From the NCBI GenBank assembly GCA_029742005.1, contig GCA_029742005.1_4113.1: a stretch of 64,000 nucleotides of DNA. One strand, given 5' to 3'. Positions 1-64,000 of this stretch are shown piece by piece. This stretch comes from a phage. Made by a program: the position numbers and the translations under genes. The notes beneath the pieces are model-generated. The model ran no database searches. It saw nothing but the letters and a program-made list of their open reading frames with translations, and had not been told where the DNA came from. Positions within the stretch are counted from its first letter, which is position 1. Each line of letters starts with the position of its first letter.

Positions 1-171
1 AAAATACTATGCTGATAGAATAAATTATTATCCCTTTTATATAAGATTAGATGCATTAATATCAAAAAAAGTTGTATATAAACGTTCTCAAGCTGAACTA
101 ACCAATATAGCATTCATTCTTGCAGTACTGTCTAAAATGGGATAATATTAAATTAAGATGGATATTAAGAG

Positions 172-348
172 ATGACACATGAAGAATGGTTAGATGAACT
201 AAAATTCAAACATAATCCTTTTGGTTTTGGTATACGCCAAGGTCATTATGATGTGTTAAAAGATAAACAACTTTTCAAATCATTTGTACTTGATGCGGAT
301 AGCAACCACTGGTTCATCTATGAGCTTGCAATTAGAGACAAAAAATAG
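172..348 (+). CDS. small hypothetical protein, MTHEEW-family paralog (58 aa)
   Basis: ATG..TAG ORF read manually (below the 60-aa track cutoff); N-terminus MTHEEWL shared with ORFs at 690, 1382 and 1543. Confidence 0.4.
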   Translation: MTHEEWLDELKFKHNPFGFGIRQGHYDVLKDKQLFKSFVLDADSNHWFIYELAIRDKK

Positions 349-353
349 TAAGA

Positions 354-452
<99 letters not shown>

Positions 453-472
453 TATAATAAAGGTGATTTAAT

Positions 473-688
473 ATGAAAGTCATTATCAATCCAGCAGGAA
501 ACTTTTTTGGTGAGGTTTTCGGTGCAGACTGTGTTGTGCAAAATTTTCCACGAATTGAAATTGACGGAATTGATGTTCAACAATATGGAAACCTGTACTA
601 TGTAGTTGATGAGACTGGTTCTATTGTTCATGACAGTGCTTTCTTTACAAAAGAAGAGATGAAGCACTTAATTGTACTGGATACATAA
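473..688 (+). CDS. hypothetical protein (71 aa)
   Basis: ORF track; AAGGTGA-like RBS upstream of ATG. Confidence 0.5.
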   Translation: MKVIINPAGNFFGEVFGADCVVQNFPRIEIDGIDVQQYGNLYYVVDETGSIVHDSAFFTKEEMKHLIVLDT

Positions 689-689
689 A

Positions 690-872
690 ATGACACACGA
701 AGAATGGATGTCCAAACAGTATAAAGAACATGACTGCTTTGGGAATGGTATTCGTCAGGTACATTATGATATTCTCAAAGATATAAATTTATTCATAAAA
801 TATGTTTTGGATGAAAATAAACATTGGTTTATATATGAGATTGCATATAGAAACTCAAATAAACAAAAATAA
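690..872 (+). CDS. small hypothetical protein, MTHEEW-family paralog
   Basis: Internal ATG of ORF 672..872 giving N-terminus MTHEEWM; paralogous to 172, 1382, 1543. Confidence 0.5.
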   Translation: MTHEEWMSKQYKEHDCFGNGIRQVHYDILKDINLFIKYVLDENKHWFIYEIAYRNSNKQK

Positions 873-886
873 ATAAGGAATATATT

Positions 887-1105
887 ATGGAAACAACGTT
901 ATTTGAAGTTATTCAAGCATTAAAAACTGGTGATGACATTCAAGTATTGCTACATGGTTATCGTTTAAAAGGCACTGTGGTTTTAGTTAATGACACAACG
1001 TTAGTTATTGCCGAAACAAATCCATATGATAGTAATCAAGTTGCTAATATCCATATTGATATTAAAAGCATTATTGGTGTAGGCGTAAATAAAAATCAAG
1101 AATAA
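887..1105 (+). CDS. hypothetical protein (72 aa)
   Basis: ORF track; AAGGAA RBS. Confidence 0.5.
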   Translation: METTLFEVIQALKTGDDIQVLLHGYRLKGTVVLVNDTTLVIAETNPYDSNQVANIHIDIKSIIGVGVNKNQE

Positions 1106-1184
1106 CAAATGTTTTTGAAAAAACCAGAAAATGAATGATTTTTTTTGGGACAACTCAAAAATATATGATATAATAATTAGTACA

Positions 1185-1274
<90 letters not shown>

Positions 1275-1278
1275 ATAT

Positions 1279-1379
<101 letters not shown>

Positions 1380-1381
1380 CC

Positions 1382-1546
1382 ATGACGCATAAAGAATGGA
1401 TGAATGACATTAATTTTAGATATGCAGGTTTCGGTAACTGGAGAAAGTATCATTGGGAAATCATGTCAGACCCAGCAGAATACGATAAACTTATAAACCA
1501 TGAAGCGTATCCGTGGTTCTTTATTGAAATAATGGTACGAACATGA
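1382..1546 (+). CDS. small hypothetical protein, MTHEEW-family paralog (54 aa)
   Basis: Manually read ORF, N-terminus MTHKEWM; stop overlaps next start (ATGA). Confidence 0.4.
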   Translation: MTHKEWMNDINFRYAGFGNWRKYHWEIMSDPAEYDKLINHEAYPWFFIEIMVRT

Positions 1547-1707
1547 CACATGAAGAGTGGATGAAACGCCAAAAATTAAAGTGGAATCCTTATTATCTCT
1601 CGTTAGAGCCGAGAATGTGGGATGTGATACGTGTTAAATGTATGTACAAATCATTTCTTTGTGATATAATGGATGTTGAAGTTCTGATGCATATTGTGTA
1701 CAGATGA
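1543..1707 (+). CDS. small hypothetical protein, MTHEEW-family paralog (54 aa)
   Basis: Manually read ORF, N-terminus MTHEEWM; translationally coupled to 1382..1546. Confidence 0.4.
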   Translation: MTHEEWMKRQKLKWNPYYLSLEPRMWDVIRVKCMYKSFLCDIMDVEVLMHIVYR

Positions 1708-1717
1708 TTAAAAAAAG

Positions 1718-2131
<414 letters not shown>

Positions 2132-2188
2132 CTAAATAATTCAGTACCAAGGAGATTAATATGTTTAAAGATGAACGTCCAGATTTGT

Positions 2189-2226
<38 letters not shown>

Positions 2227-2589
2227 GAATTCCACAATCAGACGTATATGGTGTAAGTTACGTCGATGCAATCCAGAACAAGATCTCTGGTACTCTAGGA
2301 AGTGGTGAATGTTAACCTAGACGGGTTTGATAATTGGACGATAGGCAATTATTACTTGACTAGCAGGTTTAAACTAGAGGTGATAGTCCTTCACCAAACT
2401 GGAAAACCGGATGGACTTTTATTTAAAAGGGTAAGGCGTGGAAATATGTTTACAGAAGTTGCTTTTAGTAGCCTGTACGCCCCACGTCAAGGTAGCCGAA
2501 AGGCAAGTTAAAACGGGTGGTTATAAAGCTGAATTAACAGCGGCGTTTAAAAGCGTCACCATCCATTTTTTTTAATTAAAGTTGGTGAT

Positions 2590-2979
<390 letters not shown>

Positions 2980-3004
2980 TATTCAGTACTGATATAATTA
3001 ATTT

Positions 3005-3241
<237 letters not shown>

Positions 3242-3314
3242 CTTTTTAATTTAAAAGTACTTTACTGTAGTGTTTAGTACCGTATAATGTAAACAAAAGG
3301 ATAAAATAAAACTC

Positions 3315-3839
<525 letters not shown>

Positions 3840-3861
3840 TTAAAAAATCAGTACTTTATTA

Positions 3862-4152
<291 letters not shown>

Positions 4153-4153
4153 T

Positions 4154-4246
<93 letters not shown>

Positions 4247-4263
4247 TTCACATGATATAGGGA

Positions 4264-4749
<486 letters not shown>

Positions 4750-4833
4750 AAGAACGAAATGTAGACGGTTGTATTCAGTACTGAATCACATGGGGAGGTT
4801 GTGATTCCCGATTCAGTAGCTTATAAAGCAATT

Positions 4834-4939
<106 letters not shown>

Positions 4940-4958
4940 AGAGGTACTTCGAGTATGC

Positions 4959-5084
<126 letters not shown>

Positions 5085-5086
5085 TA

Positions 5087-5173
<87 letters not shown>

Positions 5174-5228
5174 GACTGCCAAACAGCTTGAAGTACTTTG
5201 TAGTGCTGCACCTATGCCGACACTTGGC

Positions 5229-5338
<110 letters not shown>

Positions 5339-5342
5339 ATCT

Positions 5343-5413
5343 GGTTGATTAGTTAAATGGTATAACACGGATCTTGTAAGTCTGAGTCATTAGTTCGATT
5401 CTAATATTGACCA
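5343..5413 (+). tRNA. tRNA-Thr (anticodon TGT), CCA not encoded
   Basis: Manual fold: T arm ATTAG-TTCGATT-CTAAT, anticodon loop CTTGTAA, D stem GTTA/TAAC; several G-U pairs in acceptor. Confidence 0.6.
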
Positions 5414-5466
5414 CAAATATATTCTTAGAAATAACATTTTTCTTGAAAATAAATACTCCATACTAT

Positions 5467-5874
5467 ATGGAGAACTATATGAAAGAAAAACGTTATTGTG
5501 CATGTTGTAAAATTGAATTGGTTCGAAAGGGTCAAACAAAATATTGTAGTGTTGCATGTCAACAAGAGCTACAATATCAACAGAAAGTTGATAAATGGCT
5601 TAACGGTGAACATCCAGGATATAAAGGTATTACTATACAGTTATGTCCATTTGTGAGAAGATATCTACATGAAACACGCGGAACTGCATGTGAAGAGTGT
5701 GGATGGGATAAACGTCATCCAATAGATGGTGCAGTACTGACAGAAGTTGAGCACATTGATGGTGATGCTACAAATAATGACCTACCGAATTTAAAAATCC
5801 TTTGCCCTAATTGTCATTCGATGACACCAACATTCAGAGCGAGGAACAAGAACTCCGCAAGGAATCGTAAATAA
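5467..5874 (+). CDS. HNH endonuclease
   Basis: C-terminal HNH motif EVEHIDGDATNNDLPNLKILCPNCHS plus CxxC pairs; start set at internal ATG (MENYMKEK); directly downstream of tRNA-Thr. Confidence 0.7.
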   Translation: MENYMKEKRYCACCKIELVRKGQTKYCSVACQQELQYQQKVDKWLNGEHPGYKGITIQLCPFVRRYLHETRGTACEECGWDKRHPIDGAVLTEVEHIDGDATNNDLPNLKILCPNCHSMTPTFRARNKNSARNRK

Positions 5875-5891
5875 ATTTTTTAAGGTAAACT

Positions 5892-6308
5892 ATGAAATAC
5901 AACATTGTTAAAATGGTGAACTATGTATTAAAAAACAACAAATGGTCACTCCTGGATGAATATATAGATGATATTGGTGAAGTTAGAGTATTTTGCTATG
6001 ATCCATATTTGAATCAAACCACAGATTTGAGTAAATGTTTTAATATTTTTCTTGGTTATGAATTCAATAATCATTTTTATTCATTTGATGTGTATTTTGA
6101 AAAAGTTATATTCAGAAGTTATAAATGTGATAATCAAGATTATGATGAATCAATTGAATTGAATGTTAACGATATTGATACTGAAGAAAAATTCTTCCAG
6201 TACTGCCTCGTAAACGACCTACGTGGATTAACATTTGATGACATTAGTGCTATCCTTAAAGTTCAAAGATTGATTCCAGAAGAGGTATTAAATCCGTTAA
6301 ATGACTAG
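5892..6308 (+). CDS. hypothetical protein, C-terminal FFQYxLVNDLRGLT motif family
   Basis: ORF track; paralogous to 6301..6666 and others. Confidence 0.55.
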   Translation: MKYNIVKMVNYVLKNNKWSLLDEYIDDIGEVRVFCYDPYLNQTTDLSKCFNIFLGYEFNNHFYSFDVYFEKVIFRSYKCDNQDYDESIELNVNDIDTEEKFFQYCLVNDLRGLTFDDISAILKVQRLIPEEVLNPLND

Positions 6309-6666
6309 TCTAATAGTACGTATAATGCAAGATGTTTGTAATAACCTTTATACAGGCAATTTTGACGATCCGAACATAAAAATATTATGTTATGATGGTT
6401 TTACAATGGTACATCCAGCCTATTCAAATAATATCTACGTAGCATATACAGGTGAAAATCTATTATATCAATTTGATATATATAGTACAATGACAAAGAT
6501 AATTTTGGATGCATCTAAACCAGCAATCTTTATTGCTTCTCATGATTACCATTACACTGAAGAATCACTATTTCAGTACTCAATGATTAATGACATTGGT
6601 GGGTTGACATTGGATGAGGTTAATGCTATACTAGCTGTCTCACGTTTGGTTAAAACCCACAATTAG
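6301..6666 (+). CDS. hypothetical protein, same C-terminal motif family
   Basis: ORF track; C-terminus SLFQYSMINDIGGLTLDEVNAIL. Confidence 0.55.
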   Translation: MTSLIVRIMQDVCNNLYTGNFDDPNIKILCYDGFTMVHPAYSNNIYVAYTGENLLYQFDIYSTMTKIILDASKPAIFIASHDYHYTEESLFQYSMINDIGGLTLDEVNAILAVSRLVKTHN

Positions 6667-6675
6667 GAGATTCAT

Positions 6676-6867
6676 ATGTTCTGGAATTTATTATGCTTGT
6701 TTGGTCGTACATTGGTTCTTGCTATTATTCATACACCTGGTATTCGTAATTATGTTTCTTATGAATTTAAGAAAAATTATCACAACAATACTGAAGTTCG
6801 TACAACTAAGATGTGCAAAGACTTCAAGGTAGATGTTCCACCATTCAAGAAGTACGAGGATGAATAA
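6676..6867 (+). CDS. hypothetical protein (63 aa)
   Basis: ORF track; AGGAG RBS. Confidence 0.45.
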   Translation: MFWNLLCLFGRTLVLAIIHTPGIRNYVSYEFKKNYHNNTEVRTTKMCKDFKVDVPPFKKYEDE

Positions 6868-7151
6868 TGGAATTCATTGTTGCACCTGATGAACTTAAAA
6901 CATTCACGTTCAGAGATAATAACAATTATCCTTATACAAATCATTCATTGAATTCATTACATGTTATTGCAATCATTGCATCTGAATACAGGGATAATCC
7001 ATGTATTGATTTTAAAACCACTGATGGCGAATATACATGGGTGATCCCAAAAGATAAATATAGTTATCAAGGGGCAGTAGAAATTCGTGACTCGATTCTA
7101 AAACAAATCGAAGATGGAAATACTCATCCTAAACTAAACACTCAGTACTGA
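6867..7151 (+). CDS. hypothetical protein (94 aa)
   Basis: ORF track; start overlaps previous stop. Confidence 0.5.
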   Translation: MEFIVAPDELKTFTFRDNNNYPYTNHSLNSLHVIAIIASEYRDNPCIDFKTTDGEYTWVIPKDKYSYQGAVEIRDSILKQIEDGNTHPKLNTQY

Positions 7152-7340
7152 AATCGTTTAACCCGATAGCTTCTAGTCAGTACTGATTCCTCCTTATGTA
7201 TAGAAGCTATCACTTTTTTACGTATAATGATATTACCCTCAAATTCATTATATTCGTTACCCTCTAACAGTATCTTTTTATTCCTCTTGGATGCTGTAAT
7301 TTAGAAGTTGACTTTTTAACTTCTACTGTGTTATACTTAA

Positions 7341-7370
7341 GGCTGATTCGATGAATCGGCCTTTTTTCTT
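7341..7370 (+). terminator. rho-independent terminator
   Basis: Hairpin GGCTGATTC-GAT-GAATCGGCC followed by TTTTTTCTT. Confidence 0.6.
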
Positions 7371-7385
7371 ATATAGGTGAATGCA

Positions 7386-7805
7386 ATGAGTTATTTGTTT
7401 ACTTTAATTGATAAGTATGTTGACATTGTATACCGTCAAGTTTGTAGTGATACGTTTGAAACAAAAAACCCAATTAGAGATGGCATTTTTGATGTTGTCG
7501 TTGGATCATTTTTGAATGGATACACAGAGACATTATACAACAGTAATAATATTTTTATTTCAGTTCAATCCAGACATACATCAGACTATGCTGTTAGCAT
7601 TGATATTTGGGAAAATAATATAGAAATAGATATAACGGAACATACTAACATTCATGTTGATGATACATTTAATCAATTAACTGAAGAAATGTACTTGCAG
7701 TTGAATTTTGTACATGATCTTACAAATATCAGTTATGATACATTAAGGAAAATATGTTTTCTTAGTGGGGTGATCCGTAGTAATATGAGTAAGGATGGGA
7801 AGTGA
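7386..7805 (+). CDS. hypothetical protein, C-terminal motif family
   Basis: ORF track with start moved to ATG having AGGTGA RBS; C-terminus EEMYLQLNFVHDLTNISYDTLRKI. Confidence 0.5.
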   Translation: MSYLFTLIDKYVDIVYRQVCSDTFETKNPIRDGIFDVVVGSFLNGYTETLYNSNNIFISVQSRHTSDYAVSIDIWENNIEIDITEHTNIHVDDTFNQLTEEMYLQLNFVHDLTNISYDTLRKICFLSGVIRSNMSKDGK

Positions 7806-8223
7806 AATGTTAAAAATTCCACCTAAGTCGTTAACACATCTTATTGAATGTGGTGTAATATTTTCCGAAGGTGATACCTCATCATACACATTGGTCGATG
7901 AACCTTATAATTTTTCATACCAATCTTATAAAAATAATTCTAAAATTTCTTGTAGATATGCTGAAAACATATTAATAGATGTTTCGTTACATAATGTTCC
8001 GAAATTTTACATTGATATCTTTGGTGATTCTTTGACAATTCGAACATATGATTATTTTATTAATAAAGACCTCTTGAGTCTTCCAATTGAACATGATACT
8101 ATAGATTCAGAGATGTTCTTTCAGCTATCAACAGTTTACGATTTACAGGGTTTAACTGTTGAGCAGTTGAATGGAATATTTGAGATTTCACGAAACATAC
8201 GAAGCAGGAATAAAAATGTCTAA
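7795..8223 (+). CDS. hypothetical protein, C-terminal motif family
   Basis: ORF track; C-terminus SEMFFQLSTVYDLQGLTVEQLNGIFEISR. Confidence 0.5.
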   Translation: MGSEMLKIPPKSLTHLIECGVIFSEGDTSSYTLVDEPYNFSYQSYKNNSKISCRYAENILIDVSLHNVPKFYIDIFGDSLTIRTYDYFINKDLLSLPIEHDTIDSEMFFQLSTVYDLQGLTVEQLNGIFEISRNIRSRNKNV

Positions 8224-8626
8224 TATTTTAAATGAAAAAACAGTTGATGTTGTTATTGGTGTTCTTAACACCGCAACTTCATTTCAGAAGAAACACAGTG
8301 TTGTATACTTTGGTGAAGATTGTTGGCTGAACTATACTAATAATTCGTTTATAATTCGTGTAGAGGCTGATGATATTGGATTAACCGTTCAGGTAGGATG
8401 TGCCAAAACTGACAAACAAATCACTGTCATTGTTGATAAACTTACGTCTTCTTTTTATGATAGTATAGATGATTGTGAACACTATAGTTCAACATTTTAT
8501 GATACAGAAGAAGAACATTTTATGGAAAGTACTGTTCAAGAGTTAGCTATTCCATATAAGCTAATGAAAGCCGTGAGTGATTTAATTTTAAAATATAAAA
8601 AAATAGGAGTTACTAATGCAATTTAA
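8216..8626 (+). CDS. hypothetical protein, C-terminal motif family
   Basis: Internal ATG with AGGAATAAAA RBS; C-terminus EEEHFMESTVQELAIPY. Confidence 0.5.
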   Translation: MSNILNEKTVDVVIGVLNTATSFQKKHSVVYFGEDCWLNYTNNSFIIRVEADDIGLTVQVGCAKTDKQITVIVDKLTSSFYDSIDDCEHYSSTFYDTEEEHFMESTVQELAIPYKLMKAVSDLILKYKKIGVTNAI

Positions 8627-9062
8627 TGGTAAAGTTTCCAAAGTAGGTTTGGTTTTTGAAAACTGTGAATTTGTTGATATTGATGTAAAGAATGTTTTAT
8701 GGATGCATATTGCTGATGAGAAGACTCTTTGTAGCCGTTTTTCAAACGGACTGACAATTAGTACTGTTATCGGTGAGTTCGGTATTGCATTACGCAGCAA
8801 TACACCATCGGATTTCATGGACAACTCTACACTGTTAGACCGTTTAAAAATGCGTGACGTTACACACGTTTATCTATATGATACTAACGGTGTTGAACAG
8901 CGTTATGTAGTTGAATGGGCTAATTATAACCTTAGTGATCAATATTCAGTAAACCAGCGTGTTCAAATCACCCCTGGTGGTAATATTGTGTTTGTTAGTT
9001 CAACTGGTAAATTAATCAGTGTAGATGATAAAAATATTGATCTATTCACTGCATATAACTAA
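8616..9062 (+). CDS. hypothetical protein (148 aa)
   Basis: ORF track; AGGAG RBS. Confidence 0.55.
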   Translation: MQFNGKVSKVGLVFENCEFVDIDVKNVLWMHIADEKTLCSRFSNGLTISTVIGEFGIALRSNTPSDFMDNSTLLDRLKMRDVTHVYLYDTNGVEQRYVVEWANYNLSDQYSVNQRVQITPGGNIVFVSSTGKLISVDDKNIDLFTAYN

Positions 9063-9073
9063 CAAGAGCTTTT

Positions 9074-9493
9074 ATGAAAACAATCAAAGTGCATTTCAAA
9101 GACACATGGACAGAAGTGAGTACTGGTAATATTCAGGATATTTTATATAGTACTGAAACTATTCATGTTTATGATGAAGATACTGCTGCCGAGCAGTTAA
9201 AAGTTTTGCATCGTAGTGTTGGTGAGCACACTGAATATGGCATTAAACATACTCGTGAATTACTTAATACTAATCACATTGAAACCCGTAAAGCAAACTT
9301 ATCAAAAGAAGAAATGTTCGATTTCATCCTGAACCATAAAGTTCATATTGAGCCTGATGGGTCTATATGGGAGAACACTGCTGGACAAAAAGTGCTGAAA
9401 AAATATCATGTTTCAATTGATAATGTAAAAATGTCAGGGTATGATTTGGAAGATGCAATTAATGAATATGTATCTAGGCAGAGGGCAAATTGA
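9074..9493 (+). CDS. hypothetical protein (139 aa)
   Basis: ORF track. Confidence 0.5.
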   Translation: MKTIKVHFKDTWTEVSTGNIQDILYSTETIHVYDEDTAAEQLKVLHRSVGEHTEYGIKHTRELLNTNHIETRKANLSKEEMFDFILNHKVHIEPDGSIWENTAGQKVLKKYHVSIDNVKMSGYDLEDAINEYVSRQRAN

Positions 9494-9864
9494 TGAGCTT
9501 GATAACATTTACAATTATTTGTTGCATTACTATTGTACTTTGTCGCCTGATTCATGTATACTCATATCATAAAGCGTTGCGAATCGAACAAGAGATTTAC
9601 AACGAAAACCGAGAACCAGAACCAGTCAAGAAGCCACCATCACCTTATGGGTTGAAACGTGAGATGCATTCTCAAAGTAAAAAGTGGGGTTATGCAATTA
9701 CTAAAAATGGCTACATCTATACTGCAAGTAATGGTTATTTTCAAATTCACCACGAATTAGAAGTGGCAGTTCAAATTTTGTGGGAGATGGAGGACATTGG
9801 TGGTTATGAGCGTACTAAGTTTGAATTCATATCAAATGATCCAGGAACTTCACGAGAAACATGA
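9490..9864 (+). CDS. hypothetical protein with N-terminal TM helix
   Basis: ORF track; hydrophobic N-terminus LITFTIICCITIVLC. Confidence 0.5.
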   Translation: MMSLITFTIICCITIVLCRLIHVYSYHKALRIEQEIYNENREPEPVKKPPSPYGLKREMHSQSKKWGYAITKNGYIYTASNGYFQIHHELEVAVQILWEMEDIGGYERTKFEFISNDPGTSRET

Positions 9865-10009
9865 TATAATTGTTGATGTGGAGAAGAAGGAAGTCGTTAT
9901 GAAAAAGCAAGCATATAGAATTTTAGAAGACTTCCATCTAAAAGCATTTATAATGAAGTTCTGTACAGATGAACATCTTACCGGACGAGTAATACGTAAG
10001 GAGTTGTAA

Positions 10010-10351
10010 ATGAACTTAAGTTCAACAATTCAGTACTTGAGCAGTAACTTCGAGAAAATTATTTCTCGCGGTGGGATGATTGTACACCCAGAAACAGAGG
10101 AAATGTACATCATTGGATTTGATAAAAATTCTTATGATCAAGTACTTGTAATTTCCAAGTTAGAAAGTTATAATGAAGTTGTTCAGTTTTGCTGTACCGA
10201 ATTTGGTATCTATATTAAAGACGCTGAAACTAATACAATTTCGCATTATTTTTACCACACACTGATGGGTACTAAAGACTTCGGCTTGAAGTTCGATGAT
10301 TTAGTACAATGTCACTATATGTTTAAAACCTTCCCAGCTAGTGGGCATTAA
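10010..10351 (+). CDS. hypothetical protein (113 aa)
   Basis: ORF track. Confidence 0.5.
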   Translation: MNLSSTIQYLSSNFEKIISRGGMIVHPETEEMYIIGFDKNSYDQVLVISKLESYNEVVQFCCTEFGIYIKDAETNTISHYFYHTLMGTKDFGLKFDDLVQCHYMFKTFPASGH

Positions 10352-10364
10352 GGAGTATATCAAT

Positions 10365-11153
10365 ATGAGCAACATTTTCTTCAAAACTATTTCTTTCAAA
10401 AAAGCATCTTACTCCTACGCCTACGTTGATGGTAAAGTGCTTAATATTGTACTGGATGGTGTTGACGTACCAGTTGAATTTAAAACACATGAAGAAGCAG
10501 TTGAAGGTGCTAAAGAATTGAATTCAATTCTTAATGGTGAAGTAAGTCAAAAACAACATGTAAAATCTGATTTAGATGTACTTTTGGAAAAAATCAAAAC
10601 TGGTGAAGTATTAGAAATTTTAGACAACTGTAATGAAAAACTTCGTAATGTAGTTAATAATGTTCGTGACCAGATTCAAGAAAAAGCACTAGAGCAAGCA
10701 TTCAAACATGTATCCAAGAATGCTGAATCTCGTATTGACGGTATGGTTAAAAATCTTGATGATGTACTATCTCATCTCTTTACTAAAGAATACGAACAAG
10801 AAGTTGAAGAAGAACCAGTAAAAGAAACTAAAAAAGAAAAACGTAGCTTTGGCTCAGGTGATGATGTGTTTGGTTTTACGAATGTCCGAACAAGTGCAGA
10901 TGAACCAAAAGAAATTAGTGAGATGCTCATTGGTGACATGACAACTAAGCAGCTTCGTAATGAAATTGACAAGTTTGTAACTAGTTGTATCAAATCAGAA
11001 CGTGCACAAAGTATGTTTAAAAGCATTAGTGAGAACTTTGGTCCAGAAGCAACTGAGCAGGCACTAACTGCATTTAAAGAATTGATTTATAATGTAGCCA
11101 TTAGCAATCCAGATAAAACACTTGAAGAAGTTCTACGTGACAATTTCAAATAA
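10365..11153 (+). CDS. hypothetical acidic protein
   Basis: ORF track, start moved to ATG after AAGGAG RBS (MSNIFFK). Confidence 0.55.
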   Translation: MSNIFFKTISFKKASYSYAYVDGKVLNIVLDGVDVPVEFKTHEEAVEGAKELNSILNGEVSQKQHVKSDLDVLLEKIKTGEVLEILDNCNEKLRNVVNNVRDQIQEKALEQAFKHVSKNAESRIDGMVKNLDDVLSHLFTKEYEQEVEEEPVKETKKEKRSFGSGDDVFGFTNVRTSADEPKEISEMLIGDMTTKQLRNEIDKFVTSCIKSERAQSMFKSISENFGPEATEQALTAFKELIYNVAISNPDKTLEEVLRDNFK

Positions 11154-11167
11154 TTAGATAAAATTAA

Positions 11168-11193
11168 AGCCACTACAATGTAGTGGCTTTTTT
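11168..11193. terminator. bidirectional rho-independent terminator between convergent genes
   Basis: Perfect palindrome GCCACTACA-TGTAGTGGC flanked by A-run and T-run. Confidence 0.65.
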
Positions 11194-11195
11194 TA

Positions 11196-12350
11196 TTATG
11201 CGTTGTAACCAACTATTACGACTGAGCAGTCAAGCGGTTCTACTACTTTAAGAATTACATTATCATCTTCATCCACTTGTATTTCACTATGAACTACATG
11301 ATTGTCTGAAGAATATAATTGAACTTGTGGTAGTGCTTTACCATGTTCAGTTACTGGAACTGAGATAGAGTACATAGAGTCTTCACCGAGAACCCACTCA
11401 CTTAAAGTATATTCTTTATGGAAAGGAGTAGTATGCAGTGTTTTTCCGATTATACTCAAAGAAACAGGTAAATTATCAGTTTGATACACAGTAATATTAC
11501 CTTCTGCGTCTACAGAAAGATCTACACCAACTTGATATAAGTCACCACTGTATGCTTGAAGTGCTAAGTACTGTCCACGATCATGAACATCAAATGGAAC
11601 AACCGCAGAAAATACACCTTCCGAAACAGGTTCAAATTGGGATAGAAGAACTGATGTAACAAAATCAATATCCTCACCACTTTCAAGAACATCAAATTCC
11701 ACCACTTTAGTGTTATAATATGGAGAAGTGAGCGTAGCAGTACCTTTCCCTGATTGTGTGATAACATCAACTGGAATTGTAAATGCATCATTAACAAATT
11801 GGGTAGTAAAGTATTCTGTCCCGTCTGGTAATACGATTGTTATTACCATACCGTTAGTATCAATTTCTGAACCAGTGTTGAATAATTTACCACTAATTGA
11901 GTCATTACCAACAAATACTGGTGAAATGAGAATATTATCTATATCACGATCTATAATACCACATTCAGGTGTATACATATGATACAAGGTTTGTGAACTA
12001 CCTAAAATTGTTTTATGTAGCATAAATTTATATACAAATCCAGTATCAGTTTCTTGTGGCTCTTCAGAATATCCACGAACAAAGAAACAATTTTTATTAA
12101 TTTCACTTAATAGTTGGTCATTAGTTTTATTGTAATTTAATAGATAACCTTTATTATCTTTAGTTGTTATTTGTACTTTACGATATATTATATTAGTTCT
12201 TGGATCAATTAAATCATATAATCTATGGCTTCTTTGGCGATAGATTCTAATATTTTTTAGTCTAGTTCCATCGTTGAGGATTGCACCATCAACAACATAA
12301 CCACATTCACCAAACTTATAGTGTCCAGCCGCAGCAATTGACCTTGACAT
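11196..12350 (-). CDS. hypothetical protein (384 aa), only minus-strand gene in the first 42 kb
   Basis: Long ORF on minus strand bracketed by terminator and intergenic promoter region. Confidence 0.6.
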   Translation of the reverse strand: MSRSIAAAGHYKFGECGYVVDGAILNDGTRLKNIRIYRQRSHRLYDLIDPRTNIIYRKVQITTKDNKGYLLNYNKTNDQLLSEINKNCFFVRGYSEEPQETDTGFVYKFMLHKTILGSSQTLYHMYTPECGIIDRDIDNILISPVFVGNDSISGKLFNTGSEIDTNGMVITIVLPDGTEYFTTQFVNDAFTIPVDVITQSGKGTATLTSPYYNTKVVEFDVLESGEDIDFVTSVLLSQFEPVSEGVFSAVVPFDVHDRGQYLALQAYSGDLYQVGVDLSVDAEGNITVYQTDNLPVSLSIIGKTLHTTPFHKEYTLSEWVLGEDSMYSISVPVTEHGKALPQVQLYSSDNHVVHSEIQVDEDDNVILKVVEPLDCSVVIVGYNA

Positions 12351-12466
12351 TTATCCCTCCATTGGTATAATTATTATAACGTATTTATTATGAATATCCA
12401 AAAAATGAGCTTGACTGGTGTATGATTTGGTGTTATCATGTAGTGAATGAATAATGAGGTGTTTTT

Positions 12467-13051
12467 ATGAATGTTATTGATAATAGATTAGTACTGAAAA
12501 ATGGAAAAATGACTGTTAAGTTATATAAAGATGAAGCAGATTCTTTTATGGCAAAAGCGATTGAAAAATCAGAACGATATAAACTTTTGGCTCCAGCCAG
12601 TAAATCGCCATATGGTTTTAATCATGCACATAGTCATTTTGTTGGTATGGTATGTGAGCACGCATCTTTAGTACTTTTTAATGAAATTGAAAACAATACT
12701 GGTATTAAACTTAATATCGATCCAGCATTCCAAAATGAAGCACGTGACGGTGAATGTGATATTAAGGTAAACAACCTTCGTATTGAAGTAAAAGGTATCA
12801 AGTATAAATCATGGACTGACTTTGGACCATGTGTTAGTACTCGACAGTTAAAAAATATCCAGAAAAAAGCTGACGTAATACTATGGGTATTGTATAATGA
12901 GAAAAAACAAGAGTTCACGTTTGAGGGATTCAACTATGTAAAAGATATTAGTTCTATCCCAGTTATCCTCACTGGTGTACCAGGGCGACCAATGATTGAA
13001 AATCACCCAGTACTCGGTATTATGAAACCACTACAGGAGTTACCATTGTGA
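12467..13051 (+). CDS. hypothetical protein, possible PD-(D/E)xK-like nuclease
   Basis: ORF track; weak motif ARDGECDIKV...EVKG. Confidence 0.45.
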   Translation: MNVIDNRLVLKNGKMTVKLYKDEADSFMAKAIEKSERYKLLAPASKSPYGFNHAHSHFVGMVCEHASLVLFNEIENNTGIKLNIDPAFQNEARDGECDIKVNNLRIEVKGIKYKSWTDFGPCVSTRQLKNIQKKADVILWVLYNEKKQEFTFEGFNYVKDISSIPVILTGVPGRPMIENHPVLGIMKPLQELPL

Positions 13052-13275
13052 TTACTGCAACTGTATATCAAGATATCAATGAAGAATTTCATTCTAAAAT
13101 TGCGTTCTTATCATTTCCTGTACTCCCAGCAGTTGGGTCAACGTTGAATCTTACCATTTGTGGTTTTGAGAAATATTATAAAGTACTAGATATTGAGTAC
13201 TGTGCTGATGTATATTCATGTAATAGTGAAATTGCAATTCCAGTATCAATCGATATTATTGTAAAAGAGGTTTGA
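13048..13275 (+). CDS. hypothetical protein (75 aa)
   Basis: ORF track; coupled start. Confidence 0.45.
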   Translation: MITATVYQDINEEFHSKIAFLSFPVLPAVGSTLNLTICGFEKYYKVLDIEYCADVYSCNSEIAIPVSIDIIVKEV

Positions 13276-13277
13276 TT

Positions 13278-13733
13278 ATGTTTAAGAATTTTATGGTTAT
13301 CGTAGCAGTACTGTTTGGTACATCATGTTTCATTTCCCCAGTACACGCAGAAGAACAACGTCAAACTATTAAAACTATTGGGACTGGTAAAACTCCCCCT
13401 AAACGTACTGCTGAAGAATACATGCCTGAAATGCGTGAACGTTATCGTCAGACATACAGGGAAAAACATGCTAATGATAAACCCATCAAGAAGCATAAAT
13501 GGGAAGTTGTTAAATCTCCTTCATTTTGTGCTGGATATGCTAAAGTAAAGATTGAGCAGCACAAAAAACAGTACTATAAAGATATGTATTACTTCTATGA
13601 CTCCAGAATTTCTGACACAGATATGATGGCAGGGAAGGTTGATAAAGAAGAATTTCTACAAGGCTATGATATGATGGACGATGACAAAATCATGGAATGC
13701 GTTGAAGTGTATGAAAAATACAGAGGCTTCTGA
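13278..13733 (+). CDS. secreted hypothetical protein
   Basis: Signal-peptide-like N-terminus MFKNFMVIVAVLFGTSCFISPVHA. Confidence 0.55.
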   Translation: MFKNFMVIVAVLFGTSCFISPVHAEEQRQTIKTIGTGKTPPKRTAEEYMPEMRERYRQTYREKHANDKPIKKHKWEVVKSPSFCAGYAKVKIEQHKKQYYKDMYYFYDSRISDTDMMAGKVDKEEFLQGYDMMDDDKIMECVEVYEKYRGF

Positions 13734-14209
13734 TGTTAACAATAGTGTTGTTGGTAAGTCCATTTGTGTATTTTGTGCTGTATAATATTTTTAGTAATGC
13801 TAATCATTTTAAATATGCACAAACAATTGCAAAACATGAAGGATTTTGGAATTTTTTCCCAGCGTTACTATGCTCATATCTATACCATGAACGCTATTTC
13901 ATTTTCCCTGAATATAAAAATTATGGTTATGATTCTAAAGTAAATGGTATAATTGAGTACTGTATAAGAAATTATCTTAATAATAATGATAACGTCCAAG
14001 TAAGAATAGGAAATGGTAATATACCAAGAATAGTTTTCATACCTGATATACAAGACCCAATATACTTATATCCATATGATTATAGTATTAGTGTAGGTTG
14101 TTCGATACATGGTAGTAAATCTATGTACGATTACTTTATCTTACCACCAACACAAATTAGATTAATAGAAAAATATTTGATGGAAAAGTTTGACAACAAA
14201 GATTCTTAG
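13733..14209 (+). CDS. hypothetical protein with N-terminal TM segment
   Basis: ORF track. Confidence 0.5.
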   Translation: MLTIVLLVSPFVYFVLYNIFSNANHFKYAQTIAKHEGFWNFFPALLCSYLYHERYFIFPEYKNYGYDSKVNGIIEYCIRNYLNNNDNVQVRIGNGNIPRIVFIPDIQDPIYLYPYDYSISVGCSIHGSKSMYDYFILPPTQIRLIEKYLMEKFDNKDS

Positions 14210-14250
14210 TATTATAATTAACACACCAAGTAACCCAAGGGGGATGGAAA

Positions 14251-14709
14251 ATGGATGTATTAGCTACAAATTTCAAACGTAATGTTGAAGAGCGTGAAGG
14301 TTATTTTAGTATTAGTGAAGTTGTCGATGACAATTTTAAACAATACATTTTTAATAGTGCAATTAAATTAAAATGCACAAAGGATTCACCTGATCGTAGC
14401 TTTACTAAATGGATTGCATATTGGGAGGATTCACCAGTTGCAATTGAAATGACTGTGATTACAACAGTACTTGAAACTGGTTACATCAAAGCCATTATAG
14501 TTGATAAGAAAGTCCGTACTCTTGATGAAATTAATCCATATCCAGCCCGAAATTCTAAAGTTTTTGGTGTGTTGGTTGATGGTAAATTTATGATAGAAAA
14601 AGATGCAAAGGAATATGTAATTAATAAACTTCAAACTACATCAGAAAAAAAGGAAGTATTGGATCAAAACTCTGTTGATGCAATCAAAAAAGCATGGGGA
14701 CTAAAGTAA
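14251..14709 (+). CDS. hypothetical protein (152 aa)
   Basis: ORF track; GGGGGA RBS. Confidence 0.55.
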   Translation: MDVLATNFKRNVEEREGYFSISEVVDDNFKQYIFNSAIKLKCTKDSPDRSFTKWIAYWEDSPVAIEMTVITTVLETGYIKAIIVDKKVRTLDEINPYPARNSKVFGVLVDGKFMIEKDAKEYVINKLQTTSEKKEVLDQNSVDAIKKAWGLK

Positions 14710-14710
14710 T

Positions 14711-15133
14711 ATGTTCACACTAAGTAATGCAAAATATCTTTTTCTTATTAGTATTATTGGTTGGGTTATGGCTCCAGTGCTAAATGCACTGGGGTTTTCC
14801 GATGAACATAAACTTTTAAATGTTTCAGGTTTAATTCAGGGTATTTCATGGTATACATTAATTACATTTTCAGTGTGCATCAATACATTTGCCCGTGAAC
14901 ATCGACGTTTGTTATATCTGAAAGTATTTGGAACTACCCGATATAGTTTTGTTTACACTTTCATTTTAGTACCGTGTATGTTATATGCATTTGTATTTGA
15001 TTACTATACATATCTATGGGTATGTGGAACTATGTTTGTTATGTTGGAATACATCAGAACTGTTCAAAACTCATATGCCGATGAATTTCATGATCTAGAA
15101 GTTAAACGAAAATTAACGGAGCTAAACAAATGA
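14711..15133 (+). CDS. integral membrane protein
   Basis: ORF track; multiple hydrophobic segments. Confidence 0.5.
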   Translation: MFTLSNAKYLFLISIIGWVMAPVLNALGFSDEHKLLNVSGLIQGISWYTLITFSVCINTFAREHRRLLYLKVFGTTRYSFVYTFILVPCMLYAFVFDYYTYLWVCGTMFVMLEYIRTVQNSYADEFHDLEVKRKLTELNK

Positions 15134-15555
15134 GAGGTTATAATAAGATTTGTATTTTTGTATTTTTAGTTTGTGCATTCAATTCGTTTGGTTACTACTG
15201 TACAGAAAATAATATTTCATATGGTTTAAATCCTTTGTGGTTTACAATTTCTAATGTAGCACAAATTGGTATTGCTCTTATGTCTGCACTTATGTTCTGT
15301 CCAATTGTCACTATGGATACTGATCATGAAAGGCTTGGATTTCTCCGTGATACTGGAGACGAACCTTACAGTAGATTGATTGTGTTGTATCCATTTATTG
15401 TTATTTTAGGTACTAACATCCAACTTGGGTCATTATCTAATAGTGTTACATCAGCAGCTATTGCTATATTTGCATTCACATTTTTTATGGTACACAAATC
15501 AGTACTTAATTGGTATATCACAAAAATGGCAGAAGAAGGTACTAAAAATACTTGA
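15130..15555 (+). CDS. integral membrane protein
   Basis: ORF track; multiple hydrophobic segments. Confidence 0.5.
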   Translation: MRGYNKICIFVFLVCAFNSFGYYCTENNISYGLNPLWFTISNVAQIGIALMSALMFCPIVTMDTDHERLGFLRDTGDEPYSRLIVLYPFIVILGTNIQLGSLSNSVTSAAIAIFAFTFFMVHKSVLNWYITKMAEEGTKNT

Positions 15556-15580
15556 CATAATTTAGTATGTTATATATAAT
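15552..15580 (+). promoter_or_regulatory. sigma-70-like promoter
   Basis: TTGACA-N17-TATAAT. Confidence 0.5.
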
Positions 15581-15614
15581 TATTTTGTTAAAAACAAATT
15601 AGAGTAAGGAACTT

Positions 15615-15866
15615 ATGAACATCGATAAGGTCAAAGAACTTAGTGCTGCACTAATTAAGAATGAAGAAGTTTGTGAAGAACTTCGCAGTACTATCAAAGT
15701 TGAGTACGCACGACTCCAAGGTATGCTTCAAGAATCAGAATGGGTAGTAACTAAATCTATCGAAGCAATCTATAAGGATATCGAATCCCTTTTCAACAAG
15801 AAAAGTAAGATTGAATCTGATTCATATAACAAACGTAAAGAGTTATCTACTGCACTTGGTATCTAA
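15615..15866 (+). CDS. hypothetical protein (83 aa)
   Basis: ORF track; AAGGAA RBS. Confidence 0.5.
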   Translation: MNIDKVKELSAALIKNEEVCEELRSTIKVEYARLQGMLQESEWVVTKSIEAIYKDIESLFNKKSKIESDSYNKRKELSTALGI

Positions 15867-15940
15867 AAGTATTTGACATAACAAATAATATGGAGTACAA
15901 TGTGCTCCTAATTTAATTATCAGCTAAAAAGGAAAACATT

Positions 15941-16201
15941 ATGAAATCTATTCTCGTTGCAGTTAACCTGGTTGCTTCCCCATCTTTCAACTTCAAACAA
16001 GTTGTTGCTGATAATCTGAAGAAGATCTGTCCAAACGCTGAATTAACTTTCTGTGTGTTTGATTCAGAAAAAGTAACTAAAGTTGATCTAAACTATCTTT
16101 TGAACGAAGTAAAAAGCGTTTCTGGTGAAAGTAACTTAAAAGTTCTTCATGATATTGCTGATGATTATGATGATACACTTGTAATTTCGGAGAAATTCTA
16201 A
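15941..16201 (+). CDS. hypothetical protein (86 aa)
   Basis: ORF track; AAGGAAA RBS. Confidence 0.5.
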   Translation: MKSILVAVNLVASPSFNFKQVVADNLKKICPNAELTFCVFDSEKVTKVDLNYLLNEVKSVSGESNLKVLHDIADDYDDTLVISEKF

Positions 16202-16206
16202 ATAAA

Positions 16207-16626
16207 ATGTTTAGATTTCTTCAGTACTTAATCATTAAGTTCTTTGGTTATCATACGATTGAAGGAAAAGCTACACTTGCACATAAAATCTTTGTAGCAT
16301 TATGTACGGGTGATTATGACGTATTGAATAAGTACTGTAAATCGCAAGCATGTATTGATATAATGGCACTTCGTATCTATGAGTGCCAGTTCAATAGATA
16401 TAATTTTTACCAGTACAGATTTGATAAAGAAGAATTTGATAGCATCAAAATGCTAAAGAATTTATGTAACAATAAAAAGAATATGCATATATCAGAATTT
16501 GTTGCTTTGTATTTTTATTTAAAAAGTTCATTGTATATGAACACGATGCAAAGATTCGATACTAGAATTAATGTATTCACCGATAAAGAATTTTATATAT
16601 ACGATAAATTCTTAGATAAGGTTTAA
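16207..16626 (+). CDS. hypothetical protein (139 aa)
   Basis: ORF track. Confidence 0.5.
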   Translation: MFRFLQYLIIKFFGYHTIEGKATLAHKIFVALCTGDYDVLNKYCKSQACIDIMALRIYECQFNRYNFYQYRFDKEEFDSIKMLKNLCNNKKNMHISEFVALYFYLKSSLYMNTMQRFDTRINVFTDKEFYIYDKFLDKV

Positions 16627-16627
16627 T

Positions 16628-17125
16628 ATGACAACTGTTTATATTGATAAACGATTAAATTTATTGATTACCGATTCTAGAGTTACGTCAACTATACCAC
16701 GAAACTTATTTGGTTTTTTTCCACTAAGACCAAAATATCAATATGGAGTTGTTAATCAAAAAACTTTATATGTACATGACCGTTTATTCAGTGCTAGTGG
16801 GGCAGTAAGTGAAATTGATAAAGTACTGGATTGGTTAATTAATAAAGTACCAGTTATACCTGACAGAAAGTTAAGTTGCCATTGTGTGCTTCTTTCTAAA
16901 GATTATGTTATTCATATGATTTTAACTAAAGGAAAGTTTATTAAAAAACTTGAATATCTACATGAAGACTACACTTTCTTTATGGGAAGTGGTGGAGAAT
17001 ACATGGTAGATGCTGCTATTCATGAAGAACATACAACTTTATATGATAAAGTGTTTAGTACTTTCATGGATGTGCATAACCATGATTGCTTCACAGATGA
17101 TAATATTAATGTATATCGATTTTGA
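16628..17125 (+). CDS. hypothetical protein (165 aa)
   Basis: ORF track. Confidence 0.5.
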   Translation: MTTVYIDKRLNLLITDSRVTSTIPRNLFGFFPLRPKYQYGVVNQKTLYVHDRLFSASGAVSEIDKVLDWLINKVPVIPDRKLSCHCVLLSKDYVIHMILTKGKFIKKLEYLHEDYTFFMGSGGEYMVDAAIHEEHTTLYDKVFSTFMDVHNHDCFTDDNINVYRF

Positions 17126-17146
17126 TTTCGTCATTAGGAGATGTAA

Positions 17147-18112
17147 GTGAAAAAGCTTGATTTAAATACAATTGCCGAAGAAGTTCTGGATGAATGTTTT
17201 GCTAATGAAGAAGTCAACACACTAGAAGCCTTAGATTTCGTTGAAGATAAAGATGAAAATGAAGGTAAAGTACAAAGCAGTTTCAAATATAATATTACAC
17301 TTAAGCGACCACCAAATGTTTCCAATGAAGATCTAATTCGTGATATTCAAGCTGGTATCAATGTAAAGAAAAACACTGAACTGTTAGTTCGTTACAATTA
17401 TGGACTGATTATTGATGTAGCAAGTAAATGTACTTGTTATATCCCATTTGAAGATAAGATTTCATATGGTGTTGAGGGGTTCATGAGAGCACTAAAAACC
17501 TTTGATCTTAATAAGAATGTGAAGTTCATTACCTATGCTTCTTCTAGTATTTACATGACAGTTTATAACGAAAGTTCTGACGCTAACTATATGGTACACT
17601 TCCCACGTTATATGAGTGTTCATAAGATCAAAGTAAAAAGATTCTGCCAGGAATATATGCGTAAACATGGTGTTCGCCCAACTCCTGAAATAATCTCAGA
17701 GGGTACTGGGATTGAGATTCAGCATGTTAATAATTGTTTGTTATTTCAAAGCGAATACACTTCACTGGATGCACCATTAGACGGTGTTACAGATGGTACA
17801 CTAGGTGACATTATTCATTCACCTGCTTCTGATTTTAACCTCAATGTTGATAGTATTCGTGCACCTTTACGTTATGCTATCAATGAACTGACTAACGAAT
17901 TGAGTACTAAAGAACGTGAGATTATCCAGCGTGTTCATGGTCTAGGTGAATATGAACCTGAAACGCTTCGTGAGATTGCTGATAATGGTTTTGTTGATGA
18001 TAATGGAAAATATGTTAAATCCCGTTCATCAATACACCGAAAGTACAGTGAAGCTATGCAAAAGCTTAAGAAGCTAGTACTTGCAAAAGGGTACGAATAC
18101 GAAGATTTCTAA
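17147..18112 (+). CDS. sigma-70 family RNA polymerase sigma factor (GTG start)
   Basis: Region-2-like LVRYNYGLIIDVASK and FITYASSSIYMTVYN, region-4 HTH-like LSTKEREIIQRVHGLGEYEPETLREIADNGFV...KSRSSIHRKYSEAMQKLKK; RBS TAGGAG before GTG. Confidence 0.65.
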   Translation: MKKLDLNTIAEEVLDECFANEEVNTLEALDFVEDKDENEGKVQSSFKYNITLKRPPNVSNEDLIRDIQAGINVKKNTELLVRYNYGLIIDVASKCTCYIPFEDKISYGVEGFMRALKTFDLNKNVKFITYASSSIYMTVYNESSDANYMVHFPRYMSVHKIKVKRFCQEYMRKHGVRPTPEIISEGTGIEIQHVNNCLLFQSEYTSLDAPLDGVTDGTLGDIIHSPASDFNLNVDSIRAPLRYAINELTNELSTKEREIIQRVHGLGEYEPETLREIADNGFVDDNGKYVKSRSSIHRKYSEAMQKLKKLVLAKGYEYEDF

Positions 18113-18120
18113 AGAAAAAA

Positions 18121-18146
18121 GGTTGGCATAAGCCAACCTTTTTTTA
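18121..18146 (+). terminator. rho-independent terminator
   Basis: GGTTGGC-ATAA-GCCAACC followed by TTTTTTT. Confidence 0.7.
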
Positions 18147-18671
18147 TGGGATGAAGTAAAAGTTTGTGATATAATTATCTTGTACAATTCTGTTGGCATG
18201 ATATTCATGTACCTGATCCACTCGAAAACGTAGAGGGCAGTTGAGCAGTCCGACAGTGCGAACAGCAAAAGAAACCCGTTAGATGTGGGCATAGTTTGAA
18301 CCCCTCACGGCAATGCGGCTGTATAAAGAACCACGTTAGGATAGCTGGTGGTTCCTTGATAGACATATAAGGATAACACCTTACGAATTATCTAAGGGAG
18401 AGTTATCAAATTTTGTACAGGAAAGTTGCGTCCAGAATTTGAGTACTCACATTAAGTATTTGATTGCATAGATACTTAATGAAGATACACTATGTTTAAA
18501 AGTGTAGACCGTCATATGAAACTGAAGTAGAGAGAAACAGGATGACCCGCTTTCGCACTCGTTATGAGTAATCTTCAATGCAATAGCTCTGATACCATCA
18601 GCGTCAAATTTCCCTCCTTGTGGGGGGGGAAGAAAAATCCCTTCCTCAAATCCCGTCAATATTAAAAGTCC

Positions 18672-18700
18672 TTGACAGTTATTAATCATTCGCGTAGAAT
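18672..18700 (+). promoter_or_regulatory. sigma-70-like promoter
   Basis: TTGACA-N17-TAGAAT upstream of ORF 18765. Confidence 0.5.
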
Positions 18701-18764
18701 ACGTAGTATTAGAAGCGAACAGACATCTCTTCGAGATGGATGATTAACCATTAAGGAATATCAA

Positions 18765-18974
18765 ATGAATTCAGTAATCTTTTTAGTAGTCGCTTTCTCT
18801 GTTAATTCCGGTGTACAAATAACCCCAATGAATTCCATGAATCAATGCATAGCAGTACGTGATAGTACATACGAACAAGTAAACAAAGATATTTGGATTA
18901 CAGTTAATAAAGAACAAATGTGGTGTTACAATAGTAATACTAACACAAAGCTTATTGTAGGACAAACTCAATGA
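18765..18974 (+). CDS. secreted small protein
   Basis: ORF track; hydrophobic N-terminus MNSVIFLVVAFSVNS. Confidence 0.5.
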   Translation: MNSVIFLVVAFSVNSGVQITPMNSMNQCIAVRDSTYEQVNKDIWITVNKEQMWCYNSNTNTKLIVGQTQ

Positions 18975-19201
18975 GTTATGGTGTTCGTTTTGAGATTCGT
19001 TCTATTGTCATCGATGCAGAGAAACAAGTATCGTTAGATGGTGATATACGTGAAATTTATCTATCATGTATCCGTGCGAAATCTGAAGCAGATGCCTTAG
19101 TACAAATGTATAGTTTTAACTTTTCAAATGGATTCTATTTGGTACGAGTTGTTGAAGTTAAAAAAGTAATTCTTGGTTGTTGCATAGAAGGAATAATGTA
19201 A
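18971..19201 (+). CDS. hypothetical protein (76 aa)
   Basis: ORF track. Confidence 0.5.
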   Translation: MSYGVRFEIRSIVIDAEKQVSLDGDIREIYLSCIRAKSEADALVQMYSFNFSNGFYLVRVVEVKKVILGCCIEGIM

Positions 19202-19990
19202 ATGAGCACTATCGATGAACTGATTCAACGGAATTCAAAATATTACCAACCATCAGAAATTGTGGATAACATTACTAAATCTGAGTTTGGACCGAACACA
19301 CGCAAACTCATTCATGTAATGTCACGTGATGGCTTTAAATGTGATTGTTGTGGTGAATCAAATGTAGTATTCACTTTACACAAGCACAGTACTAAAGAAC
19401 GTTATAAATTCAGACATTATGTACTTAAAGGGAAACGTCTTGTACGCATGACGTTAGACCATAACGTACTGGACTGTCTTCAGGGCGGTAATGATAAAGA
19501 GAACATGACTGCACTGTGTGAAGATTGTAACGCATTACGCCAGCATAAGTTTGCTGAATACAGTGAGTTTAAACACTGGTATCATAACGCGGATCGTTCA
19601 ATCGAGCCTGACGTTAACTACTGCTTCATTGAGTACATTAAGAATGCAAAAGATACATACATTCTTAAATCAATGTCACCTATTACCGTGTTTCCTGAGA
19701 ACCTATTCACTACATTAAAGAATAGTTTTATTGTAGGTGATATTGATGCATTCAAGTATTTTGACAAAGGTGCAAAACATTTTGAAATTCAATGTCTTAG
19801 TACTGCACTATGTGAACTCATTAAAATTTACATAAAAGAGTATTTGGGTATTGACAATGTACGTGTACCAGAGTATACTTTTTCTATTGAATTCGATTGT
19901 GAATCAATCAAAGAGTTTGGAATTCTTTTCAATAAACAAATAGAACTTGCAATTCAAAACGAAATCAAGTACTATACTACTAACATTTAA
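19202..19990 (+). CDS. HNH endonuclease-like protein
   Basis: CDCCGE ... LDHNVLDCLQGGNDKENMTALCEDCNALR motif. Confidence 0.6.
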   Translation: MSTIDELIQRNSKYYQPSEIVDNITKSEFGPNTRKLIHVMSRDGFKCDCCGESNVVFTLHKHSTKERYKFRHYVLKGKRLVRMTLDHNVLDCLQGGNDKENMTALCEDCNALRQHKFAEYSEFKHWYHNADRSIEPDVNYCFIEYIKNAKDTYILKSMSPITVFPENLFTTLKNSFIVGDIDAFKYFDKGAKHFEIQCLSTALCELIKIYIKEYLGIDNVRVPEYTFSIEFDCESIKEFGILFNKQIELAIQNEIKYYTTNI

Positions 19991-20005
19991 TCAGAGGAAA
20001 TTATC

Positions 20006-20188
20006 ATGCAAATCATCATTCTTATCGTTGGTATCATGTTAGGTGTTTATGGTCACTCATGGATGAACGAGAAGTTTCCTAATACGCGTCCTGAATATTG
20101 CAGTACTAATGTATTCCAGAATGGTGAGAAACCAAAGGAAAGTATTGGTAAAAAGCTGGACAAAGTACTTGATGTAATCAACGAATAA
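20006..20188 (+). CDS. small membrane protein
   Basis: ORF track; N-terminal TM MQIIILIVGIMLGVYG. Confidence 0.45.
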   Translation: MQIIILIVGIMLGVYGHSWMNEKFPNTRPEYCSTNVFQNGEKPKESIGKKLDKVLDVINE

Positions 20189-20197
20189 GGGGAAAGT

Positions 20198-20398
20198 ATG
20201 TTTAAATCAAATTCGAATGTTGGTAAGAAGGTTCAATTACTTGAGGATGTATCCACTCTGAGTGGGATTTTCCCAAGAGGTCACATCATGACTATTATTG
20301 CCGAAACATCCCGTGGTTGGGACTTGGAAGATGCTGATGGTAATCGCATCCTTGAGGCTGGCTTCTATGGTCATCGTGAATATAAAATTATCGATTAA
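20198..20398 (+). CDS. hypothetical protein (66 aa)
   Basis: ORF track. Confidence 0.45.
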   Translation: MFKSNSNVGKKVQLLEDVSTLSGIFPRGHIMTIIAETSRGWDLEDADGNRILEAGFYGHREYKIID

Positions 20399-20494
20399 GG
20401 ATATAAAATGATGTTAGAGGCTATCGTTGGTATTGTTAGTTTTAGTCATCTGTGTTGCTTGCTTTGGGTATATGATGATTTTTGGTGATTAATA

Positions 20495-20522
20495 CTTGAC
20501 AGAAGATATCAGTACTGTATAA
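20495..20522 (+). promoter_or_regulatory. sigma-70-like early promoter (class A)
   Basis: TTGACAGAAGATATCAGTACTGTATAAT. Confidence 0.6.
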
Positions 20523-20568
20523 TGTTTATATCAAACGAAATCCACTTTAACAAATGATAGGAAATATT

Positions 20569-20847
20569 ATGTCTTTTTCTAAAGAAGAACGTGACCTTAT
20601 TAAAAAAGCAATTTGGTTTTATGCTAATGAAGGGAAGTGCGATGAAGAAAAAGCACGTGAACTGTGTAATATCCTTGAGAAGAAACAAGAACTGAAAGTG
20701 TTTCGTATCCGTGATTTGGATGAAGGGGATCGTATTGTCCTAGCTGAAACAAAAGAAGAAGCAGAACAAATCTTCACTGATAAAAACGAAAATCCACATT
20801 GGATGGAAGAAGTCTGTGATGTTAAAAAAGGTACTTATATCGATTGA
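20569..20847 (+). CDS. hypothetical protein
   Basis: ORF track with start moved to MSFSKEER. Confidence 0.5.
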   Translation: MSFSKEERDLIKKAIWFYANEGKCDEEKARELCNILEKKQELKVFRIRDLDEGDRIVLAETKEEAEQIFTDKNENPHWMEEVCDVKKGTYID

Positions 20848-20872
20848 CAGTACTGAATAATAGCAGTATAAT
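20844..20872 (+). promoter_or_regulatory. sigma-70-like early promoter (class A)
   Basis: TTGACAGTACTGAATAATAGCAGTATAAT, 17-bp spacer. Confidence 0.55.
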
Positions 20873-20965
20873 GTTTATATCAAAGGGAATGCAGTGAAAG
20901 GAAAGACAGCATAATCGTACTCGTCACTGCGTTCCCGCCCTTTTAAATTAAATGAGGAATTAACT

Positions 20966-21274
20966 ATGTTTCAAACTAACACTCAAGGTTTTGTAATCAT
21001 CGATTTGAATCAAAACAGCGGTTATTGGATGAAACCTACTGACGCATGTATGCAGTTTGATTTCTTAGGTTACAGAATTAGTGTAAGTACTGGTGCTTCT
21101 GTACTGAGAGGTGGTTGTATCGTTGAACATCTGGTAACTGATCCAGAAGGTCGTGAGTATGAAATCGCAGGTTCAGTACAAGATGCCATTATGTTTGTAT
21201 GTCAGCGTGAAATGAATGGTTCGAATTCAAATGCACTGACTCATGCTCTTTCTCAAGAAGTGGAGGTTCGTTAA
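20966..21274 (+). CDS. hypothetical protein (102 aa)
   Basis: ORF track; GAGGAA RBS. Confidence 0.5.
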   Translation: MFQTNTQGFVIIDLNQNSGYWMKPTDACMQFDFLGYRISVSTGASVLRGGCIVEHLVTDPEGREYEIAGSVQDAIMFVCQREMNGSNSNALTHALSQEVEVR

Positions 21275-21519
21275 TGAAATATATTGTAGCAGTACTAATC
21301 GCTTTTCTACTCACTGCATGTGATGCTTCTACCAAAGAACGTACAAGTGATTTTGTTCTACCTGCTGAATTAAAAGAAGCAGGGTGTAAGATTTATCGTA
21401 TGCAACAAGATGGTGCTGGTGCGACTTTGTACACTGTGTACTGTCCTAATGCAAACACTTCTACGTCGCATACGAGTGGGAAAATTCGTATGAATACATC
21501 AGTGGTTCATGGAGAATAA
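21274..21519 (+). CDS. putative lipoprotein
   Basis: Signal peptide plus lipobox-like LLTAC (MKYIVAVLIAFLLTACDAS). Confidence 0.55.
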   Translation: MKYIVAVLIAFLLTACDASTKERTSDFVLPAELKEAGCKIYRMQQDGAGATLYTVYCPNANTSTSHTSGKIRMNTSVVHGE

Positions 21520-21521
21520 CA

Positions 21522-21890
21522 ATGAGTCTTGATACAACTCGTGCAGCAAATATCTTAGAACGTTTGAATGATGAAGAATATCTTGCTAATGCAAAATATC
21601 AGCTTGAAAAACTCATTCGAAATGTAAAATATGTTGATATCACTACACAGCTTCCACTAGATGAATATCATAAGCTAAACGAAAATATTGTATATCACCC
21701 AAATGAAATTTGGATTGAGTGGGAATCATGGACCCATTCGGTTCTCCGTATCGAGGGCTATTGTGTGAAATATGAAAGTTCACCAGGTGATTTTACAAAA
21801 AAACTGTCGATATTGTGCACTGACACACATGAAATAGTTGAGGTGAATTTGAATCATATGAAGGGTTGCCGTTGGGGAGATCTTAAATGA
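21522..21890 (+). CDS. hypothetical protein (122 aa)
   Basis: ORF track. Confidence 0.5.
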   Translation: MSLDTTRAANILERLNDEEYLANAKYQLEKLIRNVKYVDITTQLPLDEYHKLNENIVYHPNEIWIEWESWTHSVLRIEGYCVKYESSPGDFTKKLSILCTDTHEIVEVNLNHMKGCRWGDLK

Positions 21891-22162
21891 TTAAAAAACT
21901 ATTGACTGTGTTTGTTGTATTCTGTACAATGTTTCTTACAGCATGTAATGATGACGGCAGGTTTAGTGCAAAAGACTTAGTTCGTCAGGATTGTACATTC
22001 ACAGGCAAGTCTTTTATTAACGAGTATGAAATATGTACACAATCAGGTCGTATCTGTGGTGGTTGGGAAAAACGTCAGGAGCGATTGTATGTATATGAAT
22101 GCCCTGGACATCACAACAAAGTACTAAGCACACACAAACTTGTTTATGATAAGGTTGAATAA
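21887..22162 (+). CDS. putative lipoprotein
   Basis: Signal peptide plus lipobox-like FLTAC (MIKKLLTVFVVFCTMFLTACNDD). Confidence 0.55.
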   Translation: MIKKLLTVFVVFCTMFLTACNDDGRFSAKDLVRQDCTFTGKSFINEYEICTQSGRICGGWEKRQERLYVYECPGHHNKVLSTHKLVYDKVE

Positions 22163-22377
22163 TGACTACCAATGAAATGATGCAGGTTATTTGGGATAAA
22201 GGTTGTGATATTAAAATCACTAGTACTGATGTTCGTGTATTCAAAACTGAATATATGGAGTACTTGGATCTTGATACTTATAATAATATTGTATCAATCG
22301 AACACAAAGGTGCAGTACTGGAAACGATTGATGTAGTACTCAAGAAAGCTACCGACCTATTAGGAGTGGCAGTGTGA
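22162..22377 (+). CDS. hypothetical protein (71 aa)
   Basis: ORF track. Confidence 0.5.
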   Translation: MTTNEMMQVIWDKGCDIKITSTDVRVFKTEYMEYLDLDTYNNIVSIEHKGAVLETIDVVLKKATDLLGVAV

Positions 22378-22531
22378 ATAACAAAGAGTGGGAAGATTAC
22401 CGCAAGAAGTGCCGAGAGTTTGATAAAGAACTCACAGGTGCAGTGAACGCGGTAATGTGGGTATCTGCAATTATTGCAGTACTTGGTTTGGGTGCTATTA
22501 TTATTATTAATAAATTATTGTAAGGACTAAT

Positions 22532-22732
22532 ATGTTTACTTTATATCTTGCAGTAGTACTAACTAATGGTGAAATCACTCGCACCGTTGGTGAAGGTGTA
22601 TATAAAACACCTGAGCAGTGTTACTCTGCAACTCATTGGCCTCGTGATGCTGGTGATGAATCTCGCACTGAATACAAATGTATGAAGGTTAAAGGTGATT
22701 TTGTAAATCTAAAGGTTATTGAGACTAAGTAA
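22532..22732 (+). CDS. secreted small protein
   Basis: ORF track; hydrophobic N-terminus. Confidence 0.45.
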   Translation: MFTLYLAVVLTNGEITRTVGEGVYKTPEQCYSATHWPRDAGDESRTEYKCMKVKGDFVNLKVIETK

Positions 22733-23250
22733 TGGATATTAATGAGTTGTTGAAATTAGTGTTTAATCGTGAACGCCGCGATACAAGACCAATTGAATAT
22801 CAAGATGTGATACGCATTGAAACTGATTTCTGTTATGGTAAAACAACTCATGACCTTTTGAATCTCTCTGGAAAACGCTATGCTGATGTTTGTTTTTCAG
22901 AGAGAAGTGATGGTTCAGAAATAACGAGTACTGATATTGTTTGTTACGCACGCAGTGCTGATAAATCTTATGAAATAGAACTTATATATTCCCCTAGTTC
23001 TAAAACAAATCATCACCGCCATATTTTATATGATGTTTACACACCACCTGGTATTGCTGAATATTTTGTTATTGATTATAGTACTGAAGAAAATGTGTTT
23101 CAACAAAGTTTGATTCATAACTTTGAGGTGAATGATCCATTAGTACCAAAGTTGTTCAAACTACTTGACACCATAGATGTTGATTTTGAATTTGTTATGT
23201 GCATTAGAACTTCTTTATTCAATGAATTCATGGAACTTTTTAATATATGA
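22732..23250 (+). CDS. hypothetical protein (172 aa)
   Basis: ORF track. Confidence 0.5.
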   Translation: MDINELLKLVFNRERRDTRPIEYQDVIRIETDFCYGKTTHDLLNLSGKRYADVCFSERSDGSEITSTDIVCYARSADKSYEIELIYSPSSKTNHHRHILYDVYTPPGIAEYFVIDYSTEENVFQQSLIHNFEVNDPLVPKLFKLLDTIDVDFEFVMCIRTSLFNEFMELFNI

Positions 23251-23468
23251 ATAGATACTATGTTGTGTATGAACACGTCTCTGAATTTAATAACATACGC
23301 GGGTTTTCCAGAGTAGTCACCAAGATGGATGTATTCATTCGTGCTCTTAGTGAAGTAGATGCACTGTTTAAATTGTTTGATGAAATTACAAAGTATAACA
23401 CACCTAAAACACACCGCTATGTGGAAACTGTACATAGCATTATGCTAACTGAAAGTGATGAGGAATGA
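23247..23468 (+). CDS. hypothetical protein (73 aa)
   Basis: ORF track; coupled start. Confidence 0.5.
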   Translation: MNRYYVVYEHVSEFNNIRGFSRVVTKMDVFIRALSEVDALFKLFDEITKYNTPKTHRYVETVHSIMLTESDEE

Positions 23469-23471
23469 TAA

Positions 23472-23690
23472 ATGAATTTATATCTAGTTGAAGGTTTAGT
23501 ACAAGTCTATAAACCAGAAGGTGAAGGTCAACGTTTTTCACACGTAGAAGAATTTAAGTACGTTGTACAGGCTGATGGTCAGTACGATGCGGAAATTCAA
23601 GTAGATGAATCATTCCGTAAGAAAAATGAAATTGGTAAATTTCAATACCAGAACTTACAATATAAAGTATGGCCTAGTATAAATGACTAA
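23472..23690 (+). CDS. hypothetical protein (72 aa)
   Basis: ORF track. Confidence 0.5.
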   Translation: MNLYLVEGLVQVYKPEGEGQRFSHVEEFKYVVQADGQYDAEIQVDESFRKKNEIGKFQYQNLQYKVWPSIND

Positions 23691-23898
23691 GATGTGGTGG
23701 TGTCATGGTGTATATAACGTGTATGTAAATGGTAGATATAAAATGTCTAGTACCTATACAAGACGTGTTAATGCGAACAACCAAGTTGATGCTGCTTGTG
23801 AGATCATTGAGTGGTATGCTGAGTTCAATGCACCTGACTATATGTACGAAATAGTTACAATAAATGTTGTACAAATCGATACATCTTTGATACAATAA
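23683..23898 (+). CDS. hypothetical protein (71 aa)
   Basis: ORF track. Confidence 0.45.
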   Translation: MTKMWWCHGVYNVYVNGRYKMSSTYTRRVNANNQVDAACEIIEWYAEFNAPDYMYEIVTINVVQIDTSLIQ

Positions 23899-23929
23899 CC
23901 ACATCAAAAAATTGCATCTGAGGATACTT

Positions 23930-24592
23930 ATGTTAGTTAATCTTAATTTCATCACTTCACCTGACTGGGCATTACGTGGGGTTTCTTTAAACTTCAAGGA
24001 AACTATGTTTGATTACATTGGTGAGTGTACATTGGTAAATGCAACTTTTGACCCAAATCATCCGTTCTGGGCTGAAATTCATGATCCAACTGTAAACAAC
24101 AATACATCTGTTATGACTATTGTCCAGACTAAACATGCAGGTATCCTTGCAGGTTATCGATCTGCACATGCAATTGAACACTTCACTGATTACGATGTCG
24201 TGGATGAATACCCAATGATCCATGAAGATGGAAGTCTATACACATCTGAAGACTTCCGTGCTATCTTTAATAGTACTGATGATATTCTACCAAGTGGACG
24301 TCCACGTCCTGAGTCTTATCTTATGCATCCATCTTATGGTGTAGCAGATACGCTTGAACAGATTATGAATAAGTACAAGAACCTAATTGAAGGTCCAGAA
24401 GAAATTGTCCTGTGCTATCACCCAGTACTGAAGTCTGAACAACCAAAGGATGGTGGATGGCGTTGGCATAAGAATGGTGAGTATATCGGTACTAAACGAA
24501 GTAAAGAACGTTTTGAGTACTTGTATGATGAGCCAGATGTTGATGTGGTTTTGTGTTATAATTTTATTAAGGTGAAAAAGAAATGTATCTAG
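23930..24592 (+). CDS. hypothetical protein
   Basis: ORF track, start moved to MLVNLN with AGGATA RBS. Confidence 0.5.
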   Translation: MLVNLNFITSPDWALRGVSLNFKETMFDYIGECTLVNATFDPNHPFWAEIHDPTVNNNTSVMTIVQTKHAGILAGYRSAHAIEHFTDYDVVDEYPMIHEDGSLYTSEDFRAIFNSTDDILPSGRPRPESYLMHPSYGVADTLEQIMNKYKNLIEGPEEIVLCYHPVLKSEQPKDGGWRWHKNGEYIGTKRSKERFEYLYDEPDVDVVLCYNFIKVKKKCI

Positions 24593-24825
24593 TACTAAGT
24601 TTTGTTGTTGCACTATTGTTTATGTTTTATCCTACACTAGTAGCATTAGCCACTAAACGACCGATTGTAGATATCACTACTGTATTCTTGCTAAACGTGG
24701 CATTAGTACTGGTGTCTATTATCATTCCAGTGAGCTTTACAGTTATTGATATTATTTCGGTATTACTCTTCGTGTTAAGTTATCTTATGCTTATTGAAGA
24801 AACAAATGTTGACAAACGTTCGTAG
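24583..24825 (+). CDS. small integral membrane protein
   Basis: ORF track; two hydrophobic helices. Confidence 0.5.
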   Translation: MYLVLSFVVALLFMFYPTLVALATKRPIVDITTVFLLNVALVLVSIIIPVSFTVIDIISVLLFVLSYLMLIEETNVDKRS

Positions 24826-24836
24826 TACTGTATAAT
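24809..24836 (+). promoter_or_regulatory. sigma-70-like promoter (class A-like)
   Basis: TTGACAAACGTTCGTAGTACTGTATAAT. Confidence 0.5.
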
Positions 24837-24882
24837 GGTTCCTGTAGTCTGAAACTTAACACTTAAACTTGAGGTAAAAAAT

Positions 24883-25209
24883 ATGCTATCAGTACTAATT
24901 TCAATTCCGTCTTTAATTCTGATTTGGCTTCTGGTTTACGAATGCTTTATTACTGATGATAATGATAAAAAAGAGTTCTCTGAGTTGTTTATGCTTGATT
25001 CACCAATTGTACGTATTTTCTATACAGTCGTTGTGGTTTCAGTAATTGTATGGGTTTTGAGTTTTATCTTCCCACTCGGTGCAGTAGTTAAAACTTTGGA
25101 TTTGGTTGAGAACTTTGTTGCAATTATGTGGCTAATTAAAGCACTATTTGCAGGAAATGTTAAAATTTGGATTGATATTATCAAATTCAAGTTCACGAAT
25201 AAGATGTAA
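24883..25209 (+). CDS. integral membrane protein
   Basis: ORF track; hydrophobic segments. Confidence 0.5.
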   Translation: MLSVLISIPSLILIWLLVYECFITDDNDKKEFSELFMLDSPIVRIFYTVVVVSVIVWVLSFIFPLGAVVKTLDLVENFVAIMWLIKALFAGNVKIWIDIIKFKFTNKM

Positions 25210-25287
25210 CAGTCAAAATACCTCTATAGTATTAAATACTTCTGTACATATATATAGTACAGAAGTATTTCTCGTTAGAGGTTTGTT

Positions 25288-25647
25288 ATGAAAAGTTATA
25301 TAAAATTAATAGCACTTGTGTGTGCATTATTTTCATGTTTTAGTTATGGTGCAGCAGCAGAAACATATTGTCGTAGTACTAAGGGAACGTGGCATGTATT
25401 GACTAACGACCCTAGAAATGGTAAAAATATAGTTGTTGATGGTGTGATTTATCGTTTTAAAGTAGAAAGTATTATCGGTAATAAAAAAATCTCGACTTAT
25501 AGAGATGATTCTGGTACATTAGCAAACGTAATATTAATTGTAGACCCAAGAACTGGTAATGGTGATATCTATATAGTAATTTACTTGGACTCATCGGTAC
25601 GCCGTGACCTAGATATAGATAAATTGAACTTACACTGTGAAATATAG
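25288..25647 (+). CDS. secreted protein, paralog of 26039..26389
   Basis: Signal peptide MKSYIKLIALVCALFSCFSYGAAAE. Confidence 0.55.
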   Translation: MKSYIKLIALVCALFSCFSYGAAAETYCRSTKGTWHVLTNDPRNGKNIVVDGVIYRFKVESIIGNKKISTYRDDSGTLANVILIVDPRTGNGDIYIVIYLDSSVRRDLDIDKLNLHCEI

Positions 25648-25658
25648 GACTTAAAAAA

Positions 25659-26036
25659 ATGGTAAACACTATTTTACTTTTGTTGTTGAATATTCCAATT
25701 ATTCTGTCTTTTTTAATTTCTATTTTTATGGCAGGATATTGTTTAGTTGCAGTAATTCATTTCATTTTAACAAACAAATATGTCCTAATTTCTAAGCTTG
25801 ATTCTATTTTTGCTTGCGATTCGATTGCTTATAACTTGTGGTTAATTTGTTCTTGCATTATGGGAGTAACTTTCCTTCTGTATGTATTTGATGTCCTTGA
25901 CCAAAAGTTCGTATATATCAGTACTGGATTGGCTCTTTATCCTGCTACGTGGTACTTGATTTACGTTGGTGATATATGGTATAGTACTTATAAAGAATAT
26001 CAGTACAAGAAATCACTTAACGTTGGAGGAAAATAA
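25659..26036 (+). CDS. integral membrane protein
   Basis: ORF track; hydrophobic segments. Confidence 0.5.
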   Translation: MVNTILLLLLNIPIILSFLISIFMAGYCLVAVIHFILTNKYVLISKLDSIFACDSIAYNLWLICSCIMGVTFLLYVFDVLDQKFVYISTGLALYPATWYLIYVGDIWYSTYKEYQYKKSLNVGGK

Positions 26037-26038
26037 TC

Positions 26039-26389
26039 ATGAAAATTATTTTATTTTTTGTATGTATGTTAATGTGTGGATTGTCATATGCTGAACCATT
26101 GGAAGGTTTAGTTTGTACAGATGGTAATATTAAACATATCTATCAAGGTGATAGTGACGATCGAGATATTGTATATATTGATGGACAATCATATACGTTT
26201 GTTAAAGAGCATACAGTAGGCGACATTAGCTTCACTGAGTTTTCTAACGACACAGACCCTAACTTCTTAGCGTTTATTGAAGTAGATGTATATGAAGATA
26301 GTAATGGCACACAATATGCTAAATTAGTTATGATGCGTCGTGGTGCTAAAGAAACTAGTTTTGGTGGCTTGTGTAAATATAAGGATTGA
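26039..26389 (+). CDS. secreted protein, paralog of 25288..25647
   Basis: Signal peptide MKIILFFVCMLMCGLSYAEP. Confidence 0.55.
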   Translation: MKIILFFVCMLMCGLSYAEPLEGLVCTDGNIKHIYQGDSDDRDIVYIDGQSYTFVKEHTVGDISFTEFSNDTDPNFLAFIEVDVYEDSNGTQYAKLVMMRRGAKETSFGGLCKYKD

Positions 26390-26393
26390 TATT

Positions 26394-26585
26394 ATGTTGA
26401 TTTATCAAAGTGATAATATTCGTGTTATGCAGCATCCCTACTTACAAATCTTTGATGTGCAGCAGTATATGGAAGGTGATGACCCAAGAACCTATGGTCG
26501 TAAGTATGATTACTTCACTGTAAAGCAGTGTAAAAATATTAACGAAGTACGACAATTAGTTCAAGAACTTCAAAACAAAGGTTGA
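26394..26585 (+). CDS. hypothetical protein
   Basis: Internal ATG after AAGGA RBS (MLIYQSDN). Confidence 0.45.
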   Translation: MLIYQSDNIRVMQHPYLQIFDVQQYMEGDDPRTYGRKYDYFTVKQCKNINEVRQLVQELQNKG

Positions 26586-26611
26586 CTTCGGTCAGCCTTT
26601 TTTGTTATAAT
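26580..26611 (+). promoter_or_regulatory. combined terminator-like stem-loop and sigma-70-like promoter (class B cassette)
   Basis: GGTTGAC-TTCG-GTCAGCC hairpin plus T-run; TTGACT inside the stem, TATAAT 17 bp downstream. Confidence 0.6.
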
Positions 26612-26639
26612 TCTCTTAATAAATTAGAGGATTTTAATT

Positions 26640-27080
26640 ATGTATGTATATCGTTTTGAACTTAAATTTAGTTACATTGAACCTAACTTAGATCCTGCAC
26701 GAACTGTAGGTCCGTTTGCACGGTATTCAACCAGATACAGTACTAAAAATGGATTTGACCGTTTGCTCATGACTACACCTTCTCAATTCCAACCTGAACC
26801 AACTGAGGATGGGATCTATTCAATCAAAAGTGGATGGGTATTTGGCTGTCAAAGTTTGAAAGATTTGTTCAGATTCTTCACTATGGACTTAGGTAAATTG
26901 CATCGTGCTGGGTTTGCTATATCTGTATATGAAGTTCCAGACCACCATGTAGACATTGGTCGTAATCAGGTTCAGTACTATTGCGGTAGTGCTAAATTAG
27001 TTCGTATCATGTCAGTTAAGGAAGCAAAGGATGAGTTCCGACAAAGTAAAAGAGAAACAAATGAGGTAATATATGGATAA
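26640..27080 (+). CDS. hypothetical protein (146 aa)
   Basis: ORF track; AGAGGA RBS. Confidence 0.55.
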   Translation: MYVYRFELKFSYIEPNLDPARTVGPFARYSTRYSTKNGFDRLLMTTPSQFQPEPTEDGIYSIKSGWVFGCQSLKDLFRFFTMDLGKLHRAGFAISVYEVPDHHVDIGRNQVQYYCGSAKLVRIMSVKEAKDEFRQSKRETNEVIYG

Positions 27081-27417
27081 AACTCAAATAGAATTAAAGA
27101 AATTTGTTTCATTCTATCTTCCTGATGACCCACGTAATTCACAAAAAGATATTGAATATTATAATATCCTATCTAAACAGTTAATGAGAAAGTTTCAACA
27201 GTGTTTAACAATATTCAATACAGATGGAAGACGTAGATACCGAATCGTTTCAATGAATGATGAAAACGCAAATTTCTTTGATTACGATGTGGTTTTTAGA
27301 GCATATAATGATGATCGTATAAAATTAAATTATGATCAAATTATACTTGACCTGAATGTTATATGTGTTATAATCACTCACGTAGCCGAACTTAATGGTT
27401 TTAAAGAATGGTATTGA
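27073..27417 (+). CDS. hypothetical protein (114 aa)
   Basis: ORF track. Confidence 0.5.
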   Translation: MDKTQIELKKFVSFYLPDDPRNSQKDIEYYNILSKQLMRKFQQCLTIFNTDGRRRYRIVSMNDENANFFDYDVVFRAYNDDRIKLNYDQIILDLNVICVIITHVAELNGFKEWY

Positions 27418-27431
27418 ATAGAGGATAACAT

Positions 27432-27698
27432 ATGAAGCTTAAATTACAATATAATGGATTTACTTTACGTAATGATACTGAATTTATTAATCGTTCTCCT
27501 GGTGCTGAACTGTTTTTACGAGAGATGAACATTCCTTTCATCATTACTACAGTGGGCGACCGTGAAGTTCTACAATACGCAGAGCATCCGATCATTGATG
27601 TTCCTTGGTACTCTGAGCATATGTACATGGATATGGCACGTCGCTACAACTGTAAGTTCGTAGTTGAAGGTGATAAAATTACAGTCGAATTTAAATAA
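27432..27698 (+). CDS. hypothetical protein (88 aa)
   Basis: ORF track; AGAGGA RBS. Confidence 0.5.
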   Translation: MKLKLQYNGFTLRNDTEFINRSPGAELFLREMNIPFIITTVGDREVLQYAEHPIIDVPWYSEHMYMDMARRYNCKFVVEGDKITVEFK

Positions 27699-27709
27699 GG
27701 TAAATTAAA

Positions 27710-28003
27710 ATGATCAGTACTTCAGTTAATGAAAGCATCGTCGCTGACGTAGAAATGGTTAAAGAATGTGCAGATGAAACTCTTCGTGATATGTACATTA
27801 ATGATTTAATTACTGAATACGGTAGTCGTGGTGTACACGAATTTATTCGTTTAAGTGGAGAGTTGATGAAAAATCGAATTCGTATGAAGCTTAACGTACA
27901 TCCAAAAGCATGGGCATTTACATTAAAATACGCAGAAGATATTGTGAATTTGCGTCGAACTGAAGTATATGAACGTTTGCACAATGGTATGTTAGATAAA
28001 TGA
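27710..28003 (+). CDS. hypothetical protein (97 aa)
   Basis: ORF track. Confidence 0.5.
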   Translation: MISTSVNESIVADVEMVKECADETLRDMYINDLITEYGSRGVHEFIRLSGELMKNRIRMKLNVHPKAWAFTLKYAEDIVNLRRTEVYERLHNGMLDK

Positions 28004-28055
28004 TTGTAAAATAGGAATTCTTAAATGAATTCCTTTTTGTTTATAAGGTATAGTA

Positions 28056-28277
28056 ATGAAATATATAGTACTTGTACTGATATTATTCAGTACTGTTGTA
28101 AGTGCTAAACAAAAAGAATATGTTAAATGTATAAATTATGAAGAGAAATATGTTGAAACATATAAAAAAAGTATAATTAAAAACGTTTCGATTACTAACA
28201 GAGCAACAATCATTGTACTTAAAAATGGGTTAATTATGCTATATAAACCACACGTTAAATGTGAAATTATTAATTGA
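28056..28277 (+). CDS. secreted small protein
   Basis: Signal peptide MKYIVLVLILFSTVVSA. Confidence 0.5.
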   Translation: MKYIVLVLILFSTVVSAKQKEYVKCINYEEKYVETYKKSIIKNVSITNRATIIVLKNGLIMLYKPHVKCEIIN

Positions 28278-28284
28278 GGAAATT

Positions 28285-28857
28285 ATGAATCGTAAAGGTC
28301 GTTTTAAAGTATCAAAAAAGAACAAAAGTTCTAGGTTTAAACCTATTGTTTTAACAGTTAAATCTAACAAAGATTTAACTGCACTTAGTAAAAAGATAAT
28401 TTCATCTAAGATTGAAGTATCATACGTAAATTCATTAAAATATATGAATGTCAAACCACTGGACCAACTCATTTCACTTATATTTGAACGTAATGATTTT
28501 GAGATATCAGTAGATGATTATAGAGCCTATAATGCTGGTTTCATTAATGTTACTTGTAATAAAAAACTAACTGAGTTGGAAAATTTGTCATGTATAATAA
28601 ATCTAGATAAAGGTGTTGTGAAGTACCATTTTGTACATTTCACTAATATCAATAATGGAATGGGTGTACAATCCAGACCTATAGTGCCTACATGTGATGT
28701 TACTAAATTAGCAAAGCTCAATGATGAAGAATATTTTCAAGAAAGTATTGTGACTGAGCATTTAGATGATATAATAGCTACTTACAAAGAGTGCATATGG
28801 GTTTTGAATTCTATAAAGCCTAAATTGTGTTTAATGAATATTGTTCGTGATTTATGA
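28285..28857 (+). CDS. hypothetical protein, C-terminal EEYFQESIVTEHL motif family
   Basis: Internal ATG after GAGGAA RBS. Confidence 0.5.
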   Translation: MNRKGRFKVSKKNKSSRFKPIVLTVKSNKDLTALSKKIISSKIEVSYVNSLKYMNVKPLDQLISLIFERNDFEISVDDYRAYNAGFINVTCNKKLTELENLSCIINLDKGVVKYHFVHFTNINNGMGVQSRPIVPTCDVTKLAKLNDEEYFQESIVTEHLDDIIATYKECIWVLNSIKPKLCLMNIVRDL

Positions 28858-28870
28858 ATGGGGAATCGTA

Positions 28871-29314
28871 ATGAGTTGGGTAAATGTTAATAGTATTGAA
28901 CTTAACGAACAAGATATTTTTGCATTTGTAAATTTAACCAATAATACAGTACTAAAAGGGCGTTTGTTCAGTGCGAGTGATGGATATAAATGGATCTCTT
29001 TGATGGATGATAGTGGTGTGATTTATAATGTAATGCAATTACCCCAATGGGTATATAGTAACACTGCCGACGATGTTCTTGCCGCAGTTATGCGTGAGTT
29101 TGAAAAACTCCCAGGTGGTGATATCAAAAACAAAGTTTTTAATGCAGAACGGAAAAATTATACAGCACAGCAGTTGGAATCCCTTGCCATTGCTGCTTAT
29201 CAAGCTGCTATTAAGAAGCCAGAGTGCGTTATTCTTAAGTATGTACCAGACTTAAAACTTACGTTGGAAGACATGGATGCATTCATTTTTACATCTGAAC
29301 TTGATCAGTACTAA
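28871..29314 (+). CDS. hypothetical protein
   Basis: Internal ATG (MSWVNVN). Confidence 0.5.
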   Translation: MSWVNVNSIELNEQDIFAFVNLTNNTVLKGRLFSASDGYKWISLMDDSGVIYNVMQLPQWVYSNTADDVLAAVMREFEKLPGGDIKNKVFNAERKNYTAQQLESLAIAAYQAAIKKPECVILKYVPDLKLTLEDMDAFIFTSELDQY

Positions 29315-29429
29315 TTTAACTTTGGGACAACCATTCTTATTATGATATAATGTTTTATGTCATTCGATATAAATGACAACGGAACTATAAATATTATAGT
29401 AAAATTTATCTCTTATAGGAGTTATAAAA

Positions 29430-29813
29430 ATGGTTGATAAATGGAATAAGAAAGATCCATCACATGATGTTGATATTTCTGGTCTAGACAATGCACATAA
29501 GCACAAGTATCTAGATTCACTAGGTCTTCTAAAACCAGACCAAAGTCTTGCACATGATCGTCCATCCCGTGAAAAAGCATTTAGCCTAGAATCACTAGGT
29601 CATGAGCTTAATCGTGTGTTTGAGGATCACCCAATCTATGTACGTGATATTATCGAGAAACTTAAAGTAACTCCTAAAGAGCACTTTAAAGCAACTGTAC
29701 ACTCTGCATTCCGTGCATTACATGAATCTCTAAAGAAAACTCACAATCTTCGTAAAATTCATGATGAAATCGTGAATGCAATCGAAAGTGAAAAACATAA
29801 GTTCAAGAAGTAA
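29430..29813 (+). CDS. hypothetical protein, shares LGLL N-terminal motif with 31120..32364
   Basis: ORF track; AGGAG RBS. Confidence 0.55.
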   Translation: MVDKWNKKDPSHDVDISGLDNAHKHKYLDSLGLLKPDQSLAHDRPSREKAFSLESLGHELNRVFEDHPIYVRDIIEKLKVTPKEHFKATVHSAFRALHESLKKTHNLRKIHDEIVNAIESEKHKFKK

Positions 29814-29821
29814 TAAAAAGG

Positions 29822-29858
29822 GGTTGACTTCGGTCGGCCTTTTTTTATATAGTAAATA
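29822..29858 (+). promoter_or_regulatory. terminator-like stem-loop with embedded TTGACT (class B cassette, weaker -10)
   Basis: GGTTGAC-TTCG-GTCGGCC plus T-run, then TATATA. Confidence 0.5.
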
Positions 29859-29891
29859 TATGAAATAATAAAGATTCAGGGATTATATTTC

Positions 29892-31076
29892 ATGGCTAGT
29901 GGGATACGATTAACACAAGAAGAAGCTGAAAAATTAGTAGCGAATAGATGTTTAGAAGAAAATTATACATATAAACCTTTCACTTATATTAACACTAAAA
30001 CAATATTAGAACTTAAATGTGATAACTTTGAACATGAAGAATGGAAATGTAAATTTAGTAAATTCATTTACAAAAGAACTGGGTGTCCAGAATGTAAAGG
30101 AAGAAATTCTTTAAAAGAAAAAACAGCAAGAACTAAAGTTCATGAAATATGTGAATTAAAAGGATATACTTATGAACCATTTGATTTTAACGGTGCTATA
30201 GGAACAAAAATAATAATTCATTGTGGAGTTGACTCTCATAAACCACATGAAACTAATTATAATTCTTTAGTTAATAAGAAAAATGGATGTATTGAATGTG
30301 GTGGAAAGTTAAAATTAACCCAACAACAAGCAGAATTAAATGTAATTAACATATGTAATACTACTGGATATACTTATAAACCTTTTGAATATAAAAATAA
30401 TAGAACTAAAATTACATTAAAATGTTGCAATCCCGACCATGATGAATTTAGTTTAAGTTATGATAAATTTGTATATCAAGGTAATGGGTGTGTAAAATGT
30501 GGAAATCAATCTACAGCTAGAAAACTTTGTCTTTCGCAAGATGAATCAATTAAAAGGCTTAATGAAATTTGTACATCTAAAGGATATACTTATAAACCAT
30601 TTATATATAAAAATGTACATACATTAATTACATTAAAATGTTCAGAATGTGAACATCCTGAATGGACAACTCGATATCAAAATATTGTTCAAAAGCAACG
30701 AGGTTGTCCAAGTTGTAGTCGAGGTGGATATGACCCAAATAAACCTGGTTATTTTTATATACATCGAGTTCTAGGTAATGGTAGGATATATTATAAATTT
30801 GGTATAACAAACAATTATATATACAGATTTGAACAATATAATAAGAATTTATTTAGAACTGAAAAATATAAAACATATTACAGTACTAATGGTATTTTAA
30901 TCAAAGAACTTGAATATTTTATTAAACATATGAGTGGCATAAAAAGAAAAGTTATTGATAAAATAAATTATTTAGATGGGTATACTGAAACAATCAATGA
31001 ATCAGAATATGAAAAATTAATAAAAATAATTGAATCATATAATGTACAAGAACTTGATGTGAACAGTATTAAGTAG
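29892..31076 (+). CDS. protein with four tandem zinc-ribbon repeats and C-terminal T5orf172/GIY-YIG-like domain
   Basis: Four ~65-aa repeats each with GYTYKPF and CxxC pairs; C-terminal GYFYIHRV...YYKFGITNN. Confidence 0.6.
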   Translation: MASGIRLTQEEAEKLVANRCLEENYTYKPFTYINTKTILELKCDNFEHEEWKCKFSKFIYKRTGCPECKGRNSLKEKTARTKVHEICELKGYTYEPFDFNGAIGTKIIIHCGVDSHKPHETNYNSLVNKKNGCIECGGKLKLTQQQAELNVINICNTTGYTYKPFEYKNNRTKITLKCCNPDHDEFSLSYDKFVYQGNGCVKCGNQSTARKLCLSQDESIKRLNEICTSKGYTYKPFIYKNVHTLITLKCSECEHPEWTTRYQNIVQKQRGCPSCSRGGYDPNKPGYFYIHRVLGNGRIYYKFGITNNYIYRFEQYNKNLFRTEKYKTYYSTNGILIKELEYFIKHMSGIKRKVIDKINYLDGYTETINESEYEKLIKIIESYNVQELDVNSIK

Positions 31077-31119
31077 TATAATAAATAATAATATATTTTA
31101 TGCTAAAGGAGGGCACACG

Positions 31120-32364
31120 ATGCCTAGTGATTATAATAATGGTGATATGAAGCACAGAAATGGTGCAATTGTTCAACATTCAAAACGCAAGTCGGAGTAC
31201 CGCCCTGCTGGAAACTATCATAGTGGTAGAAAAATGAGTCGTAACCAAAGCACTGGTGCACAAGGTGTAGAAAATGCAAAGCCGGGTGAAGTAACAGATA
31301 CTTCCAAAATGAATCAACATGAAAAATTAAAATACATGAATGCTTTGGGATTACTTAATGCTCATCAAAAAGAGCAACTAGCTGCAATGGATAAAGCACA
31401 AGAACGTCCAGAAGCAGCAGAAGCCCCCGCACAATCAAAAGCGACTAACCCTGTCAAAGAACTGTCTGATAAGTTAGGTAAGATTTTTGCTAATAAACCA
31501 CAACTTATCCAAGGTATTGTGAAAGAATTGCAATCTGTACCTAAAGAAGAATTAAAAGTCAAAGCACAAGCTGTACTTGATGCAATGAGTGGAAATACCA
31601 GTACTGAACCAACTGAAGTATTCAGTACTATAATGCGTGCACTTGAAGGTACGCAACAAGGTGATGTGCCTGCACAAGAGGAAGTAAGTCTTGAAAGCGT
31701 ACTTAAAACATTTGATAGTATTGGTAAAGAAGACCGTGCTAATGCTCAACAAGTTAAGAATGTACTAGCTAAGTTAGAAAACCGTCTGGAAGGTAAAGAC
31801 GATAAGATTAAATTAGTATCTGATGCAGTTAACGATGCACTTAAATCTTATGTACAAGGTGAAAAGAGTCGTTTTGTAACTGCAATGGATGCTGCATTCA
31901 ATACTATGAAAAAGTATGAAGCTGATCATGGTGAGAAGGTTACACGAGATGGTTATCTGATGCGTGATGATGAAGAAGGTGCAGTAGAACAGAATGATGT
32001 TCATTCAGACGAAGAAATTGATGACATGGAAGCTGAACTGTCACAAGACCGCCAAATGACTGAAAAATCCCATAACGAACTACAGAAATTAATGCAATGG
32101 GTTGCAGATGTTGGTGAAAAAGCTGGTGCTGATAAGAAGAGTATAAACCGAAATCTTAGTTGGATTAAAGATAAAGTTGGTAACAACGCTCGTAAACTAC
32201 AAAAAGCGTGGACTGATGTAGTGAATGGTGCTGTTGACATTGATGTTGAATCCGGTGAGGCATATGATTATGCATTGACTACACTTGATGACTCTTTCCG
32301 TGATTACGAAAATGGAAATGTAACTCCTTGGGAAAAGGATATCATGAGCAAATACGGTAAATGA
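31120..32364 (+). CDS. hypothetical acidic protein (414 aa)
   Basis: ORF track; AAGGAGGG RBS. Confidence 0.6.
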   Translation: MPSDYNNGDMKHRNGAIVQHSKRKSEYRPAGNYHSGRKMSRNQSTGAQGVENAKPGEVTDTSKMNQHEKLKYMNALGLLNAHQKEQLAAMDKAQERPEAAEAPAQSKATNPVKELSDKLGKIFANKPQLIQGIVKELQSVPKEELKVKAQAVLDAMSGNTSTEPTEVFSTIMRALEGTQQGDVPAQEEVSLESVLKTFDSIGKEDRANAQQVKNVLAKLENRLEGKDDKIKLVSDAVNDALKSYVQGEKSRFVTAMDAAFNTMKKYEADHGEKVTRDGYLMRDDEEGAVEQNDVHSDEEIDDMEAELSQDRQMTEKSHNELQKLMQWVADVGEKAGADKKSINRNLSWIKDKVGNNARKLQKAWTDVVNGAVDIDVESGEAYDYALTTLDDSFRDYENGNVTPWEKDIMSKYGK

Positions 32365-32374
32365 TAAAACAAAA

Positions 32375-32406
32375 GGTTGACTTCGGTCAGCCTTTTTTTT
32401 GTAAAT
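32375..32406 (+). promoter_or_regulatory. terminator-like stem-loop with embedded TTGACT (class B cassette)
   Basis: GGTTGAC-TTCG-GTCAGCC plus T8. Confidence 0.55.
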
Positions 32407-32436
32407 ACAAAAGAGGAATTAAGAAGAGGGATTACA

Positions 32437-32688
32437 ATGAAAAAATATATTATATTTGGAATTGTATTATTTTCCAGTACTACTTATGGTGCAGATTATC
32501 ATTGCTCCGTAGCAAGGCAGGATTTCAGAAATGGGGAGTTCTATACTACCTCATACACAAAAGGAATAATACACGACACCGACAGAACTATTGGATTTAA
32601 TGCGTTTGACAACAAAGATTCATATACTTCAGGTATACTATCTGAGCGTAAGACGGATGTACTCGGAATAGAAAAAGAGTTTCGGTGA
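32437..32688 (+). CDS. secreted small protein
   Basis: Signal peptide MKKYIIFGIVLFSSTTYGA; internal ATG after AGAGGG RBS. Confidence 0.5.
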   Translation: MKKYIIFGIVLFSSTTYGADYHCSVARQDFRNGEFYTTSYTKGIIHDTDRTIGFNAFDNKDSYTSGILSERKTDVLGIEKEFR

Positions 32689-32698
32689 TTCCGTGGCA

Positions 32699-33022
32699 AT
32701 GTGTAATGACATTGAAAGTACTAAAAAAATTTATTATAATAATGAAATAAATTATCGTTTTCATAATTTAACCACAAATAAAAGTTTACTATTTTACAAT
32801 TGTAAAGAAGTAAAATTCCCACCAGACAATAGCTGTACTCCAACTAATCAACCCCCAGCACAATGTAATACTCCCTCTGAACCTGATAAAAATAAAAAAG
32901 ACAAAGATAAAGATAAAAAAGAAGACAAAAAACCTTTAAAAGATAAAAAGAAAGATAAAAAACCTAATCCGTTTAAAAATAATAAACCAGCACAACCCGA
33001 TATGACGTGTAAAATAAAATAA
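32699..33022 (+). CDS. hypothetical Lys/Asp-rich low-complexity protein
   Basis: ORF track; KDKDKDKKEDKKPLKDKKKDKKPNP tract; start uncertain. Confidence 0.4.
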   Translation: MCNDIESTKKIYYNNEINYRFHNLTTNKSLLFYNCKEVKFPPDNSCTPTNQPPAQCNTPSEPDKNKKDKDKDKKEDKKPLKDKKKDKKPNPFKNNKPAQPDMTCKIK

Positions 33023-33031
33023 GGATATAAA

Positions 33032-33451
33032 ATGAAAAAGATTTTTTTAAGTATTATTTTAGTACTTTTTAGTTTTAATGTATATGCAGCAGATGCTAAA
33101 CAGGTTGCTAATACAGTAAAAGATGTTATAGTAGACAATGCTCCTACCTTAGAGGAAATTGGGGTAAAAACTTGTGATATTGTAATATATAATTTAGTTA
33201 ATGATGAACGAGTTATGTTGAATACGTATGAACAAGTAGTCCCATTGGTTGAATCTGGTGCTGCTTTTAGCTTTACATATAAAGTTAAATTAACAGGAGG
33301 GGTTGAAGTTAATCTTGACATTGATACCGCTTCAGTACTAAAAGATAAACTAGGATATGTGTTCAATCGTATTCGTGAAGAAGGTCATCTTAAGTATGTT
33401 TATGAAAGTAAAATACTAAAACGTGCAATAGTTATAGAAAACTGTAAATGA
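33032..33451 (+). CDS. secreted protein
   Basis: Signal peptide MKKIFLSIILVLFSFNVYAADA. Confidence 0.55.
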   Translation: MKKIFLSIILVLFSFNVYAADAKQVANTVKDVIVDNAPTLEEIGVKTCDIVIYNLVNDERVMLNTYEQVVPLVESGAAFSFTYKVKLTGGVEVNLDIDTASVLKDKLGYVFNRIREEGHLKYVYESKILKRAIVIENCK

Positions 33452-33460
33452 TAATAAAAG

Positions 33461-33492
33461 GGTTGACTTCGGTCAGCCTTTTTTGTTATGAT
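33461..33492 (+). promoter_or_regulatory. terminator-like stem-loop with embedded sigma-70-like promoter (class B cassette)
   Basis: GGTTGAC-TTCG-GTCAGCC-TTTTTTG-TTATGAT. Confidence 0.55.
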
Positions 33493-33520
33493 GTTGATAT
33501 TAACTACAGAGGATAAAGTA

Positions 33521-34162
33521 ATGACTAAGCAAGAAATATTCAAAACTTTAATTGACATTTTGCGTCCATCAAAAACTCGTTGTGCGATGGAGTTTGATAT
33601 TCCTTATGCTGAACGCGTAATCTTTCCACAAGTTAAAGCTGCTGGACTTACTTTGCTTGGAATGGGGATGTACTCTGTAGTAGTTGAACATAAAAACTAT
33701 CCTGGGCGTGCATTTAAAGTAACCACTTCACGCTGGGATGGTTTTCGTGCTTATGCAATGTACTGCATTGAAAACGCAGGAACCAAGTTTCTTCCAGTGA
33801 TCTACAGTGCAAACGAACAAGGAAACTTTGGATGGTATGAGATGGACAAGTACTATCCTATAATTAAACAAAAAAATAATTATGATGACTTTGTTAGTAC
33901 TAAAATTGGAGATTTATATTCTTATGCACATGCTGGTCAGTATGCTACTTCAGTGAATGATATGCGTGGAAATTCTGAAGAGATTGCTATTGCGACGGTC
34001 GCTGCTAACATCATGAAAGAGTTTCACGGGCGTTTTGTACCAGACATTCATTCCAGTAATGTCATGATGGATAAAGATGGCAATGTATTCATTACTGATC
34101 CTCTTTCGTGTGATGTACGTAGAGAAATACCAGTTACTGAAGAAGATCCAGTTTTTTATTGA
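33521..34162 (+). CDS. protein kinase-like fold protein
   Basis: Catalytic-loop-like DIHSSNVMMDKDGNVFITDP; start at internal ATG after AGAGGATAAAG. Confidence 0.5.
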   Translation: MTKQEIFKTLIDILRPSKTRCAMEFDIPYAERVIFPQVKAAGLTLLGMGMYSVVVEHKNYPGRAFKVTTSRWDGFRAYAMYCIENAGTKFLPVIYSANEQGNFGWYEMDKYYPIIKQKNNYDDFVSTKIGDLYSYAHAGQYATSVNDMRGNSEEIAIATVAANIMKEFHGRFVPDIHSSNVMMDKDGNVFITDPLSCDVRREIPVTEEDPVFY

Positions 34163-34224
34163 CAGAACTGATGTAATGAGGTATTCTTAATAAACCATTA
34201 AAAAGTGCGGTAAAGGATAAAATC

Positions 34225-34506
34225 ATGCGTTCATTTGAAAACTTAATAGGTAAGAATCTTTTATCTGAAATTGATGCAGACGTTAAAGAATTATCCAAAT
34301 CAAAAAGTTACATTCATTTGGATGAACTATTTGTTAAGTACGGTGAGATTGGTTTTAAGTCATTATTTGTTTTTACTATGAAAGTACATAGTTTAAAGTA
34401 CTTCGATTTGAGTGCTAAAGATGGTGAACCGAATCTATATTACATGTATTACCTTAAGAACAAAGATGAAGCTAATACATTACTCTCTGAATATATATTG
34501 GGGTAA
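34225..34506 (+). CDS. hypothetical protein (93 aa)
   Basis: ORF track; AAAGGA RBS. Confidence 0.5.
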   Translation: MRSFENLIGKNLLSEIDADVKELSKSKSYIHLDELFVKYGEIGFKSLFVFTMKVHSLKYFDLSAKDGEPNLYYMYYLKNKDEANTLLSEYILG

Positions 34507-34508
34507 AA

Positions 34509-34847
34509 ATGGAACAATATTTTGAATTAATAAACAAAGTATCATTTTATGTAGTATCTTTGGTTTGGGTGTATTATATGTTTTGCTACATTATTGCATT
34601 CTTCCGATACACTACTTTATATGAACGTATCTACTATGATGCCCCAATTTCATTCTTGATGTTTTGTGCATGTACGTGGGGAATATTAGAAGTACTGATA
34701 TGTGGGTATAGTACTGATGAATTAAATCTGGTATCGGTGTTGACTGGGTTTTCATTTGTTGTTATGATAGCTGCCGTTCCAGTATGGTTGTTCTTTGGAC
34801 TAGTTCATCGCATTGATATATGGCGTTCTAATATCCCTGAAAAGTAA
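34509..34847 (+). CDS. small 3-TM membrane protein, array member
   Basis: Three hydrophobic helices; C-terminal RSNIPEK. Confidence 0.55.
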   Translation: MEQYFELINKVSFYVVSLVWVYYMFCYIIAFFRYTTLYERIYYDAPISFLMFCACTWGILEVLICGYSTDELNLVSVLTGFSFVVMIAAVPVWLFFGLVHRIDIWRSNIPEK

Positions 34848-34850
34848 GGA

Positions 34851-35198
34851 TTGGTAATGATTTATTACACTAACATGTTTGCCTATGCTGTTGCTTGCAT
34901 TTACATTGTTTACTTCTTATTCGGTGGAGTACTGTGCTTCTTTAAGTACAAAACGTTGTTCAACCGAATGTACCCAAATCATCCAATTGTAGTTGTACTT
35001 TTGATTCTTTCAGTTTCTCAAATAATCGTTGAAACTACAATGGGTATCAGTAGTGTACATTATAGTTTTGGTACTATAGTAATTATTACTATGCTTATTG
35101 CATACATTTTAGTACTTGGATATGGTATCTTTGGTAATATTGGTATGAAAATGTATCATCGAATTAAAACATTACGTGATAATCTACCGGAGCGTTGA
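34851..35198 (+). CDS. small 3-TM membrane protein, array member
   Basis: Paralog; C-terminal RDNLPER. Confidence 0.55.
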   Translation: MVMIYYTNMFAYAVACIYIVYFLFGGVLCFFKYKTLFNRMYPNHPIVVVLLILSVSQIIVETTMGISSVHYSFGTIVIITMLIAYILVLGYGIFGNIGMKMYHRIKTLRDNLPER

Positions 35199-35199
35199 T

Positions 35200-35544
35200 A
35201 TGTATAATTTGAACCTAATCTCATATATTATAACAACACTGTTTACATTCTATGCCTTTGTTGGTATAATCCTACTGTACTTTAAATTTTATAAAGTGTT
35301 TAACCGTTTCTATCCTTCAATGGAGAATGAGTTTTTCTTTGTGTTGTACGTATGTTACACATTCATGGCTACATGTTTCACTGTAGTCGATGGTGTCATC
35401 GGCATTAAAACTGCTGCACCAAATGGTAGTACGCTGGTTGCATTTATTCTTACCGGATTCCTTGCAACTTATATTGCCTTCATTGCAACATGGTCAGTGG
35501 TTGAATTTCTCTTGCGACTACGAAAGAATATGCCGAATCGATAG
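35200..35544 (+). CDS. small 3-TM membrane protein, array member
   Basis: Paralog; C-terminal RKNMPNR. Confidence 0.55.
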   Translation: MYNLNLISYIITTLFTFYAFVGIILLYFKFYKVFNRFYPSMENEFFFVLYVCYTFMATCFTVVDGVIGIKTAAPNGSTLVAFILTGFLATYIAFIATWSVVEFLLRLRKNMPNR

Positions 35545-35553
35545 GAGACATAT

Positions 35554-35808
35554 ATGTTTGCATTGCGTAACAAAAACACTAAAGAAATATTATGTTTAGA
35601 TACCGTATGGGATTGTGCGGGATCAACTACAGTTCTTGAAGAAGGAACTGGATATTGCGTGTTTGTTGTACATGATAGGAATGAACTCGAATTATTACTT
35701 GCTGAGTTCAATGCTGGTGGTAATCCTAACAGTACTGAATACCCTGAGATTATCAATCCAGCACCACCAGGCTCTTATGAAATTCTACAACTGTGGGAGT
35801 TGAAGTAA
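35554..35808 (+). CDS. hypothetical protein (84 aa)
   Basis: ORF track; GGAGA RBS. Confidence 0.5.
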   Translation: MFALRNKNTKEILCLDTVWDCAGSTTVLEEGTGYCVFVVHDRNELELLLAEFNAGGNPNSTEYPEIINPAPPGSYEILQLWELK

Positions 35809-36188
35809 TGCGTCAAATGCACAAAGTAACCGAGCTAAACAAGCGTCTGGTTAAACAATCAATGTTCGAGGATAAAGAGTCTTATTATAACTTTAAACGT
35901 GCAGTAGAGGCTGCTATCCACATTCAGAAGCTTAAAGAACGTGGTTGTATTATTCTGGAAAATGGTTCGGAAGTTGTAACGGATGACTTTAGTGTAGCGT
36001 TTGATGTTTCACCTGACGGGACGCTATCAATGCCCCGCTTAGGAACTGGAAACATGACTGTTTGGGTTGGCTTCACTATGGGGAATGTACCTGGTACTGT
36101 GTACGTAGATGATGCGGAATTGAAAGACAGTTTCAAAAACTTATCTTATCTTGAACCACAATACGCACATGAAATGAATTTATTTTGA
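35808..36188 (+). CDS. hypothetical protein
   Basis: ATG overlaps previous stop (TAATG). Confidence 0.5.
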   Translation: MRQMHKVTELNKRLVKQSMFEDKESYYNFKRAVEAAIHIQKLKERGCIILENGSEVVTDDFSVAFDVSPDGTLSMPRLGTGNMTVWVGFTMGNVPGTVYVDDAELKDSFKNLSYLEPQYAHEMNLF

Positions 36189-36189
36189 G

Positions 36190-36217
36190 TTGACAAACAC
36201 ATTCAGTACTGTATAAT
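36190..36217 (+). promoter_or_regulatory. sigma-70-like early promoter (class A)
   Basis: TTGACAAACACATTCAGTACTGTATAAT. Confidence 0.6.
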
Positions 36218-36264
36218 GCTTATCAAGGGGATGAATTTCTCATCCCTACAATCGAGGAACTACC

Positions 36265-36819
36265 ATGATTACTTTTAAGAAAACTGCTAACCACATCCAT
36301 GAAATCTACATTAACGGTCACAAAGCTGGCCTTCTTCGTTTACTCGCCCATCATCCTGATGTTACCGTATCTGATAATGAACCTAAAGATTGGCGTGTAT
36401 TTTTCTTTGGAAAGTACAGTGATTTTCAAGTATCAAACCTGAAGAACATTCGTTCAGTATGCACGTTAACTGAAATTAAAGAAAAGTTAGAAAAAGCATT
36501 GAAAACTAATCCAGATGGTGTTCTTCCACCTGATAACTTTGTAGAGAAAGGTTATGCATTAGCTCATTTCAAAGATGGTACTATTCAATCTATCAGTACT
36601 GAATATGAATATCAATGGACTGAGTACTTCACTTATGGATCGCGTAATACATTGATGGCTTCACGTAGTAAATTGGAAGAAGTACTGACTCGTATGAATG
36701 AACGCGAACGTCAATTTTATGACAAACCAGAAATGTGGAGTTCAACTTACATTGACCGTATTGACTATGTTATTATGACTCCAATCTTTGACACTGCTTA
36801 CTATGATTCTTTGAAATAA
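36265..36819 (+). CDS. hypothetical protein (184 aa)
   Basis: ORF track; GAGGAA RBS. Confidence 0.55.
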   Translation: MITFKKTANHIHEIYINGHKAGLLRLLAHHPDVTVSDNEPKDWRVFFFGKYSDFQVSNLKNIRSVCTLTEIKEKLEKALKTNPDGVLPPDNFVEKGYALAHFKDGTIQSISTEYEYQWTEYFTYGSRNTLMASRSKLEEVLTRMNERERQFYDKPEMWSSTYIDRIDYVIMTPIFDTAYYDSLK

Positions 36820-36830
36820 GGATAACTTAT

Positions 36831-37007
36831 ATGAAACTACGTACTCGTAATCGACTGATGGATGCACTGTACCATGAACAGCTTTCACTGAATGAAGTGA
36901 AGCGACAGTTAATGTACACATATCTGTTACCCGCTCGCATTGCAAAACAACGTGCTAAAGAATTGCTGAAAGAAGCAATCGAGTACTGGGAATCTGATTC
37001 GTACTAA
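36831..37007 (+). CDS. small basic hypothetical protein (58 aa)
   Basis: Manually read ORF below track cutoff; AAGGA RBS. Confidence 0.4.
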   Translation: MKLRTRNRLMDALYHEQLSLNEVKRQLMYTYLLPARIAKQRAKELLKEAIEYWESDSY

Positions 37008-37035
37008 TTGTCACGTTAATTAAGTGAGGCGATAA

Positions 37036-37287
37036 ATGAAAATTTTATTAGTTCTAATACTACTAATTGTTTTACCATTTACGTTAGTATCCCCTGGACT
37101 TGCATGGAATGTGTTTGTGTACTTAGTATGTACTATTGTAGTAAATGGTATCTTGTTCTTAGTTCTATTCATAAATGGAATAGGACACGGTGGAGGATGG
37201 ACCAGTACTGCTGATATTGTACATAAAACCACTATGTCTTTATTTGTAGTGTGGAATTTATTCTGGACTTGGTTTGTGTTCTTCTAA
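37036..37287 (+). CDS. small integral membrane protein
   Basis: ORF track; hydrophobic throughout. Confidence 0.5.
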   Translation: MKILLVLILLIVLPFTLVSPGLAWNVFVYLVCTIVVNGILFLVLFINGIGHGGGWTSTADIVHKTTMSLFVVWNLFWTWFVFF

Positions 37288-37299
37288 TTAAAAAAAAAT

Positions 37300-37671
37300 A
37301 TGAATATAGATTTGAAAGGTGCAACCCGAACTGTCATACTCATTGGGGAATATGCTATCAAGATTCCAACCTTTAAAAGTTGGAAGCTATTCTTAACAGG
37401 GATGATAGCTAACCTCAATGAACGTTCTTGGATGCAGTACTCCAAGCGTAGTGATAGTGGTATCTGCCCTACGTTGTGGTCATCATGTACTGGACTAGTA
37501 ACTGTACAGAAACGTTGTAAGCCAGTACAACATAGGGGTTTATTTTGGGTGGAGTTGTGTGCTTTAGCATTGAATTCAGAGTTAAGTACTGACTTCTTCT
37601 ATTCAGATGCGAAGCCAGAAAACTTTGGGTATCTGGGTGGTAAGTTAGTTAAACTTGATTATGGAGATTAA
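37300..37671 (+). CDS. minimal protein-kinase-like protein (123 aa)
   Basis: Ordered kinase-like motifs: G-rich LKGATRTVILIG, YAIKIP, DAKPENFGY, KLDYGD. Confidence 0.45.
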   Translation: MNIDLKGATRTVILIGEYAIKIPTFKSWKLFLTGMIANLNERSWMQYSKRSDSGICPTLWSSCTGLVTVQKRCKPVQHRGLFWVELCALALNSELSTDFFYSDAKPENFGYLGGKLVKLDYGD

Positions 37672-37672
37672 T

Positions 37673-38095
37673 ATGTACGCACTGTATAATAAAGAAAAGA
37701 AACAATTTGCTAAGGTTGAAAAATCGATTGATACATTTGGCATGTTTAAGTACTGTATTGTGACGGACCCATATGCTAACTTGTATTACGTTCTTGATGA
37801 CGTATCAGTACTGCAACGATTGCTTGAACGTTCCAAAAGCCAATGCCAAGGTATCCATGATGGTTCAACTTATGAAACACCTGAGTGTTCCTATGGCTAT
37901 CTGGATGGGTATGAGATTGTGAAGTTGGGTGCATTGTTGATTAATGAGGAATTTATGAAACTATGTACATGTGATGATTGTGGTAAACAAATACCAGAAA
38001 GTGAAGTATATCGTAATGAAACTGCATTCGGTGATGATGGTGACTACTGCCAGGATTGTTTTTACGAGAACCATTATGATTTTGGCGATGATTAA
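37673..38095 (+). CDS. hypothetical protein with C-terminal zinc-ribbon
   Basis: CTCDDCGKQ ... YCQDCFYENHYDF; internal ATG after GGAGA RBS. Confidence 0.5.
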   Translation: MYALYNKEKKQFAKVEKSIDTFGMFKYCIVTDPYANLYYVLDDVSVLQRLLERSKSQCQGIHDGSTYETPECSYGYLDGYEIVKLGALLINEEFMKLCTCDDCGKQIPESEVYRNETAFGDDGDYCQDCFYENHYDFGDD

Positions 38096-38101
38096 AACAA
38101 A

Positions 38102-38134
38102 GGGTTGACTTCGGTCAGCCCTTTTTGTTATAAT
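38102..38134 (+). promoter_or_regulatory. terminator-like stem-loop with embedded sigma-70-like promoter (class B cassette)
   Basis: GGGTTGAC-TTCG-GTCAGCCC, T-run, TATAAT. Confidence 0.6.
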
Positions 38135-38162
38135 CATTTCATCGAAACGAGAGGATGAATAC

Positions 38163-38678
38163 ATGACACGCATTAACTTAGTACACGTTAAAGAACTTGC
38201 TGACCAACATCTGATGGCTGAATATCGTGAACTCCCACGTGTATTTGGTGCTGTACAAAAACACGTTCAAGCACGTAAGCGTGTACGTGATTTCAAAATT
38301 AACAGTACTTACCTGTTAGGTTCAGGTCATGTAACATTCTTCTACAACAAGTTATTGTACTTACAGAAGCGTCATATTGATATTGTTAACGAATGTTTGC
38401 GTCGTGGTATGAAGATTCAAAACACTGAAGTAAACGACATTAGCGGATTCCCTGCTGAGTTTTGTAATGACTACGTACCATCGGAGTCAGAGATTAAAAT
38501 GTCTCGTGAGCGTTTGATTGAGAAGCTACAGATGAAGCCTACGTGGTATAAATTTACTGACGTTGAACGCCCACAGTATGTTAAAGATATGCAGGACGTA
38601 AGTAGTAATATAGAATCTAGTACTGATTTGTTCGACGAAATTGAAGAACAAATCAAAGATGAAATGAATAATTATTAA
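38163..38678 (+). CDS. denV: endonuclease V, pyrimidine-dimer DNA glycosylase
   Basis: N-terminal two-thirds closely matches T4 DenV as recalled from memory (MTRINL...[18 protein letters not shown]...KRVRDFKI...GHVTFFY); extra acidic C-terminal tail. Confidence 0.85.
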
Positions 38679-38685
38679 AGAAAAG

Positions 38686-38718
38686 GGTTGACTTCGGTCA
38701 GCCCTTTTTGCTATAATT
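38686..38718 (+). promoter_or_regulatory. terminator-like stem-loop with embedded sigma-70-like promoter (class B cassette)
   Basis: GGGTTGAC-TTCG-GTCAGCCC, TTTTTG, CTATAAT. Confidence 0.6.
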
Positions 38719-38745
38719 ATTTCATCAACTGATGAGGATAACGAA

Positions 38746-39516
38746 ATGACCAGAGAAGCACGTAGCATTCAAATCCAGAAAAACTTCAACTCCATGATGG
38801 TTGCTCTTGAGTGTTTGCTCGATGATAGCAGTACTGTAAAAAGTATGGTTGTCAGCGGTGCACCTGGTGTTGGTAAGACTTACACCCTGTCACAACGCCT
38901 CCAGAAAGCTCATGACGCAGCAGAATGGAACGTAGCTACTATCAGTGGTAAGATGACTACTCTTGCTCTGTATGAAGTTCTGTACAAGAATCGTCACAGC
39001 ACTAACGTATTAGTACTGGATGATATGGACAGCATCTTTGATTCAGAAGACGGTATGAACCTGCTCAAAGCAGTACTGGACAGCGGTAAACGTACTGTGT
39101 CTTACATGACTAGCTCTAAGTACTTAACTACCAACGGTATCCCTAACAGCTTTGATTTTAACGGTCGTATCGTATTCATTACTAACAAAGATTTAGCACT
39201 GAATGCTAAAGCTAAAACCAAAATGTCTGCTCACTATGCTGCTCTTATGTCTCGCTCTGTGTATGTTGACTTACAGATCCAGACTAAAAGCGATATCATG
39301 ATTCACATTGAAAACGTAATGAACAAGACCAACATCCTGTCAACTAAAGGTGTTAATAGTAATGGTAGTAAAGCAATCCTGAATTGGATGCTGAAACATG
39401 AAGATGCACTTCGTGCCCCTTCACTGCGTATGCCTCTGTTGATTTCAGCAGTATACAACAACAACCCGTATGATTGGGAAGAGCAGTGCGAAAACTTGTT
39501 CCTTGAGAAAATTTAA
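38746..39516 (+). CDS. P-loop NTPase (Walker A GAPGVGKT)
   Basis: Walker A motif VVSGAPGVGKTYT and Walker B-like VLVLDDMD. Confidence 0.6.
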   Translation: MTREARSIQIQKNFNSMMVALECLLDDSSTVKSMVVSGAPGVGKTYTLSQRLQKAHDAAEWNVATISGKMTTLALYEVLYKNRHSTNVLVLDDMDSIFDSEDGMNLLKAVLDSGKRTVSYMTSSKYLTTNGIPNSFDFNGRIVFITNKDLALNAKAKTKMSAHYAALMSRSVYVDLQIQTKSDIMIHIENVMNKTNILSTKGVNSNGSKAILNWMLKHEDALRAPSLRMPLLISAVYNNNPYDWEEQCENLFLEKI

Positions 39517-39583
39517 TTACATGTATTGACAGTACTACACTATGGTAGTACTATAACTTAATATTCACCACCGGAGATACGAT

Positions 39584-39922
39584 ATGCTTGAGTTTTTTAA
39601 TTCAGATACAATGCTTAGTATTACTTTGATTTATCTGTTTGGTTTTTTCTTTTATCATGCACTAGTTGTAGTACTATGGTATTTTAAAAAGAAAATCGTT
39701 TTCAAACTGTATCCTGATGGAAACATTTCACTACTTCTTTTCACTATTATCCAAGGTATGTTTGCAATTGTTGGTCTTATCGCACACTTAATTTATTGTG
39801 CTAATCCACAGTTGAACTCAATATCACAATATATTGTATTCCTTGGATTACTAATTTGGGTGCTGATATACTTGTTTAATCTCATCATTAATGGTAGAGC
39901 AAAAATTCGTGGGGACTTCTAA
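39584..39922 (+). CDS. small 3-TM membrane protein, array member
   Basis: Paralog of 34509-35544 family. Confidence 0.55.
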   Translation: MLEFFNSDTMLSITLIYLFGFFFYHALVVVLWYFKKKIVFKLYPDGNISLLLFTIIQGMFAIVGLIAHLIYCANPQLNSISQYIVFLGLLIWVLIYLFNLIINGRAKIRGDF

Positions 39923-40269
39923 TGTTTGAATCTTATCTTGAGTTTTTAAAGAGTAGTTCTGTTGCACATTCAATTGCAGGGATTATTCTAACAGGTTATG
40001 TAACATTTTGGGTAGTTATGTTTCTAGGATGGTATTTTAAACGACAATTCTATAAGCGTAATGGTGAAGATTTTATGAATTCTTTCATTAATCAATCGTT
40101 GTTTGCATCAACATTGATAGCATGTATTGTAGCAACACTCACAGGAAAGGTACTGCCAGCATTCTCCGCAGTTTACGGTACATTGGGTATGATATGTGTA
40201 GTTTTTTACTTGACCATTAAACTTTGTTGTGTTATGATTGAACTTCGAAACAAGATACCGGAGGAATGA
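39922..40269 (+). CDS. small 3-TM membrane protein, array member
   Basis: Coupled start; C-terminal RNKIPEE. Confidence 0.55.
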   Translation: MFESYLEFLKSSSVAHSIAGIILTGYVTFWVVMFLGWYFKRQFYKRNGEDFMNSFINQSLFASTLIACIVATLTGKVLPAFSAVYGTLGMICVVFYLTIKLCCVMIELRNKIPEE

Positions 40270-40604
40270 TGGAATATTTTTTACACTTACTGCCGTGGTA
40301 TATGAAAGTTAGTACTATGTACTATATTCTTAGTGCTGGATTCTACTTTCTGATGTGGTTCTTCAAACGACCAATTTCAGTATTCATCTCTGATAACATG
40401 CTGCAATTAAAATTACACGCATGGTTTTTTATGGCGATGTTTATGCCTATTATTCACTACTCAATGATTAGTAGAGGTTTACGTTCTAATGGTGAACCAA
40501 TTATATTAGTATTCTATTGGGGTTCAACTATTGCATATGTAAGTTTGTTGTTGATCCCAGCCGTTCATAAATTACGTGCTAAAGTTCCTGATGTGAGGTA
40601 CTAA
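40266..40604 (+). CDS. small 3-TM membrane protein, array member
   Basis: Overlapping ATGA junction. Confidence 0.55.
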   Translation: MMEYFLHLLPWYMKVSTMYYILSAGFYFLMWFFKRPISVFISDNMLQLKLHAWFFMAMFMPIIHYSMISRGLRSNGEPIILVFYWGSTIAYVSLLLIPAVHKLRAKVPDVRY

Positions 40605-40918
40605 TGGATATCTTAACATTGATTTACACGTTGTATTCATTCTATTTTATTATGTGTTGGGTTGGATTTTTATTTGTACTGAAGATGTTTGATTATGTTG
40701 AAAAACAGATAAAAGAATTTTGTATTCCTTTTATTGGGTCAACCATTATTAGTATTACTTGTTTGTATTATTTGGTATGTGATCCACCTGATGATACAGC
40801 TATGATTGATTTCATGTTATTGCCAACAACTGTTATTTTTTTATGTAGTCTGATGCCACCGATTAGCCGTGGACTAACTGAATTTAGACGCAATCAAAAG
40901 CGTAAACGAGGGATGTGA
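40604..40918 (+). CDS. small 3-TM membrane protein, array member
   Basis: Coupled start. Confidence 0.55.
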   Translation: MDILTLIYTLYSFYFIMCWVGFLFVLKMFDYVEKQIKEFCIPFIGSTIISITCLYYLVCDPPDDTAMIDFMLLPTTVIFLCSLMPPISRGLTEFRRNQKRKRGM

Positions 40919-41286
40919 TGGAAATTGCACTTATTATATTAACTGCTATGTTGTTTATTAGTACAATTGTTATTATTGGCAAGTTCTTCTGTGTATCCTT
41001 CTTGGAAACCGTATACGATGAAATTGCTGATGATTATGAATTACATGCGGGATTTTTTACTACGTATTGGATTAGTTTATTACTACTTATCACTGTATGG
41101 ATTTTACATATATTCAAATGGGGTATGGTAGATGGTGATCCAGTACTGGCAATTATCTGTGTAGTGTTTGGTCTACTCGGTGGTGCTGTCCATAATCTGA
41201 TGGTAATTTGGCAAACCGTACAATATGTATTAGTTCCACATTTTCAGAGAATGCACCAAAGCATCAAATACCGCAAACGAGGATAA
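40915..41286 (+). CDS. small 3-TM membrane protein, array member
   Basis: Overlapping junction. Confidence 0.55.
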   Translation: MMEIALIILTAMLFISTIVIIGKFFCVSFLETVYDEIADDYELHAGFFTTYWISLLLLITVWILHIFKWGMVDGDPVLAIICVVFGLLGGAVHNLMVIWQTVQYVLVPHFQRMHQSIKYRKRG

Positions 41287-41287
41287 C

Positions 41288-41650
41288 ATGAATAATATTG
41301 AATTATCTTTTATTGGTCAATTAATGGTAATGGCGTATACATTTATCTTCTCACTGAATGCATTCGTGTGCATTGGGAAGTACTTCCATAAGCGACCATT
41401 ATCAAATATATATGATGTAATCCAAAAGAGATATAGTCCAGCATATACTGTGTTGGGTACAGTATTCAATTTTGGTTTTATTGTATTAATAATTGGACTG
41501 TTCACATCCTCTTTGAATACAATAACCTTCGGTCTTATGATATGTTCATTGGTATTAGCCGTAATTATATGTTGTTTAGTACTACACCTTGTGATACTAT
41601 TATATATAAAGATCTCTGAAATCCACCAACGTTTGGGTATGAGGAAATAA
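41288..41650 (+). CDS. small 3-TM membrane protein, array member
   Basis: Coupled start. Confidence 0.55.
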   Translation: MNNIELSFIGQLMVMAYTFIFSLNAFVCIGKYFHKRPLSNIYDVIQKRYSPAYTVLGTVFNFGFIVLIIGLFTSSLNTITFGLMICSLVLAVIICCLVLHLVILLYIKISEIHQRLGMRK

Positions 41651-41651
41651 T

Positions 41652-42023
41652 ATGAGTTACCGTGAGATATTTTCCATTATTTCAATTATTATGTTCAGTA
41701 CTGGAACACTGGTATGGTTATTATATTTCTTCTGTATTAATCCAGTGTATAATATGTTATGTAATATTAAATCAAGTGCCGGATATATCACTTTTATGGT
41801 CTTTATGGGATATTATTGTCTAAGCATTTTAGGTGTTGTTTTGGTTGTTATATTTGATGTGGGGCCAAATAGTGATGGTATGGAAATACATGAATTAATA
41901 ACCATGTTTGGATGTATGATACCAACAGCACTACTGTTTGTAGCTACTGGTAGTGGATTGATAAAATTATATAATTATTTAAAATCCATTCATAATTCCA
42001 TTCATAATAAGCGTATGTCATAA
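41652..42023 (+). CDS. small 3-TM membrane protein, array member
   Basis: Coupled start. Confidence 0.55.
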   Translation: MSYREIFSIISIIMFSTGTLVWLLYFFCINPVYNMLCNIKSSAGYITFMVFMGYYCLSILGVVLVVIFDVGPNSDGMEIHELITMFGCMIPTALLFVATGSGLIKLYNYLKSIHNSIHNKRMS

Positions 42024-42065
42024 TAAAAAATCCAGTACTATTAAGTACTGGATGTATAAGGAGTT

Positions 42066-42728
42066 ATGATGAAATCAAAATTAGGTTTGTTTTATAAAAA
42101 CTATTTTGTTAAACAACGTAAATTTATAAAAAAATATTTCTCTGGTGAGAAGTCTAGTCCTATAATTTTTAAAAGACCAAGTTATAATACTTACTTAGCT
42201 GGTGCTAAACAGTCTAAGAAATTTATTACTCTTTTAAATAAAAACAAAATTAAAGCTTCTTATGTTGAAACGAGAAGAAACTCATCAATAACTCCTGGTG
42301 ATTTTATTGAGTACGGATGTTTCAATATTAAGTATAATGATAATACATACTTTATGGATATTGATTGTAATACATCCAATCTTTTTAACATTGTAGTAAA
42401 TCCATTAAAACAATATAATGTTTATGGTGATTCTATTATCAAATTAATAAAAAACAAAGATGGCTTTGATTTTGAAATAAATGTTTTAGATGATAATTTT
42501 GACGAAGTACCCGTAAACCCTGAAATCTGTGATATTTTAAACAGTTTAAAAGGTAGTACCTACAATATATCATCTGATTTAATGTTTCAGTACTCATTAA
42601 TCCATAAAGATATTGAAAAGTATATTGAATGCTCCAGAATTTTGAATTTTCTCTATGATGAATTTAAAAAGAGTTCTAAAATAACTGCATACACTTTGTA
42701 CAATATTCCTAAAATGGTGAATCTTTAA
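42066..42728 (+). CDS. hypothetical protein (220 aa)
   Basis: ORF track; AAGGAG RBS; last plus-strand gene before strand switch. Confidence 0.55.
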   Translation: MMKSKLGLFYKNYFVKQRKFIKKYFSGEKSSPIIFKRPSYNTYLAGAKQSKKFITLLNKNKIKASYVETRRNSSITPGDFIEYGCFNIKYNDNTYFMDIDCNTSNLFNIVVNPLKQYNVYGDSIIKLIKNKDGFDFEINVLDDNFDEVPVNPEICDILNSLKGSTYNISSDLMFQYSLIHKDIEKYIECSRILNFLYDEFKKSSKITAYTLYNIPKMVNL

Positions 42729-43132
42729 CAAATACAGTACTGGCAACTCCACCGTCTGTAATATATTGTCCAGTACTGTAAATTTGTATACCATCGGTTA
42801 AGTAAGTTCTGTATAAAGTTGCTGTAACATATACGTTATTCATATTCATCTCTATTGGTAGTACACATTTGGTATAGGCCGACACATCTGTTTGTGTACC
42901 TATACCCAATTGACCTGCGTTATCGCCTGTGTTATTACCAGTTGCGTAAACACCCAATGAAGTTATAATATGATTAGAAAAATATGAATAACCCAAACTC
43001 TTGAGATTCTCTACTGTACAACGTACCATCTGACATAAGGGCAAAAACTGTTGTATCAGATGAAGCTATTTTTGTTACAGAAGGTTGTATGTTCTGTTTT
43101 GATGATGTGATAATTCTTCGAAAGGGTAGCAT
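42709..43132 (-). pseudogene. truncated and frameshifted RCC1-like paralog
   Basis: N-terminus MLPFRRI in one frame (42974..43198) continues in another frame (42709..43044) carrying GNNTGDNAGQLGIGTQTD. Confidence 0.5.
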
Positions 43133-43203
43133 TGTATCCTCCAAATGTAAATCGTTATTATATTTAGGACAAAAAATGCCAGTACAAGGCACTGGCATAA
43201 AAT

Positions 43204-44373
43204 CTAAGCAGAAGGCATATCCTTCATCTTAATAAATGAAAATTGTGTACCAGTATTTGTGGTTTGATCAGTAAAATATGAATTACTACCAGCCCAGTAC
43301 AATTCATTATTAACTATACAATATATAACAGAACTCGAACTCTGTGAATACACACGACTTATATTTGATGGTTCTACTCCAGTACTGAACTGAACCGAAC
43401 CCAACTGTGAACTTGGTATCACATCAGTTGGTCTACCTAAACCATTAACACCAGCCCCACCACCACATGTATATACCCCAGTACTATCAGTTGATATATT
43501 AACATAACCATTCCCGGCATTTTCAAATAGTATTTCACTGGGAGCAACACCAAATCCTGTAAGATCTATTTTCCTGAATGTAGTGTAAACAGTAGAACCA
43601 CCAACACCTCTTCCACCATAATCATTAGAACCAGCCATATAGATACTATATCCAGAACTTCCTAAACATAATAACTGTACGTTGTCATATAATATTTGCA
43701 TAGATATAACGTTATCAGGAATACTCAATACCGTAAAAGTAGTTAAAGAAGAACTTCCAATATTACTACCAACCGATGTTCCACATCTGTAGTACTTACC
43801 GCCTTTTATATAATGGAACGATGAACCCCCTAACTTATGTGCTCCTATTGCACTTACCTCAGTATCTATGAGAATGGGAGATACAACTTTGTTATTAACA
43901 CCTAACTCAGATCTACTGTTCATACCGAACCCATATAAACGACCATCTAACATCAATATTAGTGTACTACCGGAAGTACCCGCTGACGTAAATTCTATAT
44001 TCTTTATTTGCGACACGTCAATACCTACAAATAATGAAGTTACTTCAGTCCAGTTAACATATGAACCACTAGCCCCAAAATATCCACCCATGTATAGACC
44101 TGCACAATATAATTTATTATCAACAGTCTTTATTAATGTACCGGATACACACGCCCAAAAATCATCAACTTCATAGGGTACATGTACCCAACCACCTAAT
44201 ACATCACTAGCATCCCCTGTACCTAATTTATAGTTCGAACCAGAACCACGCATGTACATATTCCCTGTACTATAAAGTAATCCGACATGTAATTGACTAC
44301 CATCCAATTTCTTTATTTCGGGAAGAGTTGGTTTAATATTTCCGTACTTTAACATTCTTCCAAAAGGTAACAT
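43204..44373 (-). CDS. RCC1-like beta-propeller repeat protein, array member 1
   Basis: Start at MLPFGRMLKYGN after AAGGAGG RBS; repeated Y-x-x-G-x-N-x-x-G-x-L/G-G motifs. Confidence 0.7.
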   Translation of the reverse strand: MLPFGRMLKYGNIKPTLPEIKKLDGSQLHVGLLYSTGNMYMRGSGSNYKLGTGDASDVLGGWVHVPYEVDDFWACVSGTLIKTVDNKLYCAGLYMGGYFGASGSYVNWTEVTSLFVGIDVSQIKNIEFTSAGTSGSTLILMLDGRLYGFGMNSRSELGVNNKVVSPILIDTEVSAIGAHKLGGSSFHYIKGGKYYRCGTSVGSNIGSSSLTTFTVLSIPDNVISMQILYDNVQLLCLGSSGYSIYMAGSNDYGGRGVGGSTVYTTFRKIDLTGFGVAPSEILFENAGNGYVNISTDSTGVYTCGGGAGVNGLGRPTDVIPSSQLGSVQFSTGVEPSNISRVYSQSSSSVIYCIVNNELYWAGSNSYFTDQTTNTGTQFSFIKMKDMPSA

Positions 44374-44444
44374 AATTCCTCCTTTATTCATTATACTATA
44401 TTTAATACAAAAAGAAAAGCCAGTACAGAGTACTGGCCTATATT

Positions 44445-45164
44445 TTAGACTGAATTGTTAGGATAATATCTCCCACGTCCCCATATTATTCGCACAGCAC
44501 CACCACCAGCAGCCGTATAAGAAAAATTATCCCATATACTACCACCACCACCATACATCTTACCAGCACCACCACTACCAGCACCACCATTATATGAACC
44601 ATCGTATCTACCGCCAATACCATTAGCACCTTGAACAATGATACCAGTACCACCACCCGTACCAATGAACGAGGTATTATAGAATGCACCACCACCGCCG
44701 CCGCCGCCAGCACCATTTTCACCAGTGATTGCATCTCCGTTACCACCTTTACCAGTGTAGCCACCAGCACCACCACCAATGACTGCACCACCACTTACAC
44801 CAGCGTTGCCCCCATTACCACCACCATCATTAATAGCGTTAGCAGCTTTCCCACCTAGTCCACCAACCCTATATTCACCAGTGAAGCTAACACATAGTTT
44901 TTCAGTTCCACGATATAAACCGTTTTCAACTGGTGTAGTAGTGTTGGGATGTGTAAGAGAAACACTTAAGTACTCACCACTAGTAACCGGAATATTATTA
45001 CGCCACGATAAGCCGCCACCAGCACCACGTTGACCACCCGGCGAAATAACACATACTGATATTTCGGTAACGCCAGCAGGAACTGTAAATTGTGTTGTTC
45101 CTATTGTCGTGATTAATTGTTCACCATGTGGCTTATATTCAATTTTATTCCCTCCTTTATTCAT
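44445..45164 (-). CDS. glycine-rich repeat protein (start codon uncertain)
   Basis: ~100-aa N-terminal domain then GGxGG-rich tract ending GGGAVRIIWG; same upstream cassette as RCC1-like genes. Confidence 0.55.
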   Translation of the reverse strand: MNKGGNKIEYKPHGEQLITTIGTTQFTVPAGVTEISVCVISPGGQRGAGGGLSWRNNIPVTSGEYLSVSLTHPNTTTPVENGLYRGTEKLCVSFTGEYRVGGLGGKAANAINDGGGNGGNAGVSGGAVIGGGAGGYTGKGGNGDAITGENGAGGGGGGGAFYNTSFIGTGGGTGIIVQGANGIGGRYDGSYNGGAGSGGAGKMYGGGGSIWDNFSYTAAGGGAVRIIWGRGRYYPNNSV

Positions 45165-45218
45165 TATAATATATTTAATACAAAAAAGAAAAGCCAGTAC
45201 TCTGTACTGGCTTTTACA

Positions 45219-46409
45219 TTACAATTGTCTAGGTGTATCCAGTACATATCTATTTGTACGAGGACCACCATCATCATGCGTTCCGGTTGAATATATATTT
45301 TTCATATCAGCAGTTAGGAAAGTACGATACGAACCGCGATATATTTTAATTTTATCATACATAGAATATGTTATTCCTGACGGCAATGGACATGCAGTAA
45401 ATTTACCAATGGTAACATTAGAACCAACACCTAATGTACCAGCATAACCACTCGCATTTAAACCAGTTGCATATACACCTGTACTCGTAACTAGTATACT
45501 AGATTGTGATGCATATCCAGTATGGATTGAATAATAAGTTCCTGATGGTAATGTAGTACTATTATTCCCTAATACTGCTAGTGCTGTACTATTCGTAGTG
45601 TTATTACCCCATGCCCCATTATTAGCTAATCCACCAACTAGAAACTGACGTGCTCCTGTATTTGGATTCTCCACTAAAGCACTGACAGCACCAAATGAAC
45701 AAACAGTATATTGTAATGTTTTTGTATATGTGGTACTTGGCTTATACAAAGTATATTCATTAAATGGTGTCCATGTGGTACTAGTACTTATGCCAGATGT
45801 ACTACCACCAATATATAAATTATTTTGTGTATCAAAAAACATTGCACAGTAATTTGTTGACTGTATTTGTGCAATATCTACATCTGGTGTTACCGCTTTA
45901 ACAAATGAACCATCTGATATTTGATAAGTAGTTCCTGTACCATCTGCGAATTGTCTAGCACTATTCCACCCTGTACTCCATATTGTATTATTATCCATTA
46001 AGAAAGTAAACCATGTAGTACCTGCATACATCTGTTTAATTGAAGTACTTGAACTTTGTTTGTACAATTTTTCAATATATTGGTTATAACTTAAAAATGA
46101 TGTAGTACTAGTTTCTAAACCAATATGACTACCATATCCACAATAAAAATAATTTAAGTCCTTATCTTGAACTAACAAAGTTCCTTGTGTCATCCAGCAA
46201 TCTTTGACATTTTCTCTAATTAATGTCCACGACCTTACTGCATTATTATTTCCTCTACCAAACTTCCCAAAACTATTACTGCCTCGTGCGTATAGTTGAC
46301 CGTCGGTATAAAGTACAACAACCTCAGTATCAGTTGGTATTATTTTCTTAATTTGAAGAGGTTCAGGTGTGATATTCCCATAATCAAACATTCTAACAAA
46401 AGGTAACAT
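45219..46409 (-). CDS. RCC1-like beta-propeller repeat protein, array member 2
   Basis: N-terminus MLPFVRMFDYGN. Confidence 0.7.
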   Translation of the reverse strand: MLPFVRMFDYGNITPEPLQIKKIIPTDTEVVVLYTDGQLYARGSNSFGKFGRGNNNAVRSWTLIRENVKDCWMTQGTLLVQDKDLNYFYCGYGSHIGLETSTTSFLSYNQYIEKLYKQSSSTSIKQMYAGTTWFTFLMDNNTIWSTGWNSARQFADGTGTTYQISDGSFVKAVTPDVDIAQIQSTNYCAMFFDTQNNLYIGGSTSGISTSTTWTPFNEYTLYKPSTTYTKTLQYTVCSFGAVSALVENPNTGARQFLVGGLANNGAWGNNTTNSTALAVLGNNSTTLPSGTYYSIHTGYASQSSILVTSTGVYATGLNASGYAGTLGVGSNVTIGKFTACPLPSGITYSMYDKIKIYRGSYRTFLTADMKNIYSTGTHDDGGPRTNRYVLDTPRQL

Positions 46410-46478
46410 ATTTCCTCCTTATTCATTATACTATATTTAATACAAATAAGAATGCCAGTATCAAGTACTGGCATTATG

Positions 46479-47588
46479 TTATTTTGGTAAATCAATTTTA
46501 GTAAAGACTGCAACATCCTCGATTGCACCTGGAATGGCGTAATACGATCCAGTACTATACACATCTCCATTTTTGGTTAATATCGATGTCAAACCATCAC
46601 TAAAAAGAACATCCCTAATCTCACTAACTTCAACGGGTAATTGTAAATTGGTAGCACTATATATAGCACCAGTTTGAGAATTGTTTAATCCCAAACCACG
46701 GTTCGCCCCAACACCCTTCTGATATGTACTAGTAATTACCATTTGTGTAGCAGTATTTAAGGCAGGTGAATTCGTCATAAACAACGGAGAACTATTAGGC
46801 AAAGTACTTACAGGAACGGCACGGAATGTAGTCGTGCCTGAACTAAGAAAGTTTGGAGTTTGACCACATACGAAATATGATGTACCATTATAGTAATTGA
46901 ATGCATTACCACCAATGGCTGCATCGATTACACCAGAACTACGCAATCCCCAAGTGTTAATTTGTGTTTGGTTCCCCGTACCATGCTGTCCACTACTATT
47001 CCATCCAGAACTATATAGCTTATTATCTAATGTAAGATACATACTATCATTCGCATTGGTCATTACTTTACGAACGTTCGTAGCACATTGAGTTAATGTG
47101 TAAATTGATGAGGAACCAATACCCAAAGAACCACGATATCCATTATCTCCTGCACCATAGAGTACTGAATTAGTGCTAAGTACAAATATTAAACCATTTG
47201 TACATACAATATTAGCAATTTCACTTACTGGTATAGCATTGGTAAACCAATTAGTCCTTTCAACTAATACAGTACTGTAAGAAGTAGTTGTAGAAGATGA
47301 GAACCAGTACGTTTGACCTGATGTCCATATCGTATTATCATTTTTAATAATAACAAGTGTACGATCACCCACGAAAAAATTAGAAACATCTGCACTTACT
47401 AATATCCATGAAGATACCGTGTTGGTATTACCATTTCCAGATTCACCACCTTGATTTCTACCTATGTAATATAAATCATGTGAATCAGTCAATAAGAATT
47501 GACCTTGTGTAGAAGCACCAACTTTAATTATATTTTTAGGACCAGGTACAATATTTCCGTACTTAACCATTCTTGCAAAAGGTAACAT
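46479..47588 (-). CDS. RCC1-like beta-propeller repeat protein, array member 3
   Basis: N-terminus MLPFARMVKYGN; C-terminus FTKIDLPK. Confidence 0.7.
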   Translation of the reverse strand: MLPFARMVKYGNIVPGPKNIIKVGASTQGQFLLTDSHDLYYIGRNQGGESGNGNTNTVSSWILVSADVSNFFVGDRTLVIIKNDNTIWTSGQTYWFSSSTTTSYSTVLVERTNWFTNAIPVSEIANIVCTNGLIFVLSTNSVLYGAGDNGYRGSLGIGSSSIYTLTQCATNVRKVMTNANDSMYLTLDNKLYSSGWNSSGQHGTGNQTQINTWGLRSSGVIDAAIGGNAFNYYNGTSYFVCGQTPNFLSSGTTTFRAVPVSTLPNSSPLFMTNSPALNTATQMVITSTYQKGVGANRGLGLNNSQTGAIYSATNLQLPVEVSEIRDVLFSDGLTSILTKNGDVYSTGSYYAIPGAIEDVAVFTKIDLPK

Positions 47589-47598
47589 AATTCTCTCC

Positions 47599-48729
47599 TT
47601 AATTTAATAATGCCCCTGGCAAATCCACTTTGACGAATTGTGCATATGCTGAGGAATTTTGATCAAAGTTTGGTCCCAATCCATAAAATGAGCTAATGCC
47701 GTCTTCATTTGTGTATATGATATAAACGTTCTTTACATCATTTCCGCATATAAATCGAATGTCTTTCGTTTGTGTTCCCGCTGGAACATTACGAAGGTTC
47801 ACAACGCCATTACTTGCATTGTTATCAGCCGACGCAATTGGTAATTGATTTTGACCATATTGACCACGCATATTTTTTGCATCTAAACCAAACACAGTAT
47901 TTGATACCGCACCAACTTTCAAAAATGAACCAAAACTATTATTGAATGACTTTGGAAATGTACCACTATAAACACTTCTCCCATCTGATAATACCGCTGA
48001 ACTGAATTTCCCGTTATTCGATATGGCAAATTCATTGTAAGGAAGTGTACCCATTTTGGTATATACAGAATATGAATTAGTGGAAGTATTATCAATAATC
48101 TTATTACCATTATATCCAATACCATACTGGTATCCGTCTGCATCTTGAACTATACACAAAGGACCACTTGGGGTTTGTGTCAACGAAACAACACGTTCAA
48201 CTTGTATATCACCAAATGTATTTCTTCGCCATGTTCTATCTATTATAGTACTAGTATTACCCAAAGATAATTCCACACTATATAATAGATTGTTTTCAGT
48301 AAAAATGGCAACATAATATGCGTGGTTAATAACTTGCTTCATCCCAGCATCAATAACTTCCTGTGGAATATGATCAGTAACATCCAACCAATCAAGGTTA
48401 GATGATGCAATATCTGGAGTACTGAATTTGTCAAATCTAGTTGAGCCACAAACTAGCACTCTATCATCATTTGTCAAAGCCACTGTGCTAGTCTGCATAT
48501 TAGAACTGAATGATTTAACATTACTAATGTTAGACTTGTACCAACCCTTATCAGCAGCACCCACCGTGAATCCGGTTCCCATTGATCCACTTGTACTTGT
48601 ACCATAAGCCCACATCTCACCACTATATGTTAGTGCCATACAGTGGCTTCCATTTGCTTGGAAATCCTTTATACCAGTGGGAGCAACCACTGTATTCCCA
48701 TAATCAAACATTCTAACAAAAGGTAACAT
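47599..48729 (-). CDS. RCC1-like beta-propeller repeat protein, array member 4
   Basis: Start at MLPFVRMFDYGN; C-terminus FVKVDLPG. Confidence 0.7.
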   Translation of the reverse strand: MLPFVRMFDYGNTVVAPTGIKDFQANGSHCMALTYSGEMWAYGTSTSGSMGTGFTVGAADKGWYKSNISNVKSFSSNMQTSTVALTNDDRVLVCGSTRFDKFSTPDIASSNLDWLDVTDHIPQEVIDAGMKQVINHAYYVAIFTENNLLYSVELSLGNTSTIIDRTWRRNTFGDIQVERVVSLTQTPSGPLCIVQDADGYQYGIGYNGNKIIDNTSTNSYSVYTKMGTLPYNEFAISNNGKFSSAVLSDGRSVYSGTFPKSFNNSFGSFLKVGAVSNTVFGLDAKNMRGQYGQNQLPIASADNNASNGVVNLRNVPAGTQTKDIRFICGNDVKNVYIIYTNEDGISSFYGLGPNFDQNSSAYAQFVKVDLPGALLN

Positions 48730-48804
48730 AACTAAAATCTCCATATAATAATTATAATGTATTTACAAAAAAATACCAGTACATATTTCAGTACTGGCAT
48801 TTTG

Positions 48805-49932
48805 TTAAAATGGTAAATCTATTTGTTTAGTAAATGTCATACTTAGTGGTATTGAACACATTGACGCATTTCTCCCATTTAAATTGGACGGAGGCTGTCC
48901 GTTCATCCATATATTGGTATCGTCGTAAAAAGTACTCCACCACGTAGAACCTTCCGTATGAAGATTAATATTAAAATCAGGGAATTGACATTCTTGAAAA
49001 ACATCAAAAAACGGGATAGATGATACACTACTACCAGTAAATGGAGTGTAGCCTGTTGACATTAATTTATTAGTATCCGAATTTACCAAAAAGATAACAG
49101 AACCAGTATTGAATGGTGAATATTTTGGATACAAATTACTCATATCACCGATAGTGAAGTTGATATCAAATATTTTACTATGCTTACCAGTTCCTGAAAG
49201 TGTAGTACCAGTTACATATATTTTATTATCAGTTGTTCCCATGACAAACCCAATTCCAAATCCCACACAAAATGTTATGTCATATGGTATATTATCAAAG
49301 AGTGGGACAAACGTTGTGGCATCACCAGTAGTAGCTTTTATTTGATAGCTATTATTTGCCCCAGCACCCCAAACAGTACCATTTGATTTCACTTTGAATA
49401 TACTATCTCCTATGTAGTGACCGTATATACTATCAACTTCAGTATCAAGTTTTGTCCATTGTGATACAAAGTTTTTATGCCCTAAACCTAAACAACCATT
49501 GCGGTTTAGTCCCCTGCCGTATAGTGTACCATCATTCATCAGTACAAATGTTGTGTATCCACAAAGCATTTTTTTGATTTGTGTAACATCAATACCAGCA
49601 AAAAAACCACTCCAATCAGTATATCCTTGTTGGATTGCGTTTGATTTGGTGAATGACATAGTTGGTCCTGAACCATATATTTTACCATCTTTTATAATCA
49701 CTGAATAAGAACCTAACCATACATCTTGAACATTCTCACTAATTGTTTTCAATTCACCATATGCAGAGAATGGAGTACTTTGCCCTGCACTATATGATGA
49801 ATCTTCACCGTGTGCATATAATGTTCCATTTTCTGTTAGAATCATTTCCAAATATACACAATTGACAATTTTCTTTATTTTATTAACTTCTATTTTATTT
49901 CCGTACGCTAACATCCTTGCAAAAGGTAACAT
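48805..49932 (-). CDS. RCC1-like beta-propeller repeat protein, array member 5
   Basis: Start at MLPFARMLAYGN; C-terminus FTKQIDLPF. Confidence 0.7.
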   Translation of the reverse strand: MLPFARMLAYGNKIEVNKIKKIVNCVYLEMILTENGTLYAHGEDSSYSAGQSTPFSAYGELKTISENVQDVWLGSYSVIIKDGKIYGSGPTMSFTKSNAIQQGYTDWSGFFAGIDVTQIKKMLCGYTTFVLMNDGTLYGRGLNRNGCLGLGHKNFVSQWTKLDTEVDSIYGHYIGDSIFKVKSNGTVWGAGANNSYQIKATTGDATTFVPLFDNIPYDITFCVGFGIGFVMGTTDNKIYVTGTTLSGTGKHSKIFDINFTIGDMSNLYPKYSPFNTGSVIFLVNSDTNKLMSTGYTPFTGSSVSSIPFFDVFQECQFPDFNINLHTEGSTWWSTFYDDTNIWMNGQPPSNLNGRNASMCSIPLSMTFTKQIDLPF

Positions 49933-50007
49933 AACTAAAATCTCCATATAATAATTATAATGTATTTACAAAAAAATACCAGCACATATTTCAGTACTGG
50001 TATAATG

Positions 50008-51180
50008 TTATGGTAAAATAATAGCTTGTAACGAACTCATACCCAATGTTGGAACACTCGCCTGTGGTGCTGGTGCATTCACTTTTGGTGATGAAACCGC
50101 ATAAGTCATTCCTGTACCCAAATCTGGATCAAAAACTACAGAACAATAATCCCCATTGTATATAAGTCCATTAGTATATCCTTGTACACTTTGAATGCAT
50201 TTCGTGAACGTACCAATGTCAGTAGTGGCATTTATTAAGTTCCTCCCACGGTAGCCACATGTGTATATGAAATTATCATCACCTATGTACATACTCGCAT
50301 TCCCAGAAGAACTACATAGATAAGACATATAAGCACGCATGTTTTTAGGAGCAACTGACAATGTACCAGCATAGAATTTATTATTCATACCCGAAATATC
50401 ACCATCACCCAAAGCACCAAAACTCCCCCAACCAGTACCATAATATCTCTTATCACTCAAGAATATAATACAGTTGTTATTACACATCTTGACTTGATAT
50501 ATCAATGAAGGATCAACCCCAGGGAATGATTCAGTGTATGTTAGAACAGCCAGATCAGTACTGGCATTACATTGATGATATGTATTAGTACCAGCGGACA
50601 ATATTGTACCATCAACTAATAGAATCCTCGAAGTGCCAGTACCAGCAATACAAGCAACAGCATTACCTGTATATATTTTTCTGAAAGTAAAGAAACCAAC
50701 AGTCTTACTCCCCTGTCCACTCCAACCAGTATTATCAACACCACATGCCCATACTGAACCATCTTGCATGATCATCATTACACCATAGCGTTCTATCGAA
50801 ATATAGACAATCTTCGTAGTATCAACTGCACTAAATCTAGAAGTTATATCAGTCCAAACCTTTACACTCACCGCCGTCGCACCGAAAGTAGGATCTTCCC
50901 CTGCTATCATTATCCTACCATTGTTAGTCAGATACATTGTCTGACTATAACCAGTACTACAAAACTTAACACTATCAGTCTCTGGAACTTTTAACCACTC
51001 GTTGTAACGTGTTACGTTAGTGTTATTATCTAACTGATAATAGTTATTCATCCCAGATACATATAACACACCATCCTTTATTAAACTATAAGTCGCACTA
51101 TAGTCACTACAGGTATAACGTGTACCCACAGGTCGCTCAACGACGTTCCCATATTCTAACATCCTTACAAAAGGCAACAT
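50008..51180 (-). CDS. RCC1-like beta-propeller repeat protein, array member 6
   Basis: Start at MLPFVRMLEYGN. Confidence 0.7.
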   Translation of the reverse strand: MLPFVRMLEYGNVVERPVGTRYTCSDYSATYSLIKDGVLYVSGMNNYYQLDNNTNVTRYNEWLKVPETDSVKFCSTGYSQTMYLTNNGRIMIAGEDPTFGATAVSVKVWTDITSRFSAVDTTKIVYISIERYGVMMIMQDGSVWACGVDNTGWSGQGSKTVGFFTFRKIYTGNAVACIAGTGTSRILLVDGTILSAGTNTYHQCNASTDLAVLTYTESFPGVDPSLIYQVKMCNNNCIIFLSDKRYYGTGWGSFGALGDGDISGMNNKFYAGTLSVAPKNMRAYMSYLCSSSGNASMYIGDDNFIYTCGYRGRNLINATTDIGTFTKCIQSVQGYTNGLIYNGDYCSVVFDPDLGTGMTYAVSSPKVNAPAPQASVPTLGMSSLQAIILP

Positions 51181-51221
51181 AACTAAATACCAGAACATAT
51201 TTCAGTACTGGTATCGTAGCG

Positions 51222-52364
51222 TTAAAATGGCATCTTAACCTCTTTATATACTAATATATCACCGGATAAACCAGGAAACGCAGAACCATTACCACATGCA
51301 TATATAGTACTGTCATTCCACGCCGCTTGATGGTAATTACCTATAGTACATTTATAATTCGATAAATCAGTCACACCAGGTGTTAGTACATAATATACTG
51401 GTCCACTAGGTAAATTAAAATCAAATCTACCAAAGTAGTTCAAACCAGATGAATAGGACTTGTCATTAGCAAATATTACAGTACCATCTTCTGTAAAAGA
51501 ACTGTGAGAAATGTCTTTGAGATTGTTCACAACACCAGACGGTATTGATGTATTCAACGTAAAGGACGTCAATGGTGCTGCACTCGGTGTGTTGTTCGCC
51601 GTGTAACCATAATATGCATAACCAGCTACATATACACTCGAATCTGAACAAAATAAAAATGCACTCCTATAACCCAACCTAATACTCTCTATAGTCTTAC
51701 TAAAAGTAACTTTAGTAAAGGTAGGAACTAAACCACTATATCCTACCCCACATGTACCAAAATCATTCTTCCCAGTACTGTACAATTCGTTATTATTTGT
51801 AAGGTAAAATGACGCAGCAGCACCGCTATCTAAAGTACTGTAAACGTCTTTTACATTACTCGCAATCAATTTAAATGCACTCAATACGGTAGCCGAACCA
51901 TTGTTAGACAGCGTTGTTGAATCCGTGCCTTGTCCTATTGTATATAAATCTCCAGTACTAGTCAAAACAAATATACCATTAGTCGCCATAACAATTCTGT
52001 CATTCTTTAAATTAAATGAACTAAAAAGTGTACTTATATCAGTAAAGGTAGTATAACGCCCACTCTGCCCTATACTCGATAAATTCCCACTCAAATAAAC
52101 CTTATTATCATTACCAACAGCTACATAACAACCCCACCCAGCATATATCTGATCAATGCCTTGTATCGGTATTTGTAACCATTCACTACCAGTTACCGAA
52201 GCAGTACTTCCAGTTCCAAGTTCACCAGAGTTATTAGCTCCGAATACATATAAATTCCCACTATCCGATAAAACAACTGTATTACCAACTCCAGTTTTTA
52301 TATCCTTGATACCATTCTTAGGAGCAACATTCCCATAATCAAACATTCTAACAAAAGGTAACAT
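51222..52364 (-). CDS. RCC1-like beta-propeller repeat protein, array member 7
   Basis: N-terminus MLPFVRMFDYGN; C-terminus YKEVKMPF. Confidence 0.7.
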   Translation of the reverse strand: MLPFVRMFDYGNVAPKNGIKDIKTGVGNTVVLSDSGNLYVFGANNSGELGTGSTASVTGSEWLQIPIQGIDQIYAGWGCYVAVGNDNKVYLSGNLSSIGQSGRYTTFTDISTLFSSFNLKNDRIVMATNGIFVLTSTGDLYTIGQGTDSTTLSNNGSATVLSAFKLIASNVKDVYSTLDSGAAASFYLTNNNELYSTGKNDFGTCGVGYSGLVPTFTKVTFSKTIESIRLGYRSAFLFCSDSSVYVAGYAYYGYTANNTPSAAPLTSFTLNTSIPSGVVNNLKDISHSSFTEDGTVIFANDKSYSSGLNYFGRFDFNLPSGPVYYVLTPGVTDLSNYKCTIGNYHQAAWNDSTIYACGNGSAFPGLSGDILVYKEVKMPF

Positions 52365-52436
52365 ATTTCCCTCCTTTATTCATTATACTATATTTAATCA
52401 AAAATAAAAGCCAGTACTTGAGTACTGGCATAGTAT

Positions 52437-53564
52437 TCAAAAAGGTAAATCAATTTGCTTAGTAATAATAGTATCTAACGGTATTGAACACAATGAGAAA
52501 TTCTTTCCACCCGTATTTTCAGGATTATATCCATTCATCCATACATTATTACCTTCGTAAAATGTATTCCAGTATAAAGCCCCACTATATCGTGTATTCG
52601 AATTGAACGATGGAAAGTTGAATTCTTGGAATGATGTAAAATATGGAATGGAACTTGAACTACTTCCCGTAAATGGGGTATACCCAGTTGCTATTAGTTT
52701 GTTTGTATCTGCATTAATTAAAAATACAACACTAGTCGAATAGTCCAACGAATCAGGATGATATATATTACTCATATCACCTATAGTAAAACCAACATCA
52801 AAAACTTTACTATGTGCACCACTACCAGCAAAAGTAGTTCCAGTTGCATATATTTTATTATCAGATGTTATCATTACAAAACCAACACCAGAAACAAAAC
52901 TGCATTTTATATCATAAGATATATCATCAAACAACGGAACAAATGTGGTTGCATCACCCGATGTTGCTTTAACTTGAAAGCTGTTATTTGAACCTGAACC
53001 ATATACAGTTCCATCGTTTTTAATCTTAAACAATGTATCGCCAAGGTAACCGCCAAATATATTATCCACATTAGTGTCAAGTACAGTCCACGCTGAAACA
53101 TAATTTTTATGTCCTAAACCTAATGCACCACTTCGATTCCATCCTCTTCCATAAAGTGTTCCGTCTTTCATTAATATAAATGCTGTATAACCACATAACA
53201 TTTTTTTAATTTGGGTAACATCTATACCAGTGAAATACACAGCCCAGTCAGTATATCCTTGTTGGAAAGTATCAGAATTCGTGAATGCATATGTTGGACC
53301 TGAACCATATATTTTATCACCTTTAATAACAACGGAAAACAATCCTAACCATAAGTCATCAACTTCAGTTGTGATTTGTTGAACTGCTCCTAACGATACA
53401 AACTTTGTACTTAAACCCGCATTATAGTTTGAATCTTCACCGTGTGCATATACAGTGCCATCTTGCATTAGAAACATTTCAAGAGTGCCACTAACAACAC
53501 TTTTCTTTATATTATTAACTTCGATTATATTCCCATAATCAAACATTCTAACAAAAGGTAACAT
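52437..53564 (-). CDS. RCC1-like beta-propeller repeat protein, array member 8 (close paralog of member 5)
   Basis: N-terminus MLPFVRMFDYGN; C-terminus ITKQIDLPF. Confidence 0.7.
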   Translation of the reverse strand: MLPFVRMFDYGNIIEVNNIKKSVVSGTLEMFLMQDGTVYAHGEDSNYNAGLSTKFVSLGAVQQITTEVDDLWLGLFSVVIKGDKIYGSGPTYAFTNSDTFQQGYTDWAVYFTGIDVTQIKKMLCGYTAFILMKDGTLYGRGWNRSGALGLGHKNYVSAWTVLDTNVDNIFGGYLGDTLFKIKNDGTVYGSGSNNSFQVKATSGDATTFVPLFDDISYDIKCSFVSGVGFVMITSDNKIYATGTTFAGSGAHSKVFDVGFTIGDMSNIYHPDSLDYSTSVVFLINADTNKLIATGYTPFTGSSSSSIPYFTSFQEFNFPSFNSNTRYSGALYWNTFYEGNNVWMNGYNPENTGGKNFSLCSIPLDTIITKQIDLPF

Positions 53565-53636
53565 AATTCCCTCCTTTATTCATTATACTTTATTTAATAC
53601 AAATAAGAATTCCTGTATCGAGTACTGGCATTCAAT

Positions 53637-54785
53637 TTATTGTAAAAAGGACATATCTACTTCTGTATAACTAAGAATGTTTTGACCAGCAATTCCACCC
53701 ATTACTACTATTGCATACCCACAATAATATAATTTCCCAGTGTCCGTAAGTATAAGTGAACCAGAAGGTGTTCTTACCAAATTACACGAACTATTAAAAG
53801 AAGTATACGAAGGAGTATAGGAGTACTGATTAATATTATTACCAACACCTAATTGACCACCCCTATTCGAACCAGATGCATAAAGTACTTCATCTGCTTT
53901 GACAATATGTGATGCCATGTTAGCAACACATGCATATACACCATATACCCCTGTACTCAATAATGTAGGAGTCTTGTATTGAATATCAGTACTAGTAGAT
54001 GTTCCACCTGTGCCAAATTCATTACCATATTGTGCTCCGTACTGCTTCCCACATGCGTACAAATTATTATCCGATTTGATAAAAAATGTACTCTGATAAC
54101 TTACATCAAAATCTATAACATCCGAAGAAATCATCGTTACCCCAGTAATCGAAGTTTGATTACCAGTACCCAACTGGTAGTAATAGTTAAAACCACAACC
54201 CCATAAAGTATTATCTTCTTTTAGGTATATGTTACCAACTGCCTTTTTAACCGAAGTTATAGTATCTACCCTTTTGAATGTGTTAAAAGAATTAATGTTT
54301 GTACCATCACCAAATGATGATAGGTTCGAGTTATTGTTAACTCCACAACAATACAACGTACCATCGTTTGTTATCAAATTCACCTTCATATCATTAAAAC
54401 TACTCATGTATTTTATATCAGAAACATTAATACCACCTGATGTTATCCATGTAGTACAGTCCGTCCATAACGTCTTCCTATCAGTTACCCCAGTAAATGC
54501 CTTCGTGTTACCAGTGATAAACACTTTACCAGTACCCTTTTCTTCATACAATTGACAATCACTACTGTTATCTTCCAATAAAACCCTCTGTACATTCTCT
54601 GCACAAAGAATAAATTTACTCGATGCTACACCTGTTCCAGTACCCCAATTCGTCGCAGAAGATGCATACAACTTATGTGTTAGTGTATCATGCAAATACA
54701 TAGAACCACTAGAATATATTTTAAAACGCCCAGAGTTGGTAGGTGCTTCATTCCCATAATCAAACATTCTAACAAAAGGTAACAT
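53637..54785 (-). CDS. RCC1-like beta-propeller repeat protein, array member 9
   Basis: Start at MLPFVRMFDYGN; C-terminus YTEVDMSF. Confidence 0.7.
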   Translation of the reverse strand: MLPFVRMFDYGNEAPTNSGRFKIYSSGSMYLHDTLTHKLYASSATNWGTGTGVASSKFILCAENVQRVLLEDNSSDCQLYEEKGTGKVFITGNTKAFTGVTDRKTLWTDCTTWITSGGINVSDIKYMSSFNDMKVNLITNDGTLYCCGVNNNSNLSSFGDGTNINSFNTFKRVDTITSVKKAVGNIYLKEDNTLWGCGFNYYYQLGTGNQTSITGVTMISSDVIDFDVSYQSTFFIKSDNNLYACGKQYGAQYGNEFGTGGTSTSTDIQYKTPTLLSTGVYGVYACVANMASHIVKADEVLYASGSNRGGQLGVGNNINQYSYTPSYTSFNSSCNLVRTPSGSLILTDTGKLYYCGYAIVVMGGIAGQNILSYTEVDMSFLQ

Positions 54786-54827
54786 ATTTCCTCCTTTATT
54801 CATTATATCATATTTACCCCATAACCC

Positions 54828-54856
54828 TTGACATCCTTTCAGTACTGGTGTACTAT
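54828..54856 (+). promoter_or_regulatory. sigma-70-like promoter at strand-switch, driving the plus-strand small-gene array
   Basis: TTGACATCCTTTCAGTACTGGTGTACTAT. Confidence 0.5.
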
Positions 54857-54881
54857 AGAAGGAATATAAGGAGAACTACAC

Positions 54882-55109
54882 ATGACAGCTACACTTAAGT
54901 ACTACATTAATACTCTAAATGAACTAGAGTACGGTAAGTTTCTCGCGGATTGTTCGTGGCTAATAGAGCTAAAAACACATAACAGTACTGGATGTAACCT
55001 TATGCTGAACAATGCACTTGATACCCTTGTAGTGAGTATTTTACACAGCAACATCTGCGGGAATAGCAATAAACAATTATCAAAAATCTTAGTACTGGTA
55101 GCTATATGA
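54882..55109 (+). CDS. small hypothetical protein, first gene of small-paralog array
   Basis: ORF track; AAGGAGAA RBS. Confidence 0.5.
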   Translation: MTATLKYYINTLNELEYGKFLADCSWLIELKTHNSTGCNLMLNNALDTLVVSILHSNICGNSNKQLSKILVLVAI

Positions 55110-55318
55110 ACACTATGAACATTAAACAGTACTACATCGATGCACTACCAACAAAAGGTCTACGAGAAAGCCTACTGTATACACAAAATAATTTTATACA
55201 CTACAAACGTTATCCTAAACTCCTGAACTCGTACAGGAATAATAACATAAGAAATGCTTTACAAGGGGTAGAAAGTATGCAATACTATTACATCCTTACC
55301 CTTTTAATCGAGTACTAA
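55106..55318 (+). CDS. small paralog-array protein (YY-N-term, LLIEY C-term)
   Basis: ORF track; coupled start. Confidence 0.5.
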   Translation: MNTMNIKQYYIDALPTKGLRESLLYTQNNFIHYKRYPKLLNSYRNNNIRNALQGVESMQYYYILTLLIEY

Positions 55319-55319
55319 T

Positions 55320-55505
55320 ATGTATAAAGAATTCTACTGTAGTAAGCTGCACAAGCAATACCGAGATTCATTCCCCAATGAACCTATGGACATGAATAGT
55401 CCATTTTATAAATTTGACTTCAGACTGGAGACACGTTATGCAATAGAACATCAATTTCCTGAAACTAAGTACTTATCTATCATGAACCTCATCTTTAAGT
55501 TCTAA
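55320..55505 (+). CDS. small paralog-array protein
   Basis: ORF track. Confidence 0.5.
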   Translation: MYKEFYCSKLHKQYRDSFPNEPMDMNSPFYKFDFRLETRYAIEHQFPETKYLSIMNLIFKF

Positions 55506-55516
55506 AAGAGTACTAT

Positions 55517-55729
55517 ATGAAAACTATGAACATTCATCAGTACTACTTAGATATTCTCCCTAAAGATGTGCAGAACATCCTTAAACAAGAATTCAGTACT
55601 TTAAAAAACCTTAAAAGATCCGCACCGAATGTACTCATCCTGCACCAAATAAATGTAGTTGATAATATTCTACAAGGTGTACCAGGAACCGAGTACTTTA
55701 ATATAGTAAGGCTAATTACATTACAATGA
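55517..55729 (+). CDS. small paralog-array protein
   Basis: ORF track; similar to 55106..55318. Confidence 0.5.
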   Translation: MKTMNIHQYYLDILPKDVQNILKQEFSTLKNLKRSAPNVLILHQINVVDNILQGVPGTEYFNIVRLITLQ

Positions 55730-55911
55730 ATCATATAAGCTACTATTACCAAAAACTATCCGACCGAGACAAGTACAGCCACAACTCCCATGTATGGTAC
55801 TACAAACGCGGTAGTATAAGGGACAAACAACATTACTTCTGTACTGCTATAAAAGAAAAACTAACAACTAAGTACACGTACAGAGCAGTACTGAAACTTA
55901 TTGATATGTAA
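55726..55911 (+). CDS. small paralog-array protein
   Basis: C-terminus KYTYRAVLKLIDM. Confidence 0.5.
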   Translation: MNHISYYYQKLSDRDKYSHNSHVWYYKRGSIRDKQHYFCTAIKEKLTTKYTYRAVLKLIDM

Positions 55912-55921
55912 AGAGAATACT

Positions 55922-56107
55922 ATGAATACATTTGAGTACTATACAAATAAACTATCTATGCCAGAAAGATCTCATCTCTATGTGTGGAGAAATGCGTATA
56001 AAAGCGGCAATAAACTTATACAAAGAAATTCCCTTACAGTGTGTACAAATTTAATTAAAGCAGAGTACCGCACATATATTGAAGTACTGAAACTAATCTC
56101 TATCTAA
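55922..56107 (+). CDS. small paralog-array protein
   Basis: Internal ATG (MNTFEYY); C-terminus YIEVLKLISI. Confidence 0.5.
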   Translation: MNTFEYYTNKLSMPERSHLYVWRNAYKSGNKLIQRNSLTVCTNLIKAEYRTYIEVLKLISI

Positions 56108-56115
56108 GGTACTCT

Positions 56116-56295
56116 ATGCAAGAATTCTATATCTATAAACTTCAGCACAAAGATAGATACAACTATAATAAATTCCAAAGGTACTACACAGTCGGGAACA
56201 AAAGAGATAAAAAACGATACTTTCTATCATGTACAGTAGAAGCACAAAACGAAAAGTACACGTACAGAGAAGTACTGAAACTCATCTCAATCTAA
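56116..56295 (+). CDS. small paralog-array protein (59 aa)
   Basis: Manually read ORF below track cutoff; C-terminus KYTYREVLKLISI. Confidence 0.45.
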   Translation: MQEFYIYKLQHKDRYNYNKFQRYYTVGNKRDKKRYFLSCTVEAQNEKYTYREVLKLISI

Positions 56296-56303
56296 GGAAT
56301 AAT

Positions 56304-56483
56304 ATGCAAGAATACTATATAGAACACATAAGCATTAAAGACCGTTTCATGTACGACACCTTCGTGAAGTACTACAACCTGGCAACTAACAGTACTAAAA
56401 ATATTAATCTCAATAGCTGCATTCATCAGGCACTAACAAAAGATAATCCCTTCAGGGAAATCCTCGCTCTCGCATCTGTATAA
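56304..56483 (+). CDS. small paralog-array protein
   Basis: Internal ATG (MQEYYIEH) after AAGGAA RBS. Confidence 0.5.
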   Translation: MQEYYIEHISIKDRFMYDTFVKYYNLATNSTKNINLNSCIHQALTKDNPFREILALASV

Positions 56484-56494
56484 AGGAATCTAAT

Positions 56495-57154
56495 ATGAAA
56501 CTTAATGCACACAGTAAACAATACCTTAAGCACTTTAAGTACCTCAACAGTATTCAAGCAGAATCTTTTACACCAACATATACTTACGACCCGTGTGTAC
56601 TAAAGAAACGAAATAAAAAGAAAAAATCCAGAAATGTTCTCGTATCTAAGAACCTCAAATCGTACTTGAAGAAAAATAATATAGCTCTTGCTTTTATTAA
56701 TATCTATAATACTGATTTAAAAGTATTGAGTACTAATACCAGCACAAAAGCACTAAAGAATGCATCTATCTATATACACATGGATAATATCCCGTGTACT
56801 ATAATTCTATCTTTCGGGAATGTATACTTCTTCGGGAATTGTAATAGCACCCATGATATCAGTACTGCACAATTCCAAATCGGCGATATGTACTGCATGG
56901 GTTCAGAAAAAATACACGATAACATGCACTTCTTCCAAAAGCAACGTACTAACGAAACTGATACAGTACTGCAATTCCTCAAAGAATTACAAGGCAAAGA
57001 ATTATCAGAAGAAGATCTATTCATGTACAGTACTGTAATCGATAATCCAGAACTCTATAAAAACGCGTACAATCTAACAAAACATGTACAGGAACTTATC
57101 AGTACTGATAAGAAATTTCATCACCTCATTACGTATATTTCAAACTATGTATAA
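56495..57154 (+). CDS. hypothetical protein (219 aa) embedded in small-paralog array
   Basis: ORF track; AAAGGAA RBS. Confidence 0.55.
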   Translation: MKLNAHSKQYLKHFKYLNSIQAESFTPTYTYDPCVLKKRNKKKKSRNVLVSKNLKSYLKKNNIALAFINIYNTDLKVLSTNTSTKALKNASIYIHMDNIPCTIILSFGNVYFFGNCNSTHDISTAQFQIGDMYCMGSEKIHDNMHFFQKQRTNETDTVLQFLKELQGKELSEEDLFMYSTVIDNPELYKNAYNLTKHVQELISTDKKFHHLITYISNYV

Positions 57155-57329
57155 AGAATACTACAAAGATAAAATCCCAATGCATCTACAACACCATATA
57201 CCAAACGTTGCATTGGGTATCAAAGATCACGCAAAGATAATGTTCCAACAATGTACTAAGTACACGCTCATATACGATGATAATCCATATATGCTGTACT
57301 ACGTAGTAATGCTAACATTCAGGTACTAA
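57147..57329 (+). CDS. small paralog-array protein
   Basis: Internal ATG (MYKEYYKDK) overlapping previous stop; C-terminus VVMLTFRY. Confidence 0.5.
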   Translation: MYKEYYKDKIPMHLQHHIPNVALGIKDHAKIMFQQCTKYTLIYDDNPYMLYYVVMLTFRY

Positions 57330-57330
57330 T

Positions 57331-57510
57331 ATGAATACTTATAAAGAATTCTACCTCTCGTACCTTAATTCCGATATAGTAACATCCAATACATTCAGTA
57401 CTAAAATTATCTATAATGAATTAATGAAAGAATGTATTAACGGTGCTATTAACCCTAAAGATACGTATGACTTGTACTATGCAGTACTAACCCTTGTTTT
57501 CACGAAATAA
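57331..57510 (+). CDS. small paralog-array protein (59 aa)
   Basis: Manually read ORF below track cutoff (MNTYKEFY...); TAATATG junction. Confidence 0.45.
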   Translation: MNTYKEFYLSYLNSDIVTSNTFSTKIIYNELMKECINGAINPKDTYDLYYAVLTLVFTK

Positions 57511-57518
57511 CACATAAT

Positions 57519-57710
57519 ATGAATAACCACAAAGAATACTACATAGAGAAACTCCCAATGTATCTCCAACACCTTGTACCAACAGAACCATTGGGTATAG
57601 AAAAAAACTACGAAAAAGACTACTTCATTCAGTGCACTAAATCCTCGATATATATTGAAGACTATAATCGAGTACTGTATCACATCCTTTTACTAATATA
57701 TAGGTACTAA
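57519..57710 (+). CDS. small paralog-array protein
   Basis: MNNHKEYYIEKLP ... LLLIYRY. Confidence 0.5.
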   Translation: MNNHKEYYIEKLPMYLQHLVPTEPLGIEKNYEKDYFIQCTKSSIYIEDYNRVLYHILLLIYRY

Positions 57711-57711
57711 T

Positions 57712-57894
57712 ATGCACAAAGAATACTACACACAATTTCTCCCCAGCATTTTTGAACACTACGCCAGATACAAAGTCCCTATGGATAACGATTTGGCAGT
57801 ACTGGGATTCAATAACTGCATAGAACGAAGTATAGAAAATAGTAGTAGTTATGACCAGCTATATAACACTATCCTACTTATATTCAGGTACTAA
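57712..57894 (+). CDS. small paralog-array protein
   Basis: MHKEYYTQFLP ... ILLIFRY. Confidence 0.5.
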   Translation: MHKEYYTQFLPSIFEHYARYKVPMDNDLAVLGFNNCIERSIENSSSYDQLYNTILLIFRY

Positions 57895-57895
57895 T

Positions 57896-58081
57896 ATGCA
57901 TAAAGAATACTACACACAATTTGTTAAAGGGAACTACAAACATGCCGTACCCAGAACCCCTTTAAATTCTCATGACCCAAGTACTATATTCTTGTTTAAT
58001 GACGCAATACGTACAGTACTCAATACTAAAGATGAAGATGTGCAGTACGTATTCTTACTATTACTTATATACAGACACTAA
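57896..58081 (+). CDS. small paralog-array protein
   Basis: Internal ATG (MHKEYYTQFVKG); C-terminus LLLLIYRH. Confidence 0.5.
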   Translation: MHKEYYTQFVKGNYKHAVPRTPLNSHDPSTIFLFNDAIRTVLNTKDEDVQYVFLLLLIYRH

Positions 58082-58086
58082 CTAAT

Positions 58087-58296
58087 ATGAATAAAGAACA
58101 TAAAGAATTCTACTCCAAATACATAAGCCCCTCAGAACAAATGTTTCTAAGGACTACTCCACCTTTAAGTACTAATACATTTTTCGGCAGAGTATGCTAC
58201 AATAATTGTATTCAAATGACTTTAAACGCAAACGAAGATGGTAACAGTACTAACCTGTACTCAGGTATCATAGGTATACTATTCCTGTATGAATAA
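58087..58296 (+). CDS. small paralog-array protein
   Basis: MNKEHKEFYSKY ... Confidence 0.5.
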   Translation: MNKEHKEFYSKYISPSEQMFLRTTPPLSTNTFFGRVCYNNCIQMTLNANEDGNSTNLYSGIIGILFLYE

Positions 58297-58477
58297 TTAC
58301 AAAGACTTCTATTTGAATACACTACCTACTGTACTTTCTCTAAGTGCTCAATGTAAAATCCCGCTGGATAATGCTTACGCCAGATATAGCTATTCCATAA
58401 CTGTTAATCGATGTATAGAGAATCATTGCAGTACTAACCAGTACTATAACATAATCCTACTTATATTCAGGTACTAA
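58289..58477 (+). CDS. small paralog-array protein
   Basis: MNNYKDFYLNTLP ... ILLIFRY. Confidence 0.5.
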   Translation: MNNYKDFYLNTLPTVLSLSAQCKIPLDNAYARYSYSITVNRCIENHCSTNQYYNIILLIFRY

Positions 58478-58478
58478 T

Positions 58479-58625
58479 ATGAATAAAGAACATAAAGAAT
58501 TCTATATACGAAAACTAACATTCGTCCCCGTAAGAATATATAAAGAATGCGACCCAAGATTATACCTATGGCACTTCAATGAGTGCATAAAAGATTCTAT
58601 ATACCATAAGAACTATAAAGAATAA
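58479..58625 (+). CDS. small paralog-array protein, short variant (48 aa)
   Basis: Manually read ORF (MNKEHKEFYIRKL...); may be a truncated copy. Confidence 0.35.
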   Translation: MNKEHKEFYIRKLTFVPVRIYKECDPRLYLWHFNECIKDSIYHKNYKE

Positions 58626-58676
58626 TTGTGCTCAGTACTAACACTAGTACTATCATATTAATTAATAGAGAATACT

Positions 58677-58868
58677 ATGTATAAAAACTTCTATATAAGT
58701 AAACTAAAAGAAAATGAACAAGTATGGATTAGATCTATAATTCCACTGGCATTTAATAGATATGCATTTAACAGATGTACCGAGATTGCTATAGACCCTT
58801 ATAATATTAAAGAGAATGTACAGTATAATCAGTACTACTATATCTTAATGCTTATATATAGAAAGTAA
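58677..58868 (+). CDS. small paralog-array protein, last member
   Basis: MYKNFYISKL ... ILMLIYRK. Confidence 0.5.
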   Translation: MYKNFYISKLKENEQVWIRSIIPLAFNRYAFNRCTEIAIDPYNIKENVQYNQYYYILMLIYRK

Positions 58869-59506
58869 TTAAACACAAGTAGACAGGGGAAGCTCCTAGT
58901 GAACAACCTTTATGTACAGGCGAATTGTTAAAATTCAGCCTGGACAAATGCGATCACTAGGATTCTCCCCAGGCTAAACCCCGTAATCATAGGTAGTCAT
59001 AAGTAATCATATATAAACATTTATATGAGCACCGTAGAATCACAGAATGATTATATATGATTCAGTACTGATTAGTATAGACAAGATTGCTCAAGAATGC
59101 ACGGAAATGTGTGTGAATGATTCAGTACTGATATCCCACTAAGTAGGCAGAGGAAGTCTGCCGTACTTTTTAGTTTCCAAGCTCCTTTTCCATTTTTCAA
59201 ATTACATCAAATGTAATCAAAAGTAATCACGCAATGATTAGTACTGAATTATTACTTTCACCTTAATTTCAATGACCCCTTTACCCTTCGGGGTAAAATT
59301 CCATTACCCCTTGAGGCTCCAGCAAAAAGTTGGTTAGTACTCCATCCTAAATCTCGATCCTAAAAATTTTGGAGTACCTATGAAATAAAAGTTGGATCTT
59401 CGAAAGTTGAAATTTACGTTGGGACGTTTATGATTTGTGGGATATAATGATGTTTGTAGTCGGGTAGTTCTCAAGAATATCAGTACTGAATAATGAAAGA
59501 AAGCTA

Positions 59507-59533
59507 TTGACATTATGATTCAGTACTGTATAA
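59507..59533 (+). promoter_or_regulatory. sigma-70-like promoter inside the ORF-free region
   Basis: TTGACATTATGATTCAGTACTGTATAAT; no ORF downstream. Confidence 0.5.
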
Positions 59534-59920
59534 TGTTCTACATAGCTTCAAGGGGTGATGAGTTGCTGCGAACAATTCATTTACTCTACCTCCTGTCGTG
59601 AGACAGTACAGAAAAGATAGTTCCTCCTGTGGTGGTACATCTTTTTGAACCTCATATGAAAATCGTAATAACAGTACTGATATTAACAGAATGGTGTCAG
59701 TACTGATTTTAATCTAAAGCATTATGCCACCAGCACAAGCTGGTGGATTCCCTCTAACAGTATTCAGTACTACATGATAGTCTTCATCCTCCTAGGGTAA
59801 CATAGTGAGGGCTATGATGGCAGTACTGAATACTCCCTTTCAAAAGATAGATCTATGGTATAGTACTGACGGATTTTGGGCGTAGTTACCCTGGATGGAT
59901 TTTGGACGTAGATATGTCTA

Positions 59921-60060
59921 GCCCTCCAGAAGTCTGGAAGTAAAGATGGCTATCCATCTAGACGGCTAAACGGCTAGATTTCTGGATGGCTGGATGGCTA
60001 GACGTTTGGACGGCTAAACGGCTAGATGGTTACACGTCTGGAAGTATAGACGGCTAAATC
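59921..60060. repeat. cluster of short direct repeats (iteron-like)
   Basis: GACGGCTAAACGGCTAGAT x2, GTCTGGAAGTA x2, multiple GGATGGCT copies. Confidence 0.6.
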
Positions 60061-60220
60061 AAAATTTTATTTTGTTTTTTCCAATAGTTCCCCTACCGCG
60101 TGGGGATAGTTTCCCCGCAGTATCTGGAGTTAGATTTTTCTGAATCTGGAATCATTATCTTATAAACTGGGGGCAATGTCAACCGCCTGGACGGATATTT
60201 TTAAAAATTTTTTCAGTACT

Positions 60221-60295
60221 GAATTTTGGGCGTAACTATGCACCCGGTGGGCTATAGTCTTTCTCGACTTGATGGAACTATTATACAGTACTGAA
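60221..60295. repeat. ~70-bp repeated element, copy 1
   Basis: GAATTTTGGGCGTAACTATGCACCCGGTGGG...; related copies at 60436 and 63774. Confidence 0.5.
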
Positions 60296-60435
60296 AAAAT
60301 AAAGCAATACCCTGGAAGCAAAAAAGTTTTAATTAATTTGCTTGCCATCCTGGGCCGTACTATGGTACTATATTTCAGTACTGAGAAAGTGCGTTTACCT
60401 GCTAGGGTGCGGGAGTGTATCCTTTTTTTATATCT

Positions 60436-60505
60436 TGAATTTTGGGCGTAATTCCGCACCCTCTGGGGTTTCCGCTTTCTCGCGTCTATGTAGTAATTAT
60501 ACGCT
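60436..60505. repeat. ~70-bp repeated element, copy 2
   Basis: GAATTTTGGGCGTAATTCCGCACCCTCTGGGG...TAGTAATTATACGC. Confidence 0.5.
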
Positions 60506-60816
60506 TTTTCAGGATCAAGTCAATACCTAAAAACAAAATAATTGAAAATAATTTAACGCGTTTAAACGGCCCGTAACGCCCTGGAATGATTGGAATGGTG
60601 CAAATGTATAGCTTAGGTGTATTAATGCGTTAGAATGCGTCTGAGGCCGTTTTACGGGGTATGGGGATGATTTAGTGGATTGATTCAGTACTGAATGATA
60701 GTACTACTATATAGAAAGATAGTTCCCCTGGATGGTTGCAGTACTGAATGATAGTACTGAATAATAGTTCCCCTATATAGAAAGAAAACTATTTTAAAAG
60801 TATTTGTAGAAAGTAC

Positions 60817-60876
60817 TTGCAAACTATGTTTAACGGCGTATAATGTTTTACATCGAGAGCGGGAACACTTCCCGCT
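60817..60876 (+). promoter_or_regulatory. class C cassette: sigma-70-like promoter plus GC-rich leader hairpin
   Basis: TTGCAA-N16-TATAAT then hairpin GCGGGAAC...TTCCCGC. Confidence 0.6.
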
Positions 60877-60899
60877 ACACTTTAAGAGAGATTAATACG

Positions 60900-61262
60900 A
60901 TGGCGACTCAAATCACTAAAATCATGCTTAACCTGGTAAACTTCCGCGATGAGATGAAAGGTCTTCCGGCTGAAACTGTAAAAATTCACATTGCAGCTTA
61001 TCGGGAACTTATTGCAATGTTGCCGCTTAAGCGTGAACAATACGCCGCTACTTTGATGCTTGATTCAATGATCCATATAATGATCTCAAATGATTTAACG
61101 ATGGTTTATCAGTATATGGGTGAATTGTTCGCGGTGTATAGTAAACCAGTACCAGGAATGGAAAGTACAGAAGTATTACACGGTTTAAATTTAAAACAAG
61201 ATGCATGGGATAATATGCCTCGTTTCCTGGTATGGGCTGACAGTGGCAAGATTTACGAATAA
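60900..61262 (+). CDS. hypothetical protein
   Basis: Internal ATG (MATQITKIM) downstream of leader hairpin. Confidence 0.55.
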   Translation: MATQITKIMLNLVNFRDEMKGLPAETVKIHIAAYRELIAMLPLKREQYAATLMLDSMIHIMISNDLTMVYQYMGELFAVYSKPVPGMESTEVLHGLNLKQDAWDNMPRFLVWADSGKIYE

Positions 61263-61276
61263 GTTTTAGAAAGTAC

Positions 61277-61335
61277 TTGCAAACTAAGTTTAAAAGCGTA
61301 TAATGTTTTACATCAGGTGGGGAATAGTTCCCCAC
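61277..61335 (+). promoter_or_regulatory. class C cassette: promoter plus leader hairpin
   Basis: TTGCAA-N16-TATAAT then GTGGGGAA-TAG-TTCCCCAC. Confidence 0.6.
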
Positions 61336-61355
61336 TATATAAGAGGATTAAAAAA

Positions 61356-61595
61356 ATGGCTAAATCAAAAATGTTCTTGGGTCACAAAAACAAAACTCAT
61401 TGGAATGTAAGCCTTTGGATTAATAACGATGAGTCATTGTACCGGTTGGCCCAGGACTTTATTGCCGCCAATACTAATCGCAATGATGCGGCCCGTCATA
61501 TGATGTTATTTTTAGAACAGACTGGACAATATAAAACACCGGACGGATTCAAATATAGCACTACTGCGATCCGTGCGGCGATGGTTGGAATGTAA
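61356..61595 (+). CDS. hypothetical protein
   Basis: ATG after AGAGGA RBS (MAKSKMFLG). Confidence 0.55.
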   Translation: MAKSKMFLGHKNKTHWNVSLWINNDESLYRLAQDFIAANTNRNDAARHMMLFLEQTGQYKTPDGFKYSTTAIRAAMVGM

Positions 61596-61680
61596 TAGAA
61601 TTTATTTAAAGTACTATCGCAAAAAATGATAGTACTTTATAATAGTGTTTTATTCATACACCAACGATAAGGGCAACAGC

Positions 61681-61947
61681 ATGAATATTAAGTATTTTGC
61701 GACGCGTGAACAAGCTCGGATCGCCGCACGCCAGGACGGGGCAACGTTTAAAGATATGGGCGTACAATCGGAACGTGGTAAACGTTGGGCCATTATAAAG
61801 CGTAGTACCGCCAGATCATTACAGTACTGGCTATCTGCTTTAAAGCGTCCTGATAGTGTATCGCGTCGCGTGGTAGAAATAAAGCACGACCGCAAGGGCA
61901 ACCGCGTTACTGTGTACAGTACTAAAAAGATAGCAGTACTTGAATAA
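61681..61947 (+). CDS. hypothetical basic protein
   Basis: ATG after AAGGGCAA (MNIKYFATREQ). Confidence 0.5.
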   Translation: MNIKYFATREQARIAARQDGATFKDMGVQSERGKRWAIIKRSTARSLQYWLSALKRPDSVSRRVVEIKHDRKGNRVTVYSTKKIAVLE

Positions 61948-61953
61948 AAGTAC

Positions 61954-62022
61954 TTGCATACTATGTTTAAAGGCGTATAATGTTTTACATCAGGACGGGG
62001 AACGAAATAAGTAACTTCCCGT
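61954..62022 (+). promoter_or_regulatory. class C cassette: promoter plus leader hairpin
   Basis: TTGCAT-N16-TATAAT then ACGGGGAAC...CTTCCCGT. Confidence 0.55.
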
Positions 62023-62071
62023 TAAGTAGCCCAGGAGTAAGGCACACGAAAAACTCCCCTGATAAAATAGT

Positions 62072-62099
62072 TTGACAAATGTTTTTAAAAGCGTATAAT
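62072..62099 (+). promoter_or_regulatory. sigma-70-like promoter
   Basis: TTGACA-N16-TATAAT upstream of ORF 62132. Confidence 0.55.
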
Positions 62100-62131
62100 A
62101 CTTACATCAACTACTGAATGAGGGTTACAAA

Positions 62132-62743
62132 ATGAAAACTATCACTACTACTACTTTCGTTATGGCTTTTTCTGAATTGAACGCAGAACAACAAACGTCA
62201 GCTATCGAACTGGTTCGGGATCGGGAACGTTCAAGCGGTGATGATTTCTTTTCTGAGTCAGTGATCGAGTACTATAAAGAAACAGTACTACCAGAATATG
62301 GAATTGATGACGCTGATTTGCAATTCAGTGGTTTTTGGTCGCAGGGTGACGGTGCATCAATCAGTACTGACCACGTTGACGCAGTGAAGTTTTTACGCAA
62401 GATTAAAGCATTAACTAAGTATCGTTCTATCCGTCACCTGCTGAATGAAGATGATTTGGCGATGAGTGTAAAGCGTTCTCACTCCCACTACTCGCATGAA
62501 AACACTGTAAGCGGGTACATTGAATCGGGGTACACTGATTTAACCGCAAAACAAGAAACGTTAGTTAATGAGCTTGAGGAACTACTCACTGAAACTATTC
62601 GTGAATTATCCCGCAAGTTGTACCGTGATTTAGAGAATGCATATGAGGATCAATTCACTACTGAAAACATTACGGCACTGATTGAGGGTAACGAATATCA
62701 ATTCAATGTTATTGATGGCGTAGTAGAATCTATCGAATATTAA
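62132..62743 (+). CDS. hypothetical acidic protein (203 aa)
   Basis: ORF track; GAGGG RBS. Confidence 0.6.
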   Translation: MKTITTTTFVMAFSELNAEQQTSAIELVRDRERSSGDDFFSESVIEYYKETVLPEYGIDDADLQFSGFWSQGDGASISTDHVDAVKFLRKIKALTKYRSIRHLLNEDDLAMSVKRSHSHYSHENTVSGYIESGYTDLTAKQETLVNELEELLTETIRELSRKLYRDLENAYEDQFTTENITALIEGNEYQFNVIDGVVESIEY

Positions 62744-62799
62744 TTCAGTACTGAATCAATGGCGGGAGTGGTTCCCGCCTATAACCAGGAGTAAGCATC

Positions 62800-63033
62800 A
62801 TGTTCGAACAAATTCAAACGACCACAAGCCGGAGCGGAACGAAAGTACATTACATCGCTGATACTGATAAAGGTGTACCCTATTGTGCTGTACACGTAAA
62901 TACTGACGGTGACTATTGGTTAACTGTATACGGGCGTTACTCGTTTGCTTTTAGTGCACATTGTAAGATCCTGGAAGTAGTGAAGCCTACCGGTAAGAAT
63001 ATCACGCCGGGAAAATGTTTTACTAAGCACTAA
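62800..63033 (+). CDS. hypothetical protein, paralog of partial ORF at 63955
   Basis: N-terminus MFEQIQTTTSRSG vs MLEQIKSTSSNVTG. Confidence 0.55.
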   Translation: MFEQIQTTTSRSGTKVHYIADTDKGVPYCAVHVNTDGDYWLTVYGRYSFAFSAHCKILEVVKPTGKNITPGKCFTKH

Positions 63034-63040
63034 AAAGTAC

Positions 63041-63101
63041 TTGCATACTAAGTTTAAAAGCGTATAATACTTTATATCGAGGCGGGGGAATGGTTCCCGC
63101 C
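63041..63101 (+). promoter_or_regulatory. class C cassette: promoter plus leader hairpin
   Basis: TTGCAT-N16-TATAAT then GGCGGGGGAA-TGG-TTCCCGCC. Confidence 0.6.
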
Positions 63102-63119
63102 TTTACTGAGGATTATCTA

Positions 63120-63407
63120 ATGAGCAAAGTAATTAACTATACAGTACTAAGCAAGTCATTATCTATTAGCCAGTGCACCGATGGTTTTTGGCTGTACGAT
63201 GAAACGCGTGGCATGAATTTAGCTATGCGGGAGAAAACTGCTGAGGCGGCGTATTTACAAGCCCTGGAATACTACCAGGAACGTTTAAAGGAAGTAGAAA
63301 ACAATTATCAAAATTTAAAAGAGAAAGTAGATAATTTCGTTGGTCAATTCGTTGACGATGACGAGGAAGACGGGCACTACTGCAACCGTTGCGGATCTTA
63401 CAATTAA
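63120..63407 (+). CDS. hypothetical protein with C-terminal CxxC
   Basis: ATG after GAGGA RBS (MSKVINYT). Confidence 0.55.
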   Translation: MSKVINYTVLSKSLSISQCTDGFWLYDETRGMNLAMREKTAEAAYLQALEYYQERLKEVENNYQNLKEKVDNFVGQFVDDDEEDGHYCNRCGSYN

Positions 63408-63411
63408 GTAC

Positions 63412-63471
63412 TTGCAATTAGTTTTCAGTACTGTATAATGGTTTACATCAAAGGGAGAAATGGTTCTCCCT
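63412..63471 (+). promoter_or_regulatory. class C cassette: promoter plus leader hairpin
   Basis: TTGCAA-N16-TATAAT (spacer has CAGTACTG) then AGGGAGAA-ATGG-TTCTCCCT. Confidence 0.6.
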
Positions 63472-63489
63472 GGTAATGAGGAAAATAAA

Positions 63490-63711
63490 ATGGCTAATAT
63501 CACTACTCTTTCCCAACTGGAAGCACTGGTTAAATCTATGCGGGAACATGCCGACAAAATCGGCGTACAAGATCCAGCCGTTTGCTTTTGCGACGAATTG
63601 AATGATGATACCCTGGTAATAGCAGAAGTCCAGGACGTTTCTAACTATTCCTCGCGTTACACTGGCGGCGTAGCAAATAAAGGTGACTTCTGTTTATACC
63701 TTACAAAATAA
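63490..63711 (+). CDS. hypothetical protein
   Basis: ATG after GAGGAA RBS (MANITTLSQ). Confidence 0.55.
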   Translation: MANITTLSQLEALVKSMREHADKIGVQDPAVCFCDELNDDTLVIAEVQDVSNYSSRYTGGVANKGDFCLYLTK

Positions 63712-63773
63712 CAACGCGGGGAGATAATAACTCCCCGTTACTTTTTCAGTACTGAATCATTTAATAGACGGAT

Positions 63774-63826
63774 CTATGCACCCGGTGGGTTAGTGACTGT
63801 TTCGTCTTGATGTAGTAATTATGCCA
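63774..63826. repeat. ~70-bp repeated element, copy 3
   Basis: TCTATGCACCCGGTGGGTTAGTGACTGTTTCGTCTTGATGTAGTAATTATGCC. Confidence 0.45.
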
Positions 63827-63879
63827 GTACTGGATGCACTTGTCAACAATTATTTTTCAAATACTTTTTATTAAAATAC

Positions 63880-63933
63880 TTGCAATTAGTTTTTAAACGC
63901 GTATAATGTTTTGCATAGGGGGAGCGGTTCCCC
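63880..63933 (+). promoter_or_regulatory. class C cassette: promoter plus leader hairpin
   Basis: TTGCAA-N16-TATAAT then GGGGGA-GCGG-TTCCCC. Confidence 0.6.
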
Positions 63934-63954
63934 TGGTAACTAAGGAATAATAAA

Positions 63955-64000
63955 ATGCTTGAACAAATCAAATCAACGTCTTCGAATGTAACGGGAACGG
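63955..64000 (+). CDS. hypothetical protein, 5' partial at window edge
   Basis: ATG after AAGGAA RBS; ORF runs off the window. Confidence 0.4.
   Translation, partial: MLEQIKSTSSNVTGT

Follow-up and report, generated by a model that had tools for sequence, protein, structure and literature searches.

Phage tRNA regions house several enigmatic RNAs. In T4, a tRNA-Arg gene is immediately followed by the genes for two small RNAs, first rnaD (species 2, 119 nt) and then rnaC (species 1, 139 nt), neither of which has an annotated function. ROOL RNAs have a length of ~580 nt. Both ROOL and GOLLD are structured, multi-pseudoknot RNAs of phages and prophages, are often found by tRNA islands and have no known function (PMC12286853); many GOLLD members exceed 800 nt (PMC12286853). 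Here, we describe a locus from the tRNA region of another phage. The stretch of DNA analyzed, of 64,000 nt in total (the window), has as its source an Asteriusvirus (121Q/PBECO4-like) jumbo phage of E. coli. An initial annotation had proposed that the ~360 bp following a promoter near the start of the window are non-coding and specify a candidate stable RNA, and had pointed to the stable small RNAs in the tRNA region of T4 as an analogy. The explanation we favor, with a probability of roughly 80%, is that this promoter drives a non-coding unit that would comprise two independent, modular small RNAs, termed RNA-A and RNA-B. The features of the locus are listed in Table 1; the promoter, the terminator and the ends of the RNAs are all predicted.

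Table 1. Features of the tRNA-region locus, with window coordinates
Feature	Position	Strand	Details
Promoter, sigma-70 type	2198-2226	+	TTGACT 2198-2203, 17-nt spacer, TG, TATAAT 2221-2226
RNA-A, conserved structured RNA	about 2228-2416	+	~185 nt; uncatalogued family; covariance model R1
RNA-A helix H1	2238-2246/2259-2266	+	
RNA-A helix H2	2273-2277/2286-2290	+	
RNA-A helix H3	2294-2299/2316-2321	+	
RNA-A helix H4	2330-2336/2346-2352	+	
RNA-A helix S1	2354-2358/2364-2368	+	
RNA-A helix H6	2379-2383/2391-2395	+	
PK1, H-type pseudoknot	2360-2363/2374-2377	+	CUAG (S1 loop) with CUAG; 100% paired: UA (14), AU (4)
PK2, pseudoknot	2386-2389/2413-2416	+	GUCC (H6 loop) with 3'-terminal GGAC; 100% paired
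PK3, pseudoknot	2232-2235/2302-2305	+	CCAC (5' end) with GUGG (H3 loop); 97% paired (lower bound)
AU-rich linker	2417-2430	+	UUUUAUUUAAAAGG; between RNA-A and RNA-B
RNA-B, sRNA-type gene	about 2431-2573	+	~145 nt
RNA-B 5' part	2431-2512	+	Long bulged hairpin and GNRA hairpin
RNA-B P1	2435-2441/2482-2488	+	
RNA-B P2	2448-2455/2473-2480	+	
RNA-B P3	2458-2462/2468-2472	+	
RNA-B GNRA hairpin	2495-2504	+	GCCGAAAGGC
RNA-B 3' part	2513-2573	+	Three-way-junction terminator module, then T8 at 2566-2573
Terminator outer stem	2515-2521/2558-2564	+	7 bp
Terminator inner hairpins	2528-2531/2538-2541; 2542-2546/2553-2557	+	
Spurious ORF	2302-2511	+	GTG start; 69 aa; spans RNA-A and RNA-B
Second ORF	2438-2575	+	GTG start; 45 aa
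Downstream ORF	2590-2979	+	PHROG 38341, uncharacterized family

A non-coding, modular stretch in the tRNA region

Over region 2100–2700, the window shares 99.7% identity with Escherichia phage vB_Eco_slurp01 and 96–98.5% with 121Q, PBECO4 and further Asteriusvirus jumbo phages. The tRNA region itself takes up the first 6 kb of the window. Besides seven tRNAs (detected with ARAGORN), it contains a promoter cassette that is repeated, together with small ORFs and ORFs resembling HNH endonucleases. The consensus promoter that had been noted upstream of the stretch is present and near-consensus, with 11 of 12 matches and an extended -10. Copies of the same cassette also occur at 1719, 2970 and 3862, each heading another unit, and those at 2970 and 3862 precede tRNA-Ser genes. 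Judged by spacing, transcription is predicted to start at ~2233–2234, ~7 nt past the TATAAT. The same 7-nt rule, applied to the cassette at 2970, would make the 5' G of tRNA-Ser (3005) the first transcribed base.

The stretch had been described as GC-richer than its surroundings, and it is: GC content is 0.38–0.415 in 2201–2600, compared with ~0.30 just upstream and 0.24–0.32 just downstream. Structure prediction, suggested at the time as a check, gave a better fold for the + strand than for shuffles of it (z = -2.45; minus strand, -1.42). In the Klebsiella Alcyoneusvirus jumbo phages K64-1, RaK2 and Muenster, megablast aligned 2229–2576 alone, without the flanking ORFs. Hence the stretch forms an island of conservation that extends from just past the -10 to the T-run, and its conservation is well above chance expectation. 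More generally, the main elements of the initial annotation were confirmed where it had placed them or close by.

One of its statements needed amendment. ORF 2302–2511 had been reported as the only ORF of the stretch and as lacking an RBS; a second, shorter ORF is in fact present (Table 1), whereas the lack of a usable RBS holds, because AGGAA, the one purine-rich motif, abuts the GTG and leaves no spacer. The mere existence of these ORFs could be taken to mean that the stretch is a protein gene, and GenBank records either leave the region unannotated or label it "hypothetical protein". Several observations make such a gene extremely improbable. An in-frame TAA interrupts ORF 2302–2511 in K64-1, RaK2 and a metagenome relative (meta20), even though the nucleotides are still ~90% identical. 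Neither ORF belongs to any Pfam or PHROG family, while both flanking ORFs (1778–2131 and 2590–2979) match PHROG families. ORF 2302–2511 covers two modules that are lost independently, with JNE01 and EJP2 each lacking one half of it; in Bragavirus, Novosibvirus and Aeromonas phages, the tRNAs that flank RNA-A leave no room for the ORF; and the substitutions seen among homologues compensate for base pairing (see below). Read from these comparisons, ORF 2302–2511 is not a gene, and the stretch is non-coding, as originally suggested. The "hypothetical protein" label at this place in many deposited jumbo-phage genomes would thus be corrected to RNA.

A sensitive BLAST search, using the stretch from 2227 as the query, divided it into two modules that occur separately. 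Query bases 1–189 (2227–2415) matched T4-like Bragavirus phages (Proteus PM2 and Pm5461, Morganella Mm5 and Shigella SdyM006) and a T5-like Proteus phage at 85–91%. Kuravirus phages matched a 54-nt piece of the second half. Coliphage EJP2 aligned over query bases 1–201 only, and JNE01 over 198–363 only. Between the modules lies the AU-rich linker, a likely processing site, and several natural rearrangements fall there. In K64-1, a promoter (TTGAAC...TATAAT) is inserted at the linker, between RNA-A and RNA-B. In JNE01, RNA-A is deleted up to the linker, which brings RNA-B directly behind the cassette promoter. The Asteriusvirus EJP2 lacks RNA-B and has tRNA-Ser(gct) in place of the sequence past the linker, so that the order is promoter, RNA-A and then directly the tRNA. 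Phages of the phAPEC6 type retain the promoter and the first 37 nt of RNA-A, followed by an RBS and a homologue of ORF 2590, and RNA-B is entirely absent. These natural deletions, in phAPEC6, JNE01 and EJP2, show that RNA-A and RNA-B are dispensable accessory cassettes. The phAPEC6 homologue of ORF 2590 is 82% identical to it and lies directly behind an identical promoter. Since that promoter drives the homologue directly, ORF 2590–2979 probably shares the transcription unit in the window phage by read-through, lying outside both RNAs.

RNA-A folds with pseudoknots and sits in tRNA operons

The six nested helices and three pseudoknots of RNA-A (Table 1) were derived by eye from alignments. Covariance model R1 was built from nine enteric sequences with the nested helices only; because the pseudoknots were left out, the alignment is not fitted to them. 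A covariance-model search had been proposed as a further check on the stretch. With R1, it recovered 18 distinct homologous loci (E < 1e-18) and gave no match on the T4, N4 and Kuravirus loci, whereas the existing models of Rfam 15 contributed no family. Specifically, the 4227 models run on the whole window at gathering thresholds returned tRNAs only; region 2100–2700 searched at E <= 10 gave two chance matches far below threshold; and in five homologue loci nothing overlapped RNA-A at E <= 10. Within 2227–2589, ARAGORN detected no tRNA or tmRNA, and Rfam no tRNA.

Standard pairs make up 96.5% of the 846 pair cells in the 18-sequence alignment, as compared with 28–38% in slid controls, in which partners were shifted by 1–3 columns. 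Compensatory change was seen in 29 of 48 pairs, and the covariation score was reached by none of 500 shuffles, a control that is not to be read as a probability. The family is small, comprising ~4 deep lineages beyond close relatives, and many covarying cells trace to few events. Several pairs show three or four pair types (e.g. GC, AU, UA and CG in H6), which points to multiple independent compensatory events. Identity to the window copy is 84–95% across phages of Enterobacterales and 55–62% in Aeromonas phages and an IMG/VR contig of 120 kb (L008), and pairing is kept in the latter group despite this drop. Among the Enterobacterales phages, jumbo, T4-like and T5-like members share RNA-A at 85–91%. 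Invariant U-G pairs mark the + strand as the transcribed strand of RNA-A, and G-U pairs are sensible on the + strand alone in the alignments of both RNAs.

The pseudoknots show covariation as well. Two pairs of PK2 covary, one as GC (12), AU (5) and GU (1), the other as UA (13), CG (4) and UG (1). In PK3, pair 5/95 is CG in 10 sequences, GC in six and AU in one. Because MAFFT and the first model both misaligned the Aeromonas and L008 sequences over their 5' third, the percentages for H1 and H2 (88%) and for PK3 are lower bounds. A start at ~2233, as predicted, would leave 2–3 of the four PK3 pairs in the window phage. The first loop of PK1 is 1 nt long, and its third loop is A-rich (UUAAA, 2369–2373). 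An alternative pairing, of 2375–2377 with CUG at 2399–2401, extends H6 and is also 100% paired, as AU (14) and UA (4). One Ceceduovirus lineage carries the compensations for both, which makes PK1 and the alternative inseparable. These two mutually exclusive pairings of 2374–2377 may reflect either chance or a switch between conformations.

At least five phage groups, belonging to three families, have RNA-A as part of their tRNA operons. In the T4-like Bragavirus phages PM2 and SdyM006, it fills the gap from tRNA-Gly, with its CCA end, to tRNA-Asp. In Proteus phage 1, a T5-like member of the Demerecviridae, it lies between tRNA-Leu and tRNA-Ser. The distance from the tRNA 3' end to RNA-A is 1–4 nt in these three phages. 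In Aeromonas phages avDM6, 65, AP1 and P19, tRNA-Pro is followed at once by RNA-A, which fills most of the gap, then by ~85 conserved bases and tRNA-Thr. Aeromonas phages CC2 and AS-szw, whose records list no tRNAs here, were placed by sequence alignment. On L008, RNA-A is found ~200 nt upstream of a run of tRNAs. With RNA-A between or beside tRNAs in five phage groups, the proposed analogy with the T4 tRNA region fits in arrangement. Taken together, these comparisons give good support to RNA-A as a new family of structured RNAs encoded in phage tRNA operons.

Searches beyond these groups yielded little. Exact or degenerate core patterns run on IMG/VR returned one new contig (L008) and known isolates. 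Seven loci picked up by a looser IMG/VR pattern (L011–L017) were unrelated and were discarded as chance matches. The JGI metagenomes held close relatives only and no further RNA-A lineage, BLAST with the Aeromonas and L008 versions gave no new lineage, and the RNA-A core was not found in GTDB, searched with one genome per species. Among 5,426 E. coli genomes, nothing similar to RNA-A or RNA-B was found; hence, neither obviously mimics one of the host's own RNAs.

The fold and the location of RNA-A also bear on whether it might be a catalytic RNA, such as a self-cleaving ribozyme that aids processing of the tRNA-operon transcript. A compact fold with several pseudoknots, invariant joining regions (ACGGGnUUG, the GACGAUA loop and CUUGACUAGCAGG...AAACUAGAGGU) and a position within 1–4 nt of a tRNA 3' end would all suit such an activity. 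However, no self-cleaving ribozyme class in Rfam (hammerhead, twister, HDV-like, glmS, pistol, hatchet and others) matched at E <= 10, and in the window RNA-A begins at the promoter, which makes 5' cleavage unnecessary. We therefore regard catalysis as very unlikely.

RNA-B and its putative terminator module

RNA-B combines a 5' part with a long bulged hairpin and a 3' terminator module (Table 1). The bulged hairpin (2435–2488) is 94.8% paired in the alignment, versus 27–39% in slid controls. Three of its pairs are compensatory, and all three come from the single split between jumbo phages and Kuravirus; support for the hairpin is therefore moderate, and structural support for RNA-B is weaker than that for RNA-A. 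A homologue of the 5' part is carried by Kuravirus XT32/1-6bf. As for the GAAA-loop hairpins mentioned by the initial annotation, the GNRA hairpin of RNA-B is the sole true GAAA-tetraloop hairpin of the stretch. The T-run that it had placed at ~2565–2573 is the T8 that follows the three-way junction (2513–2565).

Evidence for the terminator module comes from seven copies: pairing holds in 96.4% of their cells, with compensatory change at 6 of 16 pairs. The outer stems read GGGUGGU/ACCAUCC, GGAUGAU/AUUAUCC and GGAUAGU/ACUAUCC in different copies, differences that compensate one another. Three copies lie in the K64-1 tRNA region: one after an element termed RNA-C, one at the end of RNA-B and one past tRNA-Ser(tga). 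The last of these starts two bases after the tRNA. RNA-C is a further structured RNA, located between tRNA-Gly and RNA-A of K64-1. A model of the module (R2) found a single copy within the 64-kb window, and a simple terminator scan of the window did not call its branched stem (2515–2564). We read the module, from its sequence and placement, as a branched intrinsic terminator, or 3' end module, of small-RNA and tRNA units. With its 7-bp stem and two hairpins, the 3' domain of RNA-B might be taken for a tRNA-like minihelix; this reading was rejected, as there is no CCA end and there are no 7-nt loops. The branched terminator is also the simpler of the two readings, since K64-1 has the same module behind a tRNA.

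RNA-B has a predicted promoter of its own, directly upstream, in K64-1 and JNE01. Together with the covarying 7-bp outer stem and the U8, this gives it the parts of an sRNA gene. In IMG/VR, the RNA-B pattern found 121Q alone.

The proximity of the terminator to ORF 2590 suggests another role, in which the stretch, or RNA-B at least, would regulate ORF 2590 in cis, as a leader (riboswitch or attenuator), via the terminator at 2515–2573. The order of elements (promoter, structured RNA, terminator with U-run, RBS, ORF) is that of a leader, and in phAPEC6 the same promoter drives the homologue of ORF 2590 directly. Moreover, reading the sequence, GGCGUGG (2435–2441) can pair with either ACGCC (2477–2481) or CCACGUC (2482–2488). 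Yet RNA-A is followed by tRNAs elsewhere, sitting among them in four lineages with no ORF downstream, and the gene past RNA-B differs between phages, that of K64-1 being unrelated to ORF 2590. The terminator module of K64-1 also follows a tRNA and another RNA, as expected of a general 3' module. An anti-terminator pairing with 2515–2521 was looked for and not found. On balance, we consider a leader function unlikely.

These data support the earlier idea of a candidate stable RNA, through comparative evidence alone, and modify it. The stretch is non-coding, and covariation points to selection at the RNA level; what did not stand is a single RNA, since two independent RNA genes appear to occupy the stretch.

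A working model and comparison with known RNAs

In the two-RNA unit that we favor, the primary transcript would contain RNA-A (~2233–2416), the AU-rich linker and RNA-B, and would end at the branched terminator, with read-through expressing ORF 2590. RNA-A is expected to be compact, its six helices held by pseudoknots that would bring the 5' end into the H3 loop and the 3' end into the H6 loop. With both ends tied in this way, the RNA should be protected from exonucleases and hence be stable. The RNA-A family seems to move as a cassette among the tRNA operons of unrelated phages, where it would be co-transcribed with tRNAs. In these operons, RNA-A is probably freed by 3' trimming of the upstream tRNA and by RNase P acting at the 5' end of the downstream tRNA; in the window phage, cleavage of the linker would free it instead. 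From the spread of the cassette, its independence of neighboring genes and the compact fold, we infer that RNA-A is trans-acting, its most likely partner being a protein or small ligand tied to tRNA metabolism or host defence. RNA-B would be a separate gene of the sRNA type, made up of the bulged hairpin, the GNRA hairpin, the branched intrinsic terminator and U8.

A bolder proposal, possible although we hold it to be doubtful, is that RNA-A represents a new functional class, either a ribozyme or a decoy (sponge), that has spread horizontally among tRNA arrays by countering a host system directed at tRNAs or translation. If so, RNA-A may mimic the substrate of a tRNA-cleaving defence nuclease or sequester a protein or signalling ligand, and the alternative pairings of 2374–2377 would reflect a conformational switch. 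A growing view of phage tRNA arrays is that they serve in counter-defence, and the enigmatic RNAs housed there include T4 species 1 and 2 and ROOL/GOLLD. One recent study reports that amplification of the tRNA region lets T-even phages escape a defence that cleaves tRNAs (PMC13096335). To the enigmatic RNAs, RNA-A would add a small, tractable member, of ~185 nt and with a well-supported multi-pseudoknot fold. Natural deletion variants that lack RNA-A are ready-made controls, making it a concrete target for structure, partner and host-range work.

How does the locus compare with described RNAs? Searching the literature with phage names, topics and literal sequence strings turned up no description of these RNAs; the comparison covered published text, with the supplement of a survey of 10,006 candidate viral RNAs lying outside it. 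Two readings of RNA-A as a known RNA were rejected. An RNase P-like one (GAGG...GUCC plus a 3' strand) has the elements in the wrong order, and the Rfam RNase P models miss. HDV-like and glmS-like topologies do not fit the pairing order of RNA-A.

Some likenesses are partial. As in H-type pseudoknot RNAs, riboswitch aptamers among them, hairpin loops of RNA-A pair with downstream strands across short crossing loops. In the tRNA-like structures of plant viruses, the 3' end of the acceptor arm is pseudoknotted, as is the 3' end of RNA-A. Unlike these aptamers and tRNA-like structures, RNA-A has no CCA end, expression platform, constant downstream gene or Rfam match. For RNA-B, the closest resemblance is to Hfq-type sRNA genes: it is ~145 nt long, has an A/U-rich single strand before the terminator and finishes in a 3' stem with U8. 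It differs from them in that its terminator is a three-way junction rather than a simple hairpin.

The T4 RNAs share no sequence or structure homology with those described here, and their sizes differ. Neither R1 nor R2 matched the T4-type locus that holds rnaC and rnaD (L004), and BLAST with the region returned no Tequatrovirus record. By reading of its sequence, T4 rnaC has a canonical T-arm (CCGGGUUCGAAUCCCGG), whereas RNA-A has none. The common ground is one of arrangement: RNA-A, RNA-B and K64-1 RNA-C are, like rnaC and rnaD, tandem small non-coding RNAs that adjoin tRNAs. ROOL and GOLLD are roughly 3–5x longer than the ~185 nt of RNA-A, and their Rfam models miss the region at E <= 10. 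But in kind RNA-A resembles them, as a structured, multi-pseudoknot phage RNA located near tRNAs.

Anti-16S-like segment and natural truncation of RNA-A

The 5' strand of helix H6 in RNA-A, the ~185-nt conserved structured RNA, contains the segment GAGGUGAU, complementary to the 3' end of 16S rRNA. Its GAGGU core is invariant in all RNA-A homologues (18/18). Because no start codon follows the segment in RNA-A, the complementarity may reflect either chance or a ribosome-directed feature. Genomes of phAPEC6-type Asteriusvirus are natural deletion variants, in which RNA-A is cut to its first 37 nt, the H1 hairpin. This remnant is the 5' leader of the homologue of ORF 2590, the ORF downstream in the window.

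Promoter cassettes, small ORFs and a tRNA-like sequence

Repeated promoter cassettes in the window form two families (see table). For the cassette at 2970, spacing would place the start exactly on the first base of tRNA-Ser (3005). Four paralogous small ORFs are scattered between the tRNA genes, and a mini-ORF, kept in close relatives, lies close upstream of the promoter at 2198-2226.

Coordinates of features in the window and in comparison phages
Feature	Genome	Position	Remarks
Anti-16S-like segment	window	2377-2384	inside RNA-A
RNA-A remnant	phAPEC6	1201-1237
Promoter cassette family 1	window	1719, 2198, 2970, 3862	TTGACTAAATAGTTCAGTACTGATATAAT; precedes tRNA, RNA and ORF units, tRNA region
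Promoter cassette family 2	window	26582, 38105, 38688	TTGACTTCGGTCAGCC(C)TTTTTTGTTATAAT; farther downstream
Paralogous small ORFs	window	172-348, 690-872, 1382-1546, 1543-1707	N-terminus MTHEEW...
Mini-ORF	window	2161-2190	nine codons, MFKDERPDL; strong Shine-Dalgarno sequence
tRNA-like sequence	window	1277-1360
tRNA-Arg(tct)	L019, a relative	8300-8376
RNA-C	K64-1	2334-2499	between tRNA-Gly and RNA-A
Conserved non-coding bases, ~85	Aeromonas phage avDM6	2081-2167	between RNA-A and tRNA-Thr; Aeromonas T4-like phages
Unannotated bases, ~350	phage N4	1396-1751	N4 tRNA cluster; tRNA-like elements (T-arms, CCA ends)
64-nt module	phage N4	1501-1565
Region with the 64-nt module	XT32	1637-1848

One tRNA-like sequence was detected by neither ARAGORN nor Rfam. 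Its acceptor stem is 7 bp long and its terminus is GCCA; the loop of its anticodon arm is CUUCUAA (UCU, Arg), and its T-arm reads ACAGG-UUCGAGU-CCUGU. A D arm is lacking, and the variable region holds an extra hairpin. In relatives, this place is occupied by a normal tRNA-Arg(tct).

Non-coding blocks and tRNA-like modules in other phages

Further conserved non-coding blocks lie beside RNA-A homologues. In K64-1, the block termed RNA-C has two apparently crossing helices, GUGUACA/UGUACAC and GGGUUA/UAACCC, and its 3' end is a copy of the three-way-junction module. The TTGACA...TATTAT of RNA-C could have a second role as a promoter for RNA-A. The block in Aeromonas T4-like phages is possibly another small RNA.

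The 64-nt module of N4 is common to >100 N4-like, Kuravirus and other phages at 80-98%. In XT32, an RNA-B-like hairpin is followed by the 64-nt module and then by a 148-nt tRNA-like RNA with a 3'-terminal CCA.

Follow-up and report, generated by a model that had tools for sequence, protein, structure and literature searches.

The protein of 321 aa encoded at positions 17147..18112 (+ strand) of the window, that is, of the whole stretch of 64,000 nucleotides analysed here, belongs to the sigma-70 family, in which it is divergent and group-3-like, and is very probably a functional sigma factor. We would give even chances to a model in which this sigma reads a lineage-specific -35 box (TGRGACA) by means of the helix that follows a hairpin insertion in its helix-turn-helix (HTH), and in which it would make up the middle level of a cascade of three sigmas, driving replication genes, tRNAs and a previously undescribed family of structured RNAs of ~480 nt. 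The sigma gene itself adds nothing new; what is gained is a correction of its annotation, from RpoD to an alternative sigma that is divergent and has an unusual insertion in its HTH, and a testable model of an uncharacterised transcription programme, specifying the promoters read and the residues and bases that would set specificity.

The window comes from a Rak2-like jumbo phage (Asteriusvirus) and is ~98.6% identical to Escherichia phage 121Q, whose gp167, annotated as RNA polymerase sigma factor, is the orthologue of the protein (99.4% aa identity). The near-identical jumbo coliphages 121Q and PBECO4 carry the same annotated sigma gene, dozens of GenBank records annotate this gene, some of them with the identical protein entered as a sigma factor, and the gene has been treated in the literature, where reviews regard sigma factors of this kind as a hallmark of the RNAP-less "group 2" jumbo phages and where the sigma of Rak2-like jumbo phages is described as one that 'likely associates with host RNAP'. 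Our literature search found neither expression, binding or transcription data for this sigma or any orthologue, nor transcriptomes or mutant studies of Asteriusvirus and its near relatives. The Rak2-like or 'group 2' sigmas (121Q gp167, PBECO4, phAPEC6, Sharanji RpoD, RaK2 ORF244, CBB_513 and GAP32_490) are the same gene with the same domain layout, the window sigma sharing 99.4-100% aa identity with the entries from Asteriusvirus and 31-45% with those from other genera; published accounts of them include neither a promoter class, nor the loss of sigma70 signature residues, nor the HTH insertion. As the preliminary description had stated, the ORF starts with GTG after TAGGAG, a ribosome-binding site located 7 nt 5' of the start (17134..17139, +), and it ends with TAA. 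The GTG start was supported by the fact that all the homologues begin with MKKLDLN. The sigma gene is the final gene of an operon (15941..18112) situated behind two host-type early promoters, TTGACA-17-TATAAT at 15552..15580 (+) and TTGACA-17-TACAAT at 15873..15901 (+), the latter being the closest one 5' of the operon, and an intrinsic terminator (A-run, GGTTGGC-ATAA-GCCAACC, T-run) was found directly 3' of the stop codon (18115..18145, +).

Membership of the sigma-70 family was indicated by several profile and structure comparisons. The preliminary description had recognised segments resembling regions 2 and 4, and both gave significant Pfam E-values, yet fell 0.3-1.0 bit short of the curated cut-offs (Sigma70_r2, PF04542, E 7e-5, 23.0 bits against 24.0; Sigma70_r4, PF04545, E 3e-5, 23.8 bits against 24.1, covering residues 251-279 only), while region 3 scored above its cut-off of 25.3 (Sigma70_r3, PF04539, E 2e-9, 37.8 bits). 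A lack of significant matches to regions 2 and 4, which would have refuted the preliminary description, was not observed. Over the whole protein the evidence was strong: the score with the NCBIfam sigma-70 superfamily model TIGR02937 exceeded the cut-off (44.7 bits against 42.9), and PHROG 351 'RNA polymerase sigma factor' was the sole PHROG matched (E 2.6e-60). Searches of the PDB with phmmer found RpoD (E 5e-17, residues 31-283), and hhalign of the family profile against E. coli sigma70 gave a colinear alignment of ~200 residues (probability 99.4%, E 5.7e-21). An AF2 model, built with 14 homologues and of moderate confidence (pLDDT 67), matched almost exclusively sigma-factor chains of RNAP complexes among the best 50 Foldseek matches listed against the PDB.

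The sigma2 domain (aa 60-143, 17324..17575, +) was delimited by Pfam, the alignments and the helices predicted by AF2, the sigma3 domain (aa 154-199, 17606..17743, +) by Pfam, the PDB alignment and AF2, and the predicted sigma4 domain (aa 234-313, 17846..18085, +) by Pfam and AF2, which modelled it as helix, hairpin and helix (pLDDT 83-89). The HMMER and hhalign alignments were colinear with RpoD region 2, in which F419, K426, F427, T429 and Y430 are conserved; region 2.3/2.4 corresponds to F127-N141, FITYASSSIYMTVYN, the E. coli counterpart being FSTYATWWIRQAITR. Overall identity in the family is only 31-45%, yet Y130, F127 and the region-4.2 helix with R298/Y300 are conserved. The acidic N-terminal region (aa 1-51, 17147..17299, +; pLDDT < 50) is predicted to be disordered except for a short conserved helix, MKKLDLNxIxxEVLDECF. 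It matched neither sigma region 1.1 nor 1.2; the profile-profile alignment begins at residue 78, and the best phmmer stretch extends back to residue 31 weakly.

E. coli RpoD and RpoS were the best NCBIfam and PDB matches (RpoD_Cterm, E 6e-25). The phage sigma has the same order of sigma2, sigma3 and predicted sigma4, and it conserves their region 2.2, which binds the core, and the residues of their A-11 pocket. Unlike them, the phage protein lacks regions 1.1/1.2, has SS in place of WW and carries ~9 aa inserted in the HTH turn. The RpoD label of some GenBank records was rejected, since the protein scored 88.2 bits against a cut-off of 354 with TIGR02393 (RpoD_Cterm) and 64.1 against 555 with NF004208; with the RpoS profile it reached 70.5 against 378.7. 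A primary (group 1) sigma was rejected also by the missing regions 1.1/1.2 and by the replaced signature residues, so the word 'canonical', used in the preliminary description, had to be dropped. W433/W434, involved in melting by sigma70, are replaced by S133/S134, and the tryptophan dyad is missing in 14/14 aligned family members; Q437/T440, which read position -12, became M137/Y140, and H455/E458, which read TGn, became Y155/V158. A late sigma of the gp55 type was rejected for the window protein as well, given that it matched PHROG 351 only and that a separate gp55-like gene exists, g591 of 121Q (PHROG 12791, E 2.7e-154; PHROG 234, E 8e-18). The 'putative sigma 54' of 121Q (g533) is a ribosome-hibernation (S30AE) protein and not a sigma.

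Within the predicted region-4.2 HTH we found a family-specific insertion (aa 280-292, NGFVDDNGKYVKS, 17984..18022, +), modelled by AF2 as a small beta-hairpin. The conserved hairpin comprises ~9 aa, and within the insertion G281, D284 and G287 do not vary in the family. The helix predicted to recognise the -35 box would start immediately after the insertion (R293 S294 S295 I296 H297 R298 K299 Y300, 18023..18046, +), R293-Y300 being the presumed equivalents of sigma70 R584-E591. This register was taken from the AF2 model and the sequence pattern, because the profile alignments end at the first HTH helix (hhalign at residue 277) and no alignment was returned when region 4 by itself was compared with that of sigma70 by BLASTP. 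The positions at which the box varies, -33 to -35, have been tied to sigma70 residues 585, 588 and 589, and C-31 and R584 form the conserved pair (PMC2613000, PMC12262734). In the proposed register, the -35 readers E585/R588/Q589 would be replaced by S/H/R in the phage sigma.

Three classes of promoters were distinguished in the genome: a host-type early class (E, TTGACA-N17-TATAAT), a "middle" class (M, TG[GA]GACA-N16-TGnTATAAT) and a T4-like late class (ATAAATA). Sites of the form TTGACA-N16-18-TAnnnT numbered 18 on the + strand of the window and 1 on the - strand, and all 32 perfect host-type early sites of 121Q were on the + strand. With a generic promoter scan of 10-26 kb, sigma70-like sites were no commoner than in shuffled sequences (77 against 83), so that only the sites of perfect consensus, which are strand-biased, are informative. 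Class M occurred 27 times on the + strand of 121Q and never on the - strand (3.0±2.0 expected), and when TGn was included the counts were 19 and 0, against 0.17 expected. The spacer was 16 nt long in 22/27 of these sites, T-15 was present in 77% and G-14 in 81%. In 121Q they precede the primase, exonuclease, topoisomerase II and nudix genes and the DNA polymerase operon, as well as tRNAs and the late sigma gene g591 (321900-321927). In the window, class-M promoters (all +) were located just 5' of tRNA-Gly (334..363; the tRNA at 376-448) and tRNA-Ser (1146..1174; the tRNA at 1185-1274), immediately 3' of the sigma terminator (TGGGATG-N-GTGATATAAT, 18147..18175), 5' of the structural gene at 29430 (29323..29351) and in an ORF-poor region (59420..59448); a T4-late-like sequence, TATAAATA, lies at 29386 between the fourth of these promoters and its structural gene. 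The 'divergent' -35 motif published for CBB/GAP32, TGAAACG, was neither enriched nor positioned in the window or in 121Q, because the lineage of the window and 121Q uses TGRGACA instead.

Considering the sequences of promoters and sigmas together, we favour, with some reserve, class M as the target of the phage sigma, so that the link to a distinct promoter class suggested in the preliminary description looks plausible. When orthologous promoters of the same genes were compared in five lineages, (G)TGnTATAAT was kept and the -35 box was altered, being G[GA]GACA in 121Q, 7t3 and EJP2, GAAAC in CBB, GAP32 and Yen9-03, and TTGAACA in RaK2, and the cross-matrix of the comparison was strongly diagonal. 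Host-type TTGACA promoters were retained in 121Q, 7t3, EJP2 and CBB; on the + strand of the RaK2 block there were none. The fact that the M box changes while the host-type TTGACA persists implies a phage-encoded reader of the M box. The predicted recognition helix changed with the box: R..HR pairs with GRGACA (121Q, 7t3, EJP2), K..SR with GAAAC (CBB, GAP32, Yen9-03) and R..HY with TTGAACA (RaK2), a covariation that comprises two independent box/helix changes only. It does not follow simple phylogeny, because 7t3 and EJP2 cluster with CBB in the sigma tree, and the pairing in these two phages was predicted before their sequences were examined and agreed with the prediction. As candidate natural variants of specificity, 121Q, CBB and RaK2 might supply sigma/promoter pairs that are orthogonal to one another.

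The same pattern of covariation would arise if some other DNA-binding protein of the phage co-evolved with the box. The host sigma70 might transcribe class M through TGnTATAAT with the M box bound by another phage activator, analogous to MotA/AsiA, leaving the phage sigma to serve a small or unrecognised set of promoters. The -10 element of class M equals the host consensus and includes a canonical TGn, so that such promoters could probably be used by E. coli sigma70 holoenzyme with no other factor; the residues with which sigma70 reads TGn and -12 are missing from the phage sigma, in many middle promoters of T4 a box that overlaps the -35 region is joined to a sigma70-type -10/TGn, and in CBB and XbC2 the gene of an HTH regulator is situated two genes 5' of the sigma gene. 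We nevertheless consider such an appropriation of sigma70 unlikely. With queries validated at 100% identity against T4-like records, tblastn found no significant match for either AsiA or MotA of T4 in the 121Q genome (the best match, an AsiA-like stretch in 121Q g502 with E 0.055, was rejected for lack of Pfam or PHROG support), a three-domain sigma conserved in every Rak2-like phage would be left with no promoter class, the three classes already pair with three sigmas, and the M box covaries with the helix residues of the sigma itself. Less probable still is that the phage sigma acts as a general substitute, recognising TATAAT broadly at early and middle promoters, with no specific -35 preference, once the host sigma70 has been inactivated or outcompeted: classes E and M both have a perfect TATAAT and the A-11 pocket is conserved, but the lineage-specific M box, the tight 16-nt spacing and the strict strand bias imply sequence-specific reading, and the equivalents of the TTGACA readers are replaced. 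That the protein is a decoy, binding core RNAP mainly to displace the host sigmas and shut off host transcription with no productive initiation, is very improbable, because the tryptophan dyad important for sigma70 melting, whose absence would agree with it as would the acidic, disordered N-terminus, is commonly missing from alternative sigmas anyway, and a decoy would not need the DNA-facing elements (Y130, F127 and the region-4.2 helix) that are conserved family-wide.

With the phage sigma as the reader of class M, the host sigma70, the phage sigma and the gp55-like factor make three sigmas for three promoter classes. In the cascade that we propose, and whose timing, core binding and residue-to-base mapping we infer, the sigma would be made early from the host-sigma70-type promoters, would most likely bind the E. 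coli core RNA polymerase and would steer it to class M (TG[GA]GACA at -35, a 16-nt spacer and TGnTATAAT), the altered -35 box being read by the region-4.2 recognition helix (R293, S294, H297, R298) on the C-terminal side of the hairpin insertion. The middle tier would cover replication and nucleotide-metabolism genes, tRNAs, structured RNAs and the gp55-like late sigma gene, the order being host sigma70 (early), phage sigma (middle) and gp55-like factor (late, ATAAATA). The early timing is less certain for CBB, GAP32 and Yen9-03, because in these phages the sigma gene lies 3' of a terminator and has no obvious promoter; in CBB it is surrounded by small hypothetical genes in a region comparable to that of the window, a region that the CBB authors suspect to be early.

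The SPO1 sigma cascade is established, and its layout is present here in silico, with the sigma gene under host-type promoters and class M before the middle genes and the late sigma g591. The same logic, a phage sigma that redirects the host core RNAP to middle or late promoters, applies to Bacillus phage SPO1 gp28 and to phiEco32 gp36 acting with gp79 (gp36/gp79 structures in PMC12276001). No sequence relationship to gp36 or gp28 was seen, PDB phmmer giving only cellular sigmas, and a partner like gp79 was not identified here; in contrast to both systems, the promoters here keep a host-like -10 element and are phage-specific at the -35 box only. T4 resembles this phage in having a three-tiered programme, with early promoters of the host type and late ones of the ATAAATA type, a late sigma gene of the gp55 kind adjoining SbcCD-like genes, and middle promoters that replace the -35 region and retain a sigma70-like -10/TGn. 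It differs in that the phage studied here has a full three-domain sigma and an M box (TGRGACA) unlike the MotA box. The contrast with T4 drawn in the preliminary description stands as regards a takeover different from that by MotA/AsiA, neither of which was found in 121Q; T4 was a less apt comparison for a Rak2-like jumbo phage that also carries a gp55-like late sigma.

The most interesting item, a conserved multi-copy structured RNA, was found beside the sigma gene. The candidate (18183..18668, +, the 3' end being approximate) is ORF-less, is supported by covariation and has the class-M promoter at 18147..18175 on its 5' side; it may be one of the sigma's targets. No Rfam family was found for it, and a scan of IMG/VR with a pattern of the RNA core returned 121Q itself only. 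In Asteriusvirus as in RaK2, a copy lies directly 3' of the sigma gene, and 121Q has four paralogues of the family, each one of them (4/4) preceded by a class-M site.

The ORF at 17147-18112 (+ strand) encodes, as the preliminary description had claimed, a 321-aa protein with a GTG start after TAGGAG; the distance between the two is seven nt, and the stop is TAA, directly followed by an intrinsic terminator (18115-18145, GGTTGGC-ATAA-GCCAACC between A and T runs). Among the Pfam profiles, Sigma70_r3 exceeded its curated cut-off (E 2e-9) and Sigma70_r4 (E 3e-5) and Sigma70_r2 (E 7e-5) fell 0.3 and 1.0 bit under theirs, so that both of the regions proposed earlier, 2 and 4, were significant by E-value. 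The protein passed the NCBIfam sigma-70 superfamily model (44.7 vs a cut-off of 42.9), aligned to RpoD_Cterm (NCBIfam, E 6e-25) and matched PHROG 351, 'RNA polymerase sigma factor' (E 2.6e-60). A phmmer search against PDB sequences returned sigma factors only (top match RpoD, E 5e-17, residues 31-283), and a 14-member family profile aligned to residues 377-576 of E. coli sigma70 (probability 99.4%, E 5.7e-21). The AlphaFold2 model had three helical domains (mean pLDDT 67, sigma4 83-89), and the best 50 Foldseek matches in PDB were nearly all sigma-factor chains from RNAP complexes. We are therefore highly confident that this is a functional sigma-70-family factor.

The window was ~98.6% identical across 3.5 kb to Escherichia phage 121Q and 96-98.5% identical to PBECO4, phAPEC6, G17, Sharanji and other Asteriusvirus members, which are jumbo myoviruses of ~350 kb. 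Identity of the phage sigma was 99.4-99.7% to products named 'RNA polymerase sigma factor', 'rpoD' or 'sigma-70 family'; a database cluster bearing those names matched it at 100%. Orthologues with 31-45% identity were found in all Rak2-like jumbo phages (RaK2, K64-1, 7t3, EJP2, GAP32, CBB, Serratia BF, Yersinia fHe-Yen9 phages and XbC2). The CBB orthologue, CBB_513, lies within small hypothetical genes, which its authors suspect to be an early region, and three promoter types were predicted for that phage (PMC5259590). For Iyer et al. (PMC7824862), having phage-encoded sigmas is a trait that defines 'group 2' jumbo phages. The sigma gene was thus already known, because it is annotated in records and treated in the literature; in the published literature on this sigma we found neither an experimental test nor a promoter-class assignment, and the parts worth carrying forward are the promoter-class model and the adjacent RNA.

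The term 'canonical' given to this sigma-70 factor could not be maintained. The RpoD and RpoS equivalog scores (88 vs a cut-off of 354 and 70.5 vs 378.7) were far under threshold, indicating that the 'rpoD' and 'RpoD' labels of several records are over-annotations. Nothing aligned to regions 1.1/1.2 in profile or sequence alignments, and residues 1-51 are acidic and predicted disordered, except for a short family-conserved helix. Region 2.3/2.4 aligned without gaps ('KFITYASSSIYMTVYN' in the phage sigma vs 'KFSTYATWWIRQAITR' in E. coli), with F419, K426, F427, T429 and Y430 of sigma70 retained and with W433/W434 replaced by S/S, Q437 by M, T440 by Y and R441 by N; the tryptophan dyad was absent from every aligned family member. 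In region 3.0, H455/E458 were replaced by Y/V. Sequence-to-profile alignments ended at 'TLREI' (sigma70 'TLEEV'), in the first helix of the region-4.2 helix-turn-helix, and region 4 on its own could not be aligned by BLASTP. A family-conserved segment follows, G-[FY]-x-D-x-x-G-K-x-x-x-x (G281, D284 and G287 invariant), modelled by AlphaFold2 as a small beta-hairpin and succeeded by a long helix (293-313). In the register inferred from position and from the pattern xRxx[IL]xxxxxxAxxKL, R293, S294, S295, I296, H297 and R298 would correspond to R584, E585, R586, I587, R588 and Q589 of sigma70. The protein is a group-3-type alternative sigma in layout, with a unique N-terminus and an insertion in the helix-turn-helix.

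Promoters were surveyed in the whole 121Q genome, put together from annotated pieces as a proxy for the rest of the phage. Host-type early promoters (class E, TTGACA-N16-18-TATAAT) had 32 perfect sites, all 32 on the + strand and concentrated in the 50-205-kb small-gene region; in the window, TTGACA-N16-18-TAnnnT occurred 18 times on the + strand and once on the - strand. Lacking a dedicated promoter, the sigma gene closes an operon (15941-18112) with class E sites upstream at 15552 and 15873. T4-late-like sequences (class L, (T)ATAAATA) preceded the major capsid, scaffold, baseplate, fibre and other structural genes. The putative middle promoters (class M) had the form (T)G[GA]GACA(A), 16-nt spacer, (G)TG[AC]TATAAT; all 27 sites were on the + strand (expected 3.0+-2.0), 19 of them with TGn (0.17 expected). 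The spacer was 16 nt in 22/27, and T-15 and G-14 were present in 77% and 81% of the sites; in class E the TG tended to be one base nearer the hexamer. Class M sites lay upstream of primase, exonuclease, topoisomerase II, the DNA polymerase operon, nudix, ClpA and gene g591 of 121Q, and in the window before a structural gene, the ORF-less stretch after the sigma terminator, tRNA-Gly (376-448, promoter 334-363) and tRNA-Ser (1185-1274, promoter 1146-1174). Since the sites are ~12 nt upstream of both tRNAs, these seem to share the promoter class of the replication genes. A tRNA-Ser with the unusual anticodon ACT was predicted by ARAGORN at 3901-3992 and is so annotated in 121Q, whereas the Sharanji paper has an Arg tRNA among its seven.

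The product of g591 (18986-19825 of the fetched locus L008), the other sigma annotated in 121Q, is a gp55-like late sigma of 279 aa, longer than T4 gp55, with a class M promoter ~60 nt upstream; the gene adjoins SbcCD-like genes, as in T4. Another gene, g533 (2135-2467 of locus L007), is a 'putative sigma 54' in GenBank and was rejected, as it encodes an S30AE/ribosome-hibernation protein (Pfam PF02482, E 4e-9). There are thus three promoter classes and three sigmas, namely host sigma70, the phage sigma and the gp55-like factor. The suggestion of a takeover logic different from that of T4 was supported, and a T4-like character for this phage was not borne out.

The syntenic 41-kb primase-centred block was fetched from CBB, RaK2, 7t3 and EJP2 and compared with 121Q before the same genes (RNase H, SSB-like, g11-like, primase, exonuclease, g35-like and g41-like), and the M boxes of GAP32 and Yen9-03 were taken from separately fetched loci; the prediction for 7t3 and EJP2 was set down before their data were inspected. 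The -10 part was (G)TGnTATAAT in 5/5 lineages, and the -35 box depended on the lineage: TG[GA]GACA in 121Q and the window (predicted recognition helix S R S S I H R K Y), TGGGACA in 7t3 (S R T S L H R C Y), TGAGACA in EJP2 (N R C T I H R R Y), TGAAAC[AG] in CBB, GAP32 and Yen9-03 (S K A T L S R R Y) and TTGAACA in RaK2 (V R G T L H Y K F). Box counts per block formed a diagonal matrix, with the - strand nearly empty: the 121Q-type box occurred 5, 9, 6, 0 and 1 times in 121Q, 7t3, EJP2, CBB and RaK2, the CBB-type box 2, 0, 0, 10 and 1 times, and the RaK2-type box 5 times in RaK2 and in no other block. The sigma tree has one group of 7t3, EJP2 and CBB (42-45% identity) and another of 121Q and RaK2 (45%), and because this grouping differs, the match between box and helix is not mere shared ancestry. 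In sigma70, position -31 is contacted by R584 and position -33 linked to E585/R588, and residues 584-589 set the -35 specificity (PMC2613000, PMC12262734). The pair conserved across lineages was C-31 and the predicted R584 equivalent (K in CBB), and the variable bases and residues were the upstream ones, which is consistent with the sigma70 contact data.

Judged from these sequence comparisons, we favour, with some reserve, the reading that the phage sigma recognises class M. On the other side, the -10/TGn of class M is host-like and probably usable by sigma70, the sigma70 residues reading TGn and -12 are missing from the phage sigma, the residue-to-base argument depends on the helix register, and the CBB-group sigma gene follows a terminator and has no evident promoter. 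The box/helix covariation represents two independent changes and would look alike if the box were bound by another DNA-binding protein evolving along with it; a phage activator that appropriates sigma70 is a candidate, although an unlikely one. T4 AsiA and MotA had no significant counterpart in 121Q (queries validated against T4-like records). Host-type TTGACA promoters were kept in the 121Q, 7t3, EJP2 and CBB blocks (the + strand of the RaK2 block had zero), and therefore the M-box reader varies with the phage lineage and is not the near-invariant enterobacterial sigma70. That the phage sigma is a general substitute for sigma70 is doubtful, still more so than an activator, and a core-sequestering decoy seems very improbable. 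Association of the sigma with host RNAP is called 'likely' in the Sharanji and phAPEC6 papers and in two reviews. If the phage sigma reads class M, it would probably be produced early, from host-type promoters, bind E. coli core RNAP and steer it to class M promoters. Transcription from these would turn on replication and nucleotide metabolism, the stable RNAs and the gp55-like factor; the latter would then recognise the ATAAATA late promoters.

Directly after the sigma gene is a 650-nt ORF-less stretch (18113-18764) with an element of ~480 nt (18183-18668, + strand), also present in the fetched loci L022-L026 and L009 (1295-1691). Three paralogues in 121Q (192.8, 247.5 and 326.6 kb) each lie in an unannotated gap immediately downstream of a class M promoter. 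By blastn, the element occurred at 256 places in 62 records of Rak2-like jumbo phages, with 2-5 copies per genome, and was 70-81% identical in 7t3, CBB, GAP32, Serratia BF, Erwinia, Yersinia and Xanthomonas phages, whose sigma proteins are only 31-38% identical to that of the window. The fetched copies of CBB, GAP32, Yen9-03 and 7t3 (4/4) each had an M-type promoter of their own lineage; in front of the XaC1 copy no such promoter could be recognised. In RaK2 a diverged copy, behind an M promoter of RaK2 type, likewise follows the sigma stop codon. DNA endonuclease VII is the syntenic partner of one copy (121Q, 7t3 and XaC1), and the sigma gene that of another (121Q and RaK2). A nine-sequence alignment gave 69 consensus pairs in 15 helices, with compensatory double changes in 32/69; 97.3% of cells were paired vs 85.1+-0.9 in shuffles (0/500 reached 97.3%) and 39-45% in a slid-partner control. 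No Rfam 15 family matched any copy at E<=1, and by its covariation the element looks like an undescribed family of structured RNA.

The palindrome CAGTACTG, which has a ScaI site inside, occurred 63 times in the window vs 0.9 expected (for example at 20510, 36204, 59481-59828 and 60214-60746), clustered at 59.0-60.8 kb. In many early promoters (CAGTACTGTATAAT) it lies immediately 5' of the -10; it also occurs in terminator stems and coding DNA, and may be an operator or other protein-binding site. The ORF-poor ~2 kb at 58870-60840, unannotated in 121Q (135195-137160), holds one class M and one early promoter, many copies of CAGTACTG and short GGCTAGAYG / GGATGGCT-type iterons, and looks like an origin or other cis-acting region. 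Repeated terminator-promoter fusions (GGGTTGACTTCGGTCAGCCCTTTTTGTTATAAT), with a -35 TTGACT within the terminator stem and TATAAT after the T-run, lie upstream of the genes at 26640, 29892, 33488, 38163 and 38746. A promoter-like cassette (AAAGTACTTGCAAACTAAGTTTAAAAGCGTATAAT), with TTGCAA as -35 and AGTACT in front, is repeated before several small genes (upstream of 60843, 61317 and 63090). Ten paralogues of ~370-396 aa, annotated in 121Q as RCC1-like 'DNA condensation' proteins, form an array at 43204-54803 (- strand). In front of most of them lie a hairpin with CAGTACT and the sequence TTTGTATTAAATATAGTATAAT, perhaps a variant of the late-type promoter.

Follow-up and report, generated by a model that had tools for sequence, protein, structure and literature searches.

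The intergenic island at positions 18147–18671 of the DNA analyzed here (64,000 nucleotides from a phage, hereafter the window) probably constitutes a gene in its own right, whose product is a large and highly structured non-coding RNA, and belongs with its paralogues to a multi-copy family of Rak2-like phages. The RNA is predicted to be ~430–540 nt in length. A structured non-coding RNA was one of the options that the first-pass annotation of the window had offered for this island, and it is strongly supported by covariation, by a promoter of the RNA's own and by multi-copy conservation across genera. The window shares 99.2% sequence identity with phage 121Q across 3 kb and, by this match, is assigned to Asteriusvirus, as DNA of a 121Q-like E. 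coli jumbo phage.

Composition and boundaries of the island

With a GC content of 40.4% vs. 34.3% for the whole window, 31.9% for the 2 kb upstream and 34.2% for the 2 kb downstream, the island is GC-richer than its surroundings, as the first-pass annotation had judged by eye. The value is at the 95th percentile among 525-nt windows (~1.7 SD above the mean), which is raised but not extreme, and the highest GC content of the window (48%) is found at ~44.5 kb, not at the island. The run of eight G also exists, although at 18622–18629 and not at 18626–18633 as first annotated, and is the sole G or C run of at least six within the 64 kb. The statement that the plus strand lacks open reading frames (ORFs) holds for ORFs of at least 60 aa but not for one short ORF of 33 aa at 18564–18665, and among the opposite-strand ORFs said to overlap the terminator, that at 18074–18292 does so, whereas those at 18205–18366 and 18447–18689 do not. 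None of the island's four ORFs of at least 30 aa has a Pfam match at E ≤ 1, and a frameshifted known protein gene was not found among them by this search.

The terminator that had been placed before the island is readable in the sequence, where an automated terminator scan did not list it. The upstream ORF (17147–18112) matches Sigma70 regions 2, 3, and 4 and is a complete gene that ends with this terminator. The promoter annotated as the next one, at 18672, scores 11 of 12 matches, and its -10 sits in the 5′ arm of a conserved hairpin (18689–18719); two of the 121Q copies, c2 and c3, retain TAGAAT or GAATAT in the hairpin arm without TTGACA. The limits originally drawn for the island need adjustment at both ends: the first 29 nt (18147–18175) constitute the RNA's own promoter, and conservation extends beyond 18671 to the hairpin at 18689–18719. 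The island is better conserved than its flanks, with identities of 99.8% to PBECO4 (97.2% for the surrounding 3 kb) and 95.8% to fEgEco12-like phages (89.7% for the surroundings).

A putative promoter shared by all aligned copies

The promoter of the RNA combines a normal -10 with a non-canonical -35 box, TG(A/G)(A/G)A(C/T). TATAAT is found at an identical upstream offset in 34 of 34 full-length copies and the -35-like box is conserved among them, so that the alignment shows a putative promoter of the form TG(A/G)(A/G)A(C/T)-N17-TGnTATAAT in each of the 34 aligned copies, from which transcription of the window copy is predicted to start near 18182. The TGnTATAAT motif is enriched in the 64-kb window (23 sites vs. 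10 expected) and stands before tRNA-Ser genes too. In phage CBB, a second promoter class with TGAAACG as the -35 has been described near DNA-synthesis ORFs (PMC5259590), and the class found here appears, by its -35 box, to be the same as that described. An intrinsic terminator belonging to the RNA is lacking in the window copy.

A pseudoknotted fold maintained by compensatory changes

Helices were found by a covariation scan and mutual information in an alignment of 34 copies (A1) and were counted on the same sequence set. The resulting model comprises 20 helices, including five pseudoknot helices, with 101 pairs (Table 1). Compensatory changes across the 34 copies show that ~100 predicted base pairs in these helices, pseudoknots included, are kept. 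In the alignment, 93.7% of the cells of the 101 pairs are paired vs. 38–42% when the 3′ partners are slid, and 66 of the 101 pairs change on both sides vs. 19–24 in the slid controls. The covariation score is 0.42 vs. 0.06–0.10 in the controls, and none of 500 shuffles reaches 0.42, although the sequences are related and this shuffle control therefore overstates significance. The circularity of scanning and counting on one sequence set is lessened, not removed, by the slid controls and by checks on the phages Rak2 and Munch. Nearly all of the top column pairs by mutual information are fully canonical pairs, and the 3′ domain by itself is 94.8% paired with 34 of its 41 pairs compensatory. Because G-U cells outnumber A-C cells (204 vs. 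63), the pairing statistics show the folding strand to be the plus strand.

Rak2, which was excluded from helix derivation, retains all eight 3′-domain helices with new pair combinations, such as CUUGAAU/AUUCAAG in P14 and AGGGG/CCUCU in P17, and Salmonella phage Munch, which is absent from the covariance model, scores 123 bits. With the covariance model (R1), positions 18447–18587 of the window score 110 bits, and nhmmer gives the structured core an E-value of 1.2e-116. The single-sequence fold is unremarkable (MFE z-score of -1.56, with 4 of 100 shuffles folding equally well), a value that is uninformative for a pseudoknotted RNA, and RNAalifold recovered only fragments from the full 769-column alignment.

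The helices are unequal in strength. In P6, 13 of the 34 sequences fail to pair at the first and third positions, and P12 lies in an optional module that is represented by gaps in 7 of the 34 copies and has a second occurrence inside the P18 loop of c4-type copies. P21, a local hairpin directly before the first direct repeat, was excluded from the model, as its registers differ between lineages.

Table 1. Features of the island and predicted helices of the RNA (window coordinates)
Feature	Position	Strand	Remarks
Intrinsic terminator of upstream sigma-factor gene	18120–18146	+	AGGTTGGC-ATAA-GCCAACCT, then T run; outside the RNA
Putative promoter of the RNA	18147–18175	+	-35-like TGGGAT 18147–18152, 17-nt spacer, extended -10 TGATATAAT 18167–18175
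Minus-strand ORFs at the island	18074–18292, 18205–18366, 18447–18689	-	From the ORF list
Structured RNA core, helices P1–P19	18182–18607	+	Alignment A1; ends at first direct repeat
Pseudoknot P1	18190–18194 (CUGUU) with 18252–18256 (GACAG)	+	Second strand in loop of hairpin P3; 93.5% paired, 5/5 pairs change on both sides
Hairpin P3	18245–18247 with 18257–18259	+	Loop holds 3′ strand of P1
P4	18262–18266 with 18318–18322	+	Encloses P5 and P6; 100% paired, 4/5 pairs compensatory
P5	18276–18279 with 18307–18310	+	100% paired
P6	18287–18289 with 18301–18303	+	Weak, 62.5% paired
Pseudoknot P7	18313–18315 with 18364–18366	+	100% paired, two pairs compensatory
Hairpin P8	18328–18334 with 18348–18354	+	95.7% paired, four compensatory
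Pseudoknot P9	18339–18342 (P8 loop) with 18390–18393	+	97.1% paired, three compensatory
Hairpin P10	18368–18372 with 18379–18383	+	Helix model
P11	18400–18403 with 18445–18448	+	91.9% paired; encloses optional module of ~35 nt, UUUGUACAGGAAAGUUGCGUCCAGAAUUUG
P12	18409–18413 with 18435–18439	+	In optional module; weak, 81.3% paired
P13	18450–18456 with 18475–18481, plus 18458–18460 with 18471–18473	+	3′ domain, 18450–18584
P19	18486–18491 with 18501–18506	+	3′ domain
Pseudoknot P14	18463–18469 (AUUGCAU, P13 loop) with 18578–18584 (AUGCAAU)	+	99.2% paired, 6/7 compensatory
Pseudoknot P15	18511–18515 with 18542–18546	+	100% paired
P16	18523–18527 with 18573–18577	+	99.4% paired
P17	18530–18534 with 18550–18554	+	100% paired
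P18	18557–18559 with 18567–18569	+	3′ domain
Direct repeat DR1	18596–18607	+	CAUCAGCGUCAA
G hairpin (helix 20)	18609–18634	+	UUUCCCUCC-UUGU-GGGGGGGGAAG; G8 (18622–18629) is the 3′ arm
Direct repeat DR2	18649–18659	+	AAUCCCGUCAA
Sigma-70-like site	18672–18700	+	TTGACA-17-TAGAAT, 11/12 matches; the "next promoter" of the first-pass annotation
Long hairpin, probable 3′ extension	18689–18719	+	UUCGCGUAGAAUAC-GUA-GUAUUAGAAGCGAA
Small hairpin, probable 3′ extension	18724–18738	+	3′ of long hairpin

Co-varying repeats and a G hairpin in the 3′ tail

The core is followed by a tail in which two direct repeats, DR1 and DR2, change in step across the copies, at several positions and in several lineages. 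The column pair 423/476 reads UU in 28 copies and CC in six, the pair 427/479 reads CC in 33 and UU in one, and neither has a discordant copy. Rak2 has CUUCAAG at both repeats, and the repeats differ among the paralogues of one genome. Mutual information gave no conserved partner for DR1/DR2. Directly after DR1, and upstream of the G run, a hairpin with a U run that resembles an intrinsic terminator is found in 13 of the 34 aligned copies.

The G hairpin between the repeats is 94.1% paired and its changes are mainly from C-G to U-G. In 121Q, the strict hairpin motif is confined to three of the four RNA copies, the fourth carrying a variant, and four of the eight G6 runs in the 348-kb genome are within RNA copies. 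Comparison of isolates yielded tracts of G6 (121Q and UE-S1), G7 (PBECO4 and one metagenome contig) and G8 (here), differences to which homopolymer sequencing error may contribute. The suggestion that the tract is slippage-prone is borne out only in that its length varies, but as a phase-variable homopolymer would be expected in an ORF or a promoter spacer, it fails on location: the tract lies in neither, stops 43 nt short of the nearest -35, and forms a hairpin arm, with which the 5′ arm UUUCCCUCC can accommodate an extra G through G-U pairs. The length variation looks tolerated rather than regulatory, and the tract looks to be a structural arm of the tail hairpin. Farther 3′, a hairpin of differing sequence stands at the place of the long hairpin in all 22 copies folded, and positions 18689–18738 are likely a 3′ extension of the RNA as modeled.

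A multi-copy family of Rak2-like jumbo phages

Phage 121Q has four paralogous plus-strand copies, at 90.3, 192.8, 247.5, and 326.6 kb, and BLAST gave three to five matching places per genome among the 62 phage records with a match; Rak2 carries a divergent family member. By these searches the family is found only in Rak2-like jumbo myoviruses, namely Asteriusvirus, Alcyoneusvirus, Mimasvirus, Eneladusvirus, and uncultured relatives, and among 185,579 bacterial and archaeal genomes there were no pattern matches. No second copy was found in the 64-kb window with BLAST, the profile HMM or the covariance model; a site at 29343 that resembles the start of 121Q c4 is an ordinary promoter plus gene.

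Synteny comparisons show that putative RNA copies keep their genomic positions from genus to genus, and one of these positions lies between opposite-strand genes. Copy c2 lies between the homologues of gp415 and gp416/methylase in 121Q, CBB, an uncultured phage and Rak2, while c3 is flanked by the minus-strand genes for endonuclease VII and the baseplate hub in 121Q, Yersinia phage fHe-Yen9-04 and metagenome contigs. The genes downstream of the paralogues differ and include an annotated HNH endonuclease, an N6/N4 DNA methylase, an ADP-ribosylglycohydrolase, a NUMOD4/HNH_3 homing endonuclease and unknowns, and 121Q c3, flanked by minus-strand genes, has no co-directional gene downstream. As the downstream genes are unlike and c3 lacks a co-directional one, the RNA would act in trans rather than in cis. 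The P14 sequence is private to each paralogue and varies even among the four copies within a single genome, a difference that does not in itself demonstrate pairing between molecules. That several diverged copies are carried per genome suggests a strong and lasting need for the RNA.

Comparison with known RNAs

The covariance-model scan with Rfam 15 found no known family in the island. At the gathering thresholds, the whole window gave six tRNAs only; at E ≤ 10, positions 17800–19000 gave nothing relevant, with weak terminator-like sRNA matches at the sigma-gene terminator only; and at E ≤ 5, ten divergent copies had no family in common. The Rfam families on which these searches ruled include ROOL, GOLLD, OLE, HEARO, RNase P RNA, group I and II introns, tmRNA and 6S. 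ARAGORN found seven tRNAs and no tmRNA in the window. A group I intron was rejected, the element being intergenic with its own promoter, the upstream sigma-factor gene being complete and Intron_gpI giving no match. No description of this RNA was found in the full-text literature searched, and a large viral survey of candidate structured RNAs reported motifs of 29–151 nt only (PMC10690425). Judged by these searches, the RNA matches no catalogued family and probably represents a new class of large folded phage RNA.

In kind, it is nearest to ROOL, a large, multiply pseudoknotted RNA of phages and prophages for which neither a protein partner nor a function has been identified and which is frequently found near tRNA islands, and to GOLLD, a large structured phage and prophage RNA, also of unknown function, whose expression rises during phage lysis (PMC12286853). 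Like them, the RNA described here is a large phage-encoded non-coding RNA with a covariation-supported fold that includes pseudoknots. As with ROOL, it would be an independent non-coding gene with an elaborate fold, and seven tRNA genes lie 13–18 kb upstream of the island. The ROOL model of Rfam, however, is unmatched even at E ≤ 10, the hosts of ROOL are rumen or Lactobacillales phages whereas those here are Enterobacterial jumbo myoviruses, and the RNA here occurs in three to five diverged paralogues per genome and has a distinctive 3′ tail, in which a G hairpin is flanked by two co-varying repeats. GOLLD, in contrast to the ~430–540 nt here, is often >800 nt, has no Rfam match in the island and has an unrelated secondary structure. 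In the related jumbo phage PA5oct of Pseudomonas, RNA-seq revealed four plus-strand ncRNAs of 236–619 nt, two of them abundant (PMC7318152). Its ncRNA001 and ncRNA002 were rejected as homologues, as neither the profile HMM nor covariance model R1 found similarity in PA5oct positions 7000–24000, the stretch that contains both of these ncRNAs and where none of the eight conserved motifs checked recurs except one GATAGA hexamer.

Possible mode of action and alternatives

We propose that transcription from near 18182, probably by host RNA polymerase and perhaps with a phage factor, yields a transcript that would fold into a compact core (18190–18584) with a 3′ tail of DR1, G hairpin, DR2 and long hairpin. 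The identical repeats, together with the terminator-like hairpin downstream of DR1 in 13 of the 34 copies, may mark alternative 3′ ends or processing sites, and the long hairpin may be a processing or stabilizing element. By comparison with ROOL and GOLLD of other phages, the most probable mode of action is that of a stable particle that would act in trans via its three-dimensional fold, as a protein scaffold or a self-assembling RNA, which we regard as about an even proposition; it does not seem to act by antisense pairing. A bolder view, which we hold only tentatively and consider somewhat doubtful, is that the RNA represents a new ornate multi-pseudoknot class in which the fold itself is active, either as a tail-processing ribozyme at the co-varying repeats or as a self-assembling particle, with the copies evolving in concert with a shared phage partner. 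If the RNA self-assembles, P14 might provide a private kissing code for each paralogue, as this loop-to-distal helix differs between copies.

The copies might instead be replication origins, at which the promoter-driven untranslated transcript would stay hybridized to the DNA, with the G run nucleating the hybrid on the C-rich template, and a cut by phage RNase H would prime leading-strand synthesis, as at T4 oriF/oriG or with ColE1 RNA II, which is a primer RNA; the repeats would then be iteron-like. We consider this unlikely, although the phage encodes a replisome of the T4 type along with RNase H and a UvsW-like helicase, the G6–G8 runs are rare in 121Q, and the three to five copies are dispersed, like T4 oriF/oriG, and all oriented like most genes. 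Moreover, the TGAAACG class of CBB is near DNA-synthesis ORFs (PMC5259590), and T4 uses at least five origins, of which oriF and oriG consist of a middle-mode promoter and a downstream R-loop element and oriE has 12-nt direct repeats (PMC3016281). The R-loop origins of T4, however, require an A+T-rich unwinding element and no specific sequence (PMC3016281), whereas the element here is GC-richer than the window (40.4% vs. 34.3%) and is conserved as a folded RNA. A primer needs none of the selection seen on ~100 RNA base pairs with their five pseudoknot helices, the terminator-like hairpin of 13 copies precedes the G run, and paralogues within a single genome have dissimilar repeats, which would be unexpected for iterons that share an initiator. 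The cumulative GC skew of 121Q tracks gene orientation with no inflection at the copies, and is uninformative as an origin test. Were the copies origins, the origins of this phage group would be mapped for the first time, and structured primer RNAs of a new kind would have been found.

Quite unlikely, too, is a cis-acting leader of ~0.5 kb, a sensor or processive-antitermination element with the 3′ tail as its expression platform. No terminator separates the RNA of the window from the ORFs that start at 18765, so that the transcript could run through, and in most copies a co-directional gene begins ~30–170 nt from the tail. The identical repeats could also alternate on one partner, as the Mimasvirus-type GACGA can pair with UCGUC of either repeat, but this partner is missing in the Asteriusvirus copies, the window copy included. 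The unrelated downstream genes of the paralogues and the position of 121Q c3 likewise argue against a leader, as do the terminator-like hairpin inside the tail of 13 copies and the separate TTGAC-type promoter that many copies have for their downstream genes. The RNA is very unlikely to be a self-processing ribozyme whose core reads A(U/C)C..CGUCA(A/G) and cuts, or cuts and joins, at both repeats, thereby freeing or removing the G-hairpin segment. Its multi-pseudoknot architecture is typical of large ribozymes and concerted changes in DR1 and DR2 are expected if one recognition element reads both, but no internal guide able to pair with the repeats is shared by all copies, no Rfam ribozyme family matches, and independent changes in the repeats are few. 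Least credible, and in our view highly improbable, is that the island is a decayed protein gene, as the first-pass annotation had also considered, a DNA-level repeat or mobile element without RNA function, or a phase-variable switch. Three to four hypothetical proteins are called across the stretch in some automatically annotated genomes, a repeat_region is annotated there in UE-S1, and isolates differ in G-tract length. Nevertheless, Pfam gives no match for the ORFs, the lengths of indels between copies do not keep to multiples of three, the G6/G7/G8 differences would shift a frame, and the substitutions are those of compensatory base pairing, which together with the G-U excess over A-C indicates selection on a folded plus strand. 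Against a mobile element, syntenic positions are conserved and terminal inverted repeats or target duplications were not noticed; against a switch stands the location of the G tract described above.

Implications for annotation and study

Large RNAs with such a density of conserved tertiary pairing are rare, and those that are understood have proved to be ribozymes, sensors or unexpected assemblies. As an RNA gene of E. coli, Klebsiella, and Salmonella phages that can be cultivated and are under development for therapy, the predicted gene would be genetically testable. In existing annotations, the loci are left empty or filled with small ORFs, besides the repeat_region of UE-S1; the small ORFs would be spurious and the RNA loci mislabeled.

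A Multi-Copy Family of Large Structured RNAs

The island at 18147-18671 belongs to a new family of large pseudoknotted RNAs that giant phages carry in several copies, of which it is one. In a 3-kb query around it, identity is 99.2% with Escherichia phage 121Q, where position 90267 corresponds to window position 18147, and 97-99% with other Asteriusvirus genomes (~350 kb each). The first-pass annotation had described a GC-richer island without plus-strand ORFs, lying between a terminator and the next promoter and carrying a run of eight G, and its leading guess of a structured non-coding RNA was right, the case being stronger than suspected. The island has a GC content of 40.4% vs. 34.3% for the window (95th percentile among equal-sized windows), the terminator is seen in the sequence at 18120-18146 and a promoter scan lists TTGACA-17-TAGAAT at 18672-18700. 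The G run is present but was placed four bases too far downstream; it occupies 18622-18629 and is the sole run of at least six G or C in 64 kb. The plus strand is free of ORFs except for one of 33 aa. The GC maximum of the window, up to 48% and well above the island, is found at ~44300-44700.

The scan for known RNA families that had been proposed matched no Rfam 15 family with either the window copy or ten divergent copies. A decayed gene, another of the early guesses, is not supported by the Pfam search, in which the three minus-strand ORFs of the island gave no match and no recognizable protein remnant. A tmRNA was rejected with ARAGORN, and a relative of PA5oct ncRNA001 or ncRNA002 was rejected by profile HMM, covariance model (R1) and motif comparison. 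No description of this RNA was found in the searched literature; the motifs in a large survey of structured RNAs from viruses are no longer than 151 nt (PMC10690425).

Features of the RNA locus and its copies (window coordinates unless 121Q is named)
Feature	Position	Strand or sequence	Remark
Sigma-70-family factor gene	17147-18112		upstream of island; Sigma70 regions 2, 3, 4 matched
Small ORFs	from 18765		run downstream of island
HNH endonuclease gene	19202-19990		121Q annotation; after small ORFs
c1	121Q 90.3 kb	+	window locus
c2	121Q 192.8 kb	+	
c4	121Q 247.5 kb	+	
c3	121Q 326.6 kb	+	
P1 pseudoknot	18190-18194 with 18252-18256		
P7 pseudoknot	18313-18315 with 18364-18366		
P9 pseudoknot	18339-18342 with 18390-18393		
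P14 pseudoknot	18463-18469 with 18578-18584		
P15 pseudoknot	18511-18515 with 18542-18546		
DR1 (direct repeat)	18596-18607	CAUCAGCGUCAA	end of core
G hairpin	18609-18634		3' arm is G run; after DR1
DR2 (direct repeat)	18649-18659	AAUCCCGUCAA	after G hairpin

Conservation and Genomic Positions

The central ~450 nt of the element matched 62 phage records by blastn (71 at a looser cut-off), all of them Rak2-like jumbo phages of Escherichia, Salmonella, Klebsiella, Erwinia, Serratia, Pectobacterium, Cronobacter, Yersinia and, by label, Xanthomonas. The most distant records retain 67-75% identity, and each genome has 3-5 matching places. Within Asteriusvirus, the element is better conserved than its flanks (99.8% vs. 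97.2% identity in PBECO4 and 95.8% vs. 89.7% in fEgEco12-like phages). The 121Q genome, put together from nine sequence stretches, contains exactly four copies, all in unannotated gaps apart from a CDS, gp516, with nhmmer E-values of 1e-108 to 1e-118; the R1 search returned the identical four. BLAST, profile HMM and R1 found no copy in the window besides c1. Pattern scans of IMG/VR and metagenome contigs raised the number of distinct copies to 37, and the same pattern had no match in any of 185,579 genomes of bacteria and archaea. Rak2 has a divergent full-length member (E 4.5e-45). CDS annotated within RNA copies, among them 121Q gp516 (247799-247954, minus strand) and those in records such as SD-2_S15, JP4 and WPEC3, are likely to be spurious; the RNA loci are empty in curated records, and UE-S1 marks part of c1 as a repeat_region.

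The genomic positions of the copies are old. In 121Q and CBB, as well as in Rak2 and an uncultured phage, c2 has a gp415 homologue on one side and homologues of gp416 and a DNA methylase on the other, and c3 lies on the plus strand between minus-strand endonuclease VII and baseplate-hub genes in 121Q, Yersinia phage fHe-Yen9-04 and metagenome contigs. Copies of the same genome are closer to one another than syntenic copies of different genera are (CBB a and CBB b are 78% identical, CBB b and 121Q c2 only 64%), which suggests that copies within a genome evolve in concert. Genes downstream vary by paralogue; besides unknowns they encode an N6/N4 methylase, an ADP-ribosylglycohydrolase, a NUMOD4/HNH_3 endonuclease or an annotated HNH endonuclease, and c3 is followed by no co-directional gene. 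With a DNA methylase, the ADP-ribosylglycohydrolase, the NUMOD4/HNH_3 homing endonuclease and the HNH endonuclease directly 3' of different copies (L028 of fHe-Yen9-04, L045, L032 and the window), the RNA loci look like preferred insertion points for accessory genes.

Fold of the RNA

A covariation scan with mutual-information ranking on an L-INS-i alignment yielded consistent stacked, fully canonical and co-varying pairs, several of them long-range. The resulting 101 pairs in 20 helices were counted on A1, a tool-made alignment of 34 copies, and thus on the same sequences from which the helices were derived: 93.7% of cells are paired, vs. 38-42% in controls that slide the 3' partners along by 1-3 columns; both sides have changed in 66 of the 101 pairs, vs. 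19-24 in these slid controls; and the covariation score is 0.42 vs. 0.06-0.10, a value reached by none of 500 shuffles. Five of the 20 helices are pseudoknots, paired in 93.5-100%, and the 3' domain on its own is 94.8% paired (with compensatory changes in 34 of 41 pairs). There are more G-U than A-C cells (204 vs. 63), and the plus strand is therefore the folded one. Given this circularity, two out-of-sample checks matter: Rak2, which played no part in deriving the helices, keeps all eight of the 3' domain with new pair combinations, and Munch, absent from the covariance model, reaches 123 bits with it. Folding of a single sequence gives an unremarkable z of -1.56, as would be expected of an RNA with pseudoknots.

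An optional ~35-nt module, UUUGUACA[A/G]..AG.U.CGUCCA.AAUUUG (window 18409-18441), is gapped in 7 of the 34 copies and single in most, with a second one in the P18 loop of c4-type copies (121Q 247.8-247.9 kb). In some copies an additional 5' arm, GGACGCAA, pairs with UUGCGUCC.

Promoter and 3' Tail

TATAAT stands at a constant offset in 34 of 34 full-length copies, preceded by TG (an extended -10) and, 17 bases further upstream, by a TG(A/G)(A/G)A(C/T) box; this -35-like box reads ATGAAAC in Mimasvirus and Eneladusvirus and TGGGAT in the window copy. TGnTATAAT occurs in the window more often than expected (23 sites vs. 10.0), and a promoter of the RNA-gene type sits immediately upstream of tRNA-Ser genes. 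The CBB genome paper assigns the -35 sequence TGAAACG to a second class of promoters, discussed beside the DNA-synthesis ORF region (PMC5259590). The extended -10 of three tRNA-Ser genes, TGATATAAT, lies 10-12 nt upstream (window 1166, 2990 and 3882; also a site at 29343), with -35 boxes TGGGAC at 1166 and 29343, TGGAC at 2990 and TTGAC at 3882, the same general type as the RNA-gene promoter.

In the 3' tail, DR1 and DR2 vary in step: none of the 34 copies is discordant at column pair 423/476 or 427/479, 25 of 34 have an identical variable middle base in the two repeats, and both repeats read UUGUCAG in an uncultured phage and CUUCAAG in Rak2. No third segment co-varying with them was found. 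Between DR1 and the G hairpin, 13 of 34 copies have a hairpin and U run resembling an intrinsic terminator, with its own co-varying stem. The G-tract, proposed earlier for comparison between isolates, does differ in length (G6 in 121Q and UE-S1, G7 in PBECO4 and one metagenome contig, G8 in the window), and, as read from the sequence, the extra G can be accommodated as G-U pairs by the U-containing 5' arm of the hairpin. A long hairpin 3' of DR2, predicted by folding, occurs with differing sequences in 22 of 22 copies folded; in the window (18689-18719) its 5' arm holds the -10 of the next promoter. In a-type copies (L013, L019, L017, L016), within ~40-110 nt after DR2, the post-RNA hairpin ends in AAGAAAATC and is directly followed by a TTGACT-N17-TA(A/C)(A/C/G)(A/C)T promoter whose spacer contains an extra small hairpin, CTTGC-TTCA-GCAAG.

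Possible Mode of Action

The element is a separate non-coding unit with a promoter of its own, and selection acts strongly on the intricate fold of its predicted plus-strand transcript; several paralogues have been kept over long time. There is about an even chance that the RNA acts in trans as a folded particle, because downstream genes differ among paralogues, c3 lacks a co-directional one and the predicted density of tertiary pairing is similar to that in ROOL and GOLLD, two phage RNAs with protein-free assembly (PMC12286853). A cis leader, a self-processing ribozyme and an origin of the R-loop or primer type share the remaining probability. An origin would suit the T4-like replisome of the phage, the several copies dispersed in one orientation, the association of the promoter class with replication genes and the rarity of G runs, but the region is richer in GC, the RNA fold is under selection, terminator-like hairpins lie upstream of the G run and GC skew gives no signal. 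The family, whether acting as a trans particle or otherwise, is directly testable, as E. coli phages carrying copies are cultivable.

Other Features of the Window

A composite element, GGTTGACTTCGGTCAGCC-TTTT-TGNTATAAT, occurs three times (26603, 38126 and 38709); its -35 TTGAC is part of a GC hairpin whose loop is UUCG, making the element a fusion of promoter and terminator-like hairpin. A tRNA-Ser at 3901-3992 (ARAGORN, in agreement with the 121Q annotation) has the anticodon ACT, which is unusual for a phage tRNA. An 18-nt word is repeated at 61283, 61960 and 63047, at a spacing of ~0.7-1.1 kb; the region in 121Q is an array of ~60-aa paralogous ORFs (gp249-265), followed by 2 kb left unannotated there (135194-137161, ~window 63074 onward), in which ORFs are present in the window.
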